From: Escherichia phage vB-EcoP-XT18
Direction: 5' to 3' (one strand)
DNA length: 64,000 bases
Sequence record: OR757434.1
Shown: in pieces, positions 1 through 64,000 of the stretch
How positions within the stretch are numbered: position 1 is the stretch's first letter
Layout: every line of letters begins with the position of its first letter
The notes under the pieces: generated by a model
Told to the model about the DNA's origin: nothing
What the model saw: only the letters and a program-made list of their open reading frames with translations
Databases searched by the model: none
Made by a program: the position numbers and the translations under genes

Positions 1-885
1 GTGTTGCGGCTTCTGTTGAACATTAAGATTCCATATCCGTGGAAGACTCTGAATGAGATGACCTTCGGTATTCGATGGGGGGAGGTGGTAGCAATCGGTG
101 GTGGTGTAGGTAGTGGTAAAACACTAATTGCTCACGAACTGGTTGCTCATCTGTGCTTAGAGCATGGTTTTAATGGGGGTGGCTTCTTCTTGGAAGAGAA
201 GGTAGGCATGTCTGTTAAGAACATCGCTGGTAAGTCAGCATCAATTCCTTTCCACCGACCTGATGTTGAATATGACGAGGAAGATTTGCGTAATGAAGCA
301 CTTCGTTATGCAGACAAATTCTTCTTGTATGACAACTTTGGGCAGAACGAATGGGAAGACATTAAACAGTGTATCCGTTTCTGGGTAGTTGAAAACCAGT
401 GTAAGTTCATCATTCTTGATAACATTACCGCTCTGGTATCTCATTTAACACCTTCAGAGATTAACACTGAAATCAGTAAGATTGCTTCCGAGCTTGCTGG
501 TATGTGTAAAGAATTAGACTTTACCGCTTTCGTGCTATCTCACCTTAATGCTCCGGCAGGTGGTGCTCCTCACGAAGAAGGTGGACAGGTACGTGAAGTA
601 CAGTTCACTGGCTCTCGTTCTCTTATGCGTTGGTGTCAGTGTATCATTGGCTTTGAGCGTGATAAGCAAGCTGACGGCTTAGCTAAGAACCTCTCAGTCA
701 TTCGATTATTGAAAGAACGTAACTACGGTCAGACTGGTGTCTGTTATACTAAGTATATCAGTGAAACCGGTAGACTTGTAGAAAGGGAAGACTTTGAAGT
801 TGATGAAGATAATCCATTCGTTTTAACTAACGGAGAGGATGCAGCTTCTCTCGTCAACCAAGCAGATGGAGCTTCACCGTGGTAA
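1..885 (+). CDS. DNA primase/helicase, C-terminal DnaB-like helicase domain (5' end lies outside the window)
   Basis: Walker [10 protein letters not shown]; ORF open from base 1; layout like the helicase half of T7 gp4. Confidence 0.8.
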
Positions 886-1433
886 AGAAAAAGAAAGTGT
901 TTGCATTTGATATCGAAAGTAATGCACTATACGATGACATAACTAAAGTATGGTGTATTTACATTTTCGATGTTGAAACTGGTGAAAGGTGGGGCTATCG
1001 GCCTCACCAAATTGAAGATGGGATTCGTAAACTTACAGAAGCTGATGTGCTCGTTGGTCATAACATTATTGACTTTGACTTACCTGCTCTGAAAAAGATG
1101 TATCCCTCTTTGATTAAATATAATTTTAACGTCTTTGACACTTTATGTCTTAGTCGATATCTTAAACCTGACCGTATTGGTGACAGTCCTGAGTACCCGA
1201 AAGGTGACCCTAGACATGGCCCAAGAGGTCATGGCTTGAAGCAATGGGGTGAGTTCTTAGAGGAACTTAAAGGTGATTACGGTGAGCAAGAGGAAGCATG
1301 GGATGCTTTCACTGAAGATATGTTTACTTATTGTGAGCAGGACGTTAACTTAACCGTTAAGGTTTATAAATACTTGTGTGAACTCACAGGATTTGATCCT
1401 TACGACCCACCTTCATTATATTGGAAAATGTAA
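879..1433 (+). CDS. Family-A DNA polymerase, 3'-5' exonuclease domain only (part 1 of a split polymerase)
   Basis: [19 protein letters not shown] and YCEQDV resemble Exo I/II/III motifs and the T7 gp5 N-terminus; ORF stops at the exo/pol boundary. Confidence 0.8.
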
Positions 1434-1434
1434 A

Positions 1435-2796
1435 ATGATTGTTATCCCGATTAACCAAATTGAAGATAAGGTTGCTCAACAACCCGATATCACTGTTGGT
1501 CGTCATTTCATTGAACAGTTGATTAACAACAACTTGGTTCCAGACGGTATCTGTCCCATCATTACTGGTGGGGCTGTTCGTGATGCTGTTATTAATAATA
1601 CAGCTCCGCACGACATTGATATCTTTATCGTCAGAGGGCAAACACCAAGAACACAAAACACTTTCACTTCAGTGGGCCGTTGGCAAGCTCTTGGGAGTGA
1701 ACTTGAAAGCAATGTGAAAGAGTGGCTTGAGTCACAAGATATTGAGTATTCATCTCTTCTTGCTGAAGCTACAGATGAGCCATACGCAGGGACTTCTCGA
1801 TTAACATTCACTGATATCATTGAATTTCAGTGGCATGGAACGCGAATCCAATTCATGTTTAACTATCCCACCTCTATCGAAGAGGTTCTAGATAATTTTC
1901 CTATGATGTGTCGTGGTGCTATGACTCTTGATAAGCTATTCATGACCATTCATGGATATTTGGCTATGACTTCTCCAATTCCAGTGGTTGTGACTGATCG
2001 AGAGATTAAATATGTCCACAAGAAGTGGCCTAATTCACAGGTGCTAAGGTTCCAAACCCCGGGAGTTGCTTTTCATTATATGGCACATGCTCGGCAACAA
2101 CCCATACCTCAGATGGTCAGGGATCTGGTTAATAACCAAGGTCAAGTATATCTTATTGGCGACACAGCAAGTCCTCAATATTGTGTTGACCAAGACATGA
2201 GTCGATTCTTTGGAATCCCTTATGAAGAAATTCAGTTAATGTCAAGTGTTAATGGATCTAGTCGGATTAGTGCGTATTGGTCTGAAGGGTTGACAAACCT
2301 GACAACTAACACAGGAGGAGATCTCCTTGGTCGGGAAGAAGAACCTAACCGACACAATGCAATTGAAGGGGTTTTTGTAGCCCCTGCAATGCGCCGAGCA
2401 CAAGAGTCACGAAATCTAAGCTCTACTCGTAGAACATCTTTTGAAGAAACTCTTGGTGTTACTAGCGATTCATTTGAGCGGTGGTTGTCTAGACGTTCTA
2501 ATGGTCAATCAAATGGTTTGACTGTTAGCCGTCACCAGTTCTCTGGTCAGAGTTTAGCTGTTGGTGATAGCAACGCACCTGTTATGGCTGTGTGGACCGA
2601 TGAAGGTGTGGCCCAAGATGTGGTAAGTAGTCTTGATGTCCCTTCTCATGGTGAATTAGCTGAGACCGTCAGCCGCAATCTCGCTGATCGGTTTGTTGCT
2701 AACAACCCTGAAGTATTAGAGCCTCAAACCCGTACAGTTCGGTTTGCCGATGAAGCAGGTCGTGGAATCTCTTTTGACATGGAAACAAACAACTAA
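1435..2796 (+). CDS. Pol-beta superfamily nucleotidyltransferase, CCA-adding enzyme / poly(A) polymerase-like head domain
   Basis: GGAVRD followed by HDIDIF matches the class II tRNA nucleotidyltransferase signature; C-terminal half is S/T/R-rich and looks disordered; start ATG overlaps the exo-domain stop. Confidence 0.55.
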   Translation: MIVIPINQIEDKVAQQPDITVGRHFIEQLINNNLVPDGICPIITGGAVRDAVINNTAPHDIDIFIVRGQTPRTQNTFTSVGRWQALGSELESNVKEWLESQDIEYSSLLAEATDEPYAGTSRLTFTDIIEFQWHGTRIQFMFNYPTSIEEVLDNFPMMCRGAMTLDKLFMTIHGYLAMTSPIPVVVTDREIKYVHKKWPNSQVLRFQTPGVAFHYMAHARQQPIPQMVRDLVNNQGQVYLIGDTASPQYCVDQDMSRFFGIPYEEIQLMSSVNGSSRISAYWSEGLTNLTTNTGGDLLGREEEPNRHNAIEGVFVAPAMRRAQESRNLSSTRRTSFEETLGVTSDSFERWLSRRSNGQSNGLTVSRHQFSGQSLAVGDSNAPVMAVWTDEGVAQDVVSSLDVPSHGELAETVSRNLADRFVANNPEVLEPQTRTVRFADEAGRGISFDMETNN

Positions 2797-2805
2797 GGAA
2801 TAAGA

Positions 2806-3339
2806 ATGAGTTTACTAGGAAGTGTTGAACTGCATGATGTAATTGACAATGGCTATCTGGATGCGGAGCATAAGTATGTTAACGCTGCTAGTGTGGATAT
2901 CCGTATTGGTGATACTATCCTTGTTGAAGAACAGGCTGATGGCATCGTTGATATTGATGCGAAAGAGAATCTTCAGTGGAAGGAAGTAAAAATCCCTGAA
3001 GAGGGCTTGGTTATCACTCCGGGTCAGTTCTTCTTGGCTCACTCTATGGAGGAGTTTAATCTTCCAGATAACATCTCAAGTCTGTTTGTTCTGCGTTCGT
3101 CTATGGCTCGTTGTGGTTTGAACCACCTTCACGCCGGTTGGGCAGATGCAGGATTTAATAGCAGTAAGCTGACATTTGAATTCCATAACGTAACCAAGCA
3201 CCACAGTTTACGAGTTCGTGCTGGTATGCGTGTTGGTCAGATGGTGATGTTTGAGCACTCTCATGCAGGGGAACATTCCTATGCAGTGAAGGGGCGTTAT
3301 AATAACTCTGAAGGTGTAGTTGCATCTAAAGGTGTGTAA
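2806..3339 (+). CDS. dcd: dCTP deaminase
   Basis: ASVDIRIGDT, RSSMARCGL and YNNSEGVVASKG align by eye with E. coli Dcd motifs. Confidence 0.8.
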   Translation: MSLLGSVELHDVIDNGYLDAEHKYVNAASVDIRIGDTILVEEQADGIVDIDAKENLQWKEVKIPEEGLVITPGQFFLAHSMEEFNLPDNISSLFVLRSSMARCGLNHLHAGWADAGFNSSKLTFEFHNVTKHHSLRVRAGMRVGQMVMFEHSHAGEHSYAVKGRYNNSEGVVASKGV

Positions 3340-3546
3340 ATGACTGAAGAAGAGTTCCAAGAACTGAAAGGTTTGACTACCGAGGTTCAATTAAAAGCTA
3401 TGACATTTGGTCGAGCATGTCATCAATTTGATATATGCGTCGAAAGCAGTAAAGAAGCTTGTAAGAGCTATATGGATAAGAAGCACCTTGAATGGGGTAA
3501 AGCCTCTAACGATCTTTATAACTATATGAAGGGTTTAGTAAAATGA
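3340..3546 (+). CDS. hypothetical protein
   Basis: ORF in operon context. Confidence 0.4.
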   Translation: MTEEEFQELKGLTTEVQLKAMTFGRACHQFDICVESSKEACKSYMDKKHLEWGKASNDLYNYMKGLVK

Positions 3547-3740
3547 AAAAGTGGATTGTTCGTGTACATGATGATATGACTGGAGACTTGGTAGCTGTAG
3601 ATTTTATTAACACTCGAGAACACGCCCGTAGGGTCAAAAACCAATACAAGTCTACTTTTAGACTCAATAAGGTTACAATAGGAAAAGCTATTGTGAATAA
3701 CGAAGGTGCTCTTTTTGCCAACAGCAAGGTTTATTATTAA
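3543..3740 (+). CDS. small basic protein, paralog family A member 1
   Basis: shares W..V...TR.EAR..KK...VYY pattern with 3740-3949, 3959-4159 and 6501-6710. Confidence 0.45.
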   Translation: MKKWIVRVHDDMTGDLVAVDFINTREHARRVKNQYKSTFRLNKVTIGKAIVNNEGALFANSKVYY

Positions 3741-3949
3741 TGAGACCAATCACTATGAGACAGTTTTGGTTAGCAAAGATTAAGTGGGCATCAGGTGGTA
3801 TGACTATGACTGCACTTCCTACTCGTCAACAGGCTCGAGATTTTAAAAAGACTATGCTTACTGGTGACGTGGTCAATAGTATCAGTATCCATAAGGCCAA
3901 GGAGTATTCTTCTGGTCGTGTTTATATCAGCGGAAAGGTACATTACTAA
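3740..3949 (+). CDS. small basic protein, paralog family A member 2
   Basis: paralog pattern, ends VHY. Confidence 0.45.
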   Translation: MRPITMRQFWLAKIKWASGGMTMTALPTRQQARDFKKTMLTGDVVNSISIHKAKEYSSGRVYISGKVHY

Positions 3950-3958
3950 TGAAAAAAG

Positions 3959-4159
3959 ATGTGGGCGATTCGTGTTGTTTGGGATCTTGATCAACACACG
4001 AGAAAAGATAGCATCAAATTGTTTGACACTCGCAAAGAGGCTCGTATTGCTAAGAAACAGTTGAAGACTCTGGGCACAATAGTAAAAAGCGCTGATATAC
4101 ATCGCTGGTACGAAGACCCTAACTCGGGTTCTTTTATGTCTAAAGTAATTTATTACTGA
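3959..4159 (+). CDS. small basic protein, paralog family A member 3
   Basis: paralog pattern, ends VIYY. Confidence 0.45.
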   Translation: MWAIRVVWDLDQHTRKDSIKLFDTRKEARIAKKQLKTLGTIVKSADIHRWYEDPNSGSFMSKVIYY

Positions 4160-4183
4160 TTGGTAGTAGATATGGTAACTCTC

Positions 4184-4192
4184 AAATGTATA
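4184..4192 (+). promoter_or_regulatory. AAATGTATA, variant of the recurring TAATGTATA putative phage-sigma promoter motif
   Basis: motif about 40 nt upstream of the 4232 start. Confidence 0.3.
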
Positions 4193-4231
4193 TAGAGTAC
4201 AATAAGAATTTGTATTTTACAGGAGAGAGTT

Positions 4232-4558
4232 ATGTTAGATTTGAGTAAAGTGGCCCCGCCCACTGAAGAGATTACAAAATCCAAGGTGATGCAACAGTTT
4301 TATCATCGTGATATGCTTGGTCGCTTTATCAAGAATCGTGATGTTGTTGCTTGGTCTATTGGTAATCAAGGATATCTGTTGAAGGTTCTTCAGGTTACAG
4401 GTTCAACTGCTAAGCGAGTTAAGGTGTATGACCCTGAAATGGGGCGTTCTAAGTCAGTAGACCCGCAGAACTGCATCGTAATTACCCAGCAGGTGATAGC
4501 AAATCTAGAAAGAAATGTAGCAAACTCTACTGAGTTAGAAGGAGAAGACCCTAAGTGA
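4232..4558 (+). CDS. hypothetical protein
   Basis: ORF with GGAG-type RBS. Confidence 0.45.
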   Translation: MLDLSKVAPPTEEITKSKVMQQFYHRDMLGRFIKNRDVVAWSIGNQGYLLKVLQVTGSTAKRVKVYDPEMGRSKSVDPQNCIVITQQVIANLERNVANSTELEGEDPK

Positions 4559-5049
4559 TTCCAAAGGAATTGGAAGGGAAGATTGATGTAACAGAGGATG
4601 GTAGAGTATTTACTATAAAAAGTGGAAGGTTTTTAACCCTCCACACTAATGGTGCCTATTACAGAGTTACTATTTACTTTCCTGAAGGATTAAAGAATTT
4701 CTATGTCCACAGGCTGGTTGCTAGTAAGTACATACCGAACCCTGATAATCTTCCATGTGTCAACCATAAGGATGGCAATAAACTTAACAATCATAAAGAT
4801 AATCTTGAATGGTGTACCCACCGAGAAAACTCTCAACATGCATCATCATTAGGTCTGATGGTACAGAGGTTTGGAGAAGACAATCCGCAGTCTAAACTTA
4901 CTCTAGAAGATGTAGAGTACTGTAGGAGAGTTTATATCCCTCGAGATAAAGAGTTTGGAGGCTCTGCCCTTGCAAGACGTTTTGGTGTCTCTCAGCAAGT
5001 GATATCAAAAGTTCTACTTAATCAAACTTGGAGGGAATATAATGCATAA
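4555..5049 (+). CDS. HNH homing endonuclease with C-terminal HTH
   Basis: VNHKDGNKLNNHKDNLEWCTHRENSQH; paralog of 41312-41824. Confidence 0.8.
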   Translation: MIPKELEGKIDVTEDGRVFTIKSGRFLTLHTNGAYYRVTIYFPEGLKNFYVHRLVASKYIPNPDNLPCVNHKDGNKLNNHKDNLEWCTHRENSQHASSLGLMVQRFGEDNPQSKLTLEDVEYCRRVYIPRDKEFGGSALARRFGVSQQVISKVLLNQTWREYNA

Positions 5050-5605
5050 GAATGTTTTTGATTTACCTGAGATTGGTCGTGCCGAATATAATATGTTAGA
5101 CCGATCAGAGCTTTCAATCTCTCGCCTTGAAACAATGCAGGGTATGATTAGTGGAAACAGCCTAGAACACATCCTGAGCTGCTTACAAGCTAACATAGAA
5201 CTCTTGCATATCAAAGCTAAAAACTACCATTGGAACGTCTCTGGTGCAGGATTTCAGGGTGTTCATGGTATGTTTGATGAGCTGGAAGATTACGCACGAC
5301 AAGTAGGAGATCGTATTGCTGAACGTATGCGTTACCACTGTGTTAAAGTGGACGCCACAGCAGCCAATTATCTCTCCCATGCTTGGTTCTCAGAGGGTAA
5401 TGCTGACCTAGATATGGACGGTATGCTCTCTGATATGTGCATGACCTTGATGTGTATTATTGAGAAGATGGATGAGTTTGATGGTGATTTAGCCACTTAT
5501 CCAGTTGATCAGAGTATGCTTCAAGAAATTAATGAAGGTCTTGGCAAGTATTGCTACTTCGTCAAGAGCAACATGTCCCACTCAAGTGGCGATGTGTCTT
5601 ACTAA
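5042..5605 (+). CDS. Dps/ferritin-like protein
   Basis: KNYHWNVSGAGFQGVHGMFDELEDYARQVGDRIAER resembles the Dps core HWN..G..F..H..F.E....D.IAER. Confidence 0.6.
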   Translation: MHKNVFDLPEIGRAEYNMLDRSELSISRLETMQGMISGNSLEHILSCLQANIELLHIKAKNYHWNVSGAGFQGVHGMFDELEDYARQVGDRIAERMRYHCVKVDATAANYLSHAWFSEGNADLDMDGMLSDMCMTLMCIIEKMDEFDGDLATYPVDQSMLQEINEGLGKYCYFVKSNMSHSSGDVSY

Positions 5606-5666
5606 AAACCTCCGCCCTGTCTCCTAACCCGAGGTGGGGCGAACTTATTTATAAGGATATAGATAT

Positions 5667-5846
5667 ATGTTATCAGCAATCGTATGGGGTATTTGGGCTG
5701 TCTTTATTGGTGGTGGTATCTATTGGGCTTCTGGCAAGCTTATTGAAGAAACTCCTGACAAGAAAGGTGAGATTCAAACAGCATCAACCATCATGGTTGT
5801 CGTAGCTGTTGTTATCCCATTCCTGCTTCACCTCCTGACTGCATAA
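5667..5846 (+). CDS. small membrane protein (59 aa, below the ORF-track cutoff)
   Basis: ATG with AAGGA RBS; two hydrophobic segments; the overlapping track ORF 5551-5805 is in another frame and less plausible. Confidence 0.4.
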   Translation: MLSAIVWGIWAVFIGGGIYWASGKLIEETPDKKGEIQTASTIMVVVAVVIPFLLHLLTA

Positions 5847-5855
5847 GGGTTTGAT

Positions 5856-6041
5856 ATGATTTCACTGATTGTGTGGGCCGTGTGGTCGTTAATAGTTGGT
5901 ACTGTTATATATAAAGCTCGAAATTTAGCAATTAAAGAAAACCCAGCAGAAGAGGATGTTAAAGCTATCAAGCTAGGCAGTGTTGTTCTGGTACATTTTG
6001 CTATAACACTACCTCTTGTTATTATTCTTTGTATGCTATAA
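5856..6041 (+). CDS. small membrane protein
   Basis: two hydrophobic segments; similar to 5667-5846. Confidence 0.4.
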   Translation: MISLIVWAVWSLIVGTVIYKARNLAIKENPAEEDVKAIKLGSVVLVHFAITLPLVIILCML

Positions 6042-6231
6042 GGAAACCAAAGAGTGAAACTAAACCTACCTGAAGAATTACAAGCACATGCCATTATCGT
6101 TAGTGGCTGTGTGATGGGTCTTGGTCAAACAAAGAAGATTGCTCATGACTTAGCAAAAGGTCAGTATAAATCTTTTATTGTTGTTCCTGCTACCCAACGT
6201 CATATCAACCTGTTTATTAACAAGGAATAGA

Positions 6232-6504
6232 ATGTCTAAAGTGATTAAGTTTTATAGCGATCAGTGTGCTCCATGTAAAGCAATGGCTCCTACCTTTGAG
6301 AAGGTTGTTAAGGAGTTCGATGTAGAAGTAGAAGAGATTAACATCCTTGAAGGTGATGGTCGTGAACAAGCTGTTAAGTATGGTGTAAGAAGCATCCCTG
6401 CTTTCGTTGTACCTGACCGTAATAGTGGTGCACACTATAGTCTCTCTGGTATGCAGACCGAAGCAAACCTGAAAGCATTCTTAACTACTGCCCTAGGTGT
6501 TTGA
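6232..6504 (+). CDS. thioredoxin-like protein
   Basis: CAPC active-site motif in thioredoxin-fold context; ATG at 6232 has an RBS, track start 6178 is probably too far upstream. Confidence 0.65.
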   Translation: MSKVIKFYSDQCAPCKAMAPTFEKVVKEFDVEVEEINILEGDGREQAVKYGVRSIPAFVVPDRNSGAHYSLSGMQTEANLKAFLTTALGV

Positions 6505-6710
6505 TTATGAAAAAATATTGGACGGTGGTATATTACCTCTACCAAGACCCGGCTATACCTGTTACAGAGCACTTTGCTACTCGTAAAGATGCTCGCCGTT
6601 TTAAGAAGGCTCTTAAGATGTCTCCAAAGATTTATAGTAAAGTAAGCTTACATAAATCAACATTGTCAGAGAAGGGAACCTTAGTGGTTTGTTATGTAAA
6701 AGAATATTAA
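6501..6710 (+). CDS. small basic protein, paralog family A member 4
   Basis: TRKDARRFKKAL...VKEY pattern. Confidence 0.45.
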   Translation: MIMKKYWTVVYYLYQDPAIPVTEHFATRKDARRFKKALKMSPKIYSKVSLHKSTLSEKGTLVVCYVKEY

Positions 6711-6725
6711 TAAGGAAATTCACGG

Positions 6726-7217
6726 ATGAATGATATTGATCCATCAATAAAAGAAGCTCTTGATTATGACCCTTTGACTGGAGATTTCCGATGGGTTAAA
6801 ACTTATGGAAAAGGGCGCAAAGGGTCTATAGCTGGTTCTATAAATACCAACGGGTATTTGAGAATCGTTTATAAAGGTGTTAGGTATTATGCTCATCGAC
6901 TTGCTTACTGGTGGGACACTGGATTGCTTCCTGAAGAAGTGGACCATGTAGACCGCAACAGACTAAATAACAAAAGAGAGAACCTTAGAGGGACTACTAG
7001 GTCAGGGAATGGACTCAACAAAATAGCCCAAAGTAACAACTTATCAACCGGAGTGATTGGAGTAACTCTTCATAGAAGGAAAAGTGGCTCTATTGCTTAC
7101 CGGGCGGTATTCAAATCTAAGCACATAGGACTCTTCTCAACTATAGAAGAAGCCTCTAAAGCATATAATAAAGTCAAGGAGACTTATATAAATGACAATC
7201 AAAGCTTCACTAATTGA
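6726..7217 (+). CDS. HNH homing endonuclease
   Basis: VDHVDRNRLNNKRENLR HNH core. Confidence 0.75.
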   Translation: MNDIDPSIKEALDYDPLTGDFRWVKTYGKGRKGSIAGSINTNGYLRIVYKGVRYYAHRLAYWWDTGLLPEEVDHVDRNRLNNKRENLRGTTRSGNGLNKIAQSNNLSTGVIGVTLHRRKSGSIAYRAVFKSKHIGLFSTIEEASKAYNKVKETYINDNQSFTN

Positions 7218-7839
7218 TAACTTCGGTTCCGACCTTACTGTGGTCAATGCTGCTCGTGTGACTATGGGGGTAGAAAGAGAGGAGTTGAAAGAAAGTGATA
7301 CTCGGCTTATTAACTTCCTAGCTCGAGAGCGACACGTAAGCCCTTTTCGCCACCCACAAGCTAGCTTCAGATGCGAAGCCCCTATAGCAATTGCACGTCA
7401 GCTACAGAAGCATCAAGTTGGTTTTTCTTGGAATGAGATGAGTCGTAGATATAAAGATGGAGCAGTGGATATTTTTATACCTAAAGAAATCTTCTCTCGC
7501 CCCGATGATCTACATTCGGGTTCTGGAACACTCCTTGAAGGAGATGAAGAGGTAAAGGCTTTAGCTTTGTTTAACTCTGCATATGAGGCATCTCTTGCTA
7601 GTTATGATGAATTAATTAAGTTCGTAGCTCCTGAACAGGCTAGATTTGTTTTACCTCAAGGTATGGTAACTACTTGGTACTGGACTGGTTCTTTGTATGG
7701 CTGGTTTGAGTTGTGTCGTCAGCGACTATCCTCCCATGCTCAGTATGAAGTTCGAGTGTTTGCTCAATCTCTGGATGAAGAGATGGCTAAACTCTACCCA
7801 ATCTCGTGGGCAGCTCTGAAGAAAACTTTGGAGAGTTAA
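7192..7839 (+). CDS. thyX: FAD-dependent thymidylate synthase (ThyX-like) with variant active-site motif
   Basis: by-eye alignment to ThyX (VNAARVTMG, SHAQYE); canonical RHR-x7-S appears as KHQ-x8-S. Confidence 0.7.
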   Translation: MTIKASLIDNFGSDLTVVNAARVTMGVEREELKESDTRLINFLARERHVSPFRHPQASFRCEAPIAIARQLQKHQVGFSWNEMSRRYKDGAVDIFIPKEIFSRPDDLHSGSGTLLEGDEEVKALALFNSAYEASLASYDELIKFVAPEQARFVLPQGMVTTWYWTGSLYGWFELCRQRLSSHAQYEVRVFAQSLDEEMAKLYPISWAALKKTLES

Positions 7840-8024
7840 TGACACATAAAGTGTGTAGCTTCTGTAAGAAAGAGAAGACTATCATCAACTTCAAACCTAA
7901 TCCTGTAACTGGTCTGTCTCATGTTATGTGTCACTCTTGTAGGATATATCTTGAAACAAAGCACACCATTAACAGGTTGCATTATTATCACCCAACAACA
8001 TTCAAATTTAAGGTTGTTAAATGA
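7839..8024 (+). CDS. small zinc-ribbon protein
   Basis: CSFC...CHSC; ATG overlaps the thyX stop. Confidence 0.4.
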   Translation: MTHKVCSFCKKEKTIINFKPNPVTGLSHVMCHSCRIYLETKHTINRLHYYHPTTFKFKVVK

Positions 8025-8224
8025 AAACATTATGGACTCTTGACTGTCAAGATGATGACGGAGAGCGTTGGACTTGGAAATATTTCCTAGGGAAACCAAC
8101 ACCCGAGAACCCTGCTTTGGATTGTGCTTCATATGAAGATGCTAAGAAGCTGGTAAATGGAGAAAAGGTTTGGTCTCCGGATAATGAAGTTCAGTACTTT
8201 TTAACAGAACGGAAATTTTCATAA
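8021..8224 (+). CDS. hypothetical protein
   Basis: ORF, translationally coupled. Confidence 0.4.
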   Translation: MKTLWTLDCQDDDGERWTWKYFLGKPTPENPALDCASYEDAKKLVNGEKVWSPDNEVQYFLTERKFS

Positions 8225-8547
8225 TGATTGACGGTAATACATTTAGGACTTCAAATGGAAGTGAAATAAGTCCCGCTGAAGTGATTAATCGGCACAGAAG
8301 GCAATTGATCATCCATTCCTATTTGTATTACTGGTTGGATGACCCTATCTGGTCTGATGATAAATGGCAACAAGTTGCTAACGATTTGGTTGAGTTGCAA
8401 GCCTTGTATCCAGAGCCTACCGGAGTCTTTGACAATGAGTTCAAAGATTGGGATGGTTCTACAGGGATGCATCTCCCACATAACGAAGCTGTTGCTTGTA
8501 TGGCGACAGCTGTTTACAGACTTCATAAAGAGGTTAACTTCGCATGA
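8224..8547 (+). CDS. hypothetical protein
   Basis: ORF. Confidence 0.45.
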   Translation: MIDGNTFRTSNGSEISPAEVINRHRRQLIIHSYLYYWLDDPIWSDDKWQQVANDLVELQALYPEPTGVFDNEFKDWDGSTGMHLPHNEAVACMATAVYRLHKEVNFA

Positions 8548-8744
8548 GCGTAGTTTATGTTCTAGAAAGATATGCTGAAGATCACAACAGTATTGTTGCC
8601 ATATTTAAATATGCCCCAGATGTTGAGGATATTTTGAATGTGACTCACTTAACTAATGTTGATAAAATCAAAGACCTCATCAGGAATGACAATGCCCACA
8701 TAGGTGACTCTCTGTGGTCTCTTACCGAATGGACATTGTGGTGA
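8544..8744 (+). CDS. hypothetical protein
   Basis: ORF. Confidence 0.4.
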   Translation: MSVVYVLERYAEDHNSIVAIFKYAPDVEDILNVTHLTNVDKIKDLIRNDNAHIGDSLWSLTEWTLW

Positions 8745-8926
8745 AGTGCTCTAGGTGTGAAGGAACAAACCTTCATTTAAGTAACAAGGTTATCAGAGAG
8801 CTTGCCAAAGGCTCTCCAACCAAAGGGAAGAACAAACGATTTACTAACGTCAGGGTTTATACAGCAATCTGTAAAGACTGCTTAACTACTGAGTGTCATT
8901 ACGAAGAAATTGGAGAGCGTAAATGA
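8714..8926 (+). CDS. small Cys-rich protein
   Basis: CSRC...CKDC...ECH. Confidence 0.35.
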   Translation: MVSYRMDIVVKCSRCEGTNLHLSNKVIRELAKGSPTKGKNKRFTNVRVYTAICKDCLTTECHYEEIGERK

Positions 8927-9660
8927 GTCGTCGTCAATCACGGAAAGAATCACGGAAAGACCTTCGTCGGGAAGCACTTGTCACTCGTAAGGGTAAGCGC
9001 GAGTTTGAAGAGGTGGTTTTAGCAAAGCCTGTAGTCCCTCAGAACCAGTTCCAGTCTGAACTGCTCAATGCTATCAAGACTAAACAAGTTGTGTTCACAG
9101 ACGCTCCTGCGGGCTGCGGGAAGACCTTTGTAATCACTTCCACAGTTATTGATGCACTGAAGAGTGGTAAGATTCAGAAGATCATTCTGAGTCGCCCTTC
9201 TGTTGGCATGGGTAACTCACTTGGGTTGCTTCCGGGAGGAATGCGTGAGAAATTTGAACCATATCTGATGCCAATCATTGATGTTATTACTCAGAGATAT
9301 GGTAAGGGGTTCTATGAATGCCAGCTCGGTAATAGTAACATTGAGTTTGTACCTCTGGAGTATCTCCGTGGTCGTTCTTTCAATGATGCTATCGTTATCG
9401 TTGATGAGTTCCAGAACACCACTAAAGATGAAGCCTTCTCAATCATGACTCGATTGGGAGAAACCTCTCAGCTGTTCTGCATGGGTGATACAAACCAGCA
9501 TGATATGCGTGGTCGTGAGAGTGGTCTTACTTGGGCTACTAACTTTATTGATGAACATGATCTGTATGAGTTCGCTGAGATTGTAGACGGCGAATCAGAT
9601 GACATTGTTCGTTCTGGTTTCTGTAAAGCTATTGTTAAAGCAATGGAAAAGAAAGCTTAA
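8923..9660 (+). CDS. phoH: PhoH-like ATPase
   Basis: Walker A APAGCGKT, Walker B IVIVDEFQN. Confidence 0.8.
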   Translation: MSRRQSRKESRKDLRREALVTRKGKREFEEVVLAKPVVPQNQFQSELLNAIKTKQVVFTDAPAGCGKTFVITSTVIDALKSGKIQKIILSRPSVGMGNSLGLLPGGMREKFEPYLMPIIDVITQRYGKGFYECQLGNSNIEFVPLEYLRGRSFNDAIVIVDEFQNTTKDEAFSIMTRLGETSQLFCMGDTNQHDMRGRESGLTWATNFIDEHDLYEFAEIVDGESDDIVRSGFCKAIVKAMEKKA

Positions 9661-9671
9661 ACAGTAACTTA

Positions 9672-9680
9672 TAATGTATA
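9672..9680 (+). promoter_or_regulatory. TAATGTATA, putative phage-sigma-dependent promoter
   Basis: motif about 35 nt upstream of the 9717 ATG; same 9-mer recurs upstream of other genes on both strands. Confidence 0.45.
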
Positions 9681-9716
9681 CTCCTTAGTGTACACTGATA
9701 TATTAAGGAGTTTTAA

Positions 9717-10040
9717 ATGGCAGACCATGTAGGAAAGAGAGATTATGCACAAGAAAGACGTACCGCCATCGCAAGGGGTGAAACGGGAATTGGTAGCAAG
9801 AGCGGAGATGCTCAGCGCCACCGTGCACGTCGCATCGTTGAAAAGCGCGATGGAAAAGCTGCTGTCAGAGGTAAAGACGTTGGACACAAGCGAGCCATCA
9901 AGTCAGGAGGCTCTAATGCGTCAAGCAACTTACGTGTTGAAACAGTCAGCGGAAATCGTTCAGCTGGCGGCAAAAGTGGAGATCGAGCTGGGAAGGCAGC
10001 TGGCGCTGCTAAGCGAAAAGGAGCTTTAAGCTCCTCGTAA
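9717..10040 (+). CDS. basic Gly/Lys/Arg-rich protein, possibly nucleic-acid binding
   Basis: AAGGAG RBS 6 nt before the ATG; an alternative frame 9745-10029 is also open. Confidence 0.45.
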   Translation: MADHVGKRDYAQERRTAIARGETGIGSKSGDAQRHRARRIVEKRDGKAAVRGKDVGHKRAIKSGGSNASSNLRVETVSGNRSAGGKSGDRAGKAAGAAKRKGALSSS

Positions 10041-10044
10041 TATG

Positions 10045-10075
10045 AGGCTACCCAAATGGGTGGCCTTTTCTTTTA
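10045..10075 (+). terminator. rho-independent terminator
   Basis: 9-bp stem AGGCUACCC/GGGUGGCCU with one G-U, then UUUCUUUUAU. Confidence 0.6.
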
Positions 10076-10108
10076 TATAAACCGAATTAAACTTCTTAGG
10101 TAATAACT

Positions 10109-10357
10109 ATGTCTATTGTAAAAACTGTAACTATTATTGATGTAATGACTGTCCGTCTGGTTAAGTGGAAATTCACCAACAATCATGGCATTGCTAATCT
10201 CATTGCAAACCAGATTGGTCATAACCCAAAAACAGCTCGTACTAACGTAATCCTCCGTGGTGCTGATGGGAAGTTCATTTCTTATAAGAATAAAGATGTA
10301 GAGAAAGAATTCCGTGTTGCAGTAGAAAACCTCATCCCATTCCCTAAAGGAGTTTAA
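10109..10357 (+). CDS. hypothetical protein, tandem paralog 1
   Basis: shares KTART.V.LR...GKFISY....PFPKG with 10359-10634. Confidence 0.5.
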   Translation: MSIVKTVTIIDVMTVRLVKWKFTNNHGIANLIANQIGHNPKTARTNVILRGADGKFISYKNKDVEKEFRVAVENLIPFPKGV

Positions 10358-10358
10358 T

Positions 10359-10634
10359 ATGAATAAATTAGCTATGGTTCAGATTCGAGACATATACCCT
10401 AACCATCCGGAGAAAACTTGGTCTTATCTGTTGACTGAAAGCAAGACTATTGACACATATCTTGCAGGGGTTGACACTATCCCAACCAGTATCACATTGC
10501 TCCCTCACAAAACAGCCAGAACCCATGTGATGTTACGTGACAGCAAAGGTAAGTTTATCTCTTATCGAGATGCTCGAATCAATAGCGAAATTAAATCTGC
10601 TATGGAATCTTTAACGCCATTCCCAAAAGGTTGA
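10359..10634 (+). CDS. hypothetical protein, tandem paralog 2
   Basis: paralog of 10109-10357. Confidence 0.5.
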   Translation: MNKLAMVQIRDIYPNHPEKTWSYLLTESKTIDTYLAGVDTIPTSITLLPHKTARTHVMLRDSKGKFISYRDARINSEIKSAMESLTPFPKG

Positions 10635-10797
10635 GTGATGAAAGAATACATTTACGTAGGAAAGCGCTGGGTCGGTGATGAATGGGAAGGTGGATACAGC
10701 GTTGTGAAAGCTTTTAAGTCTGAAGAAGATGCTAAGGCGTGGGTCTTAAAAGATGACGTTGGTGAGAGAACTTACATTGAAGTAGAGGTGGAGTAGA

Positions 10798-11214
10798 ATG
10801 CCATTACCAGCTAGACATCAAAACAGATTCCTAGTTCTCAAGTGGGATGATATCGAAATGAATCTCACTGAACACGAACTTGATTTGTTCCATGAACTGT
10901 TGTCAGAGATTCGCTCTGGTATCCCTGATCGTCAGTATGTAGTTATCAGTGATAAGCACCCTCAAGAGTTTGAAGAAGTTTGGGGTATGAAGTTAGCTTA
11001 TATCCAGAGAGCTATTCGAGAAAGAGAAGAAGTCGCTAACCAAAGGGTTGTGGCCCATTTAGTACGAGAGCAACCTCGTGAAGCTGGGGCTAACCATGCA
11101 CCACCTCCTCCTCGTACAGTTATCAATGGGATGGTTAGGGCTTATAGTGACGAAGCTACCATGTTAGATGTGGTAGAAGATAACCAAGCATTTACAGATT
11201 TACTTTACCAATAA
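10798..11214 (+). CDS. hypothetical protein
   Basis: ORF immediately upstream of the polymerase-domain gene. Confidence 0.45.
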   Translation: MPLPARHQNRFLVLKWDDIEMNLTEHELDLFHELLSEIRSGIPDRQYVVISDKHPQEFEEVWGMKLAYIQRAIREREEVANQRVVAHLVREQPREAGANHAPPPPRTVINGMVRAYSDEATMLDVVEDNQAFTDLLYQ

Positions 11215-11230
11215 TTTAAAGGAGTATAAA

Positions 11231-13075
11231 GTGAGCAACCCGGACGCTCTCCCATTTTTGACAGAGATGACTGTCGCTGATATAATCTCTAAGCAAGCGA
11301 AGCACGGAGTGAGTTTCAACCGAAGAAATGCTCGGTGGTATGTTCACCTCCTTAAAGAGATTATTGTTAATATTGACAAAGAACTGATTCCTCTCTTACC
11401 TAAGATGCGATTAGATGGCTCTACTTACATGAAACCATTTAAGAAGTCTGGAGCTTTACAGAAATGGCCTCAAGCCTATTGTGATAGAGTTGGACTTAAG
11501 AGAGAAGACATTGGTGGAGCATTCACCTGTGTTGAATACGTAGACTTTGACCCATCGAAAGATGCACGAGTTAAAGAAGCCCTTATGGATGAGGGTTTTC
11601 TTCCTCCAGAGTTTAACGTATCAAAGAAACCTTGGAATACTTTTGAAATCAAGAAAGATATGCGAAAGTATGGAACATACCAAGCATGGTATTCAGCTTG
11701 GATGCGAGGTAATGCTAAACAGAAGCAGACAGCCGAGATGGTTGACGCTGATATTAGGAAGTTCTTAGAAAAGCATTTTAGGTTTAAGACTAAGAACTAT
11801 ATGAAGGCTTATGTATTTGGTTTAGGTTTAAATCCTAACCGACGTAGACCTATCACTTTTGACGAGATTAAGATAGCACTAGCTACCTCAAACAAGTGGC
11901 CTACAGCTCCTACAAACCTCGAGGAGACTCTTGAAGAAGGGTTAGGGGGTGAGTTAGGAAGTGTCGGAAGTTTGCTTAAGAGACGCGTTGTAGCGGCTCA
12001 CAGGCTAGGTCTTATCAGTGGACTAATAGCAAAGGAACGCGAAGATGGTAAACTTTCGGCAGAAGCTAACAGCTGCGCTACGCCGACTTTTCGATTCAAA
12101 CATCGTATCGTGGTTAATATTCCCTCCCGTGGTTTGTTTGGTCATGAGTGTCGCAGTTTGTTTGAGTCTGACTATAACTCAGATGATGATCACTCTCGTC
12201 CTTTCGTTATTACTAACGTTGTTCCTGATGGTTGTTATATACGAAAAGGTACTAACGTAATTTACGAGAAAGGTAAGCCGGGGAAGAAAGATAAGCCTGT
12301 AGGTGCTTACAAATATTACATACCCGCTGGTAAAGAAGTATTCTTAGGGTATGATGGTTCTGGGTTAGAGTTGCGTATGCTGGTACATTATCTAGTAAAA
12401 GAGTGCCTTGATATGATGGAGGAGGCTAAACTAGAAAATGACAAAGTTAAATATCTAAGAGCTGAGAAAGGCTTAGAAGCTGCCTATACATACAGAGATG
12501 TACTGCTGTCTGGTGATATTCATTCCCACAATCAGAAACTCGCTGGGCTTCCAACTCGTGACAATGCAAAAACCTTCATCTATGGATTCCTGTATGGAGC
12601 AGGAGCAGCTAAAATTGGGGAAATAGTTGGAGGGGGTGCTCAAGAAGGTGAAATTCTTAGAGAGCGATTCTTAGCGGAATGTCCTTGTATTCCTATCGTA
12701 CTGGAGAGAGTTCAGGCCCGAGCGGAATCAGGCACTTTGGAAGGTGTGGATGGTCGTAAGTTAACTATGAGACGAGATGCTACTGGTAAGGTTATGGTGC
12801 ATAAAGCACTGAATACTCTACTTCAGAGTGCAGGTGCCATTGTCATGAAGTACTCTATTCTGTTTACAAACAAATGGGTAGAGCAGCAGAATATTAGAGG
12901 AAACAAAGTGATCGATTATCATGATGAAGCACAGTGGTCTGTCAACCGTAACGACGTTGATAAAATGAAGAAGATAGCTGAGACTTGTGTTAAGAAGGCA
13001 GGTGAATATCTAAACATGCACTGTGAACTAGCTTCTGATTGTAAAATCGGATTGAATTGGATGCAAACTCACTAA
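11231..13075 (+). CDS. Family-A DNA polymerase, polymerase domain (part 2 of the split polymerase)
   Basis: GYDGSGLELRML, SGDIHSHNQKLAGLPTRDNAKTFIYGFLYGAG and DYHDEAQ correspond to T7 gp5 motifs A, B and C. Confidence 0.85.
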   Translation: MSNPDALPFLTEMTVADIISKQAKHGVSFNRRNARWYVHLLKEIIVNIDKELIPLLPKMRLDGSTYMKPFKKSGALQKWPQAYCDRVGLKREDIGGAFTCVEYVDFDPSKDARVKEALMDEGFLPPEFNVSKKPWNTFEIKKDMRKYGTYQAWYSAWMRGNAKQKQTAEMVDADIRKFLEKHFRFKTKNYMKAYVFGLGLNPNRRRPITFDEIKIALATSNKWPTAPTNLEETLEEGLGGELGSVGSLLKRRVVAAHRLGLISGLIAKEREDGKLSAEANSCATPTFRFKHRIVVNIPSRGLFGHECRSLFESDYNSDDDHSRPFVITNVVPDGCYIRKGTNVIYEKGKPGKKDKPVGAYKYYIPAGKEVFLGYDGSGLELRMLVHYLVKECLDMMEEAKLENDKVKYLRAEKGLEAAYTYRDVLLSGDIHSHNQKLAGLPTRDNAKTFIYGFLYGAGAAKIGEIVGGGAQEGEILRERFLAECPCIPIVLERVQARAESGTLEGVDGRKLTMRRDATGKVMVHKALNTLLQSAGAIVMKYSILFTNKWVEQQNIRGNKVIDYHDEAQWSVNRNDVDKMKKIAETCVKKAGEYLNMHCELASDCKIGLNWMQTH

Positions 13076-13451
13076 ATTCAGAACTGAAAGATTGGAATAC
13101 AAATGAACTAGTCTTATTGATTAGTTCATAACAAGGAGATTGAAGTGGAAGAGATGCAATCGGATTGGTGTTATCGTCAGAGCGCCATCTGTAATGAACA
13201 AGGACGTCCTGATGAAGCTGAGTTTTATTTAGAACTCGCTGAACTATGGAAAGAGAGAGAGGAAAAGAATGACTGCAACTGAATTGAAAGAAACCATGTC
13301 CACTGAAGAAGGTAAAGCTTTCTTCCTAACTCAAGTACACTCTATGGGTAAAGATGCCCTTCGCCAAGCAGTCGTTGAGCTTACTGGTGTAGTGATTGAC
13401 TTGAGTATTGAAAATGAAACACTTGAAGCTAAAGTAAAAAGTTAAATAAGA

Positions 13452-13476
13452 AGCTGCCTTAGGGCGGCTTTTCTTG
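13452..13476 (+). terminator. rho-independent terminator
   Basis: AGCUGCC-UUAG-GGCGGCU then UUUCUUG. Confidence 0.5.
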
Positions 13477-13491
13477 TCTAAAGGATTTGAC

Positions 13492-13884
13492 ATGAATATT
13501 GGTTTAGATTACGATGATACTTACACCTCAGATAAGAAGCTGTGGCGCTCTGTGGTGGCATTAATGCAAGCTAAAGGTTATGATGTACGTTTTGTAACTT
13601 ATCGCTTTGCAGAGCCTAATGGATATGATAATCACGACATTAAGATTGATGCAGAGTGTTTGCAAATTCCTATCATCTTTTGTAATGGTGTGCAGAAGGA
13701 TGAGGTTTGTCGACAGTTAGGTTTCTTTGTAGATATCTGGATTGACGATTTCCCTGTTGGAATCCCCAAAAAGGACCACCTAGATGGTATGCTGAAGGGT
13801 GTAAGACTTAATGACCTTAGGGCAGCACCTCCTGTAGAAATAGCCGCTCCTGTGTACTCTGAAGAGCCTCTGGTGATTCGATGA
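13492..13884 (+). CDS. HAD-like phosphatase or nucleotidase
   Basis: DYDDT fits HAD motif I (DxDxT); IWIDDFP fits the acidic motif; ATG at 13492 has an AAGGA RBS. Confidence 0.45.
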   Translation: MNIGLDYDDTYTSDKKLWRSVVALMQAKGYDVRFVTYRFAEPNGYDNHDIKIDAECLQIPIIFCNGVQKDEVCRQLGFFVDIWIDDFPVGIPKKDHLDGMLKGVRLNDLRAAPPVEIAAPVYSEEPLVIR

Positions 13885-14048
13885 AAAAGTATAGTGTATG
13901 GTTTAACGAGGTAGAAGAAGGTTTTGATGAAGTTGGTGGATGGGTTAATATCCTAAACACTGATGATATAGAAGAGGCCGAGAAGTGCGCCCTAAACTAT
14001 AACTCTGGATATTATGAAAGAAATTGGGAATACGAGGAAGAAGTATGA
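13881..14048 (+). CDS. small acidic hypothetical protein (55 aa)
   Basis: ATG overlaps the upstream stop (ATGA); below the track cutoff. Confidence 0.3.
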   Translation: MKKYSVWFNEVEEGFDEVGGWVNILNTDDIEEAEKCALNYNSGYYERNWEYEEEV

Positions 14049-14266
14049 TTTGGATTCACACTTATAGAATTGGAAAGAAAGGGCTTACTACTGTTCACAC
14101 ATCTGAAGACAGTGCTAAAGCATCTCAGGCTGTACTGAAAGGAAAGATCACACCTTATGTAGTCGCTGAAGAAAAGAAAAGTCCTCCGGTTCTAGAATAT
14201 CTAGGAACAGGTAAGGCTTACACAGCACTGGATGTTATTAACAACAAACAAGGAGATGTGGTGTAA
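14045..14266 (+). CDS. hypothetical protein
   Basis: ATGA coupling; ORF. Confidence 0.35.
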   Translation: MIWIHTYRIGKKGLTTVHTSEDSAKASQAVLKGKITPYVVAEEKKSPPVLEYLGTGKAYTALDVINNKQGDVV

Positions 14267-14483
14267 AATGGAATACATTGATAAATACTCAAGTGAAGAT
14301 TCAAAAGACGCTGAAGTTTTGTTCGTACTGAAAACAGACTGTTTAGAACATGGACAGCTTATCAACTTTATTGAATTGGCAAAACTTAAAGAAGAAATTG
14401 ATCAACTATACAGTGATGAGCAATCCAGATTACTTTCCTTGTCCCTGCTAGGTGACTTAACCTGTGATGGTTGCATGATATGA
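14232..14483 (+). CDS. hypothetical protein
   Basis: ORF. Confidence 0.3.
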   Translation: MLLTTNKEMWCKMEYIDKYSSEDSKDAEVLFVLKTDCLEHGQLINFIELAKLKEEIDQLYSDEQSRLLSLSLLGDLTCDGCMI

Positions 14484-14953
14484 TAGAAGATCTTCTGGAT
14501 GAGTTCTTTGTTTGTGATTTATCATCTGGGAAAGTGTTCTGGAGAATTCACAACGGAACAAAATGCAGGCGGGGTGACGAGGCAGGAACTTCAAAAAAGG
14601 ATGGAAGAGTGCTTATTCGATTGAAAGGAAGAGCCATTTACAGATACCACATCATTTGGTATTTTGCTAATGGTGTTTTACCTAAAGATCAAATAGATCA
14701 CATTGATCGAAACCCTTCCAACGATTCCATAGGCAACCTTAGAGAAGTTAACAACGAGAATAATTCTTGGAACAAGGGTTTGAACTCTAACAACACATCA
14801 GGAGCTAAGGGCGTATACCTCAATTCAAGAGGGAAGTACATAGCCAACATACATATTAGAGGTAAAACTAAATACCTAGGAACTTTCTCAACCCTAGAGG
14901 AAGCCGTCTCTGTTAGAAACAGAGCGGAGGAAGATCATAAATTAACTACCTAA
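14471..14953 (+). CDS. HNH homing endonuclease
   Basis: IDHIDRNPSNDSIGNLREV HNH core. Confidence 0.75.
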   Translation: MHDMIEDLLDEFFVCDLSSGKVFWRIHNGTKCRRGDEAGTSKKDGRVLIRLKGRAIYRYHIIWYFANGVLPKDQIDHIDRNPSNDSIGNLREVNNENNSWNKGLNSNNTSGAKGVYLNSRGKYIANIHIRGKTKYLGTFSTLEEAVSVRNRAEEDHKLTT

Positions 14954-14962
14954 GAGGTCTTT

Positions 14963-15601
14963 ATGGCTGAAGTTTATTTTGCAGGAGATGGTCACTTAGG
15001 CCATCGAAACATCTGTAGTTTTCGTAAGCAATTTAAAAACATCGAAGAACATGACAAAGCAATTCTGGCTGCTTTTGACCACGTAACCAAACGTGATAAA
15101 GTTTTCTTTACCGGTGATTGGGTGTTTGAAAAGTATGCCCTTGACATCATCGCTGAAGTTAGAGGAGAGAAGCATCTGGTCTTAGGAAATCATGACAGAT
15201 TAGAACTTCTCCCTGATATGATGAAAGTCTTCCGTAGAATCTCTGGTGACTTTAAATATAAAGAGTTTTGGGTAACTCATATTCCTATTCACTCTGATGA
15301 AATGAGAGGAAAGTATAATATCTATGCTCATACTCATAATTCTACTATCAGAGATTGGAGATACTTTTGTACTTCTATGGAACAGATTGATTACAGAGCT
15401 GTGTCTCTGCAAGAAATTCGTAAAGAGTTCGCTGCAAGAAAAAGCATTTTAGAAACTACATTATTTCCAGTGGGAGATAAAAGTAGAGAGCAATTGGATG
15501 AAATCCGAAAGAAGATTCAATTAGAATCTCAAGCAGAATCTAACTTACTTTTTCAGAGAACAGTAGAACAAACTAGTTTTAAAGGTCTTTTAGAATGGTA
15601 G
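14963..15601 (+). CDS. calcineurin-like metallophosphoesterase
   Basis: GDGHLGH, FTGDWV, LGNHD and HTH metal-ligand motifs. Confidence 0.6.
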   Translation: MAEVYFAGDGHLGHRNICSFRKQFKNIEEHDKAILAAFDHVTKRDKVFFTGDWVFEKYALDIIAEVRGEKHLVLGNHDRLELLPDMMKVFRRISGDFKYKEFWVTHIPIHSDEMRGKYNIYAHTHNSTIRDWRYFCTSMEQIDYRAVSLQEIRKEFAARKSILETTLFPVGDKSREQLDEIRKKIQLESQAESNLLFQRTVEQTSFKGLLEW

Positions 15602-15867
15602 AAGTTATTGTTTTAAGTTAAGTTTTCTTTTGATTTTAATAGAGAATCAAAGTCCTAGGAGTCCTCAACCTAAATCAAGGATTTCCTCAATTCTCTATTT
15701 TTATCTCGCAGGTGTCTCCTGCCCTTCGGTACTTGCAAGGGTTACGATGATTGCCCAATATACAAGCCTGCAATAGCTTTACTAGCTATACAATATATAC
15801 ATTACTAGTGTGTTATATCTACTACCAAAGATACTTATATTATATAGTACCCTTATCGGTATAAGCG

Positions 15868-15876
15868 TAATGTATA
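15868..15876 (+). promoter_or_regulatory. TAATGTATA, putative phage-sigma-dependent promoter
   Basis: in the 330-bp intergenic region upstream of 15935; an inverted copy lies at 15795-15803. Confidence 0.45.
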
Positions 15877-15934
15877 CTATACATAACCGCTCAAAGAGAG
15901 CAACAATCTTTCAAATTAAATAAGGAAATTAATA

Positions 15935-16681
15935 ATGAGCATGATCCCAACTATCGCAACTTCTTCTCGTAAATCCAACTACGATATTATCCCTGATGGT
16001 GAATATGAAGCACGTATCGTTCGTGTAGTAGGTTTGGGTGTTCACAATCGTGATCCTTGGGTTGACCCGAAGACCAAAGCAGTAACTCCTAAGAATCCAG
16101 CTTTCCGTATGGATTTGGCTTTCGAGCTGATTGGTGTTGATGCTACTGGTAAAGATTCCGATGGTAAGGCATTAGAACCACGTCCTGCTTGCCAGTTCAA
16201 GAGTTATGATGTAAACCCACGAGCTAAGAACTCTGGTATTCTTGATCTCTGCAAGATGATTGACCCAAGCATTCAAGCACTGAAAGGTGATCTGTCTTGG
16301 TTTAAGGATGTGTTGTTAGGTCAGCCTGTTAACATTCTGGTTAACTCCTACACTAACAAAGCTGGTGAAGTTAAAAACTCCATCAAGACCATTTCTCCAA
16401 TCCCAACCAAATATCGTGCAGCAGTTGGTGAAGCTCGCAGTCCTCTGGTATTCTTCGAACCGTATGCGGAAACCGATGAGAACGTAGCATCCTATCAACT
16501 GATGTTCCCGTTCCAGCGCAACCTGCTTACTCAAGCTAATGACGCTAAGAACATGCCTCTGGCTGGTCGTGAAATTACTCGTGCTTCTGAAACAGAGCAG
16601 AAAGAAGCTACTCCTTCAATCCCTACGATTGATAAAGAGCCTGCTTCTACTTATGAAGATGACAACGACAGCCCATTCTGA
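15935..16681 (+). CDS. hypothetical protein, possibly ssDNA-binding
   Basis: acidic C-terminal tail ending in Phe (YEDDNDSPF), as in T7 gp2.5; promoter-gene-terminator cassette. Confidence 0.3.
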   Translation: MSMIPTIATSSRKSNYDIIPDGEYEARIVRVVGLGVHNRDPWVDPKTKAVTPKNPAFRMDLAFELIGVDATGKDSDGKALEPRPACQFKSYDVNPRAKNSGILDLCKMIDPSIQALKGDLSWFKDVLLGQPVNILVNSYTNKAGEVKNSIKTISPIPTKYRAAVGEARSPLVFFEPYAETDENVASYQLMFPFQRNLLTQANDAKNMPLAGREITRASETEQKEATPSIPTIDKEPASTYEDDNDSPF

Positions 16682-16702
16682 TAACTCTCCTTGTTATAGC
16701 TT

Positions 16703-16726
16703 AGCCACCTTCGGGTGGCTTTTTTC
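16703..16726 (+). terminator. rho-independent terminator
   Basis: perfect stem AGCCACC-UUCG-GGUGGCU then UUUUUU. Confidence 0.75.
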
Positions 16727-16738
16727 GTTGGAGTCAAT

Positions 16739-17089
16739 ATGCAAAGCACTTTAAGTGATAATCTAGGATTTGTTATCTTCTCTGCTCTGGTGTTCTTTGG
16801 TGGTATGAAGTTTAATGAGTACAGAACAGACAGTAACAATCTGGATAAAGAAAAGCATCAACAAGAGTTAGAGATTGAAAGAAGTAAGGCAGCTGATGAA
16901 GTTGCTCAGAGAGTTCTTACCGGTTTATCCAACTGGAAGAAGAACACGGAAACCGTTTATAAAGAGATGCATTATGAGAAAACTAAACCAGTTTTTTATA
17001 ATGTCTGCGCTAGTGATGACTACATCCGCATGTTCAACGAGCGACAGCAGCAGGCAATCGATGCCCTTACCAACAAACCTAAAAGCTGA
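16739..17089 (+). CDS. i-spanin (Rz-like)
   Basis: N-terminal TMD LGFVIFSALVFFGG, periplasmic coiled coil, single Cys; overlapped by the next gene. Confidence 0.55.
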   Translation: MQSTLSDNLGFVIFSALVFFGGMKFNEYRTDSNNLDKEKHQQELEIERSKAADEVAQRVLTGLSNWKKNTETVYKEMHYEKTKPVFYNVCASDDYIRMFNERQQQAIDALTNKPKS

Positions 17090-17230
17090 ATGTAGGGTTG
17101 ACCTGCCTCTTTTAGAGAGTGCTCAAGGAAAGGCACTAGCCACTACGTTGGAGTGGTATCAGGACCAGTACACAGAATGTGCTGCTAATCACAATGGATT
17201 GTTAGAAGCTCTGAAAGAGCGTGGAGTAGA

Positions 17231-17234
<4 letters not shown>
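16974..17234 (+). CDS. o-spanin (Rz1-like lipoprotein), overlapped architecture
   Basis: starts inside the i-spanin gene in another frame; lipoprotein-like signal ending TSAC; Pro-rich with conserved Cys. Confidence 0.5.
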
Positions 17235-18720
<1,486 letters not shown>

Positions 18721-18730
<10 letters not shown>

Positions 18731-19335
18731 GTAATGAGCCTAAACCTTTAGTAGTAATTCTTAATGGGCCTCCGGGTTGTGGTAAGGATACGATAGCTGA
18801 GGAGTGGTTACTAAAATCCCACATTGCGTCTTATTCTCGTTATATTAAATCATTTAAAGAGCCTATGTACAAAGTCGCCTCCGCAGCATTAGGTTTGAAC
18901 TTGGAGGATTTTCTGGAGTTTTATAAAGATCGAAACTGGAAAGAAAAACCTAGGCCTGAATGGGGAGGTAGGTCTGTCAGAGATTTAATGATTTCCACAA
19001 GTGAAGATTACTTAAAACCTATGTTTGGTAAGAACTACATGGGAACCCAAGCAGTAAATAGTATCAAGTCAGAAGGAAGGAATCACAATGATGTTATCCT
19101 GTTTACTGATGGTGGGTTTGAAGCAGAGGTGAGAGAGCTAGAAAAGTCTTTCAATGTAGTAGTAGTTCAAGTTCACAGGAATGGTTGTGATTTTTCTGGA
19201 GATTCTAGGAATTATATTGAAGGGGAGCAGTTAGAAACTTGTACATTATCCAACAATCGAACTATTTCGGAAGCTCGGTACTACTTGGATTGGATTATAG
19301 CTGAAAATAGAGATAAAGTTTATGGAAGAAGTTAA
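18721..19335 (+). CDS. P-loop kinase, probably deoxynucleoside monophosphate kinase
   Basis: Walker A NGPPGCGKDT; resembles T4 gp1 dNMP kinase by eye. Confidence 0.55.
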
Positions 19336-20140
19336 GCTCCCTGAAGTAGCTATAGTGGATGCTGACGTTCTTCGATATGAAGTGGGTGCTCTTACTCAGG
19401 AGCATCCCTTCCTTGACACAGGACGTGTTCCAGTTGATTACAATTTCATGATTGAACGACTTCAGTACAAGATAGATACTATAATTGCTCGATCAGGTTG
19501 CAGTAAGGTTGTGTTCTACTTCAGCGAAGGTGGTAACTTCCGTTTCGATGTTGCTAAGCAGCAAGACTACAAAGCAAACAGACCTCCCGGAGAAAGACCT
19601 TTCCACTGGCAAAACGTTGGTGATTACATTAAAGGTAAGTATGAATACATAGATGTATTTGGGAGAGAGGCTGATGATGCACTAGCTGAAAGGCAACGTA
19701 GGGATAAGAACACTATCATCTGTACTAGAGACAAGGATTTGTTGATAACTCCCGGATGGCACTACCGTTGGGCTTGTGGAGAAAGACAGAAAGAAGTTCC
19801 TCCTCACTATGTATCTGATTTAGTTTCATGGCAAAACTTCTTCTATCAGATGCTGATTGGAGATGGTACAGATAATATCCCCGGATGTGGAGAACGTAAA
19901 GAAGTTATGTGGGGCGGTAAGCTTCAGCTTCGACGTCAAGGTGTTGGGAAGAAGGCAGCAGCTAATCTATTGGCTGGTGTTACAGATAAGTGGACCATGT
20001 ATCATATAGTACGAATGGAATATTATAAGAGATTTGACATTGAAGATGAAGAGAAGATGCTTGAAAATGCTCGTCTGCTCTTTGTTGGTCAGACTCCGGA
20101 AGACCTGTTCGACTGGACATGGTTAAACAAATCTTGGTAA
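19322..20140 (+). CDS. 5'-3' exonuclease / flap endonuclease
   Basis: VAIVDADVLRYEVG, YKANR, READD and TRDKDL match the FEN/T7 gp6 family. Confidence 0.7.
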   Translation: MEEVKLPEVAIVDADVLRYEVGALTQEHPFLDTGRVPVDYNFMIERLQYKIDTIIARSGCSKVVFYFSEGGNFRFDVAKQQDYKANRPPGERPFHWQNVGDYIKGKYEYIDVFGREADDALAERQRRDKNTIICTRDKDLLITPGWHYRWACGERQKEVPPHYVSDLVSWQNFFYQMLIGDGTDNIPGCGERKEVMWGGKLQLRRQGVGKKAAANLLAGVTDKWTMYHIVRMEYYKRFDIEDEEKMLENARLLFVGQTPEDLFDWTWLNKSW

Positions 20141-20153
20141 TAAGGATATTATA

Positions 20154-20345
20154 ATGGGTAAATTTGATTATCGTTCATATGATGAAAACTCCTCCAATCG
20201 TGAATCTCGTAAAGAGCAGCGTATTAAATACAGTCATGAATTAGGAAATCGCTATATTAAAGAAAAGCGTGAAAAAGTATCACATCGAGTAGATAAACGT
20301 GTATGGGAAGAAGATGATATGAGTATAGGTTATGGCGAAGGCTGA
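20154..20345 (+). CDS. hypothetical protein
   Basis: ORF. Confidence 0.35.
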   Translation: MGKFDYRSYDENSSNRESRKEQRIKYSHELGNRYIKEKREKVSHRVDKRVWEEDDMSIGYGEG

Positions 20346-20733
20346 GAAGACACGCTGTAGTGGAATGTGGACTGAAGCTCGTTACAACTCTTTCATCAAG
20401 TCAGGGATTCGTTCTCTGACTAGAAAGTGGAAGCCCATGTTCGATGCACTAGCAGACGCCAAGACAGAGCAGAAGGTTAATCCAAAGACAGGAAGACTGG
20501 CAATGCACTTTAAGTGTGCCATGTGTGGTTCTGACCACCCTGTAAAGGATATGGCTATTGACCACATAGAGCCTATAGTTCCTCTTGACCATGAAGCAAC
20601 TTGGGATGAAATCATCTCTCGTGCTCTGTGTGAGAAAGAAGGTTTTCAGGTTCTGTGTAAAGACCCTTGTCATAAGATTAAAACAAAAGAAGAGAATGAT
20701 GCAAGAAAACAATTCAAAAAAGGAAATGAGTGA
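20332..20733 (+). CDS. HNH-type endonuclease
   Basis: CAMCG...IDHIEPI...CKDPCHK. Confidence 0.55.
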   Translation: MAKAEKTRCSGMWTEARYNSFIKSGIRSLTRKWKPMFDALADAKTEQKVNPKTGRLAMHFKCAMCGSDHPVKDMAIDHIEPIVPLDHEATWDEIISRALCEKEGFQVLCKDPCHKIKTKEENDARKQFKKGNE

Positions 20734-20953
20734 TGATCAAAAATCTACGCAACAAGTGCTTCGCTTTCGCTATCGCAATTGGAGAGGCGAGGTTGCTGAC
20801 CGGTCCGTTATTCCACTCCGAACCTCCGTTGCTAGCTCCCGTTTTCATAACGGTGGCAAACCTTGTTGGATTATGACAGCGATAGATATAGAGAAAGATG
20901 AGATTCGAGAGTTCAAACTCTCTGACATTATTCAGTATTACGATTTAATCTAG
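20729..20953 (+). CDS. hypothetical protein
   Basis: ATG with AAAGGAA RBS inside track ORF 20585-20953. Confidence 0.35.
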   Translation, partial: SDDQKSTQQVLRFRYRNWRGEVADRSVIPLRTSVASSRFHNGGKPCWIMTAIDIEKDEIREFKLSDIIQYYDLI

Positions 20954-21390
20954 GAACTGACATGATCACACAAGCAGATAAAAATAAACTCTTCGACTTA
21001 ATCCACGATCTATTAGAAGCTCAGAGCTTTATTGATAATGTCGAGACTTGGGAGATGGAAGCAGCTGGAAAAGCTTTTGATGAAAGCGAAGAGAAACTTA
21101 CTAATTTTATAAACACAATCTAGGAGGGTGTATGAATGAAGGAGTTGTTATTCTTGGCAGTAAATCAGATTGGTTCTACGGAGGCATCTCAGGATGCTTT
21201 GAAGATGAACATCCAGACTTCTGAAGAGAATTGGGATGTATGACGAATTTGATGGTTTTTGAAAAGATAAAACAGAGCAAAATTGATATGATGAAAAAGT
21301 TCAAAGCGGCTTATGATAAAGCTGTTAAAGAAGGAACTATCACTTACAAGAAAATCTAGAAATAAATAAAGCCCCTTCCAAGGAGGATTA

Positions 21391-21756
21391 ATGGGAACAT
21401 GGAGGTTTAGAAAAACAGAGCCATCTAATGTTCGTGGTCTTTGTGTTTTGTGCAACAAGAACCCTCAGAAATCAAAGGGTGGTGGAAAGTTTGCACCCTT
21501 GTGCTCTCCTTGTAATAAAAGAGAGTATGAGAATATGGATGCACACAGAGAGCGTACTAGAAGGTATAAATCACCATATGTAGACTTTAAGAAAGAAGTG
21601 TGCGAGATGTGCGGTTTCATCCCTAAACACACTTGCCAATTAGATGTAGATCACATAAATGGTAACCACAAAGATAACAGAGAAGAAAACCTTCAAACAC
21701 TTTGTGCGAACTGTCACAGACTGAAAACGTTTACCAATAAAGATTGGGGACGTTAA
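21391..21756 (+). CDS. HNH endonuclease
   Basis: CEMCG...DVDHINGNHKDNREENLQTLCANCH. Confidence 0.75.
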   Translation: MGTWRFRKTEPSNVRGLCVLCNKNPQKSKGGGKFAPLCSPCNKREYENMDAHRERTRRYKSPYVDFKKEVCEMCGFIPKHTCQLDVDHINGNHKDNREENLQTLCANCHRLKTFTNKDWGR

Positions 21757-21762
21757 ATAATA

Positions 21763-21800
21763 AAGCCCTCTTGGATTTCTCCTTGAGGGCTTTTCTTTTA
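21763..21800. terminator. bidirectional terminator at the convergent junction of the plus and minus modules
   Basis: 8-bp stem AAGCCCUC/GAGGGCUU flanked by an A-run and a T-run. Confidence 0.5.
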
Positions 21801-24800
21801 TCACTCCTTAGGTCGAACTCTTACACGGAGTCTCGATTGACGCTTACTGCGTTCAAGCTTCTCTGACAATGAGCCACGTTTAATCTTCGGCTTCCCTTCG
21901 TCATTAAACTTCTCCAAGAACTGCAAGTACTCAGTACGATTCGTTGTCTTGTAAGAAGGAATCTTAACATCAGGGTTCTCTTCAATCACACGTCTCATCT
22001 TCGCTACATCATCCCTGCCAAGCAACTTACTCTTAGCCTGTTCAGCTGTAGAACCAAAGATCTTCTCCAGTGCTCTGGATTTGTTACCACCTGCGGAAGA
22101 AGCACCAAGTTTAGCAATAGCAGAATAATCATCAGCACTAAACCAAGCTACCGGATTATCGCCATACTTCTTCTTGTTTTCAGCAGCAGTCTGCAATGCA
22201 CGTACAAAGCGACGGTTGTTACCAGCCTTATCTGCACCATGAACCCTGTCTAAAACTTCAGCCACACTAGCTAACTCATCCAAGCTCTTCCCACTCAAGA
22301 AAGCTTTCTCTACTTTATCAGCAAAGACTTCTTCCTGCTGCTTAATACTTTCCAAGATATCAGAATTTGCTTGAGATTTTTCATCGTCAGGCAGAGCAGA
22401 ACGAATCTTCTCCATCTCCATCTCTTCCTCTTGCAGTTTCTTAATATCAGAGTCAACCTTCTGAGCTTCCTCAATAGCCTTCCTAGTATCCGAATCCAAA
22501 TTATCAATCTTACCTTCAGTATCTCCAGTAACCTTAACAATCTCTTTCTCGATAGGAGTCATTGATTCGTACTTCTTAGCAAACTTCTCAACATCAGCCT
22601 CGATACGAGAACGAGCATTCTGATGTTCAGTTGGAGTCATAGGCTTCTCAAGAAGTGCATAACGGTTATCCATGTAGGAACCAGCAAACGCTTCAGCATC
22701 CTCTCTAGATATGCCCTTATCTTCCATAGTACGCACCAGACGGCGATGAATGTCATCACGTTGACGTTGTACTGCCATAAGGTCATTCTCACGCTCTTGG
22801 GCCGCTTTAAGCTCTTCACTGCGCTTAACTCTCTTGTCCACATCAAACTTACGGTTCATCTCTTCCGCTTGCTCATACATCTTGTTCCACTTGGCCTGAC
22901 GAGCATCTTCCTCTGCATCAGTTAAACGACGCTGACGATCAAGGTAATCTGACTCGGCGTTGTGGATACGTTCAATGTAACTACGGAACTTCTCTGGAGG
23001 AACTGGAGAGTTCTTGTCATGGTGAGCAGCCAACTGTTTCAATGTACGAGATTCCTGAGCCTCACGAACAGGTTTAGGTAAACCTTCCATCATCTTCTCA
23101 ATCTCACTCTTCTGAGCTGCAATAGCCTCTAGAGTTTTACGTTCATTCTCAACAGCAGCCTTAGCATCTGAACGAGCCTGAGCTTTGTTTTTCAGAGTGG
23201 CAAGACGTTCTTCACGAGCCTGTAAATGCTTAGCAGCAGCTTCATACTGAGAGTTCTTGTTAGCTTTGTTGAAGGCATTCACTTCTCTGTTATAGGTGTT
23301 AATAAACCCATCCCAAACATCCTTCATCTGACCAACTTCCAAAGCCTCTTCTCTACCAGCCTTCTCTGAAGATTTAAACTTCCCATCTACATAATCATTC
23401 ATCAGCTTACGCATAGCATCTTTCTGAGCAGGACGTAAAGGTTCTGAATCAATCAAAGTGTCAATCTCAGACTGAAGCTCTTTCTTCTGGTCAACCAGTT
23501 TAGGAGCATCTTTCTTATCAAAAGCTTTGTTCTCTTCTAGAGCTTGTTGATACAGTCTATCAAACTCATCCTCACGCTGCTTCTGATACAATCTTTCAGC
23601 ACGACGTTTCAGACTATCCAAGTTAGTAACGTTCCCACCTAAACCTTTCTCTTCAGCACGTAATGCCTTAGTAGCAATATCTTCTGGCAGACCACGTTCC
23701 TTAACCCATTCAGCAAAATTAGTTCGTACAGTGTTGTTCTTAGCAGTAGCAATACCTTGCTGAGAAGACAACTGGTTACGAGCCATTTCTTCATGACGTT
23801 CAGTGTTGATAGCATTATCTTCCTGACGAATACGACGCATCAATTCCTTAGGATCACCTTTATAAGCCAAGAAGTTTTCAGCAGTAGCTTTAGCCTTAGC
23901 AGCCTTAGAGTACAGAGAACGAGCAAAGCGTTCTGCACGATCTTTAGTAGCCTGACGAGCAGCACTAGACATAGCAGCTAAACGTTCTACACCACTTGCC
24001 GGTTTAACGTCCTGTACAGCTTCCTTAGGAGCTTTAGGAGCACGGGCAGGTAATGGCTCAGCTTTGACTGTTGGTTCCTCTACGGTTGGTTCTGGAGCCT
24101 GTGCGGCCTCTTCTTGAGCACGTTGCTGTTCCATTGCACGACGTTCCTCTAAAGGGTTACGAGCAGGGAGAGGTTCAGCCTGTGGAGCTTGTTCGACCGG
24201 AGCTTCTTGAGCCTGTGCTGCCTCTTCTTCAGCGCGACGCTGTTCAGCCTGACGGATAGCACGTCTTTGCGCAACTAAATCACGAGCTGTAAGAGGGGTT
24301 TCTTGAGGAGCAGAAGAAGAAAGATTTTCTTCCGTCACAGTACTAGAAGAAGGCTCCCGAACCGGTTCGGTTTCTACGTCATTTTGCGTCTTAAATTTAA
24401 TGTCACCAACAACTGGTTCTTCTTCCATTTTAGCACGAGCTTCATCAGCAGTAGACTTAGCACGAGCAACTTCCAAATCACCACGAGCCAGAGAGCGGAT
24501 AGCTTCACTGTTAGATTCTTGTTGCTTAACACGTTGAGAGCGAGCACGCTGAGAAGAGAAGCGATTCAGAGCATACTTAGCAGCACCGAGTGTGTTCATA
24601 ACCAGACTAGGAGAAGAAGCCTCACGGAATCCATCATCAGTCAGGGACGTCCAACCACGGTCTTGGTTGCTCATGAACTTAGCTGTATTATTCAGAGTGT
24701 AAGCATCTTGAATAGGATTAAAACCTTCAGGCATACCTTTCAGTTTCTTCAACCCACCAATAGCTTTCTTCATCTCTGGAGAAACATTATCAGCCATCTT

Positions 24801-26222
24801 CTGTAGTTCAGCAGCTTTCTCTACAAAGTTATTAAAGTCTTCACCATCACGAGCTTTGAATCGATTTGCTTCATTGTAGAAAGTCTTGTAAGCATCAATG
24901 AAATCACGGTCAGCTTGTGTACGGTTCTTAATGTCAATCGGACTACCAGTAAAATCACCAGAAGCTCGGAGAGAAACTAACTCACGATCAAGATTATCCA
25001 GAACATCTGTAAGAGCTTTAGTGTTATCCTTTGTGTAATCAGCCATTGCATCTTTCATAGCAACAGCTTGCTTCTGGTTGTGCTCGTTATCAGCGAATGC
25101 TTTACCACGAACTTTAGAAGGAGAAGCCAAAGGATTGAGGCCAGGAATGTTAGAATGTTCTTTCTGAACAGAAGCAGCTTTCTCGGCACGAGCTTGGTCT
25201 GTATTAAGGATGCGCTGAGCAGCAGGAGAGTCTACAGCAACAGCATCTGTGATACGGAATCCGTTCTCATCCAGAAGGTTAAGGGCAGAAGCGGCGTTAG
25301 CAGTTTCAGCTTTAGAGTATGCTTCTTTCAGCTCATCAATGTTCTTAGCACTACGAATTAATTCATCATCAGCAGCAATGTCAGTCTTTGCATACTCTGG
25401 AGTATTCTTAAAGACAGCAGAATCTGGACGACTAATCAAACCATGGACACCACCAACTGCACCACCGAATGCAGCACCCATAGCGCCTTCTTCAATAGCA
25501 CCTTCTAAGACATTAGAAAAGGTTGTGTCATCACCATGTTTGTTCTGAGCTTCAGCAGCACCTACAAGAGCACCACCTTTAGCACCAGCCACTGCGTTAC
25601 TAGCAACGTTCTGACCAATACGACCAAGTGTAGACTCAGCTGTACCAACAGCACCCGGAAGGATTCTCTGAGCTGCATAGTTAGCACCACCAACTAGAGC
25701 GGCATCCAGAACAGACTTATCTTCTCCCTCTTCAGGAGTTTGGTCTGCATATGCACGACCTGTCTCACGACCTGCAATGATAGCAGCGGCAGCTAATGGG
25801 TTAGCAACAGTCAAACCAATATCACCAACAACGCCAGCATATTGCCCAGCAGTTTTACCAATCCCATCCTCAATCTTATCCATACGATCTTTCAGAAGGT
25901 TCTGAGAGTTCTCTTGGATACGCTTACCATAACTAGTTTGTGCTCCAGCTAGATTCTCACCAATCTCAACTAAACCACCAATACCTTTAGCAGCACTAGC
26001 TGCAATGTTTGCACCACCAGATTGAAGAGCATTTGACACACCTTGAGCAAACTCACCTATAGCACCACGTTCTTCTTGTTGTGGTTGTGCTACTGGTTGT
26101 TCCTCAGGAATAGAGCCACCTGCTGCCTTATATTGTTCTCTCATTTGAGCTTGACGCTCCGGAGAGGCATTCAGATACGCAGGAGCTTTGGAAGCTTCTT
26201 CCCACGGTTTAATGTTAGCCAT
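21801..26222 (-). CDS. large internal virion / DNA-ejection protein (about 1473 aa)
   Basis: long Ala/Gly-rich N-terminus then extended coiled coil; start reassigned to the ATG at 26220-26222 with AAGGAG RBS (track start 26267 lies inside the promoter motif). Confidence 0.5.
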   Translation of the reverse strand: MANIKPWEEASKAPAYLNASPERQAQMREQYKAAGGSIPEEQPVAQPQQEERGAIGEFAQGVSNALQSGGANIAASAAKGIGGLVEIGENLAGAQTSYGKRIQENSQNLLKDRMDKIEDGIGKTAGQYAGVVGDIGLTVANPLAAAAIIAGRETGRAYADQTPEEGEDKSVLDAALVGGANYAAQRILPGAVGTAESTLGRIGQNVASNAVAGAKGGALVGAAEAQNKHGDDTTFSNVLEGAIEEGAMGAAFGGAVGGVHGLISRPDSAVFKNTPEYAKTDIAADDELIRSAKNIDELKEAYSKAETANAASALNLLDENGFRITDAVAVDSPAAQRILNTDQARAEKAASVQKEHSNIPGLNPLASPSKVRGKAFADNEHNQKQAVAMKDAMADYTKDNTKALTDVLDNLDRELVSLRASGDFTGSPIDIKNRTQADRDFIDAYKTFYNEANRFKARDGEDFNNFVEKAAELQKMADNVSPEMKKAIGGLKKLKGMPEGFNPIQDAYTLNNTAKFMSNQDRGWTSLTDDGFREASSPSLVMNTLGAAKYALNRFSSQRARSQRVKQQESNSEAIRSLARGDLEVARAKSTADEARAKMEEEPVVGDIKFKTQNDVETEPVREPSSSTVTEENLSSSAPQETPLTARDLVAQRRAIRQAEQRRAEEEAAQAQEAPVEQAPQAEPLPARNPLEERRAMEQQRAQEEAAQAPEPTVEEPTVKAEPLPARAPKAPKEAVQDVKPASGVERLAAMSSAARQATKDRAERFARSLYSKAAKAKATAENFLAYKGDPKELMRRIRQEDNAINTERHEEMARNQLSSQQGIATAKNNTVRTNFAEWVKERGLPEDIATKALRAEEKGLGGNVTNLDSLKRRAERLYQKQREDEFDRLYQQALEENKAFDKKDAPKLVDQKKELQSEIDTLIDSEPLRPAQKDAMRKLMNDYVDGKFKSSEKAGREEALEVGQMKDVWDGFINTYNREVNAFNKANKNSQYEAAAKHLQAREERLATLKNKAQARSDAKAAVENERKTLEAIAAQKSEIEKMMEGLPKPVREAQESRTLKQLAAHHDKNSPVPPEKFRSYIERIHNAESDYLDRQRRLTDAEEDARQAKWNKMYEQAEEMNRKFDVDKRVKRSEELKAAQERENDLMAVQRQRDDIHRRLVRTMEDKGISREDAEAFAGSYMDNRYALLEKPMTPTEHQNARSRIEADVEKFAKKYESMTPIEKEIVKVTGDTEGKIDNLDSDTRKAIEEAQKVDSDIKKLQEEEMEMEKIRSALPDDEKSQANSDILESIKQQEEVFADKVEKAFLSGKSLDELASVAEVLDRVHGADKAGNNRRFVRALQTAAENKKKYGDNPVAWFSADDYSAIAKLGASSAGGNKSRALEKIFGSTAEQAKSKLLGRDDVAKMRRVIEENPDVKIPSYKTTNRTEYLQFLEKFNDEGKPKIKRGSLSEKLERSKRQSRLRVRVRPKE

Positions 26223-26260
26223 AACGTCTCCTTTTATAAATAAAAATGTCCTACCCCCTA

Positions 26261-26269
26261 TATACATTA
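26261..26269 (-). promoter_or_regulatory. TAATGTATA, putative phage-sigma-dependent late promoter
   Basis: minus strand reads CTATAATGTATATAG about 35 nt upstream of the 26222 ATG. Confidence 0.45.
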
Positions 26270-26289
26270 TAGAAGGCAGGACTTAGGTC

Positions 26290-27945
26290 TTATTGAGCGA
26301 ACCAGCTGGTGTCTTCAACAGCTGATAAAGCACCGTTTAGTTTAGGATTGGTTGCTGCACCACCAACTGCCTCTTCTGCCTGTTCAGAGAAAACACCGAG
26401 TGGGTCATAGAAACCACCAGAAGGAATTGCACGGTTAACCAATGCAGTAGCCCTCTTCTTATCCATACCTGAACCAATGTACGCTTCGATAGTAGCTCTC
26501 TTAGCATCAGCAACACCTTTCATTGCAGATGTATGACCAACATTAGCCTGCTTACGGGCATAAGAAAGAGCAGAGTCAGTAGGACGCCATCCTGACTTAA
26601 GAGCAAACTTGTTGCCAACACGAATGAAGATTGATGGGTCTTCTGCGAAGTGTCCCAAGTCTTCTTCGGTAAGGGAACGAGTAGCACCGATTTCAGCCCT
26701 TGCGGAGTTCATGATAGCCTGCATGTAAGCAGAACGAGCTGTCTGGTAGTCTTTATCTTTAACTGCTTTGTCAGCCAAATCCAAGTCTTTGTTGGACTGG
26801 TTAAACAGACCACCTTTCTCTGCCCACTGCTTAGCAACTGTACCTTCAGCTGTGTTCTGAGCAAGACGAACTTCTTTCGGGTTAAAGTTAAAACTCTGAG
26901 CAACTTGTTCAGCACGTTCAGCCTTAACTTTATCACGATAACCAATCAACTCTTTCTGACGTTCAAAGTTCATGTCAGTTCTCTTTTCAGCAGCACGACG
27001 AGTTTCCTCAGCACGTTCACGCATAGACTGCTCTTGAATCTGTTGACGTCTATCCCATTCAGCATTCTGACGTTCTTCACGAGCAGCATACAGAGCTTCC
27101 TGTTGAAGAGGGTCTTTAGCTTTCATCTTCAGAAGAGAAGGATCACCCTGAGCTATAGCAGCTGCAATTGAGTCTTGAGAGAAACCTTGTTCAATCAGAG
27201 CATCACGGTTAGCTTCCAGTTGCTTTTTAGTCTCATCTTGATTAGCCATCCCCTGACCAATCTGGAATGCTTCGATAGGAGATTTACCTGACATGATAGA
27301 AAGACCTACACCCATTAAACCTGTATAGAAACTAGAGTTCTGATAGAAAGGTTCTTTCTGTAACTTCTTCCAAGCTTCTGAAGGATCTTTAGCTTTTGCA
27401 ACTTGCAAGATATCATTGTTAACACGCTCTTGATCTTTAGTACGAGTAGCAGCAGCCATTCCGTCACCGGTGTCTTGTCCTTGAGCAAGAGTATTAACAA
27501 CACCTTGTGCTTGTTCAACCTGAGAAGGAGTAAACTCCATAGGACCAGTTTCTAGTGGCTTGGCAGGAGGTGTCACCGGAAGAGGGTCACTAGGCATAAG
27601 TCCAGCATCCTGCAAACCTTGATCAGTAGATAAATTAGGATTAGCTGCTACAGGGGCTGGTGCTCCAATGTCAATACCCTGAAGACTTGTTGGGGTTCCT
27701 TGATTCTGTTGTTCCATAAGACGTTGCTGGAATCCCGGATTCATCATAGCATTCTGATCTTCTTCTGCCTGAGAGACAAGACCTGCGAGAGATGAAGGTA
27801 CAGCAGGACGCTGGTACATAGAAACATCCGCTGTCTGAGTAGGTCTAGCCATATAAGGAGAGGCCGAAGCCGCTCCCGGATTAACACCGTAGAAAGTATT
27901 TCTCGGGTCACGACTTCTGACCTGAGCGTAAGTTGTCTGTTGCAT
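26290..27945 (-). CDS. internal virion protein
   Basis: 551-aa ORF in the late operon, coiled-coil rich. Confidence 0.4.
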   Translation of the reverse strand: MQQTTYAQVRSRDPRNTFYGVNPGAASASPYMARPTQTADVSMYQRPAVPSSLAGLVSQAEEDQNAMMNPGFQQRLMEQQNQGTPTSLQGIDIGAPAPVAANPNLSTDQGLQDAGLMPSDPLPVTPPAKPLETGPMEFTPSQVEQAQGVVNTLAQGQDTGDGMAAATRTKDQERVNNDILQVAKAKDPSEAWKKLQKEPFYQNSSFYTGLMGVGLSIMSGKSPIEAFQIGQGMANQDETKKQLEANRDALIEQGFSQDSIAAAIAQGDPSLLKMKAKDPLQQEALYAAREERQNAEWDRRQQIQEQSMRERAEETRRAAEKRTDMNFERQKELIGYRDKVKAERAEQVAQSFNFNPKEVRLAQNTAEGTVAKQWAEKGGLFNQSNKDLDLADKAVKDKDYQTARSAYMQAIMNSARAEIGATRSLTEEDLGHFAEDPSIFIRVGNKFALKSGWRPTDSALSYARKQANVGHTSAMKGVADAKRATIEAYIGSGMDKKRATALVNRAIPSGGFYDPLGVFSEQAEEAVGGAATNPKLNGALSAVEDTSWFAQ

Positions 27946-27958
27946 ATTTATCTCCTAA

Positions 27959-28927
27959 TTAAGAACTAGCCATCCCGCCAATCACCCCTCCAGCCAAGGC
28001 ACCCCAAGGACCAAAAGAAGAGCCAGCTGCTGCACCACTCATAGCTCCACCAAGGAAACCACCTTTGCCACCAGATGTTTTAGTAGTTGTAGTTTGTCCG
28101 AGAGCACCGTTAAGTACACCTGCTGCACCTAGTTGGTTGTTAATGTCCTGCCATCCCCAGTTAGCTGCGTTCTGAGCATTCTGGTAGGCATTATCATATT
28201 CATTCTGTTGTTGCTGTTGTTGCTGCAACCCTGCATTCCATTGATTCATCATTTGCTGTTGAGACAAATTAGCACCTTGCTGGCCTAAGTTAGAAAGATT
28301 AGAACCGATAGTAGAAAGACCTGAGAGAGCAGCTGCCTGATTCTGCCTATTACCAGAGAGGATGCTTTCAGCTTGACTAATAGCTGAGTTATAGGCGCTA
28401 TTGGTAATATCTGTTGCTTGTCCTTGCATCTGATTCAGAGCATCGCCTTGAGCGAAAGATTTAGCCATACGAGCACCTGAACCCTGCTGACCAGCATACT
28501 GTTGAGCTAACTGAGGCAAAGCATTACGTGCTAGGTTCTGTTGAACTTGTTCGTTATTAGCTGTAATAGCTGCTTGCACAGCATCGTCATCATACAATTG
28601 ACCAGCAAGAGCACCAATCTGTTCTCCAGTAACCCCACCTTGTCCAGAAAGGCTCTGGTAGCCTTTATAGGCATTATCTAGATAACCCAACCCTTGGCCT
28701 GCTGCATCCATGTATTGTTGTGAGAGAGTCCCTAGAGCACCAGATTGTGCCAAGTTGTTAAGAGCTTCTGTCTGGTTGTTATTAAACCCTACATTGTCAC
28801 GATAAACATAATCCCCTGAACTAGTATTACCAATCTGCTGGTTAAGCTGGTCAATATACTGTTGAATGTATTCAGGGCGAATCATTTGAGAAGTAGTCTT
28901 ACTACCCCCGCCTCCGAAAAGTCCCAT
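27959..28927 (-). CDS. Gln/Asn/Gly-rich virion protein
   Basis: low-complexity Q/N/G-rich ORF in the late operon. Confidence 0.4.
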   Translation of the reverse strand: MGLFGGGGSKTTSQMIRPEYIQQYIDQLNQQIGNTSSGDYVYRDNVGFNNNQTEALNNLAQSGALGTLSQQYMDAAGQGLGYLDNAYKGYQSLSGQGGVTGEQIGALAGQLYDDDAVQAAITANNEQVQQNLARNALPQLAQQYAGQQGSGARMAKSFAQGDALNQMQGQATDITNSAYNSAISQAESILSGNRQNQAAALSGLSTIGSNLSNLGQQGANLSQQQMMNQWNAGLQQQQQQQNEYDNAYQNAQNAANWGWQDINNQLGAAGVLNGALGQTTTTKTSGGKGGFLGGAMSGAAAGSSFGPWGALAGGVIGGMASS

Positions 28928-28939
28928 ATTAAATCTCCT

Positions 28940-29992
28940 TTAGTTTGCTCCGAATGCCCCTAAGACCCCACCTAAGATATTATTACCCGTTGTGGATAAC
29001 CAGTTAGACTGACCTTTCTGTTGAGAAAGATTAGAACCTCCAATCATAGGACCAGCCATTCCAGATTGCCCACCTGAGTTGTTATAGGAACTCCAAGCAT
29101 TCTGAGTCTGTTGGTTAGGAGAGAAAACTCCCATACGACCTGCAATACCCAAACCAGTGATACCAGCACCTAGGAGCTGTTGTCCAGTATTAATCCCCGG
29201 AGCAGCATTCTTAATCGTGTATCCAGCCATAGGACTTACACTATTTAGTACATTAAGCTGATTGTTAAGCTGATTCCATCCATACTGCTGAGAGCCGATA
29301 GCATTCTGCCAATTAATATCAGCCTGAGCTTGGGCTTGTTGCTGTTGCAGATTGCCAGCCATGAGTTGATTCTGAATGGCCTGTTGAGTTGCCTGAACAC
29401 CTTGAGCACCTAGGTTGAGGTTCTGTCCAGCTAGACCGGATTGAGCACCAAGTAACCCTCTCTGGAAGTTCTGATCTTGTTGCAAAGCACTTACACCCAT
29501 ATTCTTGCCACTGATAGTACGAGACAGGTTTGTATTAGCACCATTCAAAGCAGCCCCTTGAGCCGCAGCCCTACGGAGAGAACCAGAATCAGAGCCATTG
29601 CCAAGAGAGACATTAGAAGCTGCTTTGCTAGTAGCTTGTGCAAGAGCTGAGTTGTTTAGTCCTTTACTAAAGTTATTAACACCCTCAGCCGTAACTCCAC
29701 CACCATTGACAATATTCTGATACTGTTGAGCAAGAGAGTTGAGTTGGTCCAAACCTTGCTGTGTACGAGGTGTGTACATATCAGCTAATTGCTTTTGAGT
29801 TGTAGAAGCTGCTAAGTTATTCAGAGCACCTTGTTGGTTGCCATTAAACCCAGCCAGCTGTTGGGAAATAAATCCCTGATCGTTGTTCTGCATATTCTGA
29901 GCATTAGCAACAATCTGCTTCAGCAGGGCATCAACCTGAGAGGAAGGAGCCACTGTGGTTTTGCTAGAAGCTGATTTTCCAAATAAAGACAT
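28940..29992 (-). CDS. Gln/Asn/Gly-rich virion protein
   Basis: low-complexity Q/N/G-rich ORF in the late operon. Confidence 0.4.
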   Translation of the reverse strand: MSLFGKSASSKTTVAPSSQVDALLKQIVANAQNMQNNDQGFISQQLAGFNGNQQGALNNLAASTTQKQLADMYTPRTQQGLDQLNSLAQQYQNIVNGGGVTAEGVNNFSKGLNNSALAQATSKAASNVSLGNGSDSGSLRRAAAQGAALNGANTNLSRTISGKNMGVSALQQDQNFQRGLLGAQSGLAGQNLNLGAQGVQATQQAIQNQLMAGNLQQQQAQAQADINWQNAIGSQQYGWNQLNNQLNVLNSVSPMAGYTIKNAAPGINTGQQLLGAGITGLGIAGRMGVFSPNQQTQNAWSSYNNSGGQSGMAGPMIGGSNLSQQKGQSNWLSTTGNNILGGVLGAFGAN

Positions 29993-30011
29993 AAGTCCTC
30001 CTTAACGATTA

Positions 30012-30794
30012 TTACTTAACACCAATGCTAGCCAAACGTCTGAGCACTGCTTGTGTTTGTGGACTGTACTGAGAACCTGCTGCATGAGGTGTACTCACTC
30101 TCTGAACTGTTTGAGAAGTAGGAGGTTTACCAGCAAGCATAGCAGCTACTCCTAATACTGCATTACCAAAGTTCTGTTGAGGCTTCTGGTCTTCACCTTC
30201 CTGTACTTCATCAGAGTAAAACTCTACCGGATTACCACCTAAAGCACCTGTCTTAGAAGCAGAAATCTCTGCCTGAGTTGGAGCTTGTGCAGCCTTCTCT
30301 CTATTTAGATTTTCTGGATTAAACTGGTTGACCGGTTGGACAGCTTGCAAAGCTCCAATAGGGTTAGCAATCTGAGAAGCTGCATCACCATAGAAAGGGA
30401 GAAAATGTTTGTTGTTCATTGAATCAAGAGCCTGAGGGGTAAACCCTCTTTTACCAGCGAACATCTGCTTAGCACCACCTATACCTTCTGAATAACCAAC
30501 CATTGCTTTCTTAACATCACCATTAAAAGCCTTTAAGTTATCTCTAATATAACGAGCACCCATGTCAATATTTTTTGCTGGGTCCAGTCTATCTTCCAGC
30601 TTATATCCATAGTCTTTAGCCAACCCTTTACTGATCTGCATTAAACCTACAGGACCAGTTCCAGAGGCCACTTTAGGACGTCCACTAGACTCTCTTTGGA
30701 TTACAGCATGAATCAAAGCAGCTGGTATTCCATACTTCTTTGAAGCCTGTTGAACCATTGGGTCTAGTTCTTCAATACCCATTTTAATTGCCAT
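30012..30794 (-). CDS. virion-associated lytic transglycosylase (SLT domain)
   Basis: ESSGRP...GLMQI resembles the SLT catalytic motif. Confidence 0.65.
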   Translation of the reverse strand: MAIKMGIEELDPMVQQASKKYGIPAALIHAVIQRESSGRPKVASGTGPVGLMQISKGLAKDYGYKLEDRLDPAKNIDMGARYIRDNLKAFNGDVKKAMVGYSEGIGGAKQMFAGKRGFTPQALDSMNNKHFLPFYGDAASQIANPIGALQAVQPVNQFNPENLNREKAAQAPTQAEISASKTGALGGNPVEFYSDEVQEGEDQKPQQNFGNAVLGVAAMLAGKPPTSQTVQRVSTPHAAGSQYSPQTQAVLRRLASIGVK

Positions 30795-30806
30795 AATATC
30801 TCCTTG

Positions 30807-31838
30807 TTATAGTCCAGCAAAAACCTTAGCTGCATTCATTACAGGAACTGATAGATTAACTACAGTGTCAGCTCCTAGGTCGTAATTTTGATCCCACTGA
30901 AATAGGTATCTTCCATAGCCAGTTCCTATGCTAGAGCCGCTCATTGTGTGAGATCTCATTTGCTGATATCTCCATCCACTACCTTGGCCTTTTATTGCAC
31001 CTATTCCAGAAGTAAGAGGTATCATAGGATACGACATTCCAGTGTTACCACCACCTGAACCTATAAAAGTATCTACAGTGAAAGGTGTTCTGTTAGTAGA
31101 GAAGACGCACTGAGTGGTGCCCGGAGAGTAGATATTCAAACCCCCGTTATGCTCAGGAACGCCAGCTCCGTTGCAGAATACGGCAATCCTCACAAAGACG
31201 GACCCTCCTTCATTAGTGTTTCCGTTGACATAAGGCCTATTCTGATAGACTCGAATAATCCTGTCATCAGATGTGTAAGATAAACCAACCCCTCCATCAG
31301 ACCAATTAGCAAATACAACAGCATTGGTCATATTGAACCCACCAATATTTGGTATCTGAAGGGAGTTGTTTATGGTCCCCTGCCAAGCCCAAATACATTG
31401 ACCAACAACCCCACTATCCGATATTGAGAAGTAGTCTGCTGTATTGGAAAAGGTAATTCCATAATTCCTATCCGCTCTAGGCCATATTTGGTATACGTTG
31501 AACCCACAGTCGAACAGAGGGTTACTACCTGGGTTCTGATTCAGAGTGACTCTAAAAGAGGAGTTGTTTTCTACGTAGATATCATTCACACAATAAACAT
31601 CAGGAACTAGGTTAGGAGGGACTTCCCATTGCCAGCATAAAGAACCAGTAGGAACAATAACTATCTGACCACTGCCATCCCACCCACTAATAGGGAAAGA
31701 CCTCCCTGCCCCGTTAAAGTTAAAACTTCCTCTTATACTATTCTTGAACTGAGGGAAAGTACTTCCACTGTCTATGAAAAGAGGGGCTGGTGTAGCTGGT
31801 CCCGGCCCTACCGGTTGTGTCCAAATTCCATATGCCAT
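30807..31838 (-). CDS. structural protein
   Basis: ORF in the late operon. Confidence 0.4.
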   Translation of the reverse strand: MAYGIWTQPVGPGPATPAPLFIDSGSTFPQFKNSIRGSFNFNGAGRSFPISGWDGSGQIVIVPTGSLCWQWEVPPNLVPDVYCVNDIYVENNSSFRVTLNQNPGSNPLFDCGFNVYQIWPRADRNYGITFSNTADYFSISDSGVVGQCIWAWQGTINNSLQIPNIGGFNMTNAVVFANWSDGGVGLSYTSDDRIIRVYQNRPYVNGNTNEGGSVFVRIAVFCNGAGVPEHNGGLNIYSPGTTQCVFSTNRTPFTVDTFIGSGGGNTGMSYPMIPLTSGIGAIKGQGSGWRYQQMRSHTMSGSSIGTGYGRYLFQWDQNYDLGADTVVNLSVPVMNAAKVFAGL

Positions 31839-31839
31839 A

Positions 31840-32808
31840 TCACCAACTCCCTATCCTAATTCTCAGAGCACCACTTCCATCATAGAAGTCTATCCTGTTT
31901 CCATTCATCCATAATTGTGCCCCACCTGTGCCACCCATAACGAAATCACCTCCAACAGTAAACCTCCAGTTAGTACCTGACATTGTACCAGCAGTTATTT
32001 TATCAGCAGACAAACTTTGAATCTGAGCATTGGTGATTGATACGTTGGTAATCTGCCCCCACTCAATAGTAGCAGTTGCAATTTGAGCAGAGGTGATAAC
32101 TACGTTAGTGATATCAGCAAACTCCATAACAGCTCTACCGTTCTCAACTCTGAATGGGGTACTTCCTGACGTGCCATCAGATACCACAAACTTATCAGCT
32201 GTTACTTGGAACTGGCTTATAGTGCCATTGTTTGTTAGCTTTACCCCTGCTGTCTTGCCGTTTACTGTGGAATTAACACCCCAAGTAGCCTCATACTCGG
32301 TGAGCTTCATATACTGAGATGCACTTCCTGTGCCATTAGTGAGATCAGATTGAATAAGAGCTATCTCTTGTCCTTGGTCGTTAACAATCCCTTCGACAGT
32401 TTGGATAGATGCTGTATTTCCTTCTATAGACGTTTTGATACCGGACACAGTTGAATCCAGCTTGACAGGAGGACTAACAGAATTATCCCAAATGTCATCA
32501 GTGGATAGATTACCCATTTGTGTTATGATATCTGCAATGGCAGTCTCAATCTCTGTAGTAACACGGTTCTCTAGTTCATCGAATTGTAAATTCATAGCAT
32601 GAAGAGCTTTAATACGAACATCAATCTCCTCATGGATTTCATCTATAGCTTGGAACATTTGATTAGTTGCAGTACTGATATTCTGGAGTTCATCATATAT
32701 TGCAACGTTGTTAGTTTCTACACTCTCAGAGGTGTTTAGAAAACCCACACTATAAGGTTGTGTTGTGTTGTTTCTTCCGGTATTCTTACGAAAGCCACCA
32801 GCACCCAT
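31840..32808 (-). CDS. tail-fibre-like structural protein
   Basis: ORF in the late operon; C-terminal Thr/Gly-rich repeats. Confidence 0.4.
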   Translation of the reverse strand: MGAGGFRKNTGRNNTTQPYSVGFLNTSESVETNNVAIYDELQNISTATNQMFQAIDEIHEEIDVRIKALHAMNLQFDELENRVTTEIETAIADIITQMGNLSTDDIWDNSVSPPVKLDSTVSGIKTSIEGNTASIQTVEGIVNDQGQEIALIQSDLTNGTGSASQYMKLTEYEATWGVNSTVNGKTAGVKLTNNGTISQFQVTADKFVVSDGTSGSTPFRVENGRAVMEFADITNVVITSAQIATATIEWGQITNVSITNAQIQSLSADKITAGTMSGTNWRFTVGGDFVMGGTGGAQLWMNGNRIDFYDGSGALRIRIGSW

Positions 32809-32820
32809 ATAACCTCCTTC

Positions 32821-32852
32821 TTATAAACAAGAAAAGGGAGCACGAAGCTCCC
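32821..32852 (-). terminator. rho-independent terminator (minus strand)
   Basis: GGGAGC-UUCGU-GCUCCC then UUUUCUUGUUU on the minus strand. Confidence 0.55.
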
Positions 32853-32858
32853 TTAGTA

Positions 32859-35816
32859 TTATCTTCGCCCGCCAACAGCAAATTCAATAGTTAGGCCATT
32901 GATAGCTGCATTACTGTTAACATCATTATCTATAACATTATAGAATAGATACGGATGGTTCAGTCGGACACCTACATGTCTGTCCACACCAATCGTATAA
33001 GACTTTTCACTGTGAATATGTCTATCTTCCTGATCAGAATACTGACTACCGCCAGCTTGGAATATATAGGTACCTGACCCTGTTACTTGTGGACGGAATC
33101 GGTTTATGTGCTTCTGATTCCATTCGTTAGTTACATTGTCAAAATCTATACCAGTTCTTTCCAGTTTCATCTCTAAAGGCTTCCTGACAACAATATCATT
33201 CAACCTATCGAATGAGTAGTCATAAGGACCTACATCCACTTGGTAAAAGCCTTTCATCCAAGAACCTACTACAGTGACTCTCTGACGGAAGTTAGTAGAA
33301 TCCTTTCTCCACACAAGTTCACTGATTGAAGGGTCATCCCAAGTATACTCTTGGAAATCCACCCAAGTAGGACCTTTCTCTAGAGTTGGAGGATCAACTA
33401 AACCGATACAATGAGAGAATGGGATTGTACGGAAAGACCATGTATCAAACTCATAGTTCCATACAGCGGCTTTAGTACAAGCAAAACTCCCAGCAGGCTC
33501 TCCGGGTCCAACATAGAGAATCCACACTTCCTTCTTATCTTGATGTAAGTGAACCTTAGTGGCTAAAGGGTTTACTAAACAGATTTCGTTGATAAGCATG
33601 TTCTTGACCCTGTTGGATGCAATAGATTTCTTAGTTGCACCATTGTGTAGAATAACATCATTCTGAGTAACAACAAAGTGACTGCTCTCAACTTCAACCA
33701 CACACTCAGGAGCTAAGATTCCAGAATCGTTGAAGAGCTTCTTGAACATTAGTGGTTGATATGTGTTGTTAGTTGGGGATCCGATGTAAGTCTCAAACTC
33801 TGTGTAGATAAATAAGTAATCCTTAAGAGGAAGAATCTCAACTAAACTACCGTTTGAGTCAGCTAAATCTATATACCCAGCATATCCATTTTCCAGAGCC
33901 TCAGTCTGACCTACAACGTTTGCCGCTAAGTCTGAAGTCACATATCTATCGTAAGCAAAATCATCCCATAAAGTAGGTGCCTTATTCTCATTAGCGTAAT
34001 TAGACCAGCGAAGGCGAAGAGGATAGTGAGTGGTAACCCCTGATGCATTAGACTCTCGCATATTAAGAGCAAATAGGCGATTATTAAATGCACGAATCCT
34101 TTCGCACTTCCAGTTATATTTTACAACAGATGGGTTTCCGTTAGCATCAACTATCGTCTGCTCCCCCCACCCCGGAAGATCTGTGAAGTACTCAGAGGCA
34201 AACTCTTTTACTTGAGGGGTTTCGTAGTGAGTGGTGAATACTGCGCAGTTAGAAATAATCGTATTGTACCAAGGATATTCCTCAAACGCTTCATAGTCTC
34301 TACGAGCTACCTGACTAGCAGTACAGGTTATCTTCACTTTGCCAGTCTTAATAGCAGTTAAGGTAAAGGAAGGCCCAGTAGTGGAAGTAGAGGATACATA
34401 TCCCGGCTGATCTACCACCCAATTATAAAGATAGTCTCCTTCAGGGAATGCCGTTGCAGTTATTACTAATTCATCTCCAACATCAATTTCAGTATCCACA
34501 ATGTCAAGAGTTAAAGTTTCAAGTTGAGCTGACCTTGACATAACTGCATTTAAAGAATAGGCTTCGACTCCATCAACCATAGAATAGTCATAAAAAGGGT
34601 TGCCCTCTGACATAGCCGAAGTGTCGATACCTGAATCCGTAGAACTCGGTTCTTCAGGAGGAGCTGATGCAGCAGCAAAAAGGGTTCTACTTGACAGCTC
34701 AACTCTAACACTACAGGTAGCTGTCCTCTCACCTTCTTCCGTAGTTGCTGTTATAACTGTGAACCCAGCTGTGAGTCCAGAGATAGTACCTTGAAGACCT
34801 GTTCCAGAAACAGTAGCAATATTTGGATTAGAGGAGGTCCAAGTTATTTTCTGATTTGCAGCATTTGATGGGATTAAACTAGCATACAAGACATATGACG
34901 CCCCACGGTTAATTTGTAAATCTGTTTGACTCAAAGATATACTGTCAATTTGATTAATAACACTAACAGAACATTCTGAGGTCTTAGACCCATTGCTTGC
35001 AGTTATTAGTGCATTACCTACTCCTTGAGCGGATAAAACTGCTGTAGTAGTATCACCGTTAGGAGCTACAGAAATAATGGCTGGGTTAGAAGAAGTCCAT
35101 GTTAGAGGGGTCTTACTGGATGTTGCTGTAAGTGTGGTTGTTCCGCCTTTACGGAGTTGGACAGAGTCCCGGTTAAGGAAGATACCAGAATCAGAATCAA
35201 CAACCCTTACGGAGATGCTGGCAGTCACAGAATCATCTTCATTAGAGACAGTGACAGTAAAGCTGCCCTCATTAGATAAGACACTCAATGTAGCTTTCTT
35301 ACTATCATCAGGATCAACTAGTATTGAACCATAAGAAGGATTACTAACCTCCCACACAAGAGATGGTGTAGTAACACCCTCCGGAAGAAGAGATACCTCA
35401 AGAGTCTTGCTTTCATTAAAATTCATAATGACAGACGTTTCTTTAGGGATGATCTCCGTTAGTACAGGATTTATCTTAACATAAGACACAGCTTTTTTGG
35501 TGACTGTAGCCACTCTTCGACTAACATCAATCATAGATTCGTTGTTCAGTCTAAAAATACTCTTATCTGTACCTACCAGCAAGAAGCTATTGTTAGCGCT
35601 AAAGTAGTCAAAAGGCATTGAAGCGAATGATAATGGTTTTATTTCTTTATCACTCTCAACGTAAGAAAGAGGGGCAGAGCCCCCCGTTTTAAACACACGC
35701 TGTTCTACAAACCGAGCATTGATTGCATTAGTGAATGCATTAGGAGCCAGATCTGTAGGAGATTGGTCGGCAATAACACCAACCGCACCCAAAGATTTTA
35801 TTGGGTAGAGAGCCAT
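32859..35816 (-). CDS. large structural protein with three Big_2-like Ig domains
   Basis: repeats of the form ITWTSSNP..ATV......G...ITA typical of bacterial Ig-like group 2 domains. Confidence 0.5.
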   Translation of the reverse strand: MALYPIKSLGAVGVIADQSPTDLAPNAFTNAINARFVEQRVFKTGGSAPLSYVESDKEIKPLSFASMPFDYFSANNSFLLVGTDKSIFRLNNESMIDVSRRVATVTKKAVSYVKINPVLTEIIPKETSVIMNFNESKTLEVSLLPEGVTTPSLVWEVSNPSYGSILVDPDDSKKATLSVLSNEGSFTVTVSNEDDSVTASISVRVVDSDSGIFLNRDSVQLRKGGTTTLTATSSKTPLTWTSSNPAIISVAPNGDTTTAVLSAQGVGNALITASNGSKTSECSVSVINQIDSISLSQTDLQINRGASYVLYASLIPSNAANQKITWTSSNPNIATVSGTGLQGTISGLTAGFTVITATTEEGERTATCSVRVELSSRTLFAAASAPPEEPSSTDSGIDTSAMSEGNPFYDYSMVDGVEAYSLNAVMSRSAQLETLTLDIVDTEIDVGDELVITATAFPEGDYLYNWVVDQPGYVSSTSTTGPSFTLTAIKTGKVKITCTASQVARRDYEAFEEYPWYNTIISNCAVFTTHYETPQVKEFASEYFTDLPGWGEQTIVDANGNPSVVKYNWKCERIRAFNNRLFALNMRESNASGVTTHYPLRLRWSNYANENKAPTLWDDFAYDRYVTSDLAANVVGQTEALENGYAGYIDLADSNGSLVEILPLKDYLFIYTEFETYIGSPTNNTYQPLMFKKLFNDSGILAPECVVEVESSHFVVTQNDVILHNGATKKSIASNRVKNMLINEICLVNPLATKVHLHQDKKEVWILYVGPGEPAGSFACTKAAVWNYEFDTWSFRTIPFSHCIGLVDPPTLEKGPTWVDFQEYTWDDPSISELVWRKDSTNFRQRVTVVGSWMKGFYQVDVGPYDYSFDRLNDIVVRKPLEMKLERTGIDFDNVTNEWNQKHINRFRPQVTGSGTYIFQAGGSQYSDQEDRHIHSEKSYTIGVDRHVGVRLNHPYLFYNVIDNDVNSNAAINGLTIEFAVGGRR

Positions 35817-35825
35817 ACTTCCTCC

Positions 35826-36629
35826 TTAACTAATACGTCTCCAGATATATGCTGCACGGAAAGGTGGTAGCGTATTTATAGGTTGACGAGATACGTCATC
35901 ATAGCCAAATGTTGCATTGCCAGTGATAGAGTGGGTGTGGGTATCAGAACTTGTTACAGCAGAATATCCACTACCTGGACTGTACCAGTTAGGTGAGCTA
36001 TTATGACCACTTGCATCTCCACGTCCAAATGATGTAGTGTGTGAGTGTGTATAGTTAGAAAGAGAAAAACTTGAACCAGAGATTGTAGTCAATGGCAGGT
36101 TCTCTGTCTTAACTGTGTTGTAAACACGACCACCTGTAGCACCAGCAGTAAACTCCACACGCTGAGCATTAGGGACTGTCCCATCAGGGTTCACAACCCC
36201 AGCACCCATGATAACACCAGTAACTGCTGTCCAGATACCAAACCCTAAAGATGTAGAATCTCCAGGGTTAATATCTTCCTCAGTGATGTAATAAGACCCA
36301 ACCCTGTAAATCTTATTCTGCATCCAGTTGAGCATAAAAGATTCCATTTGAGCTTTGGTGGTAAAGTCGCTATTACCAGTACCTGCTGTACCGTTCTTAA
36401 TCATCAGACCACCAACATCCATATAGTCACCAGCAAAAGAGATCTTGTCAGAGATGGCGGCTAGTGTATCAGAATCTACTGTCATAGGCTCAGTTAAGTT
36501 GGGGAATGTGTTCTGTAATACTTGCTTAACTAGGCGCAGCTGGGCTGCACCTTCATAGATATAATCTCTATCACGAGGATAGAGAGGGTTTAAGTCGGTA
36601 ACTACTACCGCATTAGTTTCAATAGCCAA
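35826..36629 (-). CDS. tail-fibre-like structural protein
   Basis: ORF in the late operon; Gly/Ser/Thr-rich C-terminus. Confidence 0.4.
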   Translation of the reverse strand: MAIETNAVVVTDLNPLYPRDRDYIYEGAAQLRLVKQVLQNTFPNLTEPMTVDSDTLAAISDKISFAGDYMDVGGLMIKNGTAGTGNSDFTTKAQMESFMLNWMQNKIYRVGSYYITEEDINPGDSTSLGFGIWTAVTGVIMGAGVVNPDGTVPNAQRVEFTAGATGGRVYNTVKTENLPLTTISGSSFSLSNYTHSHTTSFGRGDASGHNSSPNWYSPGSGYSAVTSSDTHTHSITGNATFGYDDVSRQPINTLPPFRAAYIWRRIS

Positions 36630-36641
36630 GAGGCACCTCCA

Positions 36642-37133
36642 TTAATATTTACCTTCGGTATAAAGATCAGCTTCTGCAACCCTTCTGTTATGAAGACCCT
36701 GACTTCTCTGCTTCACTCCCTTGACCGTTATCTTATCCCAACGAAGAAATTCAGAATATACATCCCCTTTAACGTCTCCATTGATAACCTTCCTTAACTT
36801 AGATGTGCTCAAAGCCCCACTACCAACATTAAAGTTGAAAGAGGTGAGTGCATCAAACTCATGAACTAGCAAAGGAACCTTTATGTTCTTCTGAGTAGCA
36901 CGAACAGAGTCTTGTGTGTCTCTATCTAGCAGAGCTAGACAATCCTCTATAGAATACGTTAATCCTTGTCTAACCGGATAACCATTCATATCGCGCGTAG
37001 CCCCTACACATATCGTCCAGATACCTGCGGAATCTTTATAAGCCTTAGTTCTCATACCCTCATGCTTCATGATAAATTCAATTCCAGCTGGGCTTAAGTT
37101 TAATTGTACAGGTGGCAATGCGGCGTTATCCAT
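36642..37133 (-). CDS. lysozyme (T4 lysozyme-like, GH24)
   Basis: FIMKHEGMRTKAYKDSAGIWTICVG matches the GH24 catalytic region. Confidence 0.75.
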   Translation of the reverse strand: MDNAALPPVQLNLSPAGIEFIMKHEGMRTKAYKDSAGIWTICVGATRDMNGYPVRQGLTYSIEDCLALLDRDTQDSVRATQKNIKVPLLVHEFDALTSFNFNVGSGALSTSKLRKVINGDVKGDVYSEFLRWDKITVKGVKQRSQGLHNRRVAEADLYTEGKY

Positions 37134-37162
37134 TTCTAACCTCCTTTTGTAGTCCCTTTAGA

Positions 37163-37381
37163 TTAAGGTAATATCTTTCTCAGAGCGTTAGATTCAGCAT
37201 CAGGACAAATAACAACTAAGTTATTTTGAATTATTCTCTGCTTACATTGAGAACTAAGTTTCTCTACTGGAGCAGGGATATTTACTAATGGGTGAACTGC
37301 ACCTACAGGAACTGCGGTCGACACCACAACACCTGCACCTAAACACACCAAACCATATGCAGCTTGTTTCATCATTTTCAT
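37163..37381 (-). CDS. small membrane protein, possible holin
   Basis: single 23-aa hydrophobic segment; directly upstream of the lysozyme. Confidence 0.3.
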   Translation of the reverse strand: MKMMKQAAYGLVCLGAGVVVSTAVPVGAVHPLVNIPAPVEKLSSQCKQRIIQNNLVVICPDAESNALRKILP

Positions 37382-37496
37382 TTAAGTGTCTCCTATATAT
37401 TAACCTCTTGAGATATATTAGTTTCATTACCCATCAAGAAAAGGTACTGCTAAAAATTCTTGATGGGCTGTTCTTATCACATATAGAGTATCAAGA

Positions 37497-39569
37497 TCAT
37501 ATCAATCCATAGATGATGTTGTGAAGAACACACCCCCCAACTGCGCCACCTATGTTGAAATTAATTTCAGCCTTACTGGACCCTGGAGGAACTGAATCAA
37601 TAACAGCATAGAAACTGAACGAGTTGTTACTAGGTATGTAATATCCAATAGACTCAGAAACTGCATTACCTGCTGAATCTAGAAACCTAATAGATGCTAG
37701 TGTAGTGGTTGTATTCTTAGCCCAAAAACCAAACTGAAAGTATCTTCCGGGATGACACTCACTCACTGATTGGGTGAAGTTTGCCGAGCTAGTCGTATCT
37801 GGGACACCAAAAGAGAATGATGTGTTAAACATAGGAGACGAACTCGGAACATCATTGGGTTGAGAAACTGACACTACCCCTGATCCTGTTTGACTAAATG
37901 TCCAGTTAGATGTATTTAAGAATTGCCCGGAACCATTACTAAGACTATTAATGTAAGGGCTTACAATAGATCCAAGATCCCACCTACTTAAGACAAAACC
38001 AGCTCTAGGGTAACATCCGTTAGACACAACTCTCTTACTATCACCGCCGATGAGTTGGCGAGTAGGGAAACCAGTGGCTAGAGTATTGTTGCCATACAGA
38101 GGTAGAGAGCAGTTTGTCAGAGAAACAAAACCATCCCCATTACTTACTATAGGGACAGAACTAAAACCTACAGGGACCAAAATTGTCGAATCTTTTATGC
38201 TCAATCTCGAACTACCATTAACAGAAAAAGAAACAAAAGACTGATCCGGTTGATACTCAATGTTCCCATTAGAAAAAACAACTGTGGCGTTGTCTGTCAT
38301 TATAATGGTTGGGTCAAAATATCCAGACTTTTTCCCAGCAGGAAGTGAACACGTATCAAAGATGAATTGTCCATTCTCAAAAGTAAAAGGTCCTCCGTTA
38401 TCCACGCACCAGCAGTGATTGAACTTTATAACTTCTCCAGAGTTCGCTCTTGATTTAAAAACAACCGTGTCCGTAAAGCTTCTACTTATTGCACATTTGT
38501 CAAAAAGGATCCTATATGAATTATCAAGGAATTCAAGACCAGCTGTTGAGATAAAACCACAATTTTCTATCCGAACTTCCGACACCTCCCCACTATCAGT
38601 CCCTCCAATTACAACCTTTCTGGCACCTAGACCAACAAAGGACACTCCTGATATCTTAGCTGTTGAAGAAATCGAATCTCTAAGCCCATAATCTGTGTTT
38701 GAATTTATAATCTTCAAGAAATATTGACCTGTTGCTCCAGCCCCTTCCTGAAGCTTACAATTATTATAGCCTATCAAGGCTCCTTTAGAAACGTCAATAG
38801 CTATCTCAGATAATACGGATCCAGAAGTTGGAACTATACAATCGTAACCAGAGGAGTTCACTTTGTTGATATAAACAGCAATATCCCCGCTGCCAGTGTA
38901 GCCTGCATCAAACACAGAAGCTTCTCCAGAGAATAGCAACCTCTTCCATTTTACAGAAACTCCACTGAAAACCACCACCCCATCAGCTGTTTCTGAATTG
39001 TCTATTGCTACAAACACACCCCCTCCCATATTAGCCCCTTCGACATAAGATCTTACAAAGACTTTGTCACCTACAGAAGCTCCCTCTAAGGTCTGAAGTT
39101 GTTCAATAGAGGGGAGATCTCCAATAAGATTAAACCCTGTAGGCAGGCCTAGTTCTTGAGAGACCACATTAGATACCTGACCTAATGCCACTGCTTCGTC
39201 ACTCTCAACGGCGTTTGGTATACGTATAGGTTGAGAAAAAGTTACCTTATTTGTCATCGAAGTAATATCTGAGTTAGCCCCACTCTTAGCCGCAACCAGT
39301 GCGAGCCTTGCCGTGTCCGGAGAAGAGGCTCCTGTACCACCTTTCGAAATAGGAACAATATTTTCTACAGAAACATCACCTAATCCTAAATTAGATCTAG
39401 CAATAGTAGTATTAATTGCTCCTGTACCACCTTTCGAAATAGGAACAATATTTTCTACAGAAACATCACCTAATCCTAAATTAGATCTAGCAATAGTAGT
39501 ATTAATTGCTCCTGTACCACCTTTCGAAATAGGAACAGGCTCCTGTACCACCTTTCGAAATAGGAACAA
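37497..39569 (-). CDS. tail fibre, C-terminal portion (gene appears split by a frameshift in the repeat array)
   Basis: begins with identical 30-aa tail-fibre repeats (SKGGTGAINTTIARSNLGLG); overlaps the upstream ORF by 68 nt. Confidence 0.6.
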   Translation of the reverse strand: MFLFRKVVQEPVPISKGGTGAINTTIARSNLGLGDVSVENIVPISKGGTGAINTTIARSNLGLGDVSVENIVPISKGGTGASSPDTARLALVAAKSGANSDITSMTNKVTFSQPIRIPNAVESDEAVALGQVSNVVSQELGLPTGFNLIGDLPSIEQLQTLEGASVGDKVFVRSYVEGANMGGGVFVAIDNSETADGVVVFSGVSVKWKRLLFSGEASVFDAGYTGSGDIAVYINKVNSSGYDCIVPTSGSVLSEIAIDVSKGALIGYNNCKLQEGAGATGQYFLKIINSNTDYGLRDSISSTAKISGVSFVGLGARKVVIGGTDSGEVSEVRIENCGFISTAGLEFLDNSYRILFDKCAISRSFTDTVVFKSRANSGEVIKFNHCWCVDNGGPFTFENGQFIFDTCSLPAGKKSGYFDPTIIMTDNATVVFSNGNIEYQPDQSFVSFSVNGSSRLSIKDSTILVPVGFSSVPIVSNGDGFVSLTNCSLPLYGNNTLATGFPTRQLIGGDSKRVVSNGCYPRAGFVLSRWDLGSIVSPYINSLSNGSGQFLNTSNWTFSQTGSGVVSVSQPNDVPSSSPMFNTSFSFGVPDTTSSANFTQSVSECHPGRYFQFGFWAKNTTTTLASIRFLDSAGNAVSESIGYYIPSNNSFSFYAVIDSVPPGSSKAEINFNIGGAVGGCVLHNIIYGLI

Positions 39570-39701
39570 TATTTTCTACAGAAACATCACCTAATCCTAA
39601 ATTAGATCTAGCAATAGTAGTATTAATTGCTCCTGTACCACCTTTCGAAATAGGAACAATATTTTCTACAGAAACATCACCTAATCCTAAATTAGATCTA
39701 G
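39328..39701 (-). repeat. perfect 90-bp tandem repeat array (about 4 full units plus a 31-nt partial unit) inside the tail-fibre gene
   Basis: units at 39328, 39418, 39539 and 39629; truncated 30-nt unit plus one G at 39508-39538. Confidence 0.85.
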
Positions 39702-40563
39702 ACCCCTCTGCCGTGGAAGAACCCGTACCGCCTTGGAGCAGAGAGAGAGGTGTGGTTAGACCTGAGAGGGAGGTAATATCTGAGTTAGAGCCACTCTTAG
39801 CTGCACCGGTAATCTGCTCAACAGTATAGTCTCCGGCCTGCGGTGATACAACACCTGTCCGTGAGTTAAAACTGGAAACCACCTGTAAAGAAACTTCTCC
39901 TGTTTGAGCAACACCTCCATTAAGAGATACTGACCGAACAGAGGGGATTAGATTAGCAATGTCAACCATTGAGGTTCTATACAGCCCACCAGAGTCCTTA
40001 TCTACGAAAAAACCATAATCATCCGACACAGGAATACCAACAGGAGTTTCCCCAATGTCTGAAATTGTACCATCTGTTCCGTCACGACCCGGCTTCCCTT
40101 CTGGAATACCAAAAGAGAATACACCAGTTGTATTGTCATAGGAACCCGTTGCCAAACTACCTGGGGGTAGTAGCGTCGTCTGTACCGTCATATTAGAAAT
40201 AATATCAAGCTGTTCTAGGACTTGCTGCGTTGCTTCTCTTGAAAGATCTGTAGCTGCATTTGTATTGTCAATAGCCTGTCCCGTAGACTGAATAAGACCT
40301 AGAAGAGTCTGATTCTGTGCTTCAAAGTCTTCTTTAAGTTGCTTAATGTCAGACTCTAGCAGGAACCCTTGAGCGTATAGACGTTCTACCTCAGCAAGAA
40401 TCTCATCTACTGAAGAATATTTAGTCTGGGATAACAGCGCCCAATATTTAGCATCAGCTGCATACTCAGCCGCTGATTTATAAGCACCAATTGATCCTTC
40501 TGTAGCACCAAATTGGCCTACATTATTCACCGCTGTAGGTGCTGAATTGTTGTAACTGATCAT
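39502..40563 (-). CDS. tail fibre, N-terminal portion (ends 20 codons after the partial repeat)
   Basis: same 30-aa repeats at the C-terminus; reading frame leaves the repeat frame at 39538. Confidence 0.6.
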   Translation of the reverse strand: MISYNNSAPTAVNNVGQFGATEGSIGAYKSAAEYAADAKYWALLSQTKYSSVDEILAEVERLYAQGFLLESDIKQLKEDFEAQNQTLLGLIQSTGQAIDNTNAATDLSREATQQVLEQLDIISNMTVQTTLLPPGSLATGSYDNTTGVFSFGIPEGKPGRDGTDGTISDIGETPVGIPVSDDYGFFVDKDSGGLYRTSMVDIANLIPSVRSVSLNGGVAQTGEVSLQVVSSFNSRTGVVSPQAGDYTVEQITGAAKSGSNSDITSLSGLTTPLSLLQGGTGSSTAEGSRSNLGLGDVSVENIVPISKGGTGAINTTIARSNLGLGDVSVENIVPISKGGTGACSYFERWYRSN

Positions 40564-40572
40564 ATTATCTCC

Positions 40573-41349
40573 TTATACACGAGAAGTACGAATACCATAA
40601 ATATCAGGCAAGCTGCTCTGAAGCCGAGTCATGTTATTCGGAATTGCGATAGGTGAACCTGAGTACTCTTGTTTCTTATTCTGCTCTACCATTTCATCAA
40701 GGATAGCTTTTCCTAATGCTGACCATTTCTGAACTCCGTTGTCATCTTGAACAAACAAGCAAGCATGACGTAGAGTAAAGTACAGAAGAAGTTCTGGTGC
40801 GATAGTAAGAATAGCACTAGTGTCTGTGTCTTCATGGAATTCCGGTGGGTCTGCATAATAACTAAGAATTACTGAGTTTTCTGCTGGAATCAAAGGACTT
40901 CCATCATCAGGGTAATACGGAGTGTCTGCTTCGATGCTAGGATAGAAAATGAAACGACTACCGAAACGAGCAAAGTTAACAGGTTGATTGTTCCAATGAG
41001 ATGGGTTAATTGTTCCATGCTGTCTACGATAGCTAATCTCTTCAGGAGATGTTACTTGGAAGATTGTACCATCTTTGGCTCTCATCATCCATTGAGCTTC
41101 TAAGTAATCAGGAGGAATGTAAGCTACTCCATCTTTAATATCTAAATACACTTCTTTTTCCAGAGGAGGGATACGTAAATTACGATAAATCTCTTTCTCT
41201 GCAAAGTTAATAAAGTTTGGAATTTGATTAACAAATTCGTCATCGTCCCTATCTGCCCAGAGGGCCACGGCCTTCTTTAGCCACCCATAGGTATTGATGG
41301 GGTATTGAACGTCAGGCAACATAGGATACCTCCTTCCAGTTTGTGCCAT
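40573..41349 (-). CDS. structural protein, possible head-tail adaptor
   Basis: ORF between the capsid region and the tail fibre. Confidence 0.35.
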   Translation of the reverse strand: MAQTGRRYPMLPDVQYPINTYGWLKKAVALWADRDDDEFVNQIPNFINFAEKEIYRNLRIPPLEKEVYLDIKDGVAYIPPDYLEAQWMMRAKDGTIFQVTSPEEISYRRQHGTINPSHWNNQPVNFARFGSRFIFYPSIEADTPYYPDDGSPLIPAENSVILSYYADPPEFHEDTDTSAILTIAPELLLYFTLRHACLFVQDDNGVQKWSALGKAILDEMVEQNKKQEYSGSPIAIPNNMTRLQSSLPDIYGIRTSRV

Positions 41350-41824
41350 TGATTATCAGGCTTATTGTACTTGAAGAGACTCCAAACTTCCTAGCTAAAG
41401 CTCTAGCTCCGAACTGTCTGTCCCTCGGTTTATAGTTCTCTAAACAGAAAAGAACTTGTTCTTTAGTAAGTTTGGAATTAGGGTTATCCTCAAGATTTCT
41501 TGGTGTTGAGAGTTTTGTTTCATAAGCATGTACACAGTTTTCTTGTTGAGTACACCACTCTAGATTCTCAATCCTGTTATCATCTTTTATTCCATTCTTA
41601 TGGTTGACATAATCCTTCCCTTCTACTTTAGGAAGAAAGAGTTCAGCTATGACCCTGTGCTCTAGGTACGATTTCTTCTTGAAGGTTAGTACACGATATC
41701 CCTTATTATTAATACATCCAGCACGTTGCCCTTTCTGTTTATTGAATATGTTACTCATAGACCAGAAAAGATGCCCTGTATTTGGGTTATATGTAAAAGC
41801 TCCTCTGAAATCTGGCATTGCCAT
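41312..41824 (-). CDS. HNH homing endonuclease with C-terminal HTH, free-standing inside the late operon
   Basis: VNHKNGIKDDNRIENLEWCTQQEN; own promoter motif upstream. Confidence 0.75.
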   Translation of the reverse strand: MAMPDFRGAFTYNPNTGHLFWSMSNIFNKQKGQRAGCINNKGYRVLTFKKKSYLEHRVIAELFLPKVEGKDYVNHKNGIKDDNRIENLEWCTQQENCVHAYETKLSTPRNLEDNPNSKLTKEQVLFCLENYKPRDRQFGARALARKFGVSSSTISLIINGTNWKEVSYVA

Positions 41825-41857
41825 AGGTTGTCCTCCTTGTTATATGTAGACAAAGAA

Positions 41858-41866
41858 TATACATTA
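41858..41866 (-). promoter_or_regulatory. TAATGTATA, putative phage-sigma-dependent promoter
   Basis: minus strand reads GTGTAATGTATATTC about 35 nt upstream of the HNH start. Confidence 0.45.
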
Positions 41867-41889
41867 CACACTAGCTTGTATAGGTCTTA

Positions 41890-41920
41890 AAACGAAAAAA
41901 CCCCGCCCGAAGGCAGGGTC
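41890..41920 (-). terminator. rho-independent terminator (minus strand)
   Basis: CCCUGCC-UUCG-GGCGGGG then UUUUUUCGUUUU on the minus strand. Confidence 0.65.
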
Positions 41921-41925
41921 TAATT

Positions 41926-42474
41926 TTAAGCAGCAGGTGTTACACCTGTGAATTCACAAGTGGCTGTTACAAGAGGTTTAGTCTCGTGTGTAGCTGTAAC
42001 AGAGACTGCACCCGTAGCAGTATCAGCAAGAGTCAAAAGACCAGCTGCACTAACAGTGCCCGCTTCCGGAGGAGTTACCTCAAAAGTATAGTCACTTCCG
42101 GTAGAGTTTGTTGCTGTAAACATAGTAGAGAATGCGGTTGTTGATCCACCCACCTTCCCTGAAATCGGACCTCGGCTAACAAGGGTAGGTTCAGGGTCAG
42201 CAATAGCTGAGATCGTAGATGTACCGGATTTACCACCTTTAGTAGCTTTCACTGTAATCGGGGTTTCTTGCGACGCACTCGGTGCAGTATACAGTCCAGA
42301 AACAGAAATAGCCCCACCACCCTCAACGGACCAAACAAATCCAGTTGTTGATGTGGAGCTATCACTCATTTGTGCTGTAGCTGTAAACTGCTGAGTAGCC
42401 CCCGTCGGAAGGCTTGCAACCGACGAAGGACTAACAGTTATGGTATCTACTGTTACGCCGCCACTGCCTTTCCC
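41926..42474 (-). CDS. Ig-like (Big_2) C-terminal extension of the capsid protein, reached by -1 frameshift
   Basis: -1 frame is open from the slippery site to the stop at 41926; the Big_2-like sequence VTVDTITVSPSSVASLPTGATQQFTATA begins upstream of the first Met. Confidence 0.6.
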   Translation of the reverse strand, partial: GKGSGGVTVDTITVSPSSVASLPTGATQQFTATAQMSDSSTSTTGFVWSVEGGGAISVSGLYTAPSASQETPITVKATKGGKSGTSTISAIADPEPTLVSRGPISGKVGGSTTAFSTMFTATNSTGSDYTFEVTPPEAGTVSAAGLLTLADTATGAVSVTATHETKPLVTATCEFTGVTPAA

Positions 42475-43514
42475 GCAGCAGTGAACAGAACACCGGAAGC
42501 ATACGGGTTGCGGTGACGCAGACCAACTTCCATCTCAATCATCCATTTTTCGTAAGAACCATCTTTAGCCAGTTCAGTACGTTTCGGAGCACGCAGAACC
42601 ATCTGAGTCCAGTCAGCGCTACGGAAGAAGTAAACTGCATCGGTAGGCATCCAACGGTTAACGATGATTTTGTAGCTCTGGCCCAGCGGGTCAGTGATGC
42701 TGTTAACTTCGTAAATGAACTGCTTGGTGTTTTCAAAGATACGCTTACGTGAACCCTGAGTATTTTCTTGCAGACCAGCGAAGATCTTAGCATGAGCCGG
42801 GTTAATCATGATGATATCTGCTTCAGAACCAGCGGTGTACAGTTGCAGAGTCATATCAAAGATATCTGCTTCATCAAAGCCGATGTTAGTAGCCGGGTTA
42901 GAAGCGTTCTGTGCAACTTTAACAGTGATTGCACCAGTATCCGGGTCAGCAGGACCATTCTTGGTCTTGTCAACAACGCCGCCAGCCAGACCACCGTGAG
43001 CACACAGGAACTGGAATGCACCAGTCTTACGAGCTGCATGGGTGTCGTTCTTGCCAATCTGATCTGGGTCAGCGGCAGAGTTAGTCAGGTATTGGTCAGC
43101 CAGAACGTCGGTACGAGCCTGACCAGACAGAAGGATTTTCTCGAGGTCACGCTTGATCTCTTTACCTTTCTTCTCCAGCTGGTACATCAGTTCGCGACCA
43201 CGACCGTAGTTAGCGGTGGTGTTAGCAGTGTCAGAAACACGAACAACCTTACGCAGAATCTGAGTAACGTTAGACTTGATAACAGTCGGTTTCATTTCGC
43301 CGTCTTCAGCACGAGAGCCTTCGACGTGTGCGTTATTACCATCAACGCTTGCCAGTGCATCGGTCTGCCAGCTAAAGATAGTCTGGTTGATAGACTCTTT
43401 ACCGGTCATGGATACGAACGGGGTATCCTGAGGGGACAGAACAGAAATCCAGTTAGCAAAAGAAAGTTTTTTACCATTCTGGTCATACGATACAAATAAA
43501 GTTGGATTAGCCAT
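42453..43514 (-). CDS. major capsid protein
   Basis: 353-aa ORF directly after the scaffold gene; gene order and size. Confidence 0.7.
   Translation of the reverse strand: MANPTLFVSYDQNGKKLSFANWISVLSPQDTPFVSMTGKESINQTIFSWQTDALASVDGNNAHVEGSRAEDGEMKPTVIKSNVTQILRKVVRVSDTANTTANYGRGRELMYQLEKKGKEIKRDLEKILLSGQARTDVLADQYLTNSAADPDQIGKNDTHAARKTGAFQFLCAHGGLAGGVVDKTKNGPADPDTGAITVKVAQNASNPATNIGFDEADIFDMTLQLYTAGSEADIIMINPAHAKIFAGLQENTQGSRKRIFENTKQFIYEVNSITDPLGQSYKIIVNRWMPTDAVYFFRSADWTQMVLRAPKRTELAKDGSYEKWMIEMEVGLRHRNPYASGVLFTAAGKAVAA
42468..42474 (-). promoter_or_regulatory. -1 ribosomal frameshift slippery heptamer G_GGA_AAG
   Basis: GGGAAAG lies 5 codons before the capsid stop; same heptamer as the lambda G/GT frameshift site. 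Confidence 0.55.
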
Positions 43515-43555
43515 GTTATGTTAGCTCCTATACTATTAAATAATTAATTTGTCGA

Positions 43556-44641
43556 TTAATCTACGAGGAATTTGAATGCGTCTTCGTGACTAACGCGACC
43601 CTCTGCGAATGCCTTGGCAACCTTAGCGTTGTCTGGCTTATTGGAAGTACGAGACTTTGCAGCATCAGACTTCACAACCTTGCGTGGAGCACCGGGACGT
43701 TTAATCTTAGCCATCACCTGCTGCTTACCTTTATCAAATTGGTATGCTTTATGGAGAGCTAGGAAAATAGACGGACGGTTTTCCTTCAATACTTCTTCTT
43801 CAGTAGCACCTAAGTCAATTGCATATTGCATTAAGTTTTGATATAAGTTTTCATCCCAATTTGGAATCTCACGTTTCAGAATATTAACGCACTCAATACT
43901 TTTGGCTTGGAAAGCTTCCTGTTCTTTAGCTGCTGCTTCCTGCTTAACACGCATCTGAGCCTGTTCAAGCTGGTTACGACGAGCTGTGTACTTCTCTAGG
44001 AAACGTTTGTTTTCAACATATGCTTGAGGATCTTCTACTGCAAGCTTGTCCCAATCAAATCCGTTGTAATCTTCAATTACTCGGTCTGCTTCTAAAGACG
44101 CTAATTCTAATACATCCTTCAAACCTACTACACGTTCCTCAAATGCTTCCATGTGACGCTGAAGAGTTGATTCTCGTTCGGTCATGTCAGCACCAGTAAG
44201 ATAGCCATTGGAGAGTTCTTCAATAGTCATCTCACGTCCATCAGGAAGGGTGATAACGGTTTCGTAGTCTACATCAAAGACCTCACCATCACCGTCAGCA
44301 GAATCATCTTCATACCCTGCATCGCTTGAGTCTTCCTCTTCTGCTTCAGTGTTTTCATCACCTTCATCAGAGTCATCCCCATCTTCTTCGACTTCGCCTT
44401 CCTCATCATGATCTTCCCAACCATCTTCATCTTCGAACTTAAGCTCATCGCTTTCACCGAGAAGGTCGGTATCAAAGTCGAAATTGTCACCGGTATCTTC
44501 CGGGAACTCATCGTCAATGTCCACTTCTGGTTCTTGTTCAGATTCTAATCGACCAAGTTCTTCTTTAAAAGAACCTTTCAGGTCATCCAGTTGGAGGAAA
44601 GATTTAAAATCGTTCGGGTCAATATAATTATCTTGTGGCAT
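43556..44641 (-). CDS. scaffolding protein
   Basis: highly acidic Asp/Glu-rich N-terminal half, helical C-terminus, between portal and capsid. Confidence 0.6.
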   Translation of the reverse strand: MPQDNYIDPNDFKSFLQLDDLKGSFKEELGRLESEQEPEVDIDDEFPEDTGDNFDFDTDLLGESDELKFEDEDGWEDHDEEGEVEEDGDDSDEGDENTEAEEEDSSDAGYEDDSADGDGEVFDVDYETVITLPDGREMTIEELSNGYLTGADMTERESTLQRHMEAFEERVVGLKDVLELASLEADRVIEDYNGFDWDKLAVEDPQAYVENKRFLEKYTARRNQLEQAQMRVKQEAAAKEQEAFQAKSIECVNILKREIPNWDENLYQNLMQYAIDLGATEEEVLKENRPSIFLALHKAYQFDKGKQQVMAKIKRPGAPRKVVKSDAAKSRTSNKPDNAKVAKAFAEGRVSHEDAFKFLVD

Positions 44642-44877
44642 TATGAAACATCTCCTGCACTATTGATAGCAGCTTTTATGACCTCTTTTAAGCTACCCAC
44701 CATTTTATACTTTTGATAACAATCTTCGCGTTTCTTATTCTCATGAGGTTCAGTTTGAACTATCTCTGTCATGAGTCTTTCTTTCAATGCCTCTAATGCT
44801 GCGTCAAGACTGCCGTTAAGATTGAGAGCCGCCAAAGCGGCGGCGTGCTCTTTATTGAATTGATGCCTAATGTTCAT
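44641..44877 (-). CDS. hypothetical protein
   Basis: small ORF between portal and scaffold. Confidence 0.35.
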   Translation of the reverse strand: MNIRHQFNKEHAAALAALNLNGSLDAALEALKERLMTEIVQTEPHENKKREDCYQKYKMVGSLKEVIKAAINSAGDVS

Positions 44878-44886
44878 TCGACGTCC

Positions 44887-47130
44887 TTACTTTTTACTTC
44901 CAAGACGTTTGCCTGGAATCCGTGAATCTTTGAGAGAAGCTTGTTGCTCTTTCTTAGTTACATTTGCTTCTTTCTTCTGGAGTTCCAAAGTTTTATCCTG
45001 AACACGAGATTGCTGAACAATCTTCTCTTGGTCAACCTGATGTTCCATAACCATCTGCAATTCTTTCAGTACAGACTCATACTGACGGACCTGCTGTTGC
45101 ATAAGAGCTAACTTGTGCTTAGCTTGTTCCAGAGTTGCATTGTTATCTTCTTTACGGTTTTCCAGAGTCATAGCATCTGCTGCATTTTCTTGCTTGAACT
45201 GCAACTCTTCCTGACGCAGACTTAATTCATCCGCAGCTTTCTGCTGTTCGAATGTAGTACGTTCACGCTGGTCGAATGCATCAGCAATCATCTTCTGAGA
45301 AGAAGCCTGTACGTTCTCAACCTGTGCTTTAGTCATCTCGAGCTGGAGGATTTCCATCGGAGACGGCTCAGGAGGCTGATACTGTTCCAGAGGCAGTAGG
45401 TATTTGTGAGTGTCTTTAATACCCATCAACTCAAAGATCTGTGCAGTCATGTAACGGTCTTGCTCCAAACCGAAGAGAGGTGCTAACTGTGCATCTGCTG
45501 CAATCAGCTGCTTCAAGCTAATCAGTTTCTGTGCACGTTCTGCTTTTTCATTAGGAGAGATAGCTACAACAACTTGAAGATTGTGACGAGCTGGTAATTG
45601 TTTCGGATTTACCTGAACCATACCACGAGGGGTTTGTACCTCAATAGGAACTTCACCATTTTCTCTGATAAGGCTATAAATACCACGCATCAATTCAACC
45701 ATACCATTGTGAGCAATGTTACGACATACCATACGGAGACGGTTCTGTGCAGCATTCATCATCAAGCCTACGGTTGCATAAGCGTTATCGTTCTTAAACA
45801 CATCAGGGTTGATACCCATGCCAAGTTTAGTTACACCAGTACGTGTCTCTTTAAGCTCCTCAGACATACCTAGGAGGCCATCAATACCTTGAGGTAGGTT
45901 ATGGTATGGGAACAGGTCGATAGCGTCCTGACGTTCCATTTCAACCACTCCACCGGGACGGTTATCAAGCAGAGAGCGACGATCGTATGCACCAACAAGA
46001 GCTTTGTATCGACCATAGTTAGCATTGTTGACGTTATCAATATAACCACGAACTAACGCGGTACGTAAATCCTGAATATCTTTCGTAATGTCATAGACTG
46101 ACTGACCATAGAAGGAACCCGGAATCGGATACGGACAGAAGGTTACAAACGGAATGTGAGTTACTTCTTCAGTGTGAAGGATATGCTCACCAGCTTGAAT
46201 AACCTGATAGAGTTTAGATTCTTTATTCTTATCTAGAACACCAGTACGGATGTAGTGCTCATAAACCCAAACCATAGTAGCGATATCTTCAGTATCTGTG
46301 CCAATGTCAGCATCAATGTCCTGACGCCAGTCAGTACGAGACCAAGCAACTGTAGATTGAGTGGTATCCATCGTGTCTGTCCAGTCATTAAATGCTTCAA
46401 TCTCATCTTTAGGGAAGCCCATAGCAACCAGATCTTCTTTAGAACGACGTACACGATGACAGAAATATTGTGCATCTGCAAAAGAGGTAGCATGTTCATC
46501 AACAAAGATTTGCTCTGAAGGAACATATTCAACTTTCACACGTTTAACAGTTTGTTCATAAGTAACTTTAACATCTACTGTACCGTCTTCATTTTCTTCA
46601 GTGAAGATTTCCAGATTCTTGAGTCCACCAGCTTCTAATCCCTGAACATATGCAGCCAACGCTTCCGGTGGTACACCTTCAGCTTCTTCAGTTTGAGTAG
46701 AAGTGTGCTCATCCCAATAATACTTGATAAAAGAGTTACGAGTAACTAGACATTCTTGTGCAGCAGAGGAGATAATATTGTATCCCGGATTGTCACGCAG
46801 AAGAATTTGGTTAACTAGTTTAGTTGCTACATCAGCAGCATCAGAGTCCTGTTGGTTATCAGCTACAAAAGTAACTGCTTCATCACCAGAACAGAATACG
46901 TTAATAATATCTTGCAATGTACCGTTAACGGATTCCCAAACAGTACGATCTACCCAACTAGAGCTGCCAGCAGTTACTGGTGCAGGTAAGTTACCATAGA
47001 AATATTCCCAAGCTTCACGAGCATAGCCCTTAACAGCCATGTCAACGTAACCTTGAGCGTAATTAAAACGACGTTGAAGGTCAACACGTAACTCGTCCAA
47101 CACCTCTTCACTATATTTTTGCTTAGCCAT
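44887..47130 (-). CDS. portal protein
   Basis: 747-aa ORF after the terminase; long C-terminal coiled coil as in the P22 portal barrel. Confidence 0.7.
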   Translation of the reverse strand: MAKQKYSEEVLDELRVDLQRRFNYAQGYVDMAVKGYAREAWEYFYGNLPAPVTAGSSSWVDRTVWESVNGTLQDIINVFCSGDEAVTFVADNQQDSDAADVATKLVNQILLRDNPGYNIISSAAQECLVTRNSFIKYYWDEHTSTQTEEAEGVPPEALAAYVQGLEAGGLKNLEIFTEENEDGTVDVKVTYEQTVKRVKVEYVPSEQIFVDEHATSFADAQYFCHRVRRSKEDLVAMGFPKDEIEAFNDWTDTMDTTQSTVAWSRTDWRQDIDADIGTDTEDIATMVWVYEHYIRTGVLDKNKESKLYQVIQAGEHILHTEEVTHIPFVTFCPYPIPGSFYGQSVYDITKDIQDLRTALVRGYIDNVNNANYGRYKALVGAYDRRSLLDNRPGGVVEMERQDAIDLFPYHNLPQGIDGLLGMSEELKETRTGVTKLGMGINPDVFKNDNAYATVGLMMNAAQNRLRMVCRNIAHNGMVELMRGIYSLIRENGEVPIEVQTPRGMVQVNPKQLPARHNLQVVVAISPNEKAERAQKLISLKQLIAADAQLAPLFGLEQDRYMTAQIFELMGIKDTHKYLLPLEQYQPPEPSPMEILQLEMTKAQVENVQASSQKMIADAFDQRERTTFEQQKAADELSLRQEELQFKQENAADAMTLENRKEDNNATLEQAKHKLALMQQQVRQYESVLKELQMVMEHQVDQEKIVQQSRVQDKTLELQKKEANVTKKEQQASLKDSRIPGKRLGSKK

Positions 47131-47164
47131 CTATTCTCTCCCTCGGTTGATAGCTTAAATAAAA

Positions 47165-47200
47165 GAAGGGAGGACAAACCTCCCCTCTTGTTTTTCTTTC
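47165..47200. terminator. hairpin terminator between terminase and portal genes
   Basis: GGGAGG-ACAAA-CCUCCC with U-rich flanks on both strands. Confidence 0.45.
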
Positions 47201-47356
47201 TAGCTGCACTTAAGGTAGCAAATCACCTGAATTTCTTAACCATAAGACTAAAAGGGAGGTCGTAGCCTACTCTCCCCAACAAGCCGCCAGAATGCTTGTC
47301 CCCTACACTAGAAAGACCAATTTCTGGCCTAAGTCTCTCTAGAAACTCTTAGGATT

Positions 47357-48898
47357 TTAGTAGCTCTGATTCCATCTGCTTACGTTTGCCTCATACAAAG
47401 AAGCGCTTCCGTAGCTAACATCATGCTTAGAGCGACCACGATGTGTAACAGAGCACGCTGAATAGCGCATTGCATCCATTAAGTCATCATGTTCTTTAAT
47501 AATCTTACCAACCTTACGGTGATATCTAGCTTTCTCTTCGAATAGCTTAGCGTTAGCGGCTGTGTTAAAGACTTTAAAGCGTCCACTCATCATTCTTTCT
47601 CGGATATCTGTGATTCCCGGTTCTACAAAGAAGTTCTTTTTACCATCCATTCCAATTTTGTTGTAGAAGGTCTCACTCTGTACGTTAACTCCTGCATTCT
47701 TATAGAATTGAGCAACAGATGAGCCACTACCTTTCTCAGTATTGTCCGCATCATGCGGTAGGATGACAGGAATCCACTGACCACGACCATTAATAGCTGG
47801 AGCATGATACACTGGAGTAAAGCCACCTTCTTTATATGAGTCGTAAACATAGATAGTATCCGTGTTTGCATCGTAAGCTGTCCAAACAGCAGCAGTTGGG
47901 TGATCAATACCAATATCAATTGCACAGACACGTTTCCACGTATCAGGAATTTCGAATGGTTCACATTTAATTGTGTCATCCGATACATCATATATCAAAC
48001 CACTTCCTAACAATGGCATACCTTTTGAACGCATCTCTAACTGCCACGCTGGAATACCTTCAGTCATATCTTTTATATCTTGGTCAGTGATGTGTCCACC
48101 TAGGTCTGCATGAGCATCCCACCAAGAAGCATTCTGGAAATACAGAGAACCTGTGTTCTCATCTCCTTCACCTTTCATAAATTTATCTACCAGTTCAGTT
48201 AAACCGTTCTCTGGTGTAGCTGTAATTGTAACTAGACCTTTAGTTGTGAGTGTACGTGTGACGCACTGTGCGAATATAGCCATAGACTCGTATGGATCTT
48301 CTTCGTCTAACCAAATGTAGTCAACTGTTGCACCCATCAATGTGTGTTCACCCTGTTGGGTTGAACGGAATTCTAATGTACTTAAACCGTCAAACTCTCC
48401 TCTCTCATTTTGATGTTTGATTTGTACGATTTGAAGTTTGTTACCATCTCGTTCTATCGTATCAATGACGATAGCATCACGAGGAATGACACCTGTCCCT
48501 AATAAATTTGTATCCTTTCCGATAGGTGTACCAAACAATTCCTTTTGCAATACTTTCCTTGTGGAATCCCCTGTAATACCAACTGCCCATGCTAAGATAG
48601 GTCTTTTAAATTTATATCCTGTCCACCAAGTTGGGTAGCGACCTGTGACATGACAAGCAAACTCGTATGCCTCGCTATAAGATTTACCAACACGGTTCGC
48701 TGCACACAAGAATCTAAAGCGATGCTTCAATCCTGCTGCATAAAATTTCTTTTGGAAGTCATACGCCTTGAAAGACAAAATCTTATTATACTTCCTCCAT
48801 TGGTCACGCTCTTTCAACATATTCAATAGTGCTTTCTTTTCGTCTACACTAAGGTTGTTACCAGTTAGAGCTTCATAAATTTGTTTATCTAATGACAT
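47357..48898 (-). CDS. terminase large subunit
   Basis: Walker A-like AANRVGKS; size and position upstream of the portal. Confidence 0.75.
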   Translation of the reverse strand: MSLDKQIYEALTGNNLSVDEKKALLNMLKERDQWRKYNKILSFKAYDFQKKFYAAGLKHRFRFLCAANRVGKSYSEAYEFACHVTGRYPTWWTGYKFKRPILAWAVGITGDSTRKVLQKELFGTPIGKDTNLLGTGVIPRDAIVIDTIERDGNKLQIVQIKHQNERGEFDGLSTLEFRSTQQGEHTLMGATVDYIWLDEEDPYESMAIFAQCVTRTLTTKGLVTITATPENGLTELVDKFMKGEGDENTGSLYFQNASWWDAHADLGGHITDQDIKDMTEGIPAWQLEMRSKGMPLLGSGLIYDVSDDTIKCEPFEIPDTWKRVCAIDIGIDHPTAAVWTAYDANTDTIYVYDSYKEGGFTPVYHAPAINGRGQWIPVILPHDADNTEKGSGSSVAQFYKNAGVNVQSETFYNKIGMDGKKNFFVEPGITDIRERMMSGRFKVFNTAANAKLFEEKARYHRKVGKIIKEHDDLMDAMRYSACSVTHRGRSKHDVSYGSASLYEANVSRWNQSY

Positions 48899-49059
48899 AC
48901 TTCCTCCAGTTTAAAAATAGAAAAGGGAAAGTCCCTTCGTCAAAGAACCTCCCCTCTCCACTACAAGGGTACACTGCAAAAGAACATCGTGGCAATAAAA
49001 CTATAACAACCCTTAGATTGCTAATCAGATGATCTTCGACAGCTCCCTGTTTCCTTTAA

Positions 49060-49533
49060 TTAACTCTCGTCCGCTTCCTCCCCCTTTTCAGCGTCCTCAG
49101 AGTTGTCTTCTTCTGGAGGCATAACGTCGATACCAAGTGCTCCAGTCAAGAAGTCCTTGATTTGTGCATTCAATGATTCTTCGTTAATTACATTCTCTTC
49201 CTCAATCTTAACTTCAACAGAGGCCGCCTTAGGATATACCAGATCTGCAACTTTTGATGCAGCCTTGAATCTAAGATCAGGTGGAATATTAGGATCTTCG
49301 TAAATTTGAATTAACACTTCATCAGGAGACAAATGACTTGCAGCAACACGGTCCAACATTAATTGTGTCAGTTTACCTCTACTACCTCTGGGTCGTCCGA
49401 ATTTATTTCCCTTTTGAAACTTCCCATTGCTTGGGTTCATACCACGGCCTTCAAGTTCTTCCGTTACTCCGGGTAATCTTCCTGTAATCTCAGCTACCTG
49501 TGCAGGTGTGAGTTCTCCGTTTTCTCCAAACAT
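49060..49533 (-). CDS. putative terminase small subunit
   Basis: directly upstream of the large subunit; basic GNKFGRPRGSRGK segment and acidic C-terminus. Confidence 0.4.
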   Translation of the reverse strand: MFGENGELTPAQVAEITGRLPGVTEELEGRGMNPSNGKFQKGNKFGRPRGSRGKLTQLMLDRVAASHLSPDEVLIQIYEDPNIPPDLRFKAASKVADLVYPKAASVEVKIEEENVINEESLNAQIKDFLTGALGIDVMPPEEDNSEDAEKGEEADES

Positions 49534-49555
49534 TTTATACTCCTTCTACATTATC

Positions 49556-49585
49556 AACAACACAAAAAGCCTCCCAAGGGAGGCA
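49556..49585 (-). terminator. rho-independent terminator (minus strand)
   Basis: GCCUCC-CUUG-GGAGGC then UUUUUGUG on the minus strand. Confidence 0.55.
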
Positions 49586-49589
49586 AACA

Positions 49590-50222
49590 TTACTTACAAT
49601 CACCAACGGACAGGTTAAACATCTTACCTAAAGTAACTATCTCACCCTCCCACGGAAGTTCTACACCCTTCTCTTCCTCTAAAAGAATAGAGCCGTCGAC
49701 CAAAAATTTTTCGTAGTCTCGCAGTGCGTCGTCTACTAACTCACTCTTGTGAATCCACGTAATTGTTTCTGTACCATCTTCTTCGATTCGAACATCACGA
49801 TGCCATTCATCTTTAGAGGTAATGTAATCATGGAGCATTTCATATTCAGCTTCTTCAATCATCTCAATCATTGCACGAGCATAGTCAGGAAGGTGATCAT
49901 GTTTAGTAGATTCATATTCAACTACTTCCAGAGTAGATGGTTGTGTTTTAGTTTTAGAGTTAGGGCGAGTAGTATGAATCAAATCTAACATGTTTTTGTT
50001 CTCCGTAATATTTGGTTTAAGAATACTTCCACTATACAAATCTTGTACAGCCAGTCCTGAGATGTTTCCCATAGTTTCTAAATGTTGTAAGCTACAACCA
50101 GAGCGACATAGCTGTGAATTATACTCGTTAAGGTCCATCGCTTGGGTGTGGAAAGGAGAGCCAGAAGGGAAACTACCTCCATAAATACCTTCCATGTTAC
50201 GTGCGATTATTTGATTATTCAT
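49590..50222 (-). CDS. hypothetical protein
   Basis: ORF at the head of the late operon. Confidence 0.45.
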   Translation of the reverse strand: MNNQIIARNMEGIYGGSFPSGSPFHTQAMDLNEYNSQLCRSGCSLQHLETMGNISGLAVQDLYSGSILKPNITENKNMLDLIHTTRPNSKTKTQPSTLEVVEYESTKHDHLPDYARAMIEMIEEAEYEMLHDYITSKDEWHRDVRIEEDGTETITWIHKSELVDDALRDYEKFLVDGSILLEEEKGVELPWEGEIVTLGKMFNLSVGDCK

Positions 50223-50469
50223 CTGTCTCTCCCTTGCTGTAATCTTTATACGTTTCTACTTTGTAAGTGCAGAATGCTCTAAAGAAGAGCCAACCTAAGC
50301 TACTCACATCAATGGTAATATCGAAATCTGTTTCATCATCTAGGTCAACAAGACGACCTAAGCATGTAGCTTCCATCCCATCTTCAGAGTCACTATTGAC
50401 TACGAAAGCGTATGTCTCCGTTCTGAACCGAGGCACTATCTCTGATAAAAAGTCTAATACTAAATTCAT
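50215..50469 (-). CDS. hypothetical acidic protein
   Basis: first ORF of the minus-strand operon, with AGGAG RBS. Confidence 0.45.
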   Translation of the reverse strand: MNLVLDFLSEIVPRFRTETYAFVVNSDSEDGMEATCLGRLVDLDDETDFDITIDVSSLGWLFFRAFCTYKVETYKDYSKGETDE

Positions 50470-50495
50470 AACTCTTCTCCTCTGAATAAGAGTAT

Positions 50496-50622
50496 AAAGG
50501 GCTAGTCATATCTAACCCGTAAAGGCCACGTCATCAAAGATGACTACCTCATACTAACAACCCGTGTACTCTGAAGTAAAGGGCATGTCATAAAGGCACC
50601 CTCATGTTAAGGCCATGTCATT
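50496..50622. repeat. four iteron-like direct repeats, AAAGGSCAYGTCAT
   Basis: copies at about 50496, 50521, 50578 and 50608, just upstream of the late operon. Confidence 0.6.
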
Positions 50623-51009
50623 AGTCATACTTGATACATCTTGCTATAGAGAAGCAGATGAATAAACAGAAGACTATTACTAACCAAAAGATTATTTCCA
50701 TTAAGACCTATCCACCCACGTACTGAATCTCAACTTACCACATTCCTTACACTTCCATGTTGATAGGTAGAGACCGTGTATTCTTTCATCCCCGTAAGCT
50801 TTACGAAGAAGGTAGTAATTGTGCTTACACTTCATCCGTCTAAATACTTTAATTAGATTCATTAAGTTCTCTCTTAAGCTTATATATAACAGTTCAAAAT
50901 TCTGATTTGACCGAGTGGGGCTAGGCCCTCTGCGGCGAATTGTTAAAAAGGGGGAGTCCTCAAATAAAAAATGGTTATTGGCAATGCCTTTACACCTTCT
51001 TCCACGTTC

Positions 51010-51450
51010 CAACCTTTCCCCGTGCCTACTCCCCGTAATTATTCCCCCGTGTATACTACCCAATACATTACCTACCCGTTTATTTAGTTCCCCTTTACTG
51101 AATGGATGAAAGGCTAGCACTGTATAGGCCAACTGATTAGTCTGCTAATAATGCCATTAATGATGGTCACCACTCCCCATAGTTTGAGTGTAAATAGTTT
51201 CAATAGTGATTGTTATGAGTGCAATAATGATGTATGTATTAATTAAGTGGATGATTGTGTTTCTTTTAATAATTTCTTTTAATTACTTTCTTTTTCAGCG
51301 TGCATGAGCGTAGCGAATGGTCTTTGATGTTTGAGTTATACAATTATTTAAGTGGTATATTATTACCGCACTATCTGGCAATGTTCCCCCGTGGTCTGTC
51401 CTGCGGTTGTATGTTCCCCGTCCTATAGAGATAGTAGAAATATTTTACCC
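51010..51450. repeat. dispersed YCCCCGT short repeats in an ORF-poor AT-rich region
   Basis: at least seven copies (51014, 51028, 51041, 51070, 51393, 51415, 51443). Confidence 0.45.
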
Positions 51451-51725
51451 GTAGGACTTGCTTTCTTTATTAAGAAGTAGTAAATTGTATTCATCGAAGC
51501 GAAGCAGTGATGCAAAGTAGCTAGATGGTAGTAAGCTCCATGAAGGATAATCGTCCTAAGTAGTGGAGAATGTTTAAAGATAAGGACTCTGCGATTGACT
51601 GGTGAAAGCTGGAACACTATCGAGTCAGTGAAGAGGCCAACTGAGCAATGGCCCTACGTATAAAAGAGAAATACGTGCTATCTTGTGAAACATGAAACCA
51701 AATACACATCAATGAGGATTCACAA

Positions 51726-52217
51726 ATGGCTAAGGTAATGCAGGTAGTTAATCTGGCAAGCTATGTACTGGTTGCCGCGATCGGTGTTAGTGCACTGGTA
51801 ACATCTCTTTCTGATAAGGCTATCGCTAGTCCAGCTCCTGCAACTAATGCCGCTGATGTTTTCGCTAGTTCCATTAATAAAGGTTGGATGATTTGCAACG
51901 GTGCGGATAGTGACGGCAATACCATCGCGTTAAAGATGAAATTTAGTAACGTAACAAATGAAGGCGTTCTCTTTCAATCTAAGACGTTGGACGGTCAGCC
52001 TAACAGTGATCTGGTACTCAAGCGTGCTGATAATGATGCGGATATGGTGACGTTCGGCACTGTACAACGTTATGAAGACGTTAAAGCTGTTACCAATCTT
52101 GTGAGCTACGGTCCGGTCAATGAGTCGATGATTGCTACCACTGTTTACAATAACGCTGATAATGCTGTTTACACTGTTCACGTTAATCTAGCCAACTGCA
52201 TCAAGGCCAGTAAATAA
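51726..52217 (+). CDS. secreted protein with signal peptide
   Basis: hydrophobic N-terminus followed by an A-x-A-like cleavage context. Confidence 0.45.
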   Translation: MAKVMQVVNLASYVLVAAIGVSALVTSLSDKAIASPAPATNAADVFASSINKGWMICNGADSDGNTIALKMKFSNVTNEGVLFQSKTLDGQPNSDLVLKRADNDADMVTFGTVQRYEDVKAVTNLVSYGPVNESMIATTVYNNADNAVYTVHVNLANCIKASK

Positions 52218-52243
52218 ATAACCTATTCTTGGGAGTGTAAAAC

Positions 52244-52495
52244 ATGGCTATCAAAGAAGTTAAATTATCTAGCGGGTTTTCTTGTTTTGTTTGTGATACT
52301 TTTATTGCGTTCAGCTTGAAAGAAGATGATGTGATAATCCCTGCCGTTGCTTTTTGTTCCATGAGTTTTAACGAGGCCAAAAAATGGCTTCAATTGGTGC
52401 GCATTGATATTAATCGCGATGACTTCCGATCAATCTATGTTGACGGTGATTTGTCGCTTTCTGGTCTTCTTGAGATTGATTTGCCTAAATGGTGA
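52244..52495 (+). CDS. hypothetical protein
   Basis: ORF. Confidence 0.35.
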   Translation: MAIKEVKLSSGFSCFVCDTFIAFSLKEDDVIIPAVAFCSMSFNEAKKWLQLVRIDINRDDFRSIYVDGDLSLSGLLEIDLPKW

Positions 52496-52506
52496 GGGAT
52501 TGATTC

Positions 52507-52716
52507 ATGGTCAATGGCGTTGTTGTTAATGATAGCGTAACTATCTTTGATAATGTTGTGTCAGTTGCAAGTAGTCGCGGTGAAAGTCGTGTACCGCTTG
52601 CCATATTGTGCAACCTTTCGGAATTTAGCGCACGAATTACGGTTGCTTATTTAGGCGGCACTTTATCCGGCCCTGAATATGTATCTATGCTCAAATACAA
52701 TAAGGAGTGGTCTTAA
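52507..52716 (+). CDS. hypothetical protein
   Basis: ORF. Confidence 0.35.
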   Translation: MVNGVVVNDSVTIFDNVVSVASSRGESRVPLAILCNLSEFSARITVAYLGGTLSGPEYVSMLKYNKEWS

Positions 52717-52979
52717 TGGCTAAAGAGTACAGCTTTACCATCCCGACTCATAACTATGGTGAGATTGATTTCTCATACACTGATAACTCTGACATGTGTT
52801 TAATCCTGTTTACTAGTGGCGATAAGACTAATGCGGTTGAATTTCCTGCCGTTGCTCTAATCATGGATGACGTTATAGCAGGTCAGTATCTGGCGCAACG
52901 TGGGATTCTCCTTTCTCTGGAAGAGATCGAACTACTTAGCGTAGCAGTTTTTGGTGAGGGTAACAGTGATGATTCATGA
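52707..52979 (+). CDS. hypothetical protein
   Basis: ORF. Confidence 0.35.
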   Translation: MVLMAKEYSFTIPTHNYGEIDFSYTDNSDMCLILFTSGDKTNAVEFPAVALIMDDVIAGQYLAQRGILLSLEEIELLSVAVFGEGNSDDS

Positions 52980-53159
52980 CTATTTTTGGCGGTGCTTATT
53001 CGTTGTTACAGTGGCGTCATTCGTCGCTGATATGCTTTATTCTTACATCCTTTGAGGTCCGGTTGTGTTATTTCTGTTTTTGTTTGTCGTTGGCTTCATT
53101 TCTTTAAACTATTTATTGATTGTTGCCGCTTTCGATATTCTTAAACTTATTATTGAAGG

Positions 53160-53534
53160 TTGATTACTATGTGGTTTATTAAATTCGTCGTTAAAACGGT
53201 TGTAGGCTTTTTTCTGGTTGTTCTTCTGTTGGGTGTCCTGCTATCAGCTATGGGTAGCGTTAAGGCTGCAACATTTTCCCCTGCTACGGTTGACGGCTTG
53301 CAATGTACCTACCTTGTAGAAAACTATTCGACTGGTAAAAAGTCACCTAAGGTTATTATTTTACATGTAAATGATTTCGAGCATGTACAATCATACGCTA
53401 AGACTATTCAGCTAGTGAATGAAACCACTGGCAAACAAATCACGGTCGATCACTTGATGCGCTCGTCGTTGACGCTCTTTGACGAGTCTATGAATGAAGT
53501 AGAATCCGGTAACGGTCAGTGTGTAAATCCTTAA
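53160..53534 (+). CDS. membrane-anchored or secreted protein
   Basis: N-terminal hydrophobic segment. Confidence 0.4.
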   Translation: MITMWFIKFVVKTVVGFFLVVLLLGVLLSAMGSVKAATFSPATVDGLQCTYLVENYSTGKKSPKVIILHVNDFEHVQSYAKTIQLVNETTGKQITVDHLMRSSLTLFDESMNEVESGNGQCVNP

Positions 53535-53613
53535 TCCTTGTGGGCCTGTTCTTTTTGACCATTGTCGGTGCAATGGGCCTTTTCTATGCTGTCATAATGT
53601 TAGGAGTTTAAAA

Positions 53614-53937
53614 ATGAAGAAGTTAATCGTTGGCTTGGCTGTTGGTTTGTCTTTGTTTGCTGGTAGTGCTAGCGCATACATGAAATGCGGAAGCATTGGA
53701 GTGGTCACAGCCTCTAATGGTGCTAAAAATCTCACCGCTTTAGGTAAGACTTGGTCCGCTACTGAGGTTATCACTTTAGAAAATGGCTTAAAGGCTGTAA
53801 TCTATGATAACCGGAAAGATGGTTCAATTCTTCGGGTTGTTCCTACGGAAGATGGGAAAACGGTTGCCATTATCTATTATCGAGATGCGGAATCTAATCT
53901 TAATGGTAATCCTGTGCTTTCCGGTATGTGCCGATAG
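53614..53937 (+). CDS. secreted protein with signal peptide
   Basis: MKKLIVGLAVGLSLFAGSASA signal peptide. Confidence 0.45.
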   Translation: MKKLIVGLAVGLSLFAGSASAYMKCGSIGVVTASNGAKNLTALGKTWSATEVITLENGLKAVIYDNRKDGSILRVVPTEDGKTVAIIYYRDAESNLNGNPVLSGMCR

Positions 53938-53965
53938 TCTATCTGATGCTCTAAATCCTTCCTAT

Positions 53966-53990
53966 AAGCCTCCTAGTGAGGCTTTTCTCA
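53966..53990 (+). terminator. rho-independent terminator
   Basis: AAGCCUC-CUAGU-GAGGCUU then UUCUCAUUU. Confidence 0.55.
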
Positions 53991-54149
53991 TTTCTAAGGT
54001 GATTGTATTCCTTACCCTCCTTTAGCTCATTGTGATGCGTCTGAGAGCGTCAAATAGTGCTTTACAAGCCTGTTTTAGTATGTTATTCGCGTGCGCGTTC
54101 CTTTACCTACTCCTCTACGAAAAAGTTTAAAATAATTTGCTTTGCCCTA

Positions 54150-54177
54150 TTGCATTACTCACTGGTTGGCGTATACT
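54150..54177 (+). promoter_or_regulatory. sigma70-type early promoter (TTGCAT-16-TATACT)
   Basis: -35 at 54150-54155, -10 at 54172-54177; boxA-like element about 50 nt downstream. Confidence 0.45.
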
Positions 54178-54224
54178 TCAATTCATCGGGTACGATGAAA
54201 AACATACAAGGCAAGAAATTGCCC

Positions 54225-54234
54225 CGCTCTTTAA
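54225..54234 (+). promoter_or_regulatory. boxA-like element CGCTCTTTAA
   Basis: identical to the core of rrn and lambdoid nut boxA. Confidence 0.5.
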
Positions 54235-54273
54235 AAATCAGGCTAGAAAGTGAAAAAATACTTGAAAAAGTAT

Positions 54274-54301
54274 TTGACAACTGGAAAGCCTAACCTATAA
54301 T
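54274..54301 (+). promoter_or_regulatory. strong sigma70-type early promoter (TTGACA-16-TATAAT)
   Basis: consensus -35 at 54274-54279 and -10 at 54296-54301; A/T-rich upstream region. Confidence 0.7.
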
Positions 54302-54333
54302 GAGCATAAGTCAGCGATGACGTGAAACATCCC

Positions 54334-54343
54334 CGCTCTTTAA
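54334..54343 (+). promoter_or_regulatory. boxA-like element CGCTCTTTAA
   Basis: about 35 nt downstream of the promoter. Confidence 0.5.
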
Positions 54344-54420
54344 AAACTTATCATCTTGCCCTTTCGCATAGATTCAAGCGAGATAAGGGAAAAGAATAAA
54401 AGAAGATGATAAAAAAGAGG

Positions 54421-54449
54421 TTGCAAACGTGGTTAAGGTAGTTCATACT
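54421..54449 (+). promoter_or_regulatory. sigma70-type promoter candidate (TTGCAA-17-CATACT)
   Basis: -35 and -10 hexamers with 17-nt spacer. Confidence 0.35.
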
Positions 54450-54610
54450 AACCACAAGTTAACAAAACAACGTTAACTAGTTCCCAAGTCAACGTATCGC
54501 GGGAAAGGTGGCACATAGTGCAGCGAGTAGTTCGGGAGTAGGCGCCCCGTTAATGAATAAGTAAGCCTTTAATGATGCAGTGATTAGCAGACACTATAAA
54601 AGGCTAAAAA

Positions 54611-54620
54611 CGCTCTTTAA
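54611..54620 (+). promoter_or_regulatory. boxA-like element CGCTCTTTAA (full context ACGCTCTTTAACAA)
   Basis: closest of the four copies to the rrn boxA sequence. Confidence 0.55.
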
Positions 54621-54726
54621 CAATATGGATCATAAGTTTAAGCCTTATCGCTTAATCTTCAATCAAATAAAGCTGGTTGATATATCCTCCCAATAGCGGG
54701 AACGACGAAAAAGATTAAAAAAGCGG

Positions 54727-54755
54727 TTGACAGCAAAAACATCATGGTCCATAAT
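54727..54755 (+). promoter_or_regulatory. strong sigma70-type early promoter (TTGACA-17-CATAAT)
   Basis: -35 at 54727-54732 and -10 at 54750-54755; A-rich upstream region. Confidence 0.65.
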
Positions 54756-54847
54756 GAGCGTACTCACTAGGCAAATCACCGCTTCAGTGAAAAGCGAAAC
54801 AACGGCTTACAGTTGCGTAGCGTGAGAAAGCACGCTGACAGATTTAC

Positions 54848-54857
54848 CGCTCTTTAA
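54848..54857 (+). promoter_or_regulatory. boxA-like element CGCTCTTTAA
   Basis: about 95 nt downstream of the promoter. Confidence 0.5.
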
Positions 54858-55530
54858 TAATTTAAACGTCCCCATATATCGGTTAAATATGCTGGAAGAT
54901 AATAACCATCGGAAAGCATACCAGATAAAACGGCGTAAAACTCCCTAAACCATCAGGGTAAACAGTTTTACAATCCCTTAACTGGAAACGTCACCACTGA
55001 TAAGCGGATTCATTGAGTACACGCAACGGTTTAAGCTAATCGCCCACGGTTAAGGGTAGCGGCGGCCATCGCTAACACGGTGCTACAGTGAAATAAGTTA
55101 ATCAGGGCAGACAAGTCCGACGAAATAACGCTCAATTGAGAGCGGCGGGGGATGGTTAAAGGGTAGCAAATTGCTATTTAACAATAAGGTTTAGTGTGAA
55201 CGTTTACGATGCGAACGGCTTGAGATTCGTCTTATGATGAAAGTACATAGTCGGTTTATGTAGTAAACTCGCCGAAAGATATAAAACGCCGGAATAATAG
55301 GCGGTTAGTGACTCTTTCGCAATAGTATCCCATAGTGGGCGATGACTAGCGAAAGAGAGCTGATATAAAAGGATAGGCGGGAGCGAAAGCAAAGTAAACG
55401 ATATTGCCGACGGTTACATCAATGTAACTAATTAGAGTCGGACGCACTGCCTTATTGTGGTGATTGATCATCGCTATCAGGTCGGCTTGGTTTATAGCGA
55501 CTAATTAAAGATACCAGTTGAAACACCACG

Positions 55531-55578
55531 GATAAGGGGGCGGCAAGGTTAACTCCTGACAAGACCGCCCCCCTTATC
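55531..55578 (+). other. long GC-rich hairpin (13-14 bp stem, 21-nt loop) in the early leader, possible RNA processing site
   Basis: GATAAGGGGGCGG ... CCGCCCCCCTTATC inverted repeat. Confidence 0.4.
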
Positions 55579-55679
55579 AATAATTACTTAACAATGAGTG
55601 ATTATCGATAAGTCAATGGCGACTTAAAAAGCTCATAGAGAGCGGGGCATAGTGCCCTTACAATTGAAAGGTGAATATC

Positions 55680-56579
55680 ATGGCTAAAATTTTTAATCTG
55701 GTTAAAGAATCTGGTTTTAACGCACTGGCTAACAACATTCGCAGCAATAACGCGGCGATCAAACAAGATGTTTCTAATTTTCTGTTAGGGCACTTGCAGC
55801 ACTTCCGTAGCAATGGTAAAAAGCTGGACGTATTGCAGGCGGCGGTCGATTTTCTGTTAACCGAACGTTTCCGCGATATGGATGTGATTGCCACTGCAAT
55901 TACTTTCCTGACTCCGATCAAGTTTAACACCGATGCGGCAAATGGGCGTAAGAAGTGGATTAATCTGGAAGGTGAAGCGAAAGCGAAAGAAGATGCGAAA
56001 GAAGCGCAAATTAAGGCCAAAATGGAACAAAACCGAGCTCGCTGGTCAAATGCTTTCGAAAATTTTGCCCTCGGTCGTGAAATTGAAGTCGATAATCCTA
56101 ACTTTTACAAAGGTTGCAATGACAACGTGGCGGCCCACCTTCAAATCCCGGCGAAAAATAAGGAAGATTTTAACCAAGATATTTACGCCTTAGTTGAACG
56201 CTTGAATGCAATCCGTATTGAAGCCAAATTGCTGGCTGATGAGCGCAACGGCGCTACCAGTGATAATACTATTGCCTTGAGTGAAGAAGTGGGGAAAGTT
56301 AAAAAGTCCTTTGATTCACTCATCAAGAAAGTCACGGCTTCAACGGTAGCGATCTCTGACGACTATCTGATGAACGCATCAAGCAAGGAGCTGGAATCAC
56401 TTGATTCATATGCCGATGAAATGGAATCAACCATCGCAAAAATGCAGGAAAAATTGGATAATCTGCGCGGTCGTATCTCTTCAACAGTTGCAATCCGTAC
56501 CGAACAAGCTGCGAAAGAAGAAGAGGAAGAAGTATTGCGTAAAGCGGCTGAGATTATGGCGGCACGTCAGGCGGCATAA
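55680..56579 (+). CDS. first early protein, helical, unknown function
   Basis: ATG at 55680 with AAAGG RBS; E. coli-like codon usage; terminator follows. Confidence 0.5.
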   Translation: MAKIFNLVKESGFNALANNIRSNNAAIKQDVSNFLLGHLQHFRSNGKKLDVLQAAVDFLLTERFRDMDVIATAITFLTPIKFNTDAANGRKKWINLEGEAKAKEDAKEAQIKAKMEQNRARWSNAFENFALGREIEVDNPNFYKGCNDNVAAHLQIPAKNKEDFNQDIYALVERLNAIRIEAKLLADERNGATSDNTIALSEEVGKVKKSFDSLIKKVTASTVAISDDYLMNASSKELESLDSYADEMESTIAKMQEKLDNLRGRISSTVAIRTEQAAKEEEEEVLRKAAEIMAARQAA

Positions 56580-56601
56580 GTAAGACAATCTAAATAAACA
56601 T

Positions 56602-56636
56602 AAGGCGCTATCTTAACGGGTAGCGCCTTTTCTTTT
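56602..56636 (+). terminator. rho-independent terminator
   Basis: 9-bp stem AAGGCGCUA/UAGCGCCUU then UUCUUUUAU. Confidence 0.6.
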
Positions 56637-56681
56637 ATCAGTGCATTGATTCAGTGCATTAATCAAAGAATCTAATCAAAG

Positions 56682-56909
56682 GTGATGATCATGTTAATTA
56701 CGCATACCACGATTTATAGGAATCTTGTCAACGGTCAACATTACCGCCTATCTAAAAAGTATGGCGTTGAATGTAAATGTGTTATTACCGGTGAATGGTA
56801 TCCGTCGCCAATGAAGATTGAAACGTTGGAACGTGACGCTGTTAGTTATGTTATCACGCAAGAAACAACGTTAGGCCGTATCTTAAGAAAGCTGGGATTA
56901 AGAAAATGA
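56682..56909 (+). CDS. hypothetical early protein
   Basis: ORF. Confidence 0.4.
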   Translation: MMIMLITHTTIYRNLVNGQHYRLSKKYGVECKCVITGEWYPSPMKIETLERDAVSYVITQETTLGRILRKLGLRK

Positions 56910-57130
56910 TATTCAGTAGCAATTTTGGCAAGTGTCCTATTTGTGAGAAACATCGCAGCACGGGAAATCATCGAAAATGTAGTAAGATATTACAGCGTCA
57001 ACGTGATAACAATCATTGGGATACTGTACACACTAATCAGCGTAAAGAAGAAGTTAGAAAAATGGCTGTTAAAGCATCATTTGCTCAATCCACCCGTATT
57101 GAACACATTCAAAGGTATCAAGCATTATGA
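56906..57130 (+). CDS. small Cys/His-rich early protein
   Basis: CPICEKH...H..C; overlapping frame 56925-57137 is less likely. Confidence 0.35.
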   Translation: MIFSSNFGKCPICEKHRSTGNHRKCSKILQRQRDNNHWDTVHTNQRKEEVRKMAVKASFAQSTRIEHIQRYQAL

Positions 57131-57336
57131 TCACTAACATTTCAGAATTTAAGAAAGCACCTTCCCGCTTGTTAGGCCGTCGTGTAGTATATCTTTATAG
57201 CAACAAAGGTAAATGTACAACCGGAAGAATTACAACGGTGAGTAGTGCCAATAAGAAACTACTAAAATTATGTGTAGCTATGGATGACGGTACAATCCTG
57301 CTACGCAGTTGGAAGTCATTTAGTTTACTCGATTAA
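57127..57336 (+). CDS. hypothetical early protein
   Basis: ORF. Confidence 0.4.
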   Translation: MITNISEFKKAPSRLLGRRVVYLYSNKGKCTTGRITTVSSANKKLLKLCVAMDDGTILLRSWKSFSLLD

Positions 57337-57405
57337 GTTATTTGTTCAAGCCTATCGACTTGATGGGCTTGCCCGATATAACTTATCACTGAAAGGAATA
57401 AGATT

Positions 57406-57849
57406 GTGGCTAAATCTAAAATCAGCATGAAGGGCGGGCGTTGTTTTTCTATCTCTGAACTGGAGAAAGAGAAGCCGAAGGCAACCAATCACGTCAGTAA
57501 GCGCAGTTTAAAACGTCGTGCTGCAAAGGCTGAAGCTGAATCTCATATCCCTTCTAGTGTGGCAAAACGTGTAGGCCATCGCGTCCATCGTGCTGATGCG
57601 TTATTGTTAGCCGATCACAAACGTTCTTTATTACAGAGCGGGGGAGCTAAAACAGAAGAGGAGAAGAAGTTAGAAATCTTCTGTAATGGTCGCACCCGTG
57701 GTAAACAGAAATTTAAAGGTAGCACGAAAGACCCGCAGGCTTTTCCTAAGACAAGTCAGTGTGCACCTGATGTATTCTACGCAGATAGCAAACACAAATG
57801 GGGAGTTGAAAAATACATTGACCCCATCAAAGAGGCAAGGGTTAAGTAG
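57406..57849 (+). CDS. basic early protein
   Basis: Lys/Arg-rich ORF with RBS. Confidence 0.45.
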   Translation: MAKSKISMKGGRCFSISELEKEKPKATNHVSKRSLKRRAAKAEAESHIPSSVAKRVGHRVHRADALLLADHKRSLLQSGGAKTEEEKKLEIFCNGRTRGKQKFKGSTKDPQAFPKTSQCAPDVFYADSKHKWGVEKYIDPIKEARVK

Positions 57850-57929
57850 TAGGAATATAGTCCCCTCTTTTAGTACTATGACGCTCTTTCTATCGCGTCG
57901 TGCCTTCTCCCCATTTGAAGCTTCCGCAT

Positions 57930-57955
57930 AGCCGCCTTTGAGCGGCTTTTGTCGT
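57930..57955 (+). terminator. rho-independent terminator
   Basis: AGCCGC-CUUUGA-GCGGCU then UUUGUCG. Confidence 0.5.
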
Positions 57956-58014
57956 TGCCGTAAGCGCATTTACGAGTGTTTTTACTGCAATAGTCATGTA
58001 TTGCTTTCAGGTTT

Positions 58015-58042
58015 GCCCCGGCTACGGCTGGGGCTTTTTTAT
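58015..58042 (+). terminator. strong rho-independent terminator
   Basis: 8-bp stem GCCCCGGC/GCUGGGGC then UUUUUUA. Confidence 0.7.
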
Positions 58043-58089
58043 GCCCGTAAAACAGGAGGTAGCAAGTTCTGATAACAACGGCCCAGCTA

Positions 58090-58479
58090 ATGTTGACATT
58101 GACTATTTATTATGAGGCAGGGGACCAGCCAACCGCATGTAAAGCTATGGTTGCGGATACCGTGATAAATAGAATGGCTCAACGAAAACTGACCGCTGAA
58201 CAGGTGATAAGACAAAAGAACCAGTTTGAGTGGATTCCGGTACTATTAAAACAGGAGAAACCTTATAAACGTTATGTAAAGCTGGTTCGTGATAAAAATC
58301 CGATGACTAGGCAAACCATTGGAGAAAGCGAGCGACTTGCTAAACGTGCCCTTAAGAAGAATTATGTTCCTCTGTATAGTGGGACTTACTTTCAGAGTAA
58401 GAGCGAAGGGGTGCCAAAATGGTATGCCAATCCTATGTATTGTGGTGATTTAGTGTTCGATAATAGCTCTAGGGAATAA
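58090..58479 (+). CDS. SleB/CwlJ-like cell-wall hydrolase domain protein
   Basis: YYEAGDQPTACKAMVADTVINRM ... QFEW resembles the Hydrolase_2 signature. Confidence 0.45.
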   Translation: MLTLTIYYEAGDQPTACKAMVADTVINRMAQRKLTAEQVIRQKNQFEWIPVLLKQEKPYKRYVKLVRDKNPMTRQTIGESERLAKRALKKNYVPLYSGTYFQSKSEGVPKWYANPMYCGDLVFDNSSRE

Positions 58480-58678
58480 TCACTAGTGCCAGATTTGACA
58501 AACTAAATTCCTTTATAAACCAACCACTTAGTAAATTTATTGAAAAAGATGGTAGTATTCTGGGACTATGGGTAATGCTCTGTATATAGACCCTTTGAAA
58601 ATTTCTTAGAAAATAAGTTTACTAAATATAACTTACTTAAATAATATTACTTTTAATCTCTGATAAAGGGTAAATAAT

Positions 58679-58975
58679 ATGACTTTAGAAGTATATAAAT
58701 TCCTTTTTGTAAGCTGTTTAACTATCAGCGTTATAGGATTTATTGTTCTCAGAAACAAAGCAGCAAGCTGGGAGAGAATGTATAGATCTCTAGTCCGAGT
58801 GGATGAGATGTATAATGAGAAAGTTAAAGCAACGCTTAATGATCTTATTATGCAAGTAGAGGACAGAAACAAGCGTCTTCAGAATCTCAACCATGAAGTA
58901 TTGCGCCTTGCTCGTGCTAATGAAGACTTGCGAGTAGCTATTGCTAAACAGCAGGAGATTAACAGTGAAAGTTAA
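58679..58975 (+). CDS. membrane-anchored coiled-coil protein
   Basis: N-terminal TMD then heptad-rich segment. Confidence 0.4.
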   Translation: MTLEVYKFLFVSCLTISVIGFIVLRNKAASWERMYRSLVRVDEMYNEKVKATLNDLIMQVEDRNKRLQNLNHEVLRLARANEDLRVAIAKQQEINSES

Positions 58976-59198
58976 TATTAAGCCTGATCATACTACACTT
59001 CGTTTAAATAACATGAGGCCGGGTGCTCTGTTTCATTTTAAAGGTTCTCTCTATATCAGAACCGGATTAACAACTGACTATCACGTCAATTGTGTTAACG
59101 TGGTTTCTGGAGAGCTTATTGTTATCAGCAAAAACGAAGTCTGCCAAGTGCGCAATGATCTCCACATAACTAACATCGAGGCTAAAGATGAAGATTGA
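58941..59198 (+). CDS. small early protein, paralog family B
   Basis: shares L..G(D/S)(V/L)F core with 59188, 59446, 60419 and 62457 ORFs. Confidence 0.4.
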   Translation: MLNSRRLTVKVNIKPDHTTLRLNNMRPGALFHFKGSLYIRTGLTTDYHVNCVNVVSGELIVISKNEVCQVRNDLHITNIEAKDED

Positions 59199-59445
59199 TC
59201 TTGAATTAAAAGACCCAGACCTTACAGTGGGTGATTTAAAGCTTGGAGATGTGTTCCAAGTTAAAGCTACACGCGTCGATCATTATTTGGTTGTTAGTTT
59301 ATTCACTCCACACGTAACCGAGTCGAACAGGAAAGATTCTGGAACAGTTGTGCTTGGTTTAAGAACTAATCAGGTTATGAAGCTCAATTCAAAACTTCCT
59401 GTAATCCTTATCCCAGATGCAGTAATTACTAATAAAGGTAAGTGA
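59188..59445 (+). CDS. small early protein, paralog family B
   Basis: DLKLGDVFQVK. Confidence 0.45.
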   Translation: MKIDLELKDPDLTVGDLKLGDVFQVKATRVDHYLVVSLFTPHVTESNRKDSGTVVLGLRTNQVMKLNSKLPVILIPDAVITNKGK

Positions 59446-59664
59446 ATGGAAATTAAAGTGGTTGATTATCCTAAATATGCAAATGCAGAAGACGTTAAGG
59501 GTGGTGATGTTTTCTCTTACGATAAACGTTTCTGGCTGATGCTAGAAGATAAAACCCTTGATGGTTTGTGTAAGGCTGCTAACTTGAGCAGTGGTTATGT
59601 TGAAGTCTTCGGTCTATCAACCACTATTATGCCACGTCCTGATCTGTGTTTATCCCAAAAGTAA
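59446..59664 (+). CDS. small early protein, paralog family B
   Basis: DVKGGDVFSYD. Confidence 0.45.
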   Translation: MEIKVVDYPKYANAEDVKGGDVFSYDKRFWLMLEDKTLDGLCKAANLSSGYVEVFGLSTTIMPRPDLCLSQK

Positions 59665-60171
59665 CACCGACTTATAGCCCTTGTGTTTACCAGAGGGCTA
59701 TGTGAGGGTGTTCCTCATTAACTTATTAATTCAGGCATATGCCACACCGCTAGGGAGAGCTTGCTCAAACATCCGGTGCTAGACTAAAACCTGTTAATTT
59801 TCGAAAGACTTTCCGGTATGTAGGGGTACGTATTGGTTTGGGATTCAGGAGACTTCCTAGGGGTAGGGAGTCTTCACCAGTTGGAATAAGAGATAGCTCT
59901 AGAACCTGAACTCTTAGGCAGAGAAGGTCGGCAATGAGTACGCGGTCAGGATTAGTCTACTGACTAGGGCTATCCCTTATATCAACTGGCAATAATGCCT
60001 CCACTAACAAAGAGAGATAGGTATGAAAGTATCAACCAAACGTATGAACCGCCCTGAGCGTATGGATGCAGTAGCTAACGGTGCTCTGAAACTGGAAGGC
60101 TTCTGGGTTCATGCAATGTCGGCTATTCGTAACAAGCAAGGTAATTGGACATATAACAGTTAATAAATAAA

Positions 60172-60200
60172 AGGCTGCCTTCGGGCGGCCTTTGTTGTTT
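60172..60200 (+). terminator. rho-independent terminator
   Basis: AGGCUGCC-UUCG-GGCGGCCU then UUGUUGUUUU. Confidence 0.65.
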
Positions 60201-60245
60201 TAATTAAGGGACAACTCTTACTTAAACTAACAAGAGGAAGCTCAA

Positions 60246-60419
60246 ATGTCTAAGCAAACAATCAAGAATACACAAGCTGGTTACTCTTATGTTAACTCTC
60301 CTTGCTGTGGTGCTCGTGTTAATCTGGTTAAGGAAGAGGTTCGTATCGTTCAGCGTGGCGCTACTGTTGTTCGTTCATGCTGTGTCTGTGGTAATGATAT
60401 TTTTATCAAAGGTAAAGTA
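60246..60419 (+). CDS. small zinc-ribbon protein (57 aa, below the track cutoff)
   Basis: CCGA...CCVCG; RBS present. Confidence 0.35.
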
Positions 60420-60643
60420 TGATTATCGTCCACTCTGAACCTAAAGATAATACTTTTGGTAGTCTACGTAATGGTGATGTATTCTCTCTAGAAATAGACG
60501 GGGATACAAAACCTCCTTTATACATGAAGGTTATGCACAGACATGCTATCTGTATAAAGAATCCTGAAACAAGATTCACCTTTGATAGAACTTGCCCTGT
60601 CAAATACTATCAAGCTACCCTAAATGTTAGGAGAGTAGGATGA
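60419..60643 (+). CDS. small early protein, paralog family B
   Basis: SLRNGDVFSLE. Confidence 0.45.
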   Translation: MIIVHSEPKDNTFGSLRNGDVFSLEIDGDTKPPLYMKVMHRHAICIKNPETRFTFDRTCPVKYYQATLNVRRVG

Positions 60644-60891
60644 AAAACTTCCAAGCTGCACCAATAACTAAAGCGATCGCAGTTAGTGATGTGATGATGA
60701 CTGTTCCTCTGAACACTCGTTACATTGCAATTGACAAGATGGGTTATGTATGGGCTTGGAAGATTAAGCCTAGCTATAACGCATTGTTTGACGAGTTTGT
60801 TTGTACTGGTACTTACAGTCCTACATTCTTGGGTTTATTTGGAGAGTTTGAAGGTCAGTATAAAATCATTACTCTCCCTGCTTGTGTTTGA
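60640..60891 (+). CDS. hypothetical protein
   Basis: ORF. Confidence 0.4.
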   Translation: MKNFQAAPITKAIAVSDVMMTVPLNTRYIAIDKMGYVWAWKIKPSYNALFDEFVCTGTYSPTFLGLFGEFEGQYKIITLPACV

Positions 60892-60896
60892 GGTTC

Positions 60897-61132
60897 TGGT
60901 GAAGACTAAAGAGGTTAAATATTTTGGTGAAGTTATTAAAATAGGTAACTCTATAAGATATTTAGCAACTGATAGCAACGGCGAAGTGTATGGGTTTACT
61001 CATAAGCCAGAAATTCGTGGGTATGCTTGGGCACTCCCTTATGGAACTCCATTCGAGACTGGAGGGGCTGTTTATCTTAATGATAATGGACCTCTGTTTG
61101 GGTGGAAAACATCTCTCGTTGAGGTGGTATAA
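60897..61132 (+). CDS. hypothetical protein
   Basis: likely GTG start within track ORF 60725-61132. Confidence 0.35.
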
Positions 61133-61307
61133 TTATGTTCAAGTGGTTTAAATATCTCTTCCATCTCCATGAGTGGGAGACAATCAAAGCGGTTAGTTTA
61201 AATACATACAATGAGTTTGGTAAACTGGAAAGTACCGGAACTCGTTACATACTTCGATGTAAAACATGTGGTCATATCACTAAGCGGGATATGATCTAAG
61301 AGGTGTT

Positions 61308-61517
61308 ATGTTCTTTCGTAAGAAAAAGCCCGAAGATTCTGGATGTAAACATGAGTGGGTGATCACTGAAAACTTACATATCACTCACGCTAAAGACACT
61401 CCAGTTGAAGCGAAAGAGTCTCGTGTATCTCGTGTCTGTAAACGCTGTTTGAAAATAGAACAGCATAAAGTCCCCGGTCATATAGGTCATGATGTGGCCT
61501 TGCGTATCTTCAGTTAA
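61308..61517 (+). CDS. hypothetical protein
   Basis: ORF. Confidence 0.4.
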   Translation: MFFRKKKPEDSGCKHEWVITENLHITHAKDTPVEAKESRVSRVCKRCLKIEQHKVPGHIGHDVALRIFS

Positions 61518-61535
61518 ACAAATTCAGAGGTTAAT

Positions 61536-61844
61536 GTGAAACAAAAGCATTTTATCATCTCAACCTTACTACTAATGACAACCATTGGTATCATCTCTGT
61601 TAATAGTGCAGAGATTGGGGTTAAGTATCAGAGTGTTCAGCAATGCACTCTTAAAGAGCATAGCTTAACTGGTATCAAAGAATCTCATGGTATGGTAAGA
61701 GATGGGCTTCTGTTTGTAGAAACAACTTCTGGTAATCGTGTCATGGCTACTGATGGCAAAGAAACAAAGTATGCCTACTTCCCTGATACAACAGGCTACT
61801 ACACTTTTGAAGAGAAGGATTGTAAGAAGTCTTTCTCTTTATAA
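61536..61844 (+). CDS. secreted or membrane-anchored protein
   Basis: N-terminal hydrophobic signal-like segment. Confidence 0.45.
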   Translation: MKQKHFIISTLLLMTTIGIISVNSAEIGVKYQSVQQCTLKEHSLTGIKESHGMVRDGLLFVETTSGNRVMATDGKETKYAYFPDTTGYYTFEEKDCKKSFSL

Positions 61845-61853
61845 ATAAATCAA

Positions 61854-61928
61854 GTCCCTATAGTTAAAAGGATATAACAGATTTCTTCTAAAAATCCATT
61901 CTAGGTTCGAGTCCTAGTGGGGACGCCA
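61854..61928 (+). tRNA. tRNA-Arg (anticodon UCU) with encoded CCA
   Basis: hand-folded cloverleaf: 7-bp acceptor stem with one G-U, D arm GTTA/TAAC, anticodon stem GATTT/AAATC with loop CTTCTAA, T arm CTAGG-TTCGAGT-CCTAG, discriminator G. Confidence 0.8.
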
Positions 61929-61948
61929 AATCAAATAGGAGGTGTGTT

Positions 61949-62248
61949 ATGAGTTGGGGTGGTGTAATATCCTTAATCTGTATCTTCCTTGTCTGTGTGG
62001 CCCTTACAGGCTGCGTACAGAGCCGTCCTGATAGATGGTGTGCAGTAGCAGTGGATGGTATTTGTGTATCTCGCTGGCATAAAGGTGAGAAGGTTCCTTC
62101 TGGTGAAATTGATATGCGCTGGAACGGAGCAACCTGCTCTAATGCTAACCCTTCTATCAACGAAGAGAAGTCTACGCCAGACAATGTTGTGATTGATACA
62201 GCGTTGTGGTGTGGTGGCTCTACGACTACAACCGGTAAGGAGTGGTGA
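61949..62248 (+). CDS. lipoprotein, candidate superinfection-exclusion protein
   Basis: signal peptide ending in lipobox LTGC. Confidence 0.45.
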   Translation: MSWGGVISLICIFLVCVALTGCVQSRPDRWCAVAVDGICVSRWHKGEKVPSGEIDMRWNGATCSNANPSINEEKSTPDNVVIDTALWCGGSTTTTGKEW

Positions 62249-62249
62249 T

Positions 62250-62447
62250 ATGAATTACACGTCTACAAAGGTGTTAATTGATTCGATTAATAACACCTCA
62301 GAAGCTGTACAGGAGCGTTTAATACAAGATGTAAGCAATGATATTAAGTTCTTTGTTAAACGCCGCCTGTTAGGTTCTAAGGCTTATTACAGAGCTAAAG
62401 CTGAGTTAACTAAGAGAGTGTTTCTCTTACACGGCTTGGTGTATTAA
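62250..62447 (+). CDS. hypothetical protein
   Basis: ORF (track 62193-62447, first plausible ATG at 62250). Confidence 0.35.
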   Translation: MNYTSTKVLIDSINNTSEAVQERLIQDVSNDIKFFVKRRLLGSKAYYRAKAELTKRVFLLHGLVY

Positions 62448-62456
62448 GGAACTCGT

Positions 62457-62678
62457 ATGAAATTAGATTCTAAACAATCCCTTAAAACTGTTGAACTGTC
62501 CACACTGCCAAACGGAAGTATTTTTGGTCATGATAAACACTTCTGGATTAAAACAGACTACTTGAACGATGGGTATATTACCTGCGTCAACCTTTGGAAT
62601 GGTTCAGTGGATGGCTATCGCCCTAGTGCAAAAGTAGTCCCTCAGCCTGATGCAAAGGCTATAGGTTTAGTTTATTAA
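62457..62678 (+). CDS. small early protein, paralog family B
   Basis: TLPNGSIFGHD. Confidence 0.45.
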   Translation: MKLDSKQSLKTVELSTLPNGSIFGHDKHFWIKTDYLNDGYITCVNLWNGSVDGYRPSAKVVPQPDAKAIGLVY

Positions 62679-63213
62679 GGAGTTTATATGAGCTGTTTTG
62701 GTGGTGGTGAAATAGATGACGATTATGACATGGAATCCAACGGTACATGTCCTGATTGTGGGTGTGAAACATTTGATGGAGTGTCAGTATATCCTGCCTG
62801 TAGTTATTCACCAGTAGTTTGTAAAACATGTGGAGATCAACCTTGTGATCAGTCCTGTTAAGAGGTTTTATGACTGAAGAATTTTTAAAGTGGTTTGGAA
62901 ATACCTTCAAAGAATATCTATTCTCTCCAGAAGACTTTGAAGAGCTGAAAACCTACACTTGGTTGGCTTGGAGAGATAGCCGACGAGAGATGAATAAGTA
63001 ATATCGTGAAGGATTCTTACGAGAGTCCTTTGAGATAGGACTTCAGATCTCCTATCAAACTAACATTCACGTAACTAGCCCATAAGGGCGTTACCCTTTA
63101 ATAACCCAGCCCACTAAGGGGGCGGGAGTTTAGTGCTGGATTTAGCATAACGCTTATTCCTACAAAGGCATCCGATTGTTAGATCTTACATGCAATATTA
63201 ATTAATAGGATAA

Positions 63214-63240
63214 GGGAGGATTCGTCCCCTCCCCCTATTT
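63214..63240 (+). terminator. weak hairpin terminator
   Basis: GGGAGG ... CCUCCC then CUAUUUAU. Confidence 0.3.
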
Positions 63241-63650
63241 ATAAATTATCAGGAGGGTGCATTAGCTGATTAGCTGTAGAAGGGAGGCTGATATCTACAG
63301 CGTGGCCCAGAGTTAGTGTACTCTCCTGATGAGTAGATACCTCATCACGGTAAGCTGTGGAATAATCTTTACAGAAGTTACTTAAAGTAGCCTGTACGGC
63401 CCTCAGCAAAGAGTCCGGACGATATCTGAGTGACTTTAAAAACAGATGGAGCCAGGTGGAATCCCTGGCAATCAATTACAGGTATAGCTTATGAGGCTAA
63501 TTAATGCAGAGCCTATGGTAAAGCAGTCGCCCGTGGTCAAATGACCGTATGCCCATTGGGTGCATCCCTTTGGTGATGGCTAGGGAGTCCGAGCGTAGGT
63601 CCGAACCCTACACCTGTAACCAAATCAAACAATATCTAATTGGAGGATGT

Positions 63651-63962
63651 ATGAAAGCTCGAAGAACTATATGGACTCCGATGCAGATTGAAAATCTTCG
63701 GAGACTAATCAAAGAGTACTCTGTTCAAGAGGTTGCTCAGATTATGAATGTAACGGAGAATGCAGTTAATACAGCTTGCACTAAGTTTGGTATATCAAGA
63801 GCTGCAATCCGAGTCAAGTGGTCTAAAGAAGAAGACCAGTTCCTTATCCGTAATGCTGGGTTCATGTCTATTCAGAGAATGGCTGACATGCTCGGTAGAA
63901 GCTATGCTGCTGTACAGAACAGGGCATGTATGCACCTTAACATTAGCCTTAAACTTAAATAG
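63651..63962 (+). CDS. Myb/SANT-like double-HTH DNA-binding protein
   Basis: two W...EE/Q..L.......Q.MA..LGRS..AVQNRA-type repeats; ATG at 63651 with GGAGG RBS inside track ORF 63549-63962. Confidence 0.45.
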   Translation: MKARRTIWTPMQIENLRRLIKEYSVQEVAQIMNVTENAVNTACTKFGISRAAIRVKWSKEEDQFLIRNAGFMSIQRMADMLGRSYAAVQNRACMHLNISLKLK

Positions 63963-64000
63963 GAATCAATATGAAAGTTAACGAGTTAAATAGAACTACC

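Follow-up and report, generated by a model that had tools for sequence, protein, structure and literature searches.

The window, which is the whole 64-kb stretch of DNA analysed here, is by its sequence a Kuravirus, that is, an SU10-like podovirus. Its closest relatives are the Escherichia phages vB-EcoP-XT32 (OR757435) and vB-EcoP-XT73 (OR757436), which have genomes almost identical to the window and E. coli O78 as the host of isolation; a literature search found no publication on either phage. The long tail fibre/tailspike gene (37497-40563, minus strand) is interrupted in the window and intact in XT32 and XT73. Immediately upstream of it is an SU10-type adaptor gene (40573-41349, minus strand; PF24175 SU10_adaptor, E = 3.6e-29) encoding the docking partner of the fibre, and this adaptor-then-fibre gene order is common to the window, XT32 and XT73. 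Apart from the long fibre, the window encodes one receptor-binding protein, a short tail fibre equivalent to SU10 gp16 (35826-36629, minus strand; PF21939 Gp10_C and PHROG 6465), and no further tailspike-sized ORF was detected in the structural module. A look-up of the neighbouring lysin protein matched XT32 and XT73 only.

The interrupted gene is read as two ORFs on the minus strand, at the positions where the preliminary description had placed the halves of one frameshifted gene. ORF A (39502-40563, 353 aa; PHROG 10305 tail fiber, E = 6e-82) encodes the virion anchor, a coiled coil and two 30-aa repeats, after which 11 residues are read out of frame (CSYFERWYRSN) up to a TAA stop. ORF B (37497-39569, 690 aa, TTG start; PHROG 4217, E = 1e-210) contains two 30-aa repeats and the tailspike module. 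The overlap of the two ORFs is 68 nt, and the frame of ORF B is shifted by +1 against that of ORF A. A Pfam search with both fragments and the intact proteins returned no significant domain, and the earlier call of a tail-fibre gene is upheld by the PHROG matches and by PDB homologies of both modules. The N-terminal 229 aa (39877-40563, minus strand) are homologous to SU10 gp12 (PDB 7Z47_D residues 1-226, E = 9.6e-96), and the C-terminal 563 aa (37500-39188, minus strand) are homologous to TSP4 of CBA120 (PDB 5W6H_A residues 139-697, E = 1.1e-245). The C-terminal module is ~65% identical to CBA120 orf213 and to the tailspikes of O78-host phages (EC1-UPM, ASO78B).

Judging from these homologies, the gene product is the single long tail fibre/tailspike of the phage, with a gp12-like anchor, a repeat linker and a TSP4-like O78 tailspike. 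TSP4 of CBA120 cleaves the O78 O-antigen (PMC8825819), and this specificity together with the O78 host of XT32 and XT73 suggests that the tailspike described here may also cleave or bind it. Docking of SU10 gp12 onto the adaptor is through its first 90 residues, the portion modelled in the cryo-EM map, and nozzle formation in SU10 was proposed to be triggered by long-fibre binding (PMC9509320). O-antigen dependence was observed in all tested Gordonclarkvirinae. The gene is thus very probably essential, given that it encodes the sole tailspike with a TSP4-like module, that the sibling phages were isolated on O78, that the phage group is O-antigen-dependent, and that the long fibre is the proposed nozzle trigger in SU10.

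The linker/shaft between the anchor and the tailspike is encoded by a perfect 90-bp tandem array (39328-39701, minus strand), with the protein repeat SRSNLGLGDVSVENIVPISKGGTGA-INTTIA. With coordinates read on the plus strand, the array has full 90-nt units 1 and 2 (39328-39417 and 39418-39507), an extra 31 nt that break the frame of the minus-strand gene (39508-39538), a full 90-nt unit 3 (39539-39628), and a terminal partial unit of 73 nt (39629-39701). No base differs between the array copies (100% identity; TRF scores of 420, 482 and 753 at periods 90, 121 and 211, respectively), which is far beyond chance. About four identical 90-bp units had been reported for this region, interrupted by a 31-nt partial unit; the identity and the interruption are both borne out by the sequence, and the count is corrected to three full units, the 73-nt unit and the 31-nt piece, giving two protein-level repeats in ORF A and two in ORF B. 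The extra 31 nt comprise the first 30 nt of the unit (39508-39537) and G39538, and this G is the base normally preceding the array at its left flank (GAG, with the array then starting at GCTCC). On both sides of the 31-nt piece are 120-nt perfect direct repeats. No other long tandem repeat is present in the 64-kb window, and the 30-nt exact tandem duplicate at the insertion is likewise the only one of its kind there. The recent expansion of the array proposed earlier agrees with the single copy in a related Kuravirus contig and the two diverged copies in SU10 gp12.

A comparison with the sibling phages showed that the intact gene has 3216 nt, 1071 aa and 6 repeats in XT32, and 3036 nt, 1011 aa and 4 repeats in XT73. 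The array measures 343 nt with 4 repeats, 523 nt with 6 repeats and 374 nt with the partial unit, which is present in neither sibling gene. Single-ORF alleles are found in XT32, XT73 and MAUZ01, and the broken allele in this window only. The gene in the window is identical to that of XT32 at 935/935 nt upstream of the array and at 2000/2000 nt at the 3' end, and differs from that of XT73 at 4 nt. When the 31 nt were deleted in silico, one open ORF of 3036 nt was obtained, the same length as the XT73 gene. The unbroken fibre, previously put at about 1020 aa, would have 1011 aa with the 31 nt removed, and comes to 1021 aa if G39538 alone is removed. A protein homologue search revealed no truncated close homologue of ORF A, the relatives having at most 84% identity and the best-scoring one (P0001) 56%.

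Across window positions 32149-42169 there were no mismatches to XT32, and this ~10 kb differed from XT32 only in the number of array copies and in the extra 31 nt. The mosaic patches that separate the window from XT32 are located at 0-3 kb, 19-21 kb and ~51.2 kb. No homopolymer-type or frame-breaking indels relative to XT32 were detected elsewhere in the window, so that the lone defect sits exactly where assemblers fail. Outside the break the window assembly is clean, gap-free and, unlike XT32, without any N; the XT32 record is a scaffold with a 495-N gap and one stray N, so that an incomplete, scaffolded assembly underlies at least one record of a close relative.

The junction is located at 39537-39538 (no strand assigned) and has 1 nt of microhomology. 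The 18-mer across it is GGAACAGGCTCCTGTACC (window 39531-39548), and the normal contexts are GGAACAATATTTTC and GAAGAGGCTCCTG. The only k-mers absent from XT32 were those spanning the junction (k-2 novel k-mers for every k tested), and every base on both sides matched real XT32 sequence. In a de Bruijn graph of the intact XT32 locus built with k=31, the loop-closing unitig stops at position 39537, and the left-flank unitig has 39538-39568 as its final 31-mer; one node of the graph thus appears to have both of its alternative predecessors written out consecutively, a k=31 correspondence that was noticed post hoc. The same junction was not found in the other public assemblies searched: IMG/VR had no match to the junction sequence, IMG/VR and the GTDB genomes had none to the unit-boundary pattern, the search of JGI metagenomes had one match (a single-copy relative), and the exact-protein look-up of ORF A had none.

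Based on these sequence comparisons, the break is probably an assembly or finishing artefact and not a property of the phage, because the two nearest relatives are intact and the break resembles pieces joined without overlap trimming. The real gene is most likely a single ORF of ~1011-1071 aa. An assembly collapse had been among the earlier suggestions; an assembly problem is favoured here as well, and it has the look of a mis-join in which a 30-nt overlap was left untrimmed, rather than of a collapse. The perfect array (343-523 nt) would exceed the typical short read, and such reads would therefore be unable to place it unambiguously. Two sequence pieces, each with an end inside the array, may have been joined end to end with their shared 30-nt overlap left untrimmed: piece A would end with TTAATT and the 30-mer, and piece B would start with G and the identical 30-mer. 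Such a join would leave 31 surplus bases and a +1 frame shift, and was presumably made in software or by hand rather than in the phage. An exact short duplication, valid sequence on each side and breakpoints at branch points of the repeat graph were all found, as in a mis-join. General low assembly quality was rejected as the cause because the defect is specific to the repeat, with no homopolymer-type indels relative to XT32. Against the artefact, a pure k=31 graph assembler would not yield 2 + 2 loop copies, and the pipeline would have to be hybrid, with larger k or read threading combined with a k-mer-based join, gap closure, circularisation or manual merge. In addition, one in vivo template switch with 1-nt microhomology could yield the identical sequence.

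A genuine frameshift allele is possible, though we consider it unlikely. An illegitimate template switch or a partial duplication within the array would have inserted the 31 nt and thereby parted the virion anchor (353 aa) and the O78 tailspike (690 aa), with a defective or attenuated genome as the result; this genome could be that of a subpopulation variant, of a lab-passage mutant or of a phage from a host that allows infection without the tailspike, or it could be non-viable and come from a metagenome. The break is present in the sequence as given, the window assembly is otherwise clean, the microhomology is compatible with template switching, and perfect tandem arrays are recombination-prone, the copy number being 1, 4 and 6 among relatives. 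However, a majority-broken allele of the sole tailspike should not propagate in an O-antigen-dependent phage group, both siblings are intact with identical flanks, and no second occurrence was found in the assemblies searched. The breakpoints also fall exactly at the branch point of array and flank with a 30-nt overlap, and a polymerase would have no reason to favour them.

It is very improbable that a real in-frame 30-nt partial duplication (an extra VPISKGGTGA, in a 1021-aa fibre) was combined with a one-base consensus error at G39538. Removing this base alone does give a continuous ORF with an exact 30-nt tandem duplication, but two independent events are required, the window has no other single-base indel errors relative to XT32, and the extra G, as the left-flank base of the array, is explained by a mis-join without any error. 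A 10-aa partial unit would also perturb a shaft with 30-aa periodicity.

Still more doubtful is that the 31-nt insertion is real and that a lytic podovirus here carries its sole O-antigen tailspike as an 'off' allele that can revert rapidly. A 121-nt deletion (period-121 repeat, 100% identical, 2 copies) restores an in-frame gene with 3 repeats, and a real broken allele would thus revert easily. If this were the case, 121-nt slippage deletions would restore the 3-repeat fibre at high frequency, and the population would be a mix of fibre-less and fibre-bearing genomes, or of fibres differing in length.

A regulated or contingency switch, in which the 'off' tailspike is bypassed by ribosomal +1 frameshifting or reversed at high frequency by slippage between the 120-nt direct repeats, is hardly credible: in its favour are the 121-nt deletion and the rare AGG codons in the 0-frame stretch, but ordinary copy-number slippage is frame-neutral (the unit of 90 = 3 x 30 nt means that whole-unit gain or loss never alters the frame, and XT32 with 6 copies and XT73 with 4 copies are both in frame), the 68-nt overlap is free of homopolymer runs and of canonical slippery motifs for +1 or -1 shifts, XT32, XT73 and MAUZ01 do not share the two-ORF arrangement, ORF B lacks both a promoter and a good ribosome-binding site, and a lytic phage has no obvious gain from disabling its sole adsorption device. 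The slippage-prone expression switch of the preliminary description finds no support, in view of the frame-keeping unit, the intact close relatives and the composition of the overlap. Other routes to expression also failed: for ribosomal frameshifting, no P-site codon in the overlap is able to re-pair in the +1 frame; for transcriptional slippage, the homopolymer is missing; for independent expression of ORF B, no promoter-like site was found within or close to the array, TTG is the sole start and lacks a Shine-Dalgarno sequence, and the product would be without any virion anchor. A two-protein fibre like that of SU10 (gp12 and gp13) was rejected as well, since the DNA around the split is identical to that of the siblings with one ORF, and the N-terminus of ORF B shows no anchor of the gp13 or TSP4 type.

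The main value of these results is as a quality flag: without it, a pseudogene or a pair of 'tail fibre' genes might be annotated in a phage with siblings that have one intact O78 tailspike. Long reads are needed before the repeat numbers given for this lineage (4, 6 and '4 + 31 nt') can be trusted. If the break were true, the phage would have a defective or rapidly reverting adsorption gene, which is relevant to any therapeutic use. The gene itself encodes a modular receptor-binding protein, in which a conserved linker motif (GGTG...ARSNLGL), amplified to identical 30-aa units, connects a Kuravirus gp12 anchor with an O78 tailspike of the Ackermannviridae/Gamaleyavirus type. Such a modular construction has some value for the engineering of phages that target avian pathogenic E. 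coli O78.

Among known systems, the locus resembles untrimmed-overlap misassemblies in having a 30-nt exact duplication (k-1 for k=31) at a join inside a perfect repeat array, which is a resemblance and not proof; it differs in the one extra base between the copies, which would be accounted for by a piece B starting with the 31-mer from the flank. Phase-variable contingency loci likewise have a repeat array within a surface-recognition gene, with repeat number differing among alleles. Unlike those with frameshifting simple-sequence repeats, the unit here is a multiple of three, and it is a unique partial unit, and not the copy number, that alters the frame. XT32 and XT73 share the fibre gene and the perfect 90-bp units with the window, whereas their genes are single intact ORFs with 6 and 4 protein repeats, respectively. 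SU10 gp12 (PDB 7Z47; PMC9509320) has a homologous N-terminus and its gene directly follows the SU10-type adaptor gene, as in the window; the GGTG...ARSNLGL motif is also present in residues 479-545 of gp12, in two diverged copies, whereas in the lineage of the window it is amplified to 4-6 identical copies. The SU10 fibre consists of two proteins (gp12 with 786 aa and the distal gp13), whereas that of the window lineage is a single protein ending in a tailspike. The homology to CBA120 TSP4 (orf213, PDB 5W6H) is C-terminal, and its O78 specificity matches the host serotype of the sibling phages, with the N-terminal baseplate-anchor and assembly domains of TSP4 replaced here by the Kuravirus gp12-type anchor and the repeat linker.

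The fibre gene lies on the minus strand and is split into ORF A (39502-40563, 353 aa) and ORF B (37497-39569, 690 aa, TTG start), which overlap by 68 nt; the ORF B frame is +1 with respect to that of ORF A. Read on the plus strand, the array comprises two full 90-nt units (39328-39417 and 39418-39507), the first 30 nt of a unit (39508-39537), a single G (39538), another full unit (39539-39628), and a 73-nt partial unit (39629-39701). All copies are identical (TRF scores of 420-753), and nowhere else in the 64 kb of the window is there a long tandem repeat or an exact short tandem duplication. ORF A leaves the frame after ...KGGTGA, continues as CSYFERWYRSN and stops, and a TAG at 39576-39578 closes the ORF B frame. 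Direct reading of the unit coordinates, the identical copies and both ORFs showed that the preliminary description of the array and the split was correct. A 93-aa antisense ORF (39313-39594, plus strand) traverses the array without independent support; it arises because the repeat also happens to be open in a second frame.

Two very close siblings, Escherichia phages vB-EcoP-XT32 and vB-EcoP-XT73 (XT32 and XT73 below; source, chicken-farm sewage; isolation host, E. coli O78), encode the fibre as one ORF. This is 3216 nt (1071 aa) with 6 protein repeats in XT32 and 3036 nt (1011 aa) with 4 in XT73, and the window has 3067 nt (3036 + 31) with its repeats split 2 + 2; none of these three repeat counts should be taken as verified. 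The corresponding region of MAUZ01000001.1, a Kuravirus metagenome contig of about 78 kb, has one unit copy. The single unit of this 77.9-kb contig (363-435) lacks the INTTIA joining segment, and the contig ends within the fibre gene about 360 nt beyond it. The gene shares 100% identity with XT32 over the 935 nt preceding the array and over its final 2000 nt, and the two-ORF state was found in none of these relatives. The differing unit number among relatives (1, 4, 6) bears out the proposed recent expansion, and the array is a recent, lineage-specific amplification. Deleting 31 nt yields an open 3036-nt gene with 4 nt different from that of XT73, and a 121-nt deletion yields an in-frame gene with 3 repeats.

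The window is from a Kuravirus (Gordonclarkvirinae), an SU10/phiEco32-like podovirus with a prolate head. The fibre gene directly follows an SU10-type adaptor gene (PF24175), and genes for a holin, a lysin, and a short tail fibre are located downstream. With the intact XT73 protein as the reference for module assignment, residues 1-229 matched the SU10 long tail fibre proximal protein gp12 (PDB 7Z47_D, E 9.6e-96), and residues 449-1011 matched CBA120 tailspike protein 4 (TSP4; PDB 5W6H, E 1.1e-245), which cleaves the O78 O-antigen (PMC8825819). TSP4-like modules at about 62-68% identity are found in other phages, several from O78 hosts, and the structural module of the window contains no second tailspike. 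The repeat between the two modules, SRSNLGLGDVSVENIVPISKGGTGA-INTTIA, is a GGTG...ARSNLGL fibre motif that also recurs in other solved tail fibres, with two diverged copies in SU10 gp12 (residues 479-545). The gp12-like start, TSP4-like end, and intervening repeat identify the gene as a predicted chimeric long tail fibre/tailspike with an O78 tailspike, in which the array would be the linker or shaft.

The break is probably an assembly or finishing artefact in the perfect tandem array. On the plus strand, the junction reads ...TTAATT[GCTCCTGTACCACCTTTCGAAATAGGAACA] followed directly by G[GCTCCTGTACCACCTTTCGAAATAGGAACA]ATATT.... G39538 is the same base as found just before the array at the left flank (GAAGAG/GCTCC), and on the coding strand it forms a GCC codon otherwise present only in the last repeat (GGTGA/SSPD). 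Both sides of the junction are valid XT32 sequence throughout, and at each k tested only the k-2 junction-spanning k-mers were new relative to XT32, corresponding to 1 nt of microhomology. In a k=31 de Bruijn graph made from the intact XT32 locus (four unitigs), the 77-nt loop-closing unitig stops exactly at window position 39537, and the final 31-mer of the left-flank unitig is the one starting at 39538. The two alternative 31-mers entering the repeat thus stand consecutively at the junction, with a shared overlap of 30 nt (k-1), an agreement with k=31 that was seen post hoc. The array likely exceeds the typical short read length, and two pieces joined untrimmed at an unresolved repeat branch would give the observed junction. 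Nothing would lead a polymerase to favour these two breakpoints. Because a pure k=31 assembler would not give 2 + 2 loop copies, the artefact reading presupposes a hybrid pipeline or a step of gap closure, circularisation or manual work.

Across the window, differences from XT32 fall into a small number of mosaic patches only (0-3 kb, 19-21 kb, and about 51.2 kb), with zero mismatches across 32149-42169. No homopolymer-type or other frame-breaking indels were found relative to XT32, and therefore the single defect falls exactly where assemblies fail. The XT32 record is a scaffold that contains a 495-N gap and one stray N. The gap (OR757435 positions 56953-57447) is covered by window 4058-5041, the stray N is at 76476, and the window has no ambiguous bases. 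The patches span 28-3000, 19000-21300, and 51180-51325, the remainder being identical; 28-4058 has 93.5% identity with clustered compensating indels. This patchy divergence points to mosaic recombination among co-circulating Kuraviruses rather than to gradual drift. A 170-aa HNH_3 homing-endonuclease ORF (41312-41824, minus strand) overlaps the adaptor gene 5' end in the window and XT32; XT73 has a 147-aa ORF there and MAUZ01000001.1 a different 170-aa ORF, and the adaptor N-terminus differs accordingly (MAQTGRRYPMLPDVQYPINTYGW in the window, MAMPEVKNPINTYGW in the contig). A mobile endonuclease adjoining the fibre locus seems to be polymorphic for presence or absence.

A genuine defective allele is the less likely explanation. 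In SU10, initial binding is the task of the long fibres, whose movement has been proposed to prime the formation of the nozzle (PMC9509320); therefore, a frameshift that cuts the only tailspike off from its anchor should make infection of the O78 host impossible, and a stock purified from plaques would not sustain a majority broken form. ORF B lacks a promoter, a convincing ribosome-binding site, and a virion anchor. The junction sequence was absent from IMG/VR and the unit-boundary pattern from IMG/VR and GTDB genomes, the single-copy relative was the only match in JGI metagenomes, the exact ORF A product had no recorded match, and no close homologue with a truncation came up in a large protein search; the neighbouring lysin is recorded for XT32 and XT73 only. 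A real 30-nt duplication with a one-base error is very improbable. Deleting G39538 alone opens a 1021-aa ORF with an additional VPISKGGTGA. The expression switch once proposed, programmed or contingency, is the least credible of all because copy-number slippage of a 90-nt unit alters fibre length but never frame, and the 68-nt overlap lacks a +1 or -1 slippery-like site and a slippage-prone homopolymer; a real insertion would, however, revert easily through the 120-nt direct repeats on either side of it, and this possibility is the only interesting residual reading.

With an artefact as the preferred explanation, the break is mainly a quality flag for the genome record, and the fibre gene is a clear case of modular receptor-binding protein architecture. 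The short tail fibre (35826-36629, minus strand, 267 aa) has HxH motifs (YTHSHTT and THTHSIT) resembling the histidine pairs proposed as iron-binding in SU10 gp16 and T4 gp12. Unlike SU10, with its gp12 and gp13, this lineage lacks a separate distal long-tail-fibre gene (the gp13 equivalent), and its proximal fibre protein is fused directly to the TSP4-like tailspike. The graft point is the conserved SLSGLTTPLS..GGTG..ARSNLGL motif common to the window fibre and SU10 gp12 residues 479-545.

Follow-up and report, generated by a model that had tools for sequence, protein, structure and literature searches.

The window, by which we mean the whole 64,000-nucleotide stretch of DNA analyzed, comes from a phiEco32-like Escherichia coli podophage (Kuravirus), and phage XT32 is approximately 99.9% identical to it. 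On its minus strand, an HNH endonuclease open reading frame (ORF) has an Ig-domain gene on one side and the head-to-tail adaptor gene on the other, with the large terminase gene (47357-48898) about 5.5 kb away; the features of this locus and the other HNH genes of the window are listed in Table 1. Immediately 3' of the upstream Ig-domain gene, a stem-loop with a T tail forms a terminator (41921-41898, minus strand), and the motif TAATGTATA and an AAGGAGG ribosome-binding site are found 33 nt and 7 nt 5' of the HNH ATG, respectively. The HNH ORF begins at the ATG of the adaptor gene and uses the ribosome-binding site, the first five codons, and the resident late promoter motif of that gene. The final 27 nt of the inserted cassette carry a second ribosome-binding site, GGAAGGAGG, together with a start (ATG TTG CCT GAC) for the adaptor, so that the adaptor is still encoded and is one residue shorter (MLPD versus MAMPD). 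The stop codon of the HNH ORF (TGA, 41312-41314) is located inside the re-created CCTGAC. These observations correct the existing annotation: the XT32 record labels the HNH ORF a hypothetical protein, and the true start of the adaptor is at 41322, while the upstream ATG at 41349 is not a start.

Table 1. Features of the adaptor locus and the other HNH genes of the window
Feature	Coordinates	Strand	Basis or remarks
Head-to-tail adaptor gene, insertion target	40573..41322	-	phiEco32 gp13 homolog; Pfam SU10_adaptor; PHROG 2941; PF24175 on homologs
Replacement adaptor start ATG TTG CCT GAC (MLPD)	41311..41322	-	XT32 and IME267 annotations agree on start
Inserted cassette, 499 bp	41311..41809	-	Missing in empty-site relatives; breakpoints exact from XT73 and phiEco32 alignments
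HNH endonuclease ORF	41312..41824	-	170 aa; ATG start; I-HmuI-like
Replacement adaptor ribosome-binding site GGAAGGAGG	41329..41337	-	Within HNH codons W163-K164-E165; read from sequence
ATG GCA ATG CCA GAT (MAMPD), ancestral adaptor codons 1-5, now HNH codons 1-5	41810..41824	-	Empty-site alignment
Ribosome-binding site AAGGAGG, originally of the adaptor, now serving the HNH ORF	41832..41838	-	Read from sequence
TAATGTATA middle/late promoter motif, resident promoter of the adaptor/tail operon	41858..41866	-	Motif search; unchanged at empty sites
Intrinsic terminator, resident, outside the cassette	41898..41921	-	Terminator scan; same sequence at XT73 and phiEco32 empty sites
Paralogous HNH gene, 486-bp clean insertion at gp68/gp67 (Dps) gene overlap	4555..5049	+	Within the collection, in XT32 and XT73 only
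HNH_3 endonuclease gene, thioredoxin and ThyX genes on either side	6726..7217	+	Polymorphic; 8 records cover at least 80% of query; phiEco32 and XT73 without it
HNH_3 endonuclease gene related to 6726 (E about 3e-19)	14471..14953	+	Polymorphic; 6 records cover at least 80% of query
Conserved HNH protein, phiEco32 gp30 homolog	20332..20733	+	PHROG 3106, E = 4e-40; sometimes annotated as small terminase (PMC9965538)
PF01844 HNH gene inserted in bidirectional terminator, end of middle operon	21391..21756	+	Present in IMEP8; absent from XT73, phiEco32, CHD5UKE1, VTCCBPA_211

The first-pass annotation had recognized an HNH gene here, and this gene is real and intact. Its product matched Pfam HNH_3 (PF13392) with 49.1 bits (cut-off, 24.8; E = 4.4e-13) and PHROG 59, "HNH endonuclease" (E = 2e-38). 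In an alignment of 98 homologous sequences, H75, N83, N87, and N96 were invariant and N74 was at least 90% conserved, with H75 aligned to the histidine of DHKDG in I-HmuI. A sequence search of the PDB gave a single significant match, I-HmuI (1U3E; E = 2e-4, across the HNH core), and Foldseek with the AlphaFold2 model of the protein (pLDDT, 90.3) returned the same entry as its top and sole significant PDB hit, with an E value of 8.6e-7, a probability of 1.00, and 178 aligned columns. The structural alignment was full length and the TM-score just 0.45, as expected because the protein is elongated and has multiple domains. According to the model, the protein is built from an N-terminal beta domain, the HNH core, a helical linker, and a C-terminal helical domain resembling a helix-turn-helix. 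Helices were predicted at residues 121-130, 140-147, and 151-158, and residues ~135-165 gave sub-threshold Pfam helix-turn-helix matches alone (HTH_3, LacI, and HTH_38; E = 0.01 to 0.2).

The resemblance to I-HmuI, the HNH endonuclease of the DNA-polymerase intron of Bacillus phage SPO1, extends to size (170 versus 174 aa), the order of modules, and the positions of His75 and Asn96. However, the two proteins share only ~21% sequence identity, and I-HmuI resides within a group I intron, whereas the gene described here is free-standing and intron-less. I-HmuI nicks one strand, and at position 74 it reportedly has a metal-binding Asp; our protein has Asn there instead, which, like the low TM-score, counts against an I-HmuI-type enzyme, although this N74 is nearly invariant in its subfamily.

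The cassette follows codon 5 of the adaptor gene; aligning the window with XT73 and phiEco32 resolved the empty and occupied junctions to the nucleotide. A comparison of synteny with HNH-free relatives, as the first-pass annotation had proposed, did define the insertion site (41311-41809): in the phage collection, 11 of the 85 records with the site carried the cassette, and an exact, uninterrupted 56-nt empty target was present in at least 49 of the 85, XT73 included. The occurrence of the cassette among close relatives was sporadic, but its nucleotide position never varied, and the window and XT32 on the one hand and XT73 on the other form a near-isogenic pair with the cassette present and absent, respectively. 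XT32 and XT73 share the host strain E. coli EC-YG1908-580. The flanks of the XT73 empty site were identical to the window over 1,394 nt on the adaptor side and 2,683 nt upstream. The 30-kb late regions of the two were 99.5 to 99.8% identical, and the cassette was the only large indel, variation of the tail-fiber repeat array (near 39.3-39.7 kb) aside. The boundaries and architecture of the junction were identical in all allele classes (97 to 100%, 85%, and 70% nucleotide identity). Additionally, orthologs of the HNH protein were located immediately 5' of an SU10_adaptor gene in all four metagenomic contexts examined, while scans of IMG/VR for the empty and occupied junction patterns matched phiEco32 itself alone and added nothing to the census. 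The gene had been described earlier as a mobile insertion between capsid and tail genes; it is a discrete insertion of the mobile type in the region between head and tail genes, for which empty sites are common, but it lies inside the adaptor coding sequence and is not intergenic.

Adaptor homologs with as little as 34% identity start with MA[MLFV]P, and the empty state is ancestral because this MAMPD-type N terminus is native to adaptors over that whole range. For the same reason, we do not accept that the empty sites generally arose by deletion, the MA-x-P N terminus being native to adaptors far outside this phage group. Some adaptor homologs start with MMP or MLP (P0158 and P0169); an upstream HNH gene was sought next to these and none was found, so such an N terminus alone is not diagnostic of the insertion.

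The first-pass annotation also had credited the HNH gene with its own TAATGTATA motif and a preceding terminator. Both are present at the locus, but both are resident, since XT73 and phiEco32 have them unchanged at their empty sites; they belong to the late transcription unit of the adaptor gene and therefore provide no evidence of mobility. The motif occurred five times in the window versus 0.75 expected, and none of 100 shuffles reached five copies. It is the motif by which the phiEco32-type phage sigma factor gp36 recognizes middle/late promoters, with its promoter identity coming from two papers that give the motif as tAATGTATAtA (PMC4281155) and AATGTA (PMC12276001). Similarly, XT73 and phiEco32 have the same AAGGAGG at their empty sites, there ahead of the adaptor ATG, and the ATG and the five opening codons are also unchanged in both. 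[quoted passage not shown] RNA folding of the two translation-initiation regions, which are also the two junctions, was no better than that of shuffled sequence (z, +0.8), and so we saw no sign of structure-based translational control.

With a probability of about 0.78, we interpret 41311-41809 as a free-standing, intron-less homing endonuclease gene of the I-HmuI HNH type that is inserted site-specifically behind codon 5 of the adaptor gene; cleavage, homing, and expression are what we infer by analogy. The enzyme would be made late in infection and, in a mixed infection, would nick or cut HNH-less relatives at the uninterrupted site, in which ATGGCAATGCCAGAT is joined directly to GTTCAATACCCC. 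Recombinational repair off the HNH-bearing genome would then copy the cassette in. The carrier genome itself would be immune since the insertion splits the site; polymorphism in the flanks cannot account for immunity, as the carrier does not differ from the empty XT73 within at least 1.4 kb to each side.

A less probable explanation, which we consider unlikely, is that the HNH protein has been domesticated and is kept for a benefit to the phage, such as competitor exclusion, host DNA degradation, or a role in packaging, with mainly vertical inheritance, repeated loss, and no active spread by homing. Every allele is intact (168 to 177 aa), and with dN/dS values of 0.04 to 0.12 the gene is under strong purifying selection, as this explanation would have it; a low dN/dS is, however, also the outcome when selection acts on a homing enzyme. 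A long stay at a single site would fit as well. The divergence of the cassette roughly parallels that of the adaptor gene in 1-6af (85% versus 84%) and Bas86 (70% versus 76%), and because it does so in several lineages, much of the cassette history could be vertical descent plus losses. PAS59 speaks against purely vertical descent: it has a cassette 99.6% identical to that of IME267 with an adaptor gene only 77.3% identical, while its adaptor gene is 96.7% identical to that of Bas86 and the cassettes of these two are 69.3% identical. Since the region upstream in PAS59 is also IME267-like, this discordance could reflect a single ordinary mosaic crossover at the conserved 5' end of the adaptor gene, and no co-conversion tract was detectable in the available genomes. 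The imperfect 9-bp direct repeats (ATGCCNGAY) that flank the insert could mediate its precise loss, but a microhomology deletion at the shared GA would give GAC, and this route was rejected since XT73 has GAT like the other empty sites. Most relatives lack the cassette altogether, the near-isogenic and viable XT73 among them, which also argues against domestication.

 Packaging-associated HNH proteins of the HK97 gp74 type (Kala et al. 2014, cited in PMC9965538) resemble the protein described here in being HNH-motif proteins from the late or structural region of a tailed phage. However, they form a different family, whose members are kept throughout related phages and lie with the terminase genes, whereas the gene at 41312-41824 is sporadic and belongs to the HNH_3/I-HmuI branch. 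The conserved HNH gene of the window is that at 20332-20733, which is the better candidate for a packaging-type role.

It is highly improbable that the HNH gene belongs to an intein or a group I intron in the adaptor gene, with the adaptor restored by RNA or protein splicing, and we rejected this possibility. The closest solved relative, I-HmuI, is intron encoded, one GenBank annotation pipeline puts the tag "Phage intron" on such genes, and the insert is indeed within adaptor coding sequence. On the other hand, Rfam gave no intron family match anywhere in the window, and the ORF takes up the whole 499-bp insert, with no space for a ribozyme core. An intein is contradicted by the length of the insert, which is not a multiple of 3, and by the HNH frame, which differs from that of the adaptor. 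Both forms of splicing are opposed by the consensus ribosome-binding site, ATG, and re-created M-x-P-D codons that every allele has ahead of the adaptor body, and by the junction folding described above. An assembly or annotation artifact, or a chance open frame, is next to impossible: the XT32 record is labeled a partial genome and the tail-fiber gene of the window has an odd repeat structure with an apparent frameshift, but the cassette occupies the same position in ten phages that were sequenced independently in China, the USA, Chile, Switzerland, and Pakistan. Moreover, metagenomes yielded 12 ortholog clusters of the protein, and both the strong family matches and the confident structure model speak for a real gene.

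A homing endonuclease gene of this kind has several known counterparts. SegF and MobE of T4-like phages are reportedly free-standing homing endonucleases that spread by "intronless homing". The likeness lies in an endonuclease ORF that is lodged between or within essential genes, is found in some close relatives and precisely missing from others, relies on resident phage promoters for its expression, and presumably spreads through cleavage of the empty allele and recombinational repair in co-infection. Seg and Mob enzymes are usually intergenic, often cut at a distance, and obtain immunity via polymorphisms in the neighboring gene. In contrast, the identity of the carrier and empty flanks here means that any immunity must come from the split site, and the HNH ORF has the first five codons of its target gene joined to it in frame. 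A closer parallel in position is mobE in nrdA of Aeromonas phage Aeh1, which is said to be an HNH homing gene within coding sequence and without an intron. In both cases the host gene still works, and the part 3' of the insert has its own translation start. However, the Aeh1 host protein is made as two sizeable pieces that come together again, whereas the upstream "fragment" of the adaptor is only five codons long and has become part of the endonuclease; the cassette re-creates the codons, and the adaptor stays one polypeptide.

The count of six HNH genes in the window given by the first-pass annotation was borne out: those at 6726, 14471, 20332, and 21391 all matched HNH PHROGs, and phmmer, with the six proteins as queries and every six-frame ORF of the window as target, found no seventh relative. 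The proposed paralogy with 4555-5049 also holds, with 44% identity over 130 aa (E = 3e-35). NCBIfam had no family for five of the six proteins and gave sub-threshold matches only for that at 21391. Like the gene at 41312-41824, four of the other five vary in presence among relatives, so that five of the six HNH ORFs show presence/absence polymorphism. The exception is 20332, which is not sporadic because ~98 records hold a homolog at no less than 60% protein identity; Pfam gave no HNH domain for it, and its HNH assignment comes from PHROG 3106 alone.

Two of the genes, 4555 and 6726, are positioned between the exonuclease subunit (879-1433) and the polymerase (11231-13075), as had been reported, and homing-driven remodeling of the polymerase had been proposed from this. 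We rejected that part. All members of this phage group have the split polymerase, and in phiEco32, where the division is the same (gp74 exonuclease and gp53 polymerase), none of the 20 intervening genes is an HNH gene; the HNH genes of the window therefore did not cause it.

At the adaptor start, 14 empty-site records (NJ01, 172-1, PE006, O18-011, ES17, SDYTW1, myPSH1131, and others) contained a recoded patch that is almost purely synonymous. It comprises 19 changes in nt 5-86 of the adaptor gene, spanning the insertion point, with a divergence of ~21% over the first 90 nt, 0 changes in the next 60 nt, and ~5% elsewhere. A search of the collection found the patch solely in these 14 records, all without the cassette at the adaptor site, and found no donor lineage. 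Tentatively, cassette and target could be engaged in an arms race at the adaptor start, in which the element takes over the promoter, ribosome-binding site, and first codons and the recoded patch is perhaps a cleavage-resistant allele; we regard this as a minority possibility. In such a contest, the conserved C-terminal W-K/R-E codons, which are common to the 4555 paralog, may serve as a portable ribosome-binding site.

Overall, no new kind of system is revealed. The element would be an ordinary free-standing homing endonuclease gene of a type already well known, with cleavage and homing presumed, and the modest new detail is only its tidy wiring into the adaptor gene. In Kuravirus phages that are therapeutic candidates and otherwise almost the same, HNH cassettes make up some of the main large differences, and these differences bear on strain typing and on forecasting the outcome of co-infection in phage cocktails. 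The candidate recognition site is cleanly defined, and XT32 and XT73 constitute a natural near-isogenic pair, with the same host strain, for intronless homing outside the T4 system.

Around the cassette, a 499-bp insert on the minus strand (41311-41809), a 3.1-kb stretch of the window is 99.9% identical to vB-EcoP-XT32; its identity to other phiEco32-like podophages (Kuravirus, Gordonclarkvirinae), more than 60 of them, is 84 to 96%. The minus-strand gene order is scaffold, major head protein, Ig-domain protein, HNH ORF, "virion structural protein," and tail fibre. Homologs of the "virion structural protein" carry Pfam PF24175 (SU10_adaptor); therefore, this product is the head-to-tail adaptor, phiEco32 gp13. 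The first-pass annotation had placed a mobile HNH insertion between the capsid and tail genes. The insertion was borne out, and its exact position is after codon 5 of the adaptor gene.

The cassette junctions were aligned with the empty sites of XT73 and phiEco32 and the occupied site of IME267, and the alignment was later widened to nine phages. The empty site reads terminator, TAATGTATA, AAGGAGG, 7 nt, and then the first adaptor codons, ATG GCA ATG CCA GAT GTT CAA TAC CCC (MAMPDVQYP...). The window shares this arrangement through ATG GCA ATG CCA GAT and then continues with TTC AGA GG... into the HNH ORF, while GTT CAA TAC CCC picks up again after 499 bp. Thus, five elements are older than the insertion and are part of the adaptor's late transcription unit: the terminator and the promoter motif, the ribosome-binding site, the ATG, and the initial five codons. 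The cassette had been credited with its own TAATGTATA motif and preceding terminator, an attribution that fails because both are found at the empty sites of XT73 and phiEco32. The motif occurs five times in the window (0.75 expected) and is the published promoter element of the phiEco32 sigma factor gp36, tAATGTATAtA located 6 to 8 nt upstream of start points, with AATGTA centred at -11.5 (PMC4281155, PMC12276001); a gp36 homolog is encoded in the window inside a segment 93% identical to phiEco32.

At the other end, the cassette closes with 27 nt, GGAAGGAGG TATCCT ATG TTG CCT GAC, that hold a new ribosome-binding site and a new start re-creating M-L-P-D for the adaptor. The new ribosome-binding site falls inside HNH codons W163-K164-E165, and the HNH stop codon, TGA, is contained in CCTGAC. 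XT32 and IME267 are annotated with the adaptor starting at 41322, which is the correct start; the ATG farther upstream, at 41349, is not. On both sides the insert is bordered by an imperfect direct repeat of the adaptor initiation region (AAGGAGG...ATG...CCNGAY). In public data, homologs of the adaptor at identities as low as 34% start with MA[MLFV]P (MAMPDV, MSMPDV, MAMPNV, MALPSL, etc.). MAMPD is therefore native to the adaptor, the site without an insert is the ancestral form, and the HNH ORF captured five adaptor codons.

Features of the cassette locus and the other HNH ORFs of the window
Feature	Coordinates	Strand	Remarks
Major head protein	42453-43514	-	
Ig-domain protein	41926-42369	-	
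Stem-loop with T tail	41921-41898	-	
Promoter motif TAATGTATA	41858-41866	-	Motif search
HNH ORF	41312-41824	-	170 aa
"Virion structural protein" (adaptor gene)	40573-41322	-	
HNH ORF 4555	4555-5049		Clean 486-bp insertion; overlap of gp68 and gp67 (Dps) genes
HNH ORF 6726	6726-7217		Thioredoxin/ThyX junction; in 8 records
HNH ORF 14471	14471-14953		In 6 records
HNH ORF 20332	20332-20733		phiEco32 gp30 homolog
HNH ORF 21391	21391-21756		Inserted in terminator ending middle operon; regenerates a terminator

The cassette was found in 11 phage records (10 phages), with copies 97 to 100% identical in XT32, TH06, TH38, IME267, MLP3, and PAS59, 85% identical in 1-6af, 1-6bf, and FH3, and about 70% identical in Bas86. 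Empty sites exist in relatives: a 56-nt probe spanning the uninterrupted site, with which occupied genomes show up as split matches, matched 85 records, at least 49 of them exactly. XT73, isolated on the host strain of XT32, matches the window without a difference over 1394 nt from the insertion point toward the adaptor gene and over 2683 nt in the opposite direction. Over the 30-kb late region the two are 99.5 to 99.8% identical, and the cassette is the only large indel besides variation in the tail-fibre repeat array near 39.3-39.7 kb. These comparisons demonstrate both the architecture of the insertion and its polymorphism. Metagenomes yielded 12 ortholog clusters (70 to 98% identity); in all four contexts examined the gene lay directly 5' of a SU10_adaptor gene whose ribosome-binding site was formed by W-K-E or W-K-G codons, and one of the four was a lineage with different neighbouring genes.

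PAS59 and IME267 have cassettes that are 99.6% identical and adaptor genes that are just 77.3% identical, whereas the adaptor genes of PAS59 and Bas86 are 96.7% identical and their cassettes just 69.3%; the identity switch lies within about 8 nt of the cassette 3' end. This discordance is consistent with cassette movement. A single ordinary crossover could also account for PAS59, where the region upstream is likewise IME267-like. In 1-6af and Bas86, cassette divergence is about equal to adaptor gene divergence, a pattern that fits long vertical residence.

The 170-aa ORF matched Pfam HNH_3 (49.1 bits; cut-off, 24.8) and PHROG 59 (E 2e-38), and I-HmuI was the sole solved structure matched by sequence (1U3E, E 2e-4). 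The AlphaFold2 model (pLDDT 90.3) has N-terminal strands, an HNH core, and three C-terminal helices, and its only significant Foldseek match in the PDB was again I-HmuI (E 8.6e-7, 178 columns, TM 0.45). H75, N83, N87, W90, and N96 were invariant in a 98-sequence alignment, while every sequence match of the C terminus to a helix-turn-helix fell below threshold. The ORF is intact in all cassette alleles, with dN/dS of 0.04 to 0.12, demonstrating selection on it. An intron or splicing reading was rejected, as no intron family matched across the whole window, the ORF fills the insert, and the HNH and adaptor frames differ; RNA folding at both cassette junctions was no better than that of shuffled sequence.

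All of the features described in the first-pass annotation (ORF, motif, terminator, and five other HNH ORFs) are present, so that its observation was confirmed and its interpretation was right in part. The 4555 ORF is, as proposed, a paralog of the 41312 HNH (44% identity over 130 aa, E 3e-35). The other four ORFs all match HNH PHROGs, and Pfam found no HNH domain in the 20332 product. When every six-frame ORF of the window was searched with the six proteins by phmmer, no seventh relative emerged; 41312 pairs with 4555 and 6726 with 14471, and the other two are singletons. Only XT32 and XT73 carry the 4555 HNH, with an empty junction in about 100 records; it takes over the last codons and stop of gp68 (AAT GCA TAA), and its W-R-E codons supply the ribosome-binding site of the Dps gene. 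IMEP8 has the 21391 HNH, which XT73, phiEco32, CHD5UKE1, and VTCCBPA_211 lack. Homologs of 20332 occur in about 98 records at ≥60% protein identity and in every relative inspected, and it is a conserved gene rather than a sporadic element. The 4555 and 6726 HNHs do lie in the 9.8-kb gap between the exonuclease subunit (879-1433) and polymerase (11231-13075) genes, but the suggested HNH-driven remodelling found no support, since phiEco32 has the polymerase split in the same way (gp74 and gp53, separated by 20 genes, none of them an HNH gene) and PMC9965538 describes the separation as shared by all of the group and by related genera. Both HNHs are later arrivals than the split.

An extra HNH gene of phiEco32, gp31 (31450-31902 of its record), adjoins the conserved gp30 HNH and is absent from the window (20218-20337), and ES17 has a different HNH at the thioredoxin/ThyX junction; thus, the HNH gene at these shared junctions differs from one relative to another. 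The first ORF of the window (1-885) is the C-terminal part of a primase/helicase, which is one 1791-nt gene in phiEco32. In the XT73 record (74079-75827 and 1-828) it is annotated as two CDS with an "HNH homing endonuclease" (75108-75608) between them, a seventh HNH site that splits a replication gene just upstream of the window.

Fourteen records without the cassette at this site, including NJ01, 172-1, PE006, O18-011, ES17, SDYTW1, myPSH1131, myPSH2311, and a record labelled Mycolicibacterium phage J1, differ from phiEco32 by 19 substitutions in nt 5-86 of the adaptor gene. The changes are almost purely synonymous, nearly all at codon third positions, and the patch spans the HNH insertion point. 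Divergence is about 21% in the patch, 0 in the next 60 nt, and ~5% in the rest of the gene, and the promoter region upstream is essentially unchanged. It may represent an allele that resists cleavage, or else the footprint of a recombination event; as mosaic patches are common in these genomes, with another one in mid-gene in ES17, we count it as no more than a lead.

Other variation was seen in the window. The Ig-domain gene 5' of the cassette is 63 to 70% identical to the copy in most relatives, its product has 147 aa in the window, against 170 in phiEco32 and 426 in Bas86, and this decoration gene is thus highly variable. The tail-fibre gene contains an array of 90-bp (30-aa) tandem repeats (39322-39701), with copy numbers that vary among the window, XT32, and XT73. 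The array of the window includes an odd 31-nt partial unit that splits the gene into overlapping ORFs (37497-39569 and 39502-40563), whereas it is a single CDS in XT32 and XT73; either a real frameshift or an error of assembly may underlie the break. Relative to XT73, a replacement unrelated to HNH genes (18329-19321; 991 bp versus 278 bp) spans a gp35-like GTP-binding-domain gene and a dNMP-kinase gene. For 19700-22300, no record in the phage collection was ≥99% identical (best, IMEP8 at 96.7%), while XT32 is 99.9 to 100% identical to the window in the other stretches compared. Hence, either the window and XT32 are related as mosaics, or the stretch is missing from the partial XT32 record. 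A tRNA gene lies in the early region (61854-61925; Rfam RF00005, 57 bits).

The element is best read as an ordinary free-standing HNH homing endonuclease gene, the name it already bears in some relatives (IME267, MLP3, and Bas86), and we infer its cleavage and homing by analogy. The resident promoter would drive late production of the HNH protein, which in a mixed infection would nick or cut the uninterrupted adaptor start, and repair would then copy the cassette into the cut genome. Carrier and empty genomes do not differ over at least 1.4 kb to either side of the cassette, so self-immunity would have to come from the split site and not from flanking polymorphism, and the predicted recognition site therefore spans the ATGGCAATGCCAGAT/GTTCAATACCCC junction. 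None of the papers found for the phiEco32-like group describes the cassette. Its wiring into the target gene adds a neat detail of modest weight.

Follow-up and report, generated by a model that had tools for sequence, protein, structure and literature searches.

The major capsid protein gene of Kuraviruses, here studied in Escherichia phage vB-EcoP-XT18, very probably undergoes a conserved -1 programmed ribosomal frameshift, by which a part of the capsid subunits would be extended with Ig-like domains. The initial annotation of the sequence had proposed such a fusion of the capsid protein to an Ig-like domain, and the proposal is supported: the slippery heptamer is invariant and in register, the -1 frame behind it is coding, and the same event has been published for close relatives. 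Both the frameshift site and the Ig-bearing capsid form are already known for this phage genus; the finding is a correct rediscovery of a documented feature and opens no new question, and its value lies mainly in annotation, with some residual value also in a hairpin downstream of the slip site. It is a clear illustration of how Ig cassettes are exchanged in connection with a frameshift: one slip site is combined with cassettes ranging from two domains (169-180 aa) to 543-545 aa. The phages are under development against pathogenic E. coli and displayed capsid isoforms are therefore of practical interest for therapy.

All positions refer to the window, which is the whole analysed stretch of 64,000 nucleotides of sequence record OR757434.1 (Table 1). 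The window is from a Kuravirus (phiEco32-like podophage) of the subfamily Gordonclarkvirinae; at its positions 41850-43600, it matches Escherichia phage vB-EcoP-XT73 with 100% identity, and about 90 other phiEco32-like Kuravirus podophages with 87-98%. The genes are arranged on the minus strand in the order portal, small ORF, scaffold (44641..43556), major capsid protein (43514..42453), Ig-like ORF, terminator and tail genes. A terminator is annotated at the equivalent place in the records of SU10 and Paul.

Downstream of this terminator, the window has an HNH_3 homing-endonuclease ORF (170 aa, 41312..41824, minus strand) that is inserted 15 nucleotides into the head-tail adaptor gene and uses the former start of the adaptor (common residues MAMPD). 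The adaptor ORF (SU10_adaptor, 258 aa, 40573..41349) has acquired a new N-terminus. The insertion is carried by 11 of 95 related records; it is absent in XT73 and present in XT32 at 100% identity, and the window is thus 100% identical to XT73 at the capsid region and to XT32 at the HNH_3/adaptor region.

Table 1. Features of the capsid gene end, the -1 frame extension and the surrounding RNA elements (positions in the window)
Feature	Position	Strand	Details
Major capsid protein gene, zero frame	42453..43514	-	353 aa, 38.8 kDa, HK97-fold, SU10_MCP family
Slippery heptamer G_GGA_AAG	42468..42474	-	X_XXY_YYZ register; zero-frame codons gcG GGA AAG
Zero-frame tail A V A A and stop	42453..42467	-	overlaps the -1 frame Gly/Ser linker G S G G V
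-1 frame extension	41926..42468	-	180 codons and TAA stop at 41928..41926; proposed to be translated only after the slip
Ig-like domain 1 (Big_2, PF02368)	42232..42450	-	fusion residues 356-428; Pfam 24.7 bits, gathering score 22.8
Ig-like domain 2, divergent Big_2-like beta-sandwich	41938..42186	-	extension residues 95-177
Database-annotated ORF	41926..42369	-	147 aa, starting at the first ATG; given in this way in XT73 and NJ01
Small alternative hairpin UAACAGU/ACUGUUA	42432..42455	-	begins at the capsid stop codon
Conserved RNA hairpin in the Ig-coding sequence	42383..42441	-	RNAalifold, 13 distinct junctions; alignment columns 34-92
Rho-independent terminator	41888..41921	-	terminator scan: 10-bp stem, 6 GC pairs, T tract; directly 3' of the -1 frame stop

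Slip site and predicted capsid forms

The zero-frame product is readily identifiable as a major capsid protein: residues 12-344 match the Pfam family SU10_MCP (PF17236; E 1.5e-76, 258.1 bits with a cut-off of 24.1) and the best PDB match is the major head protein of SU10 (7z45, E 2.9e-231). At the end of the gene, the heptamer lies in the X_XXY_YYZ register of a -1 programmed ribosomal frameshift site. Its AAG codon is followed by GCA GTG GCG GCG TAA, i.e. by four sense codons and the stop; with the register computed, AAG is the fifth codon before the stop, just where the initial annotation had placed it. For E. coli, a 2016 review by Atkins rates G_GGA_AAG as 'highly shift-prone' (PMC5009743).

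The sequence GGGAAAG as such is not enriched: the window has 8 copies while 7.2 are expected from shuffles, and enrichment of the bare heptamer was dropped as an argument for a frameshift. The copy in the capsid gene is the only one of the eight that is in register inside a long ORF; it is preceded by 349 open codons, compared to 14 or fewer at the other seven copies. Codon usage at the site is unusual too. The slip-site GGA is the only GGA among the 26 Gly codons of the capsid gene, and GCG is used for only 3 of the 38 Ala codons, all three of them within the last seven codons and the first one at the slip site itself. Together with the presence of the heptamer at 29/29 related loci, the usage of GGA and GCG indicates that the nucleotide sequence of the slip site is conserved more strictly than the protein alone would demand. 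A Shine-Dalgarno-like stimulator is not visible on reading the sequence within about 20 nucleotides upstream of the heptamer.

Along the capsid gene the -1 frame has many stops. It opens eight codons before the heptamer and then remains open for 180 counted codons after the shift, in agreement with the approximately 180 codons to position 41926 of the initial annotation. The predicted products are thus a protein of 353 aa (38.8 kDa) without the shift and a fusion of 529 aa (56.0 kDa), consisting of the capsid protein, a Gly-rich linker and two tandem Ig-like domains of the Big_2 type. The first domain is recognised by Pfam, while the second domain on its own stays below the Pfam threshold for Big_2 (18.5 bits, E 0.0019); it is this domain of which repeated copies are present where extensions are longer, for example in Paul and YF01. 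An AlphaFold model of the extension, based on 27 aligned sequences, has a pLDDT of 96.2 and predicts two beta-sandwiches (extension residues 7-86 and 95-177). Among PDB entries, Foldseek ranks LigA of Leptospira with its tandem Big domains first for this model (8gyr, E 1.5e-11, TM 0.55 over both domains).

We propose the following mechanism. Most ribosomes would read GCG GGA AAG GCA GTG GCG GCG TAA and release the 353-aa capsid protein, while a minority would slip back by one base on G_GGA_AAG: the P-site tRNA-Gly would re-pair from GGA to GGG and the A-site tRNA-Lys from AAG to AAA. E. coli has a single tRNA-Lys, whose pairing with AAG is weak and which easily changes over to AAA. The slipped ribosomes would go on with GGC AGT GGC GGC GTA and finish at the TAA of the extension, just before the transcription terminator. 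Their 529-aa product would combine the complete HK97-fold capsid domain with a Gly-Ser-Gly-Gly linker and the two Big_2-type domains, and would co-assemble with the normal capsid protein, so that sub-stoichiometric subunits display Ig-like domains outside the prolate head.

The frameshift frequency may be estimated from the approximately 3.5% of lambda G-T, which has the same heptamer, and the approximately 10% of T3 and T7. With an efficiency of 3.5-10%, random incorporation and the 715 capsid subunits of the SU10 head (PMC9509320), this would correspond to approximately 25-70 copies per head. The two predicted capsid forms could be distinguished by their peptides: Lys349 is situated exactly at the shift and the tryptic peptide NPYASGVLFTAAGK is common to both forms, while a peptide such as TAAGKGSGGVTVDTITVSPSSVASL, obtained with chymotrypsin or Asp-N, would be specific to the fusion. 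According to Fraser et al. in 2006 and to later work on mucus adherence, sub-stoichiometric Ig-like domains on phage heads are said to mediate weak adhesion to carbohydrate-rich surfaces; exposure of the Ig domains on the outer surface and a role in weak adhesion appear plausible for the fusion described here too.

Conservation of the site and the status of the Ig-like reading frame

The heptamer is invariant and in register at 29 of 29 related loci, which cover Kuravirus, Nieuwekanaalvirus, Suseptimavirus and Privateervirus, the last with about 56% capsid identity. At all loci but one (28/29), the -1 frame stays open over a long extension (169-545 aa). The only indel between heptamer and stop is one of 3 nucleotides, which keeps the relation between the frames. 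The zero-frame tail varies among the relatives (AVAA, VAA, AGA, VAAA, VEA), while the -1 frame invariably encodes a Gly-rich linker and then VTVD.

Extensions within the Kuravirus group differ in length (178-545 aa) because copies of the second Ig-like domain have been gained or lost, which suggests rapid modular expansion of the displayed array. The capsid genes of Privateervirus (Proteus phage P59, Cronobacter phage 009) have GGGAAAG directly followed by TAA, and their -1 extension consists of an I-set and a Big_2 domain, a cassette unrelated to the Kuravirus extension. The same heptamer is thus found before unrelated Ig-like cassettes, indicating that the slip site has been conserved and the displayed domains have been swapped.

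Further relatives from Vibrio, Aeromonas-like and uncultured sources have 55-65% capsid identity, and L010-L014 and Vp_R1 among them have no in-register heptamer at the capsid C-terminus. The 366-aa gene that follows the capsid gene of Vp_R1 has no Pfam match. One further relative (L015) has A_AAA_AAG one codon before the stop and a -1 extension of 42 aa that is rich in Pro, Val and Lys; this may be a different frameshift tail. When metagenome contigs were scanned with the 16-nucleotide DNA pattern ACYGCTGCGGGAAAGG, no new Kuravirus junction was found among the matches listed after filtering for the capsid motif. A pattern of this size is too short for metagenome contigs, and the matches listed were chance matches. 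The scan of viral contigs with the DNA pattern returned only five contigs, all of them already in the comparison set.

In most GenBank records, the Ig-like ORF is annotated as a separate gene. It would then be translated from its own start, either the ATG at 42369 or by termination-reinitiation, to give a free decoration protein or minor capsid protein, and the cryo-EM paper of SU10 likewise treats gp10 as a separate protein (PMC9509320). In the window, the first Met of this ORF is fusion residue 383 and lies 27 residues inside the first Big_2 domain, which begins at residue 356, confirming that the domain starts upstream of the Met; there is no Shine-Dalgarno sequence at this Met. In phiEco32-type phages, a GTG 11 nucleotides past the capsid stop is available and has been annotated as the start of gp12, but the corresponding codon in the window is ATA. 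The first ATG, GTG or TTG of the -1 frame after the shift is found at codon 8, 15, 16, 33, 46 or 60, depending on the relative, none of them with a Shine-Dalgarno sequence, and no conserved start or Shine-Dalgarno sequence for the downstream ORF was found at 24 loci.

The 83 nucleotides between the capsid stop and the first Met have a coding signal in the -1 frame only. Variable alignment columns at codon positions 1, 2 and 3 of the -1 frame are 7/28, 6/28 and 19/27, respectively. Codons that differ from the window are approximately 10 synonymous to 6 nonsynonymous in this frame for four of the five relatives compared, while the other two frames have approximately 2 to 14. Across 13 sequences, the segment has no stop at all in the -1 frame, compared to 30 and 26 stops in the other two frames. 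As the segment is protein-coding but has no start, it can be reached only from the capsid frame. Together with the 55.4-kDa capsid form reported for SU10 (PMC4281155), this makes a separate gene highly improbable. The doubts of the initial annotation about a stand-alone gene were justified: with no Shine-Dalgarno sequence, no conserved start and coding constraint upstream of the Met, the ORF at 41926..42369 is, as judged from the sequence, probably an artefact of ORF calling.

The annotation of this junction differs between database records. Of the 29 records examined, 27 list a separate truncated 'hypothetical' or 'Ig domain' ORF rather than a joined capsid CDS, as do XT73, XT32 and NJ01, the records closest to the window. 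The start codons of the 'Ig domain protein' are placed at differing internal positions across GenBank. A capsid CDS is missing altogether from the NJ01 record (JX867715.1), the ShigP1 record calls both ORFs 'major head protein', and a joined CDS is present only in Paul and YF01. In XT32, the Ig ORF is annotated with only 108 aa despite 99.8% identity to the window across the region; the extension may be truncated or re-phased by a sequence difference in XT32.

The two ORFs differ by a frame shift of a single base, which is also what a sequencing or assembly error within one gene, or transcriptional rather than ribosomal slippage, would produce. The identical arrangement of frames in 29 independently sequenced genomes argues against an error, and the solved head protein of SU10 is the short 352-aa form. 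For transcriptional slippage, GGGAAAG offers runs of only three identical bases, and runs of this length are far too short for efficient slippage of RNA polymerase. We consider the chance of either explanation to be negligible.

A programmed frameshift could still yield a fusion that is dispensable in this lineage or left out of virions, i.e. a tolerated by-product. The deposited SU10 sequence lacks the extension, and yet the phage is viable and its head shows uniform capsid protein only; how many Ig-like domains are present also varies freely (extensions of 169-545 aa). A mere by-product is nevertheless very unlikely: a long extension that is open and under coding constraint has been kept at 28 of the 29 loci, the heptamer has been kept in two separately classified lineages (Gordonclarkvirinae and the family Grimontviridae) despite exchange of the downstream domains, and a minor capsid form was detected in purified Privateer virions (PMC7881722).

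RNA structures around the slip site

A 3' stimulatory structure approximately 5-9 nucleotides downstream of the heptamer is common but not obligatory in bacterial -1 sites. The initial annotation had suggested a search for a downstream stem-loop. There are hairpins 12 and 26-37 nucleotides 3' of the heptamer, neither of them at canonical spacing, and no canonical stimulatory structure at 5-9 nucleotides.

The longer of the two hairpins has its base 26 nucleotides 3' of the heptamer and its supported upper stem at approximately 35 nucleotides (26-37 nucleotides overall). In the well-supported upper stem, 42433..42420 is paired with 42408..42396. Across the alignment, 97.8% of the cells are paired, compared to 26-48% when the partner is slid by 1-3 columns, and the covariation score was reached by none of 500 shuffles. 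Pair 54-68 is GC in five sequences, AU in five and UA in three, exchanges that represent only about three independent events. It links the third position of a Ser codon, which is synonymous, with position 2 of a variable codon for Pro, Leu, Glu or Gln, and this coupling of a synonymous to a nonsynonymous position argues for selection at the RNA level. The lower stem was not retained: it has poor support and its pair 36-90 is broken in ECBP2 and ev_rybdy8.

The small hairpin is situated 12 nucleotides after the heptamer (9 nucleotides in phiEco32-type phages) and cannot form together with the lower stem of the long hairpin. In energy it is similar to the MFE structure, while covariation is uninformative, because both arms are invariant in all junctions of the Kuravirus group. 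One further hairpin, which carries the heptamer in its loop (CUGCUGC/GCAGUGG), was set aside as stimulator, because its 5' arm would be inside the ribosome during the slip and because the Gly codons of the linker in the -1 frame account for its G-rich 3' arm. A stem-loop containing the slip site itself is the only one described in the SU10 paper (PMC4281155).

The papers cited here do not mention the downstream long hairpin, and the hairpin with its compensatory changes is possibly a new element. That the hairpin at 42441..42383 tunes the frameshift from its non-canonical distance of 26-37 nucleotides, as stimulator or attenuator, is a tentative idea drawn from the sequence, and a rather doubtful one; tuning would perhaps involve a switch between the long hairpin and the UAACAGU/ACUGUUA hairpin at the capsid stop. 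There is a precedent for long-range 3' effects in T7 gene 10 (PMC5009743).

Published capsid isoforms and related systems

For several relatives, the extended capsid form has been reported. The SU10 genome paper describes slippage at GGGAAAG 'as in phage phiEco32', and its mass spectrometry gave the capsid protein in two forms, of 38.5 and 55.4 kDa (PMC4281155); our predictions for the window are 38.8 and 56.0 kDa. The YF01 paper reports the heptamer and an extended Ig-bearing isoform in 'YF01 and other group phages' (PMC9965538). A joined CDS is present in GenBank for Paul and YF01, in the case of Paul with the note 'Frameshift at GGGAAAG' and with reference to PMID 18294652. Mass-spectrometry support for the long form of phiEco32 is cited second-hand, from PMC7881722 and the Paul record. 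In Privateer, the long capsid form was detected in virions, and the authors state that the capsid bands need further verification (PMC7881722). From these data on congeners, the long form would be expected to be made, and to be present in virion preparations, in the phage of the window too.

In SU10, cryo-EM shows no Ig-like density on the head (PMC9509320). The deposited SU10 sequence (KM044272.1) has an insertion of one nucleotide about 30 nucleotides past the capsid stop in comparison to all relatives, GTCTACTGTT against GTGACTGTT; the extra base had been remarked on by the authors of the YF01 paper (PMC9965538) and is confirmed here. It leaves a -1 extension of only 11 aa, and the Ig ORF comes to lie in the zero frame of the capsid gene, behind the stop. 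The insertion may explain why the extended isoform is missing in the cryo-EM of SU10, but it is at odds with the 55.4-kDa form reported in 2014. It has no bearing on the window, where the extension is intact.

The closest systems are those of the Kuravirus group itself (phiEco32 gp11/gp12, SU10 gp9/gp10, YF01 gp8, Paul CPT_Paul_009/010): the capsid genes are homologous with 87-100% nucleotide identity, the identical heptamer is at the same codon, the Gly-rich linker and the first Big_2 domain are homologous and a terminator follows the extension. The differences are not essential ones. Heptamer and stop are one codon further apart in the window than in phiEco32, and the nucleotide identity of the Ig part to phiEco32 is only approximately 70%. 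Paul and YF01 have five or more domains (543-545 aa), while the window has only two (180 aa). Privateervirus (Proteus phages Privateer and P59, Cronobacter phage 009) shares the capsid family with approximately 56% amino acid identity, G_GGA_AAG at the capsid C-terminus and an Ig-like extension, here of 169 aa; it differs in that the heptamer abuts the stop codon and in its unrelated I-set and Big_2 cassette.

More distant parallels are 10A/10B of T3, gp5A/5B of Lactobacillus phage A2 and 10A/10B of T7, where a -1 frameshift near the end of the capsid gene likewise produces a minor subunit with a C-terminal extension (PMC5009743). These are other phages with other slip sites; the T7 site is of the G_GU type and needs a long-range 3' element in the terminator (PMC5009743). 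The initial annotation had drawn the analogy to T7 10A/10B, and this analogy is correct for the mechanism but not for the domain: the T3 and A2 extensions are Ig-like and the T7 extension is not (PMC5009743). For the window, T7 10A/10B is therefore a functional analogy only.

The closest structural analogue is found in PDB 6qvk ('Major capsid protein', 448 aa) and related entries, in which the C-terminus of the capsid protein constitutively carries a Big_2 domain. By sequence, residues 343-418 of the 6qvk chain correspond to fusion residues 351-426 (E 9.6e-4), and the Big_2 domain is joined at an equivalent point of the capsid protein. We take 6qvk to be gp8 of phi29, which is a prolate podophage. 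The difference is in the mode of expression: the Big_2 domain of 6qvk is encoded in frame and present on every subunit, while that of the window would be present only on the frameshifted fraction.

The slip site of lambda G-T has the sequence G_GGA_AAG. Slippage in the tail assembly chaperone genes G/G-T of lambda is an equivalent -1 event, with a frequency of approximately 3.5%, and has been cited as such in the YF01 paper (PMC9965538). In contrast to the capsid fusion described here, the lambda product is a tail chaperone and is absent from the virion.

Follow-up and report, generated by a model that had tools for sequence, protein, structure and literature searches.

The left-end operon of this phage contains an array of five full 15-bp direct repeats at 50495-50621 on the minus strand of the window (the whole 64-kb stretch of DNA that was analysed). 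The array is a real, conserved and previously unannotated cis element. Its repeat unit is bipartite and reads RTGR-N3-(G)SCCTTWA on the minus strand, with three semi-variable bases between the halves. Judged from the sequence, the array could plausibly be a cosB/pac-like binding array for the small terminase (TerS) gp6, i.e. a packaging-recognition element. No prior description of it was found in the SU10, SU7, YF01, Privateer and 7-11 papers or in the SU10 promoter table, the original phiEco32 papers being outside this scope. A full-text literature search with the motif strings returned unrelated papers only.

Four repeat copies had originally been predicted in this region. All four are present: the pattern AAAGGSCAYGTCAT is found at 50496 (2 mismatches), 50521 (0), 50578 (0) and 50608 (1). 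The count itself has to be raised to five full units and a degenerate sixth. In the order of the minus strand, the region comprises the following elements:

50701-50715, minus strand: degenerate sixth unit GTGGATAGGTCTTAA across the gp1 stop codon, recognized by comparison with relatives
50607-50621, minus strand: unit 1, ATGACATGGCCTTAA, fits RTGR-N3-5-SCCTTWA; the fourth copy of the original prediction
50591-50605, minus strand: unit 2, ATGAGGGTGCCTTTA (plus strand TAAAGGCACCCTCAT), fits the motif; absent from the original prediction
50577-50591, minus strand: unit 3, ATGACATGCCCTTTA, fits the motif; the third predicted copy
50559-50575, minus strand: conserved spacer block TTCAGAGTACACGGGTT separating the two unit clusters, from the alignment of relatives
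50530-50544, no strand assigned: palindrome GTCATCAAAGATGAC, an inverted extra ATGAC half-site beside unit 4, read from the sequence
50520-50534, minus strand: unit 4, ATGACGTGGCCTTTA, fits the motif; the second predicted copy
50495-50509, minus strand: unit 5, ATGACTAGCCCTTTA, fits the motif

The distance of unit 2 is 16 bp to unit 1 and 14 bp to unit 3, and the same spacings occur in all relatives. The CCTTTA core of unit 5 begins 31 bp ahead of the gp4 ATG, a distance shared by nine of 19 phages examined. The unit at the gp1 stop codon is complete (...AGGCCTTAA) in phiEco32 (match at position 403), NJ01, SU10 and others. Palindromes resembling GTCATCAAAGATGAC are present in ES17 and Bas92; sequence comparison identifies this palindrome as a lineage-specific insertion.

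The motif RTGR-N3-5-SCCTTWA was counted on both strands of the window. Five matches were obtained, and all five are located inside the array. In the window, the motif shares this restriction to a single locus with cosB/pac-like terminase recognition sites. The 7-mer core SCCTTWA is present in five copies within 130 bp, while the biggest cluster in 300 first-order Markov simulations of the window comprised at most three. For the pattern AAAGGSCAYGTCAT, a single further match, with 2 mismatches, was found in 64 kb; by chance, a mean of 1.35 matches is expected, and five were reached in 3 of 100 shuffles.

The view that the repeats are too dense to be independent promoters was borne out, and they are also unlike sigma-70 and gp36 promoters. 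A scan of both strands of 50490-50700 for sigma-70 promoters (TTGACA-N16-18-TATAAT-like) found no promoter-like site. The gp36 consensus tAATGTAtA with at most one mismatch has no match in the same interval, the nearest being P6 at 49545-49553. Furthermore, the -35 regions of six gp36 promoters contain no GCCTTTA element. No minus-strand ORF of at least 40 aa covers the array. Three further candidates were rejected. A terminator-like hairpin at 50499-50518 seems not to be conserved, as judged by eye in the sequences of relatives. The mini-ORF reading (M-x-x-P-L) is at odds with the conservation, since the base directly ahead of the core varies less than those preceding it, unlike in wobble; in addition, a Shine-Dalgarno sequence is lacking and the frame breaks in phiEco32. 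Resemblances to sigma-54 sites, the MotA box and nick sites (TACT/RTGMC) do not hold across the copies.

The region 49500-52500 matches phiEco32-like podophages (Kuravirus, Gordonclarkvirinae), with vB-EcoP-XT32 as the best match (98% identity). The minus strand of the window corresponds to the phiEco32 plus strand. On it, the order is terminal repeat, sigma-70-like promoter, gp1, array, gp4, gp5, terminator, P6, gp6, TerL and portal. The annotated elements are:

50880-50915, minus strand: putative sigma-70 promoter of the left-end operon with the extended -10 box TGTTATATA, conserved in sequence
50701-50862, minus strand: gp1, 53 aa, with a zinc-ribbon-like CxH...CxxC pattern, a phi32_1 homologue by translation and PHROG 7696 (E 3e-16)
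50215-50469, minus strand: gp4, an acidic protein of 84 aa, a phi32_4 homologue by translation and PHROG search
49590-50222, minus strand: gp5, 210 aa, with an inherited 'ABC transporter' label
49569-49584, minus strand: intrinsic terminator closing the gp1-gp5 operon, from a terminator scan
49545-49553, minus strand: gp36-dependent late promoter P6, TAATGTAGA, from a consensus search
49060-49533, minus strand: gp6, putative small terminase (TerS), from profile search, position and annotation
47357-48898, minus strand: large terminase (TerL), with Pfam Terminase_6N and Terminase_6C

The left-end promoter is named 'potential sigma-70 promoter' in SU10 Table S2 (PMC4281155), and a promoter is annotated at the homologous position in phage 4E8. 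Because of this predicted promoter, the SU10 authors consider the homologues of gp1, gp4 and gp5 early genes and let the late genes start at the gp6 homologue (PMC4281155). The consensus tAATGTAtA has been described upstream of phiEco32 gene 6 (PMC4331800; the consensus is also taken from PMC8948821 and PMC12276001), and SU10 Table S2 gives the P6 sequence as a late promoter (PMC4281155). A terminator is annotated in Paul, 4E8 and WFI101126 at the place equivalent to that of the gp1-gp5 terminator. The array had been assigned to the head of the late operon, immediately upstream of the first minus-strand late gene. This assignment has to be abandoned: the array lies between gp1 and gp4 in the operon for which the SU10 authors expect early expression, gp1 is encoded further upstream, and the operon of the downstream gene ends at the terminator before P6.

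Several side observations concern this neighbourhood. gp1 also weakly matches a zinc-finger PHROG; Pfam matches were found for none of gp1, gp4 and gp5. Many records, and also PHROG 12176, label gp5 as 'ABC transporter'. Since gp5 has neither a Pfam match nor an evident ATPase motif, this label looks spurious. The gp36 late promoters P6 and P13 are each directly preceded by a strong intrinsic terminator (49569-49584 and ~41890-41925, minus strand), so that the late region is cut into insulated units. Between the gp1 stop codon and the first unit, an 85-bp AT-rich indel (50622-50700) is carried by this phage, 4E8, WFI101126, ECBP2 and TH38 and is absent in phiEco32, NJ01, Paul, SU10 and others. 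It contains a 22-codon plus-strand ORF (MNKQKTITNQKIISIKTYPPTY) antisense to the 3' end of gp1. Farther away, at 15787-15886, two perfect TAATGTATA elements (15796-15804, minus strand; 15868-15876, plus strand) are found with near-copies alongside; from the sequence, this pair looks like divergent gp36 promoters in the middle-gene region.

The arrays were compared in 19 phages from three genera of Gordonclarkvirinae (Kuravirus, Suseptimavirus and Nieuwekanaalvirus). A motif search of this kind had been recommended along with the original prediction, which would have been contradicted by repeats that are not conserved in related phages. The repeats are conserved: besides the single array locus in the window, the search found an array in each of the 19 phages, always with 4-7 identically oriented units that lie after the gp1 stop and before the gp4 start. 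Among 115 units compared, T-8 and G-7 are 95-96% conserved, and CCTT and A+5 are at least 95% conserved; CC, TT and A+5 served as search anchor. The flanking G/C positions of the unit are strongly biased, while the three spacer positions vary freely. In the tandem part, spacings of 16 bp (37 times) and 14 bp (23 times) often alternate to yield a 30-bp double unit. The tandem units are followed by a TCAGCGTACAyGGGTT spacer and two more units; this spacer is nearly invariant in 12 aligned relatives, and related yTCAGnGTA blocks come after units in 7-11-like phages. The combination of conserved cores and variable spacers in the 19 relatives agrees with the suggestion that the repeats are candidate protein-binding sites. 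A search of viral contigs for related loci had phiEco32 and NJ01 as its sole matches.

In three of these phages, small ORFs are located exactly between units (phiEco32 489-744, ES17 507-825, NJ01 ~2350-2490). Each of them is preceded by a copy of the ribosome-binding region TTCAGAGGAG / TTCAGAGGA. These arrangements suggest that the repeats serve as points of recombination for moron-like genes. In phiEco32, genes 2 and 3 overlap each other as well as units of the array, and therefore may be partly mis-annotated.

The array is linked to the genome end in position and sequence:

50923-51115, minus strand: direct terminal repeat of 193 bp, one copy in the window; the genome left end is 51115
50978-50992, plus strand: inverted unit TTGGCAATGCCTTTA in the terminal repeat, read from the sequence and conserved in the alignment

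In the alignment, window position 51115 corresponds to base 1 of the phiEco32 genome, and the independent records of Paul, YF01, SU10, IMEP8, WFI101126 and LAMP start exactly at the equivalent base. Paul and YF01 are annotated with a direct terminal repeat at 1-193, and the same 193-bp repeat has been described for SU10 (PMC4281155) and YF01 (PMC9965538). The array is located ~300 bp inside the left terminal repeat in the window and ~220 bp inside it in phiEco32. It lies between the genome end and the genes for TerS and TerL, ~0.9 kb upstream of TerS, and thus shows the proximity to genome end and terminase genes known from cosB/pac-like sites. In the complete phiEco32 genome, the full motif has nine matches, six in the array, two in the terminal repeat and one elsewhere. 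The two matches in the terminal repeat correspond to one inverted unit per repeat copy and are the only minus-strand matches of the full motif. In addition, four of five lineages with a junction-spanning record have a GCCTTWA-like element 15-25 bp beyond the left repeat boundary; in the window and Bas94, only near-matches are present there. The terminal repeat starts with AGCCTTTC, and it has the motifs ACGGGTAGGT and ACACGGG in common with the array spacer.

Both repeat boundaries, 51115/51116 and 50922/50923, read GCT|AGCC on the minus strand, with the flanks ...CAGTGCT|AGCCTTTC on the left and ...GGGCCT|AGCCCCAC on the right. The same reading applies to Paul, YF01 and SU10, and the right boundary of phiEco32 is GGCT|AGGC. 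This shared sequence suggests a common nicking sequence for the terminase. Within the terminal repeat, the stretches 51015-51061 and 51069-51082 hold three tandem CACGGGG/TACGGGG copies, spaced 13-14 bp apart, and AAACGGGTAGGT; the related motifs ACACGGGTT and TTACGGGTT(A/T)G recur in the array spacers. The sequence TAATGTATT at 51062-51070 (minus strand), also inside the terminal repeat, is one mismatch away from the gp36 promoter consensus. Since phiEco32 and NJ01 have TAATGAATA instead, it is probably not a conserved promoter.

Beyond the Gordonclarkvirinae, homologues of gp6 with 45-62% identity over the aligned part are encoded by Grimontviridae (7-11, A24, PKM.Hi.22.6, Privateer, BUCT695), PJNS034 and Aeromonas phage LAh_8. 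Upstream of each of these distant homologues, a conserved CCCCTTTTT...GCTAGCCCC block is present, which in Kuravirus forms the inner end of the terminal repeat. Downstream, between this block and the TerS gene, units of the same orientation follow; in Grimontviridae, the array is located directly between the repeat boundary and TerS. The unit reads ATGAC-N2-3-sCCATCWA in the 7-11 group and ATGA-N3-GGCATGWA in PJNS034 and LAh_8. This means, the first half ATGA(C) is common to Kuravirus and the distant relatives, while the second half is clade-specific. Phages of the same or closely related hosts differ in the second half-site, which points to a phage-encoded reader rather than to a host factor. 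No gp1 homologue was found in distant relatives with arrays (7-11, Privateer, Aeromonas phages); gp1 was therefore rejected as array-binding protein, and it is the genome end and the TerS gene that the array accompanies, rather than gp1 or gp4. The first 50 kb of 7-11 contain units at 1515-1595 only, and four of four motif matches there are in the array.

Three observations on these relatives stand apart. Weak homologues of gp4 are encoded directly downstream of the TerS gene in 7-11 (2157-2390) and PKM.Hi.22.6 (2938-3177), with tblastn E values of 7e-4 and 0.019; from this position in Grimontviridae, the acidic gp4 may belong to the packaging module. 7-11 (~1355-1410) and PKM.Hi.22.6 (~2150-2210) have another sequence of the late-promoter type, GTAAGA-16-ACTA, with the conserved palindrome TGAACTAAAGTTCA and ~150 nt without annotated gene downstream of it, located between the two unit clusters. 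This stretch could correspond to a small late transcript. Finally, ~21 nt separate a CCCCCTTTTT block (~50944-50965), which is followed by GCTAGCCCC, from the terminal repeat's inner end. The block and GCTAGCCCC are conserved across Kuravirus, Grimontviridae, PJNS034 and Aeromonas phage LAh_8, so that the block could predict the termini of these phages, several of which have unmapped ends.

The best TerS candidate is gp6, and this assignment is moderately supported by weak profile matches, gene position and a published HHpred statement. With a profile of 58 gp6 homologues, the top two PDB matches were the small terminases 7joq (E 0.0019) and PaP3 6w7t (E 0.032). The YF01 record annotates the gp6 homologue as small terminase, and the assignment has been published (PMC9965538). 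A PDB search with the single gp6 sequence and a Foldseek search with the gp6 AF2 model (pLDDT 70) yielded no significant match. Within gp6, conservation is highest in the basic FxxGNxxGRxxGxR...TQ segment (residues 39-63).

The array is unique, located near the terminal repeat and on the terminase side, and has an inverted partner in the repeat. A recognition site for the packaging enzyme fits these properties best, and among the three functions originally offered (regulator or replication-initiator binding, or packaging signal) the packaging signal thus appears the most suitable. There is a good, if not quite even, chance that the array acts in cis as a DNA site for a phage-encoded sequence-specific DNA-binding protein, with gp6 as the most likely one. 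We infer both the identity of this protein and every step of the following model. A TerS oligomer would bind the bipartite units (five plus two) located shortly inward of the left terminal repeat as well as the inverted unit within the repeat. For recognition, it would use a conserved element that reads the family-wide RTGA(C) half and a second one for the clade-specific half (SCCTTWA), one helical turn away. The TerS-DNA complex would then recruit TerL, which would cut at both GCT|AGCC repeat boundaries, and packaging would run rightwards from the left end. Several points speak against a packaging site, besides the weak profile matches behind the assignment of gp6 as TerS. The 14/16-bp spacing is out of helical phase and awkward for simple wrapping round a ring. 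Kuravirus has the promoter and gp1 between repeat and array. In 7-11-like phages, unit clusters are found ~30 bp upstream of a late-promoter-type sequence, and a role in transcription would fit this equally well. Moreover, conservation tracks phylogeny, so that any conserved phage protein could be the reader.

By anatomy, the closest known system is the left end of T7; by presumed function, lambda cosB and the pac sites of P1 and SPP1 are closest. T7 has eight CCTAAAG copies at 175-340, mostly 13 bp apart, directly inside its 160-bp repeat, and three more copies within the terminal repeat. This array is reportedly called SRL by Dunn and Studier in 1983, and we know of no established function for the heptamers. 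A short direct terminal repeat and a same-orientation array of a 7-bp core are common to both systems, but the core sequences are unrelated and the T7 units are not bipartite. Whereas the copies inside the T7 repeat are direct, the Kuravirus copy is inverted. The T7 array abuts the repeat, as do those of 7-11-like relatives, while in Kuravirus the promoter and gp1 intervene.

The cosB element of lambda, which occurs once in the genome, is made up of R3, R2 and R1, three 16-bp sites to which the small terminase gpNu1 binds. The lambda ends are cohesive, an IHF site is present as well, and cosB is found no more than ~170 bp from the cut. The Kuravirus array resembles it in its short repeats just inside the cut on the terminase-gene side, in the one inverted copy and in its uniqueness in the genome. 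It differs by the 193-bp direct repeat, the 5-7 units and the 220-300 bp between repeat and array; furthermore, TerS is of the PaP3 type here and of the Nu1 type in lambda. P1 pac contains 4 plus 3 hexamers, and the repeated boxes of P1 and SPP1 are recognized by the small terminase or PacA. Like P1 pac and SPP1 pacL/pacR, the array is a cluster of short repeats. P1 and SPP1 use headful packaging with a cut within or beside the site, and P1 depends on Dam methylation; in contrast to P1, GATC plays no part in the Kuravirus array.

As the main alternative, which we consider unlikely, the units could be operator or activator sites for a phage transcription regulator. Such a regulator could act on the left-end operon in Kuravirus or on the late promoters ahead of TerS in 7-11-like phages, either as a roadblock or by coupling late transcription to packaging. 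The array is indeed located in a transcribed intergenic region, 31 bp ahead of the gp4 start, and the zinc-ribbon-like gp1 is encoded directly upstream, its stop codon overlapping the first unit. The absence of a gp1 homologue from distant relatives that still have arrays argues against gp1 in this role. In 7-11 and PKM.Hi.22.6, each unit cluster is found ~30 bp upstream of a GTAAnn-16-RCTA late-promoter-type sequence, in 7-11 at positions 1369 and 1637. In 7-11, a search with the published late-promoter consensus (PMC8948821) found promoter-type sites upstream of genes 1, 8, 12, 16, 22, 28, 48 and 69. Units are present near the two gene 1 promoter-type sites only, but at none of the seven other late promoters recovered in 7-11, nor at P6, P13 and P26 of this phage. 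In addition, the Kuravirus array is 900 bp away from the nearest mapped phage promoter, and a regulator would leave the inverted copy in the terminal repeat unexplained. A link between transcription and packaging is known from T7, so the roles of regulator site and packaging site need not exclude each other.

A role of the units as iterons of a replication origin, or as sites of end replication or concatemer formation, with a phage replication protein as their binding partner, is improbable. The units share with plasmid and phage origin iterons the arrangement of several direct repeats in one cluster, here a unique one near the genome end. Moreover, array and terminal repeat have ACGGGTAGGT, ACACGGG and the inverted unit in common. 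The minor origin region of T7, phiOL, adjoins the comparable left-end repeat array. However, the tandem spacings of 14 and 16 bp are not multiples of the helical repeat (~10.5-11 bp), even though pairs of units give a 30-bp period. No initiator-like gene is adjacent, gp1, gp4 and gp5 being without Pfam matches. The sole AT-rich stretch beside the array, 50622-50700, is an indel absent from most relatives, so that a conserved AT-rich unwinding element is missing. The original suggestion of replication iterons is not supported.

A function of the units in mRNA, as a boxA-like element for loading of Nus factors, a processing or stability element or an element for translational coupling (AUGA), is very improbable. 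In its position between gp1 and gp4, the array is part of the transcript in sense orientation, and from the upstream promoter the terminase genes would be reached only by reading through the downstream terminators. Two units match seven of eight boxA core bases (GCCCUUUA compared with boxA GCUCUUUA). boxA/nut sites pair with a boxB hairpin or an rrn-type context, but no boxB-like hairpin is present at the array. Relatives have CCAUCAA or GGCAUGA in place of the boxA-like core, and a second half-site that differs among phages of the same or related hosts is unexpected for conserved host Nus factors. The array has no Rfam match at E values up to 1, and its RNA fold reaches a z-score of -1.8 (11 of 200 shuffles fold as well). 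In addition, the inverted copy in the terminal repeat argues against an RNA element.

The least credible reading, that the repeats have no function of their own and are recombination scars or boundaries from gain and loss of small moron genes, would account for the variable copy number (4 to 7) and the small ORFs with their TTCAGAGGAG copies between units in phiEco32, ES17 and NJ01, but core positions are nearly invariant in three genera and an equivalent array persists in other families without genes between units.

Returning to the packaging site, array and inverted partner might, as a more tentative generalization from the sequence comparisons, be the packaging-initiation site of a large set of podophages with short terminal repeats, comprising Gordonclarkvirinae, Grimontviridae, Lahexavirus and relatives with PaP3-type small terminases. 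Its bipartite code would consist of the family-wide RTGA(C) and a clade-specific half. A 2026 review rates the initiation of packaging in phages whose terminal repeats are short and exact (T3/T7-like phages, T5) as less well understood than in cos or headful systems (PMC13595956). If the proposal is true, the array would be the first defined terminase recognition element for the short-terminal-repeat packaging class, and its variants would provide a natural series of terminase specificity swaps. Should the element instead be regulatory, it would reveal an unknown DNA-binding factor common to several phage families. With a defined cis element, DNA recognition by a PaP3-type small terminase could be tested directly, and the hot spot for insertion of small genes at the left end would be explained. 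Kuraviruses are under development as therapeutic coliphages, and such an element would mark a sequence to keep or to exploit in phage engineering or packaging vectors.
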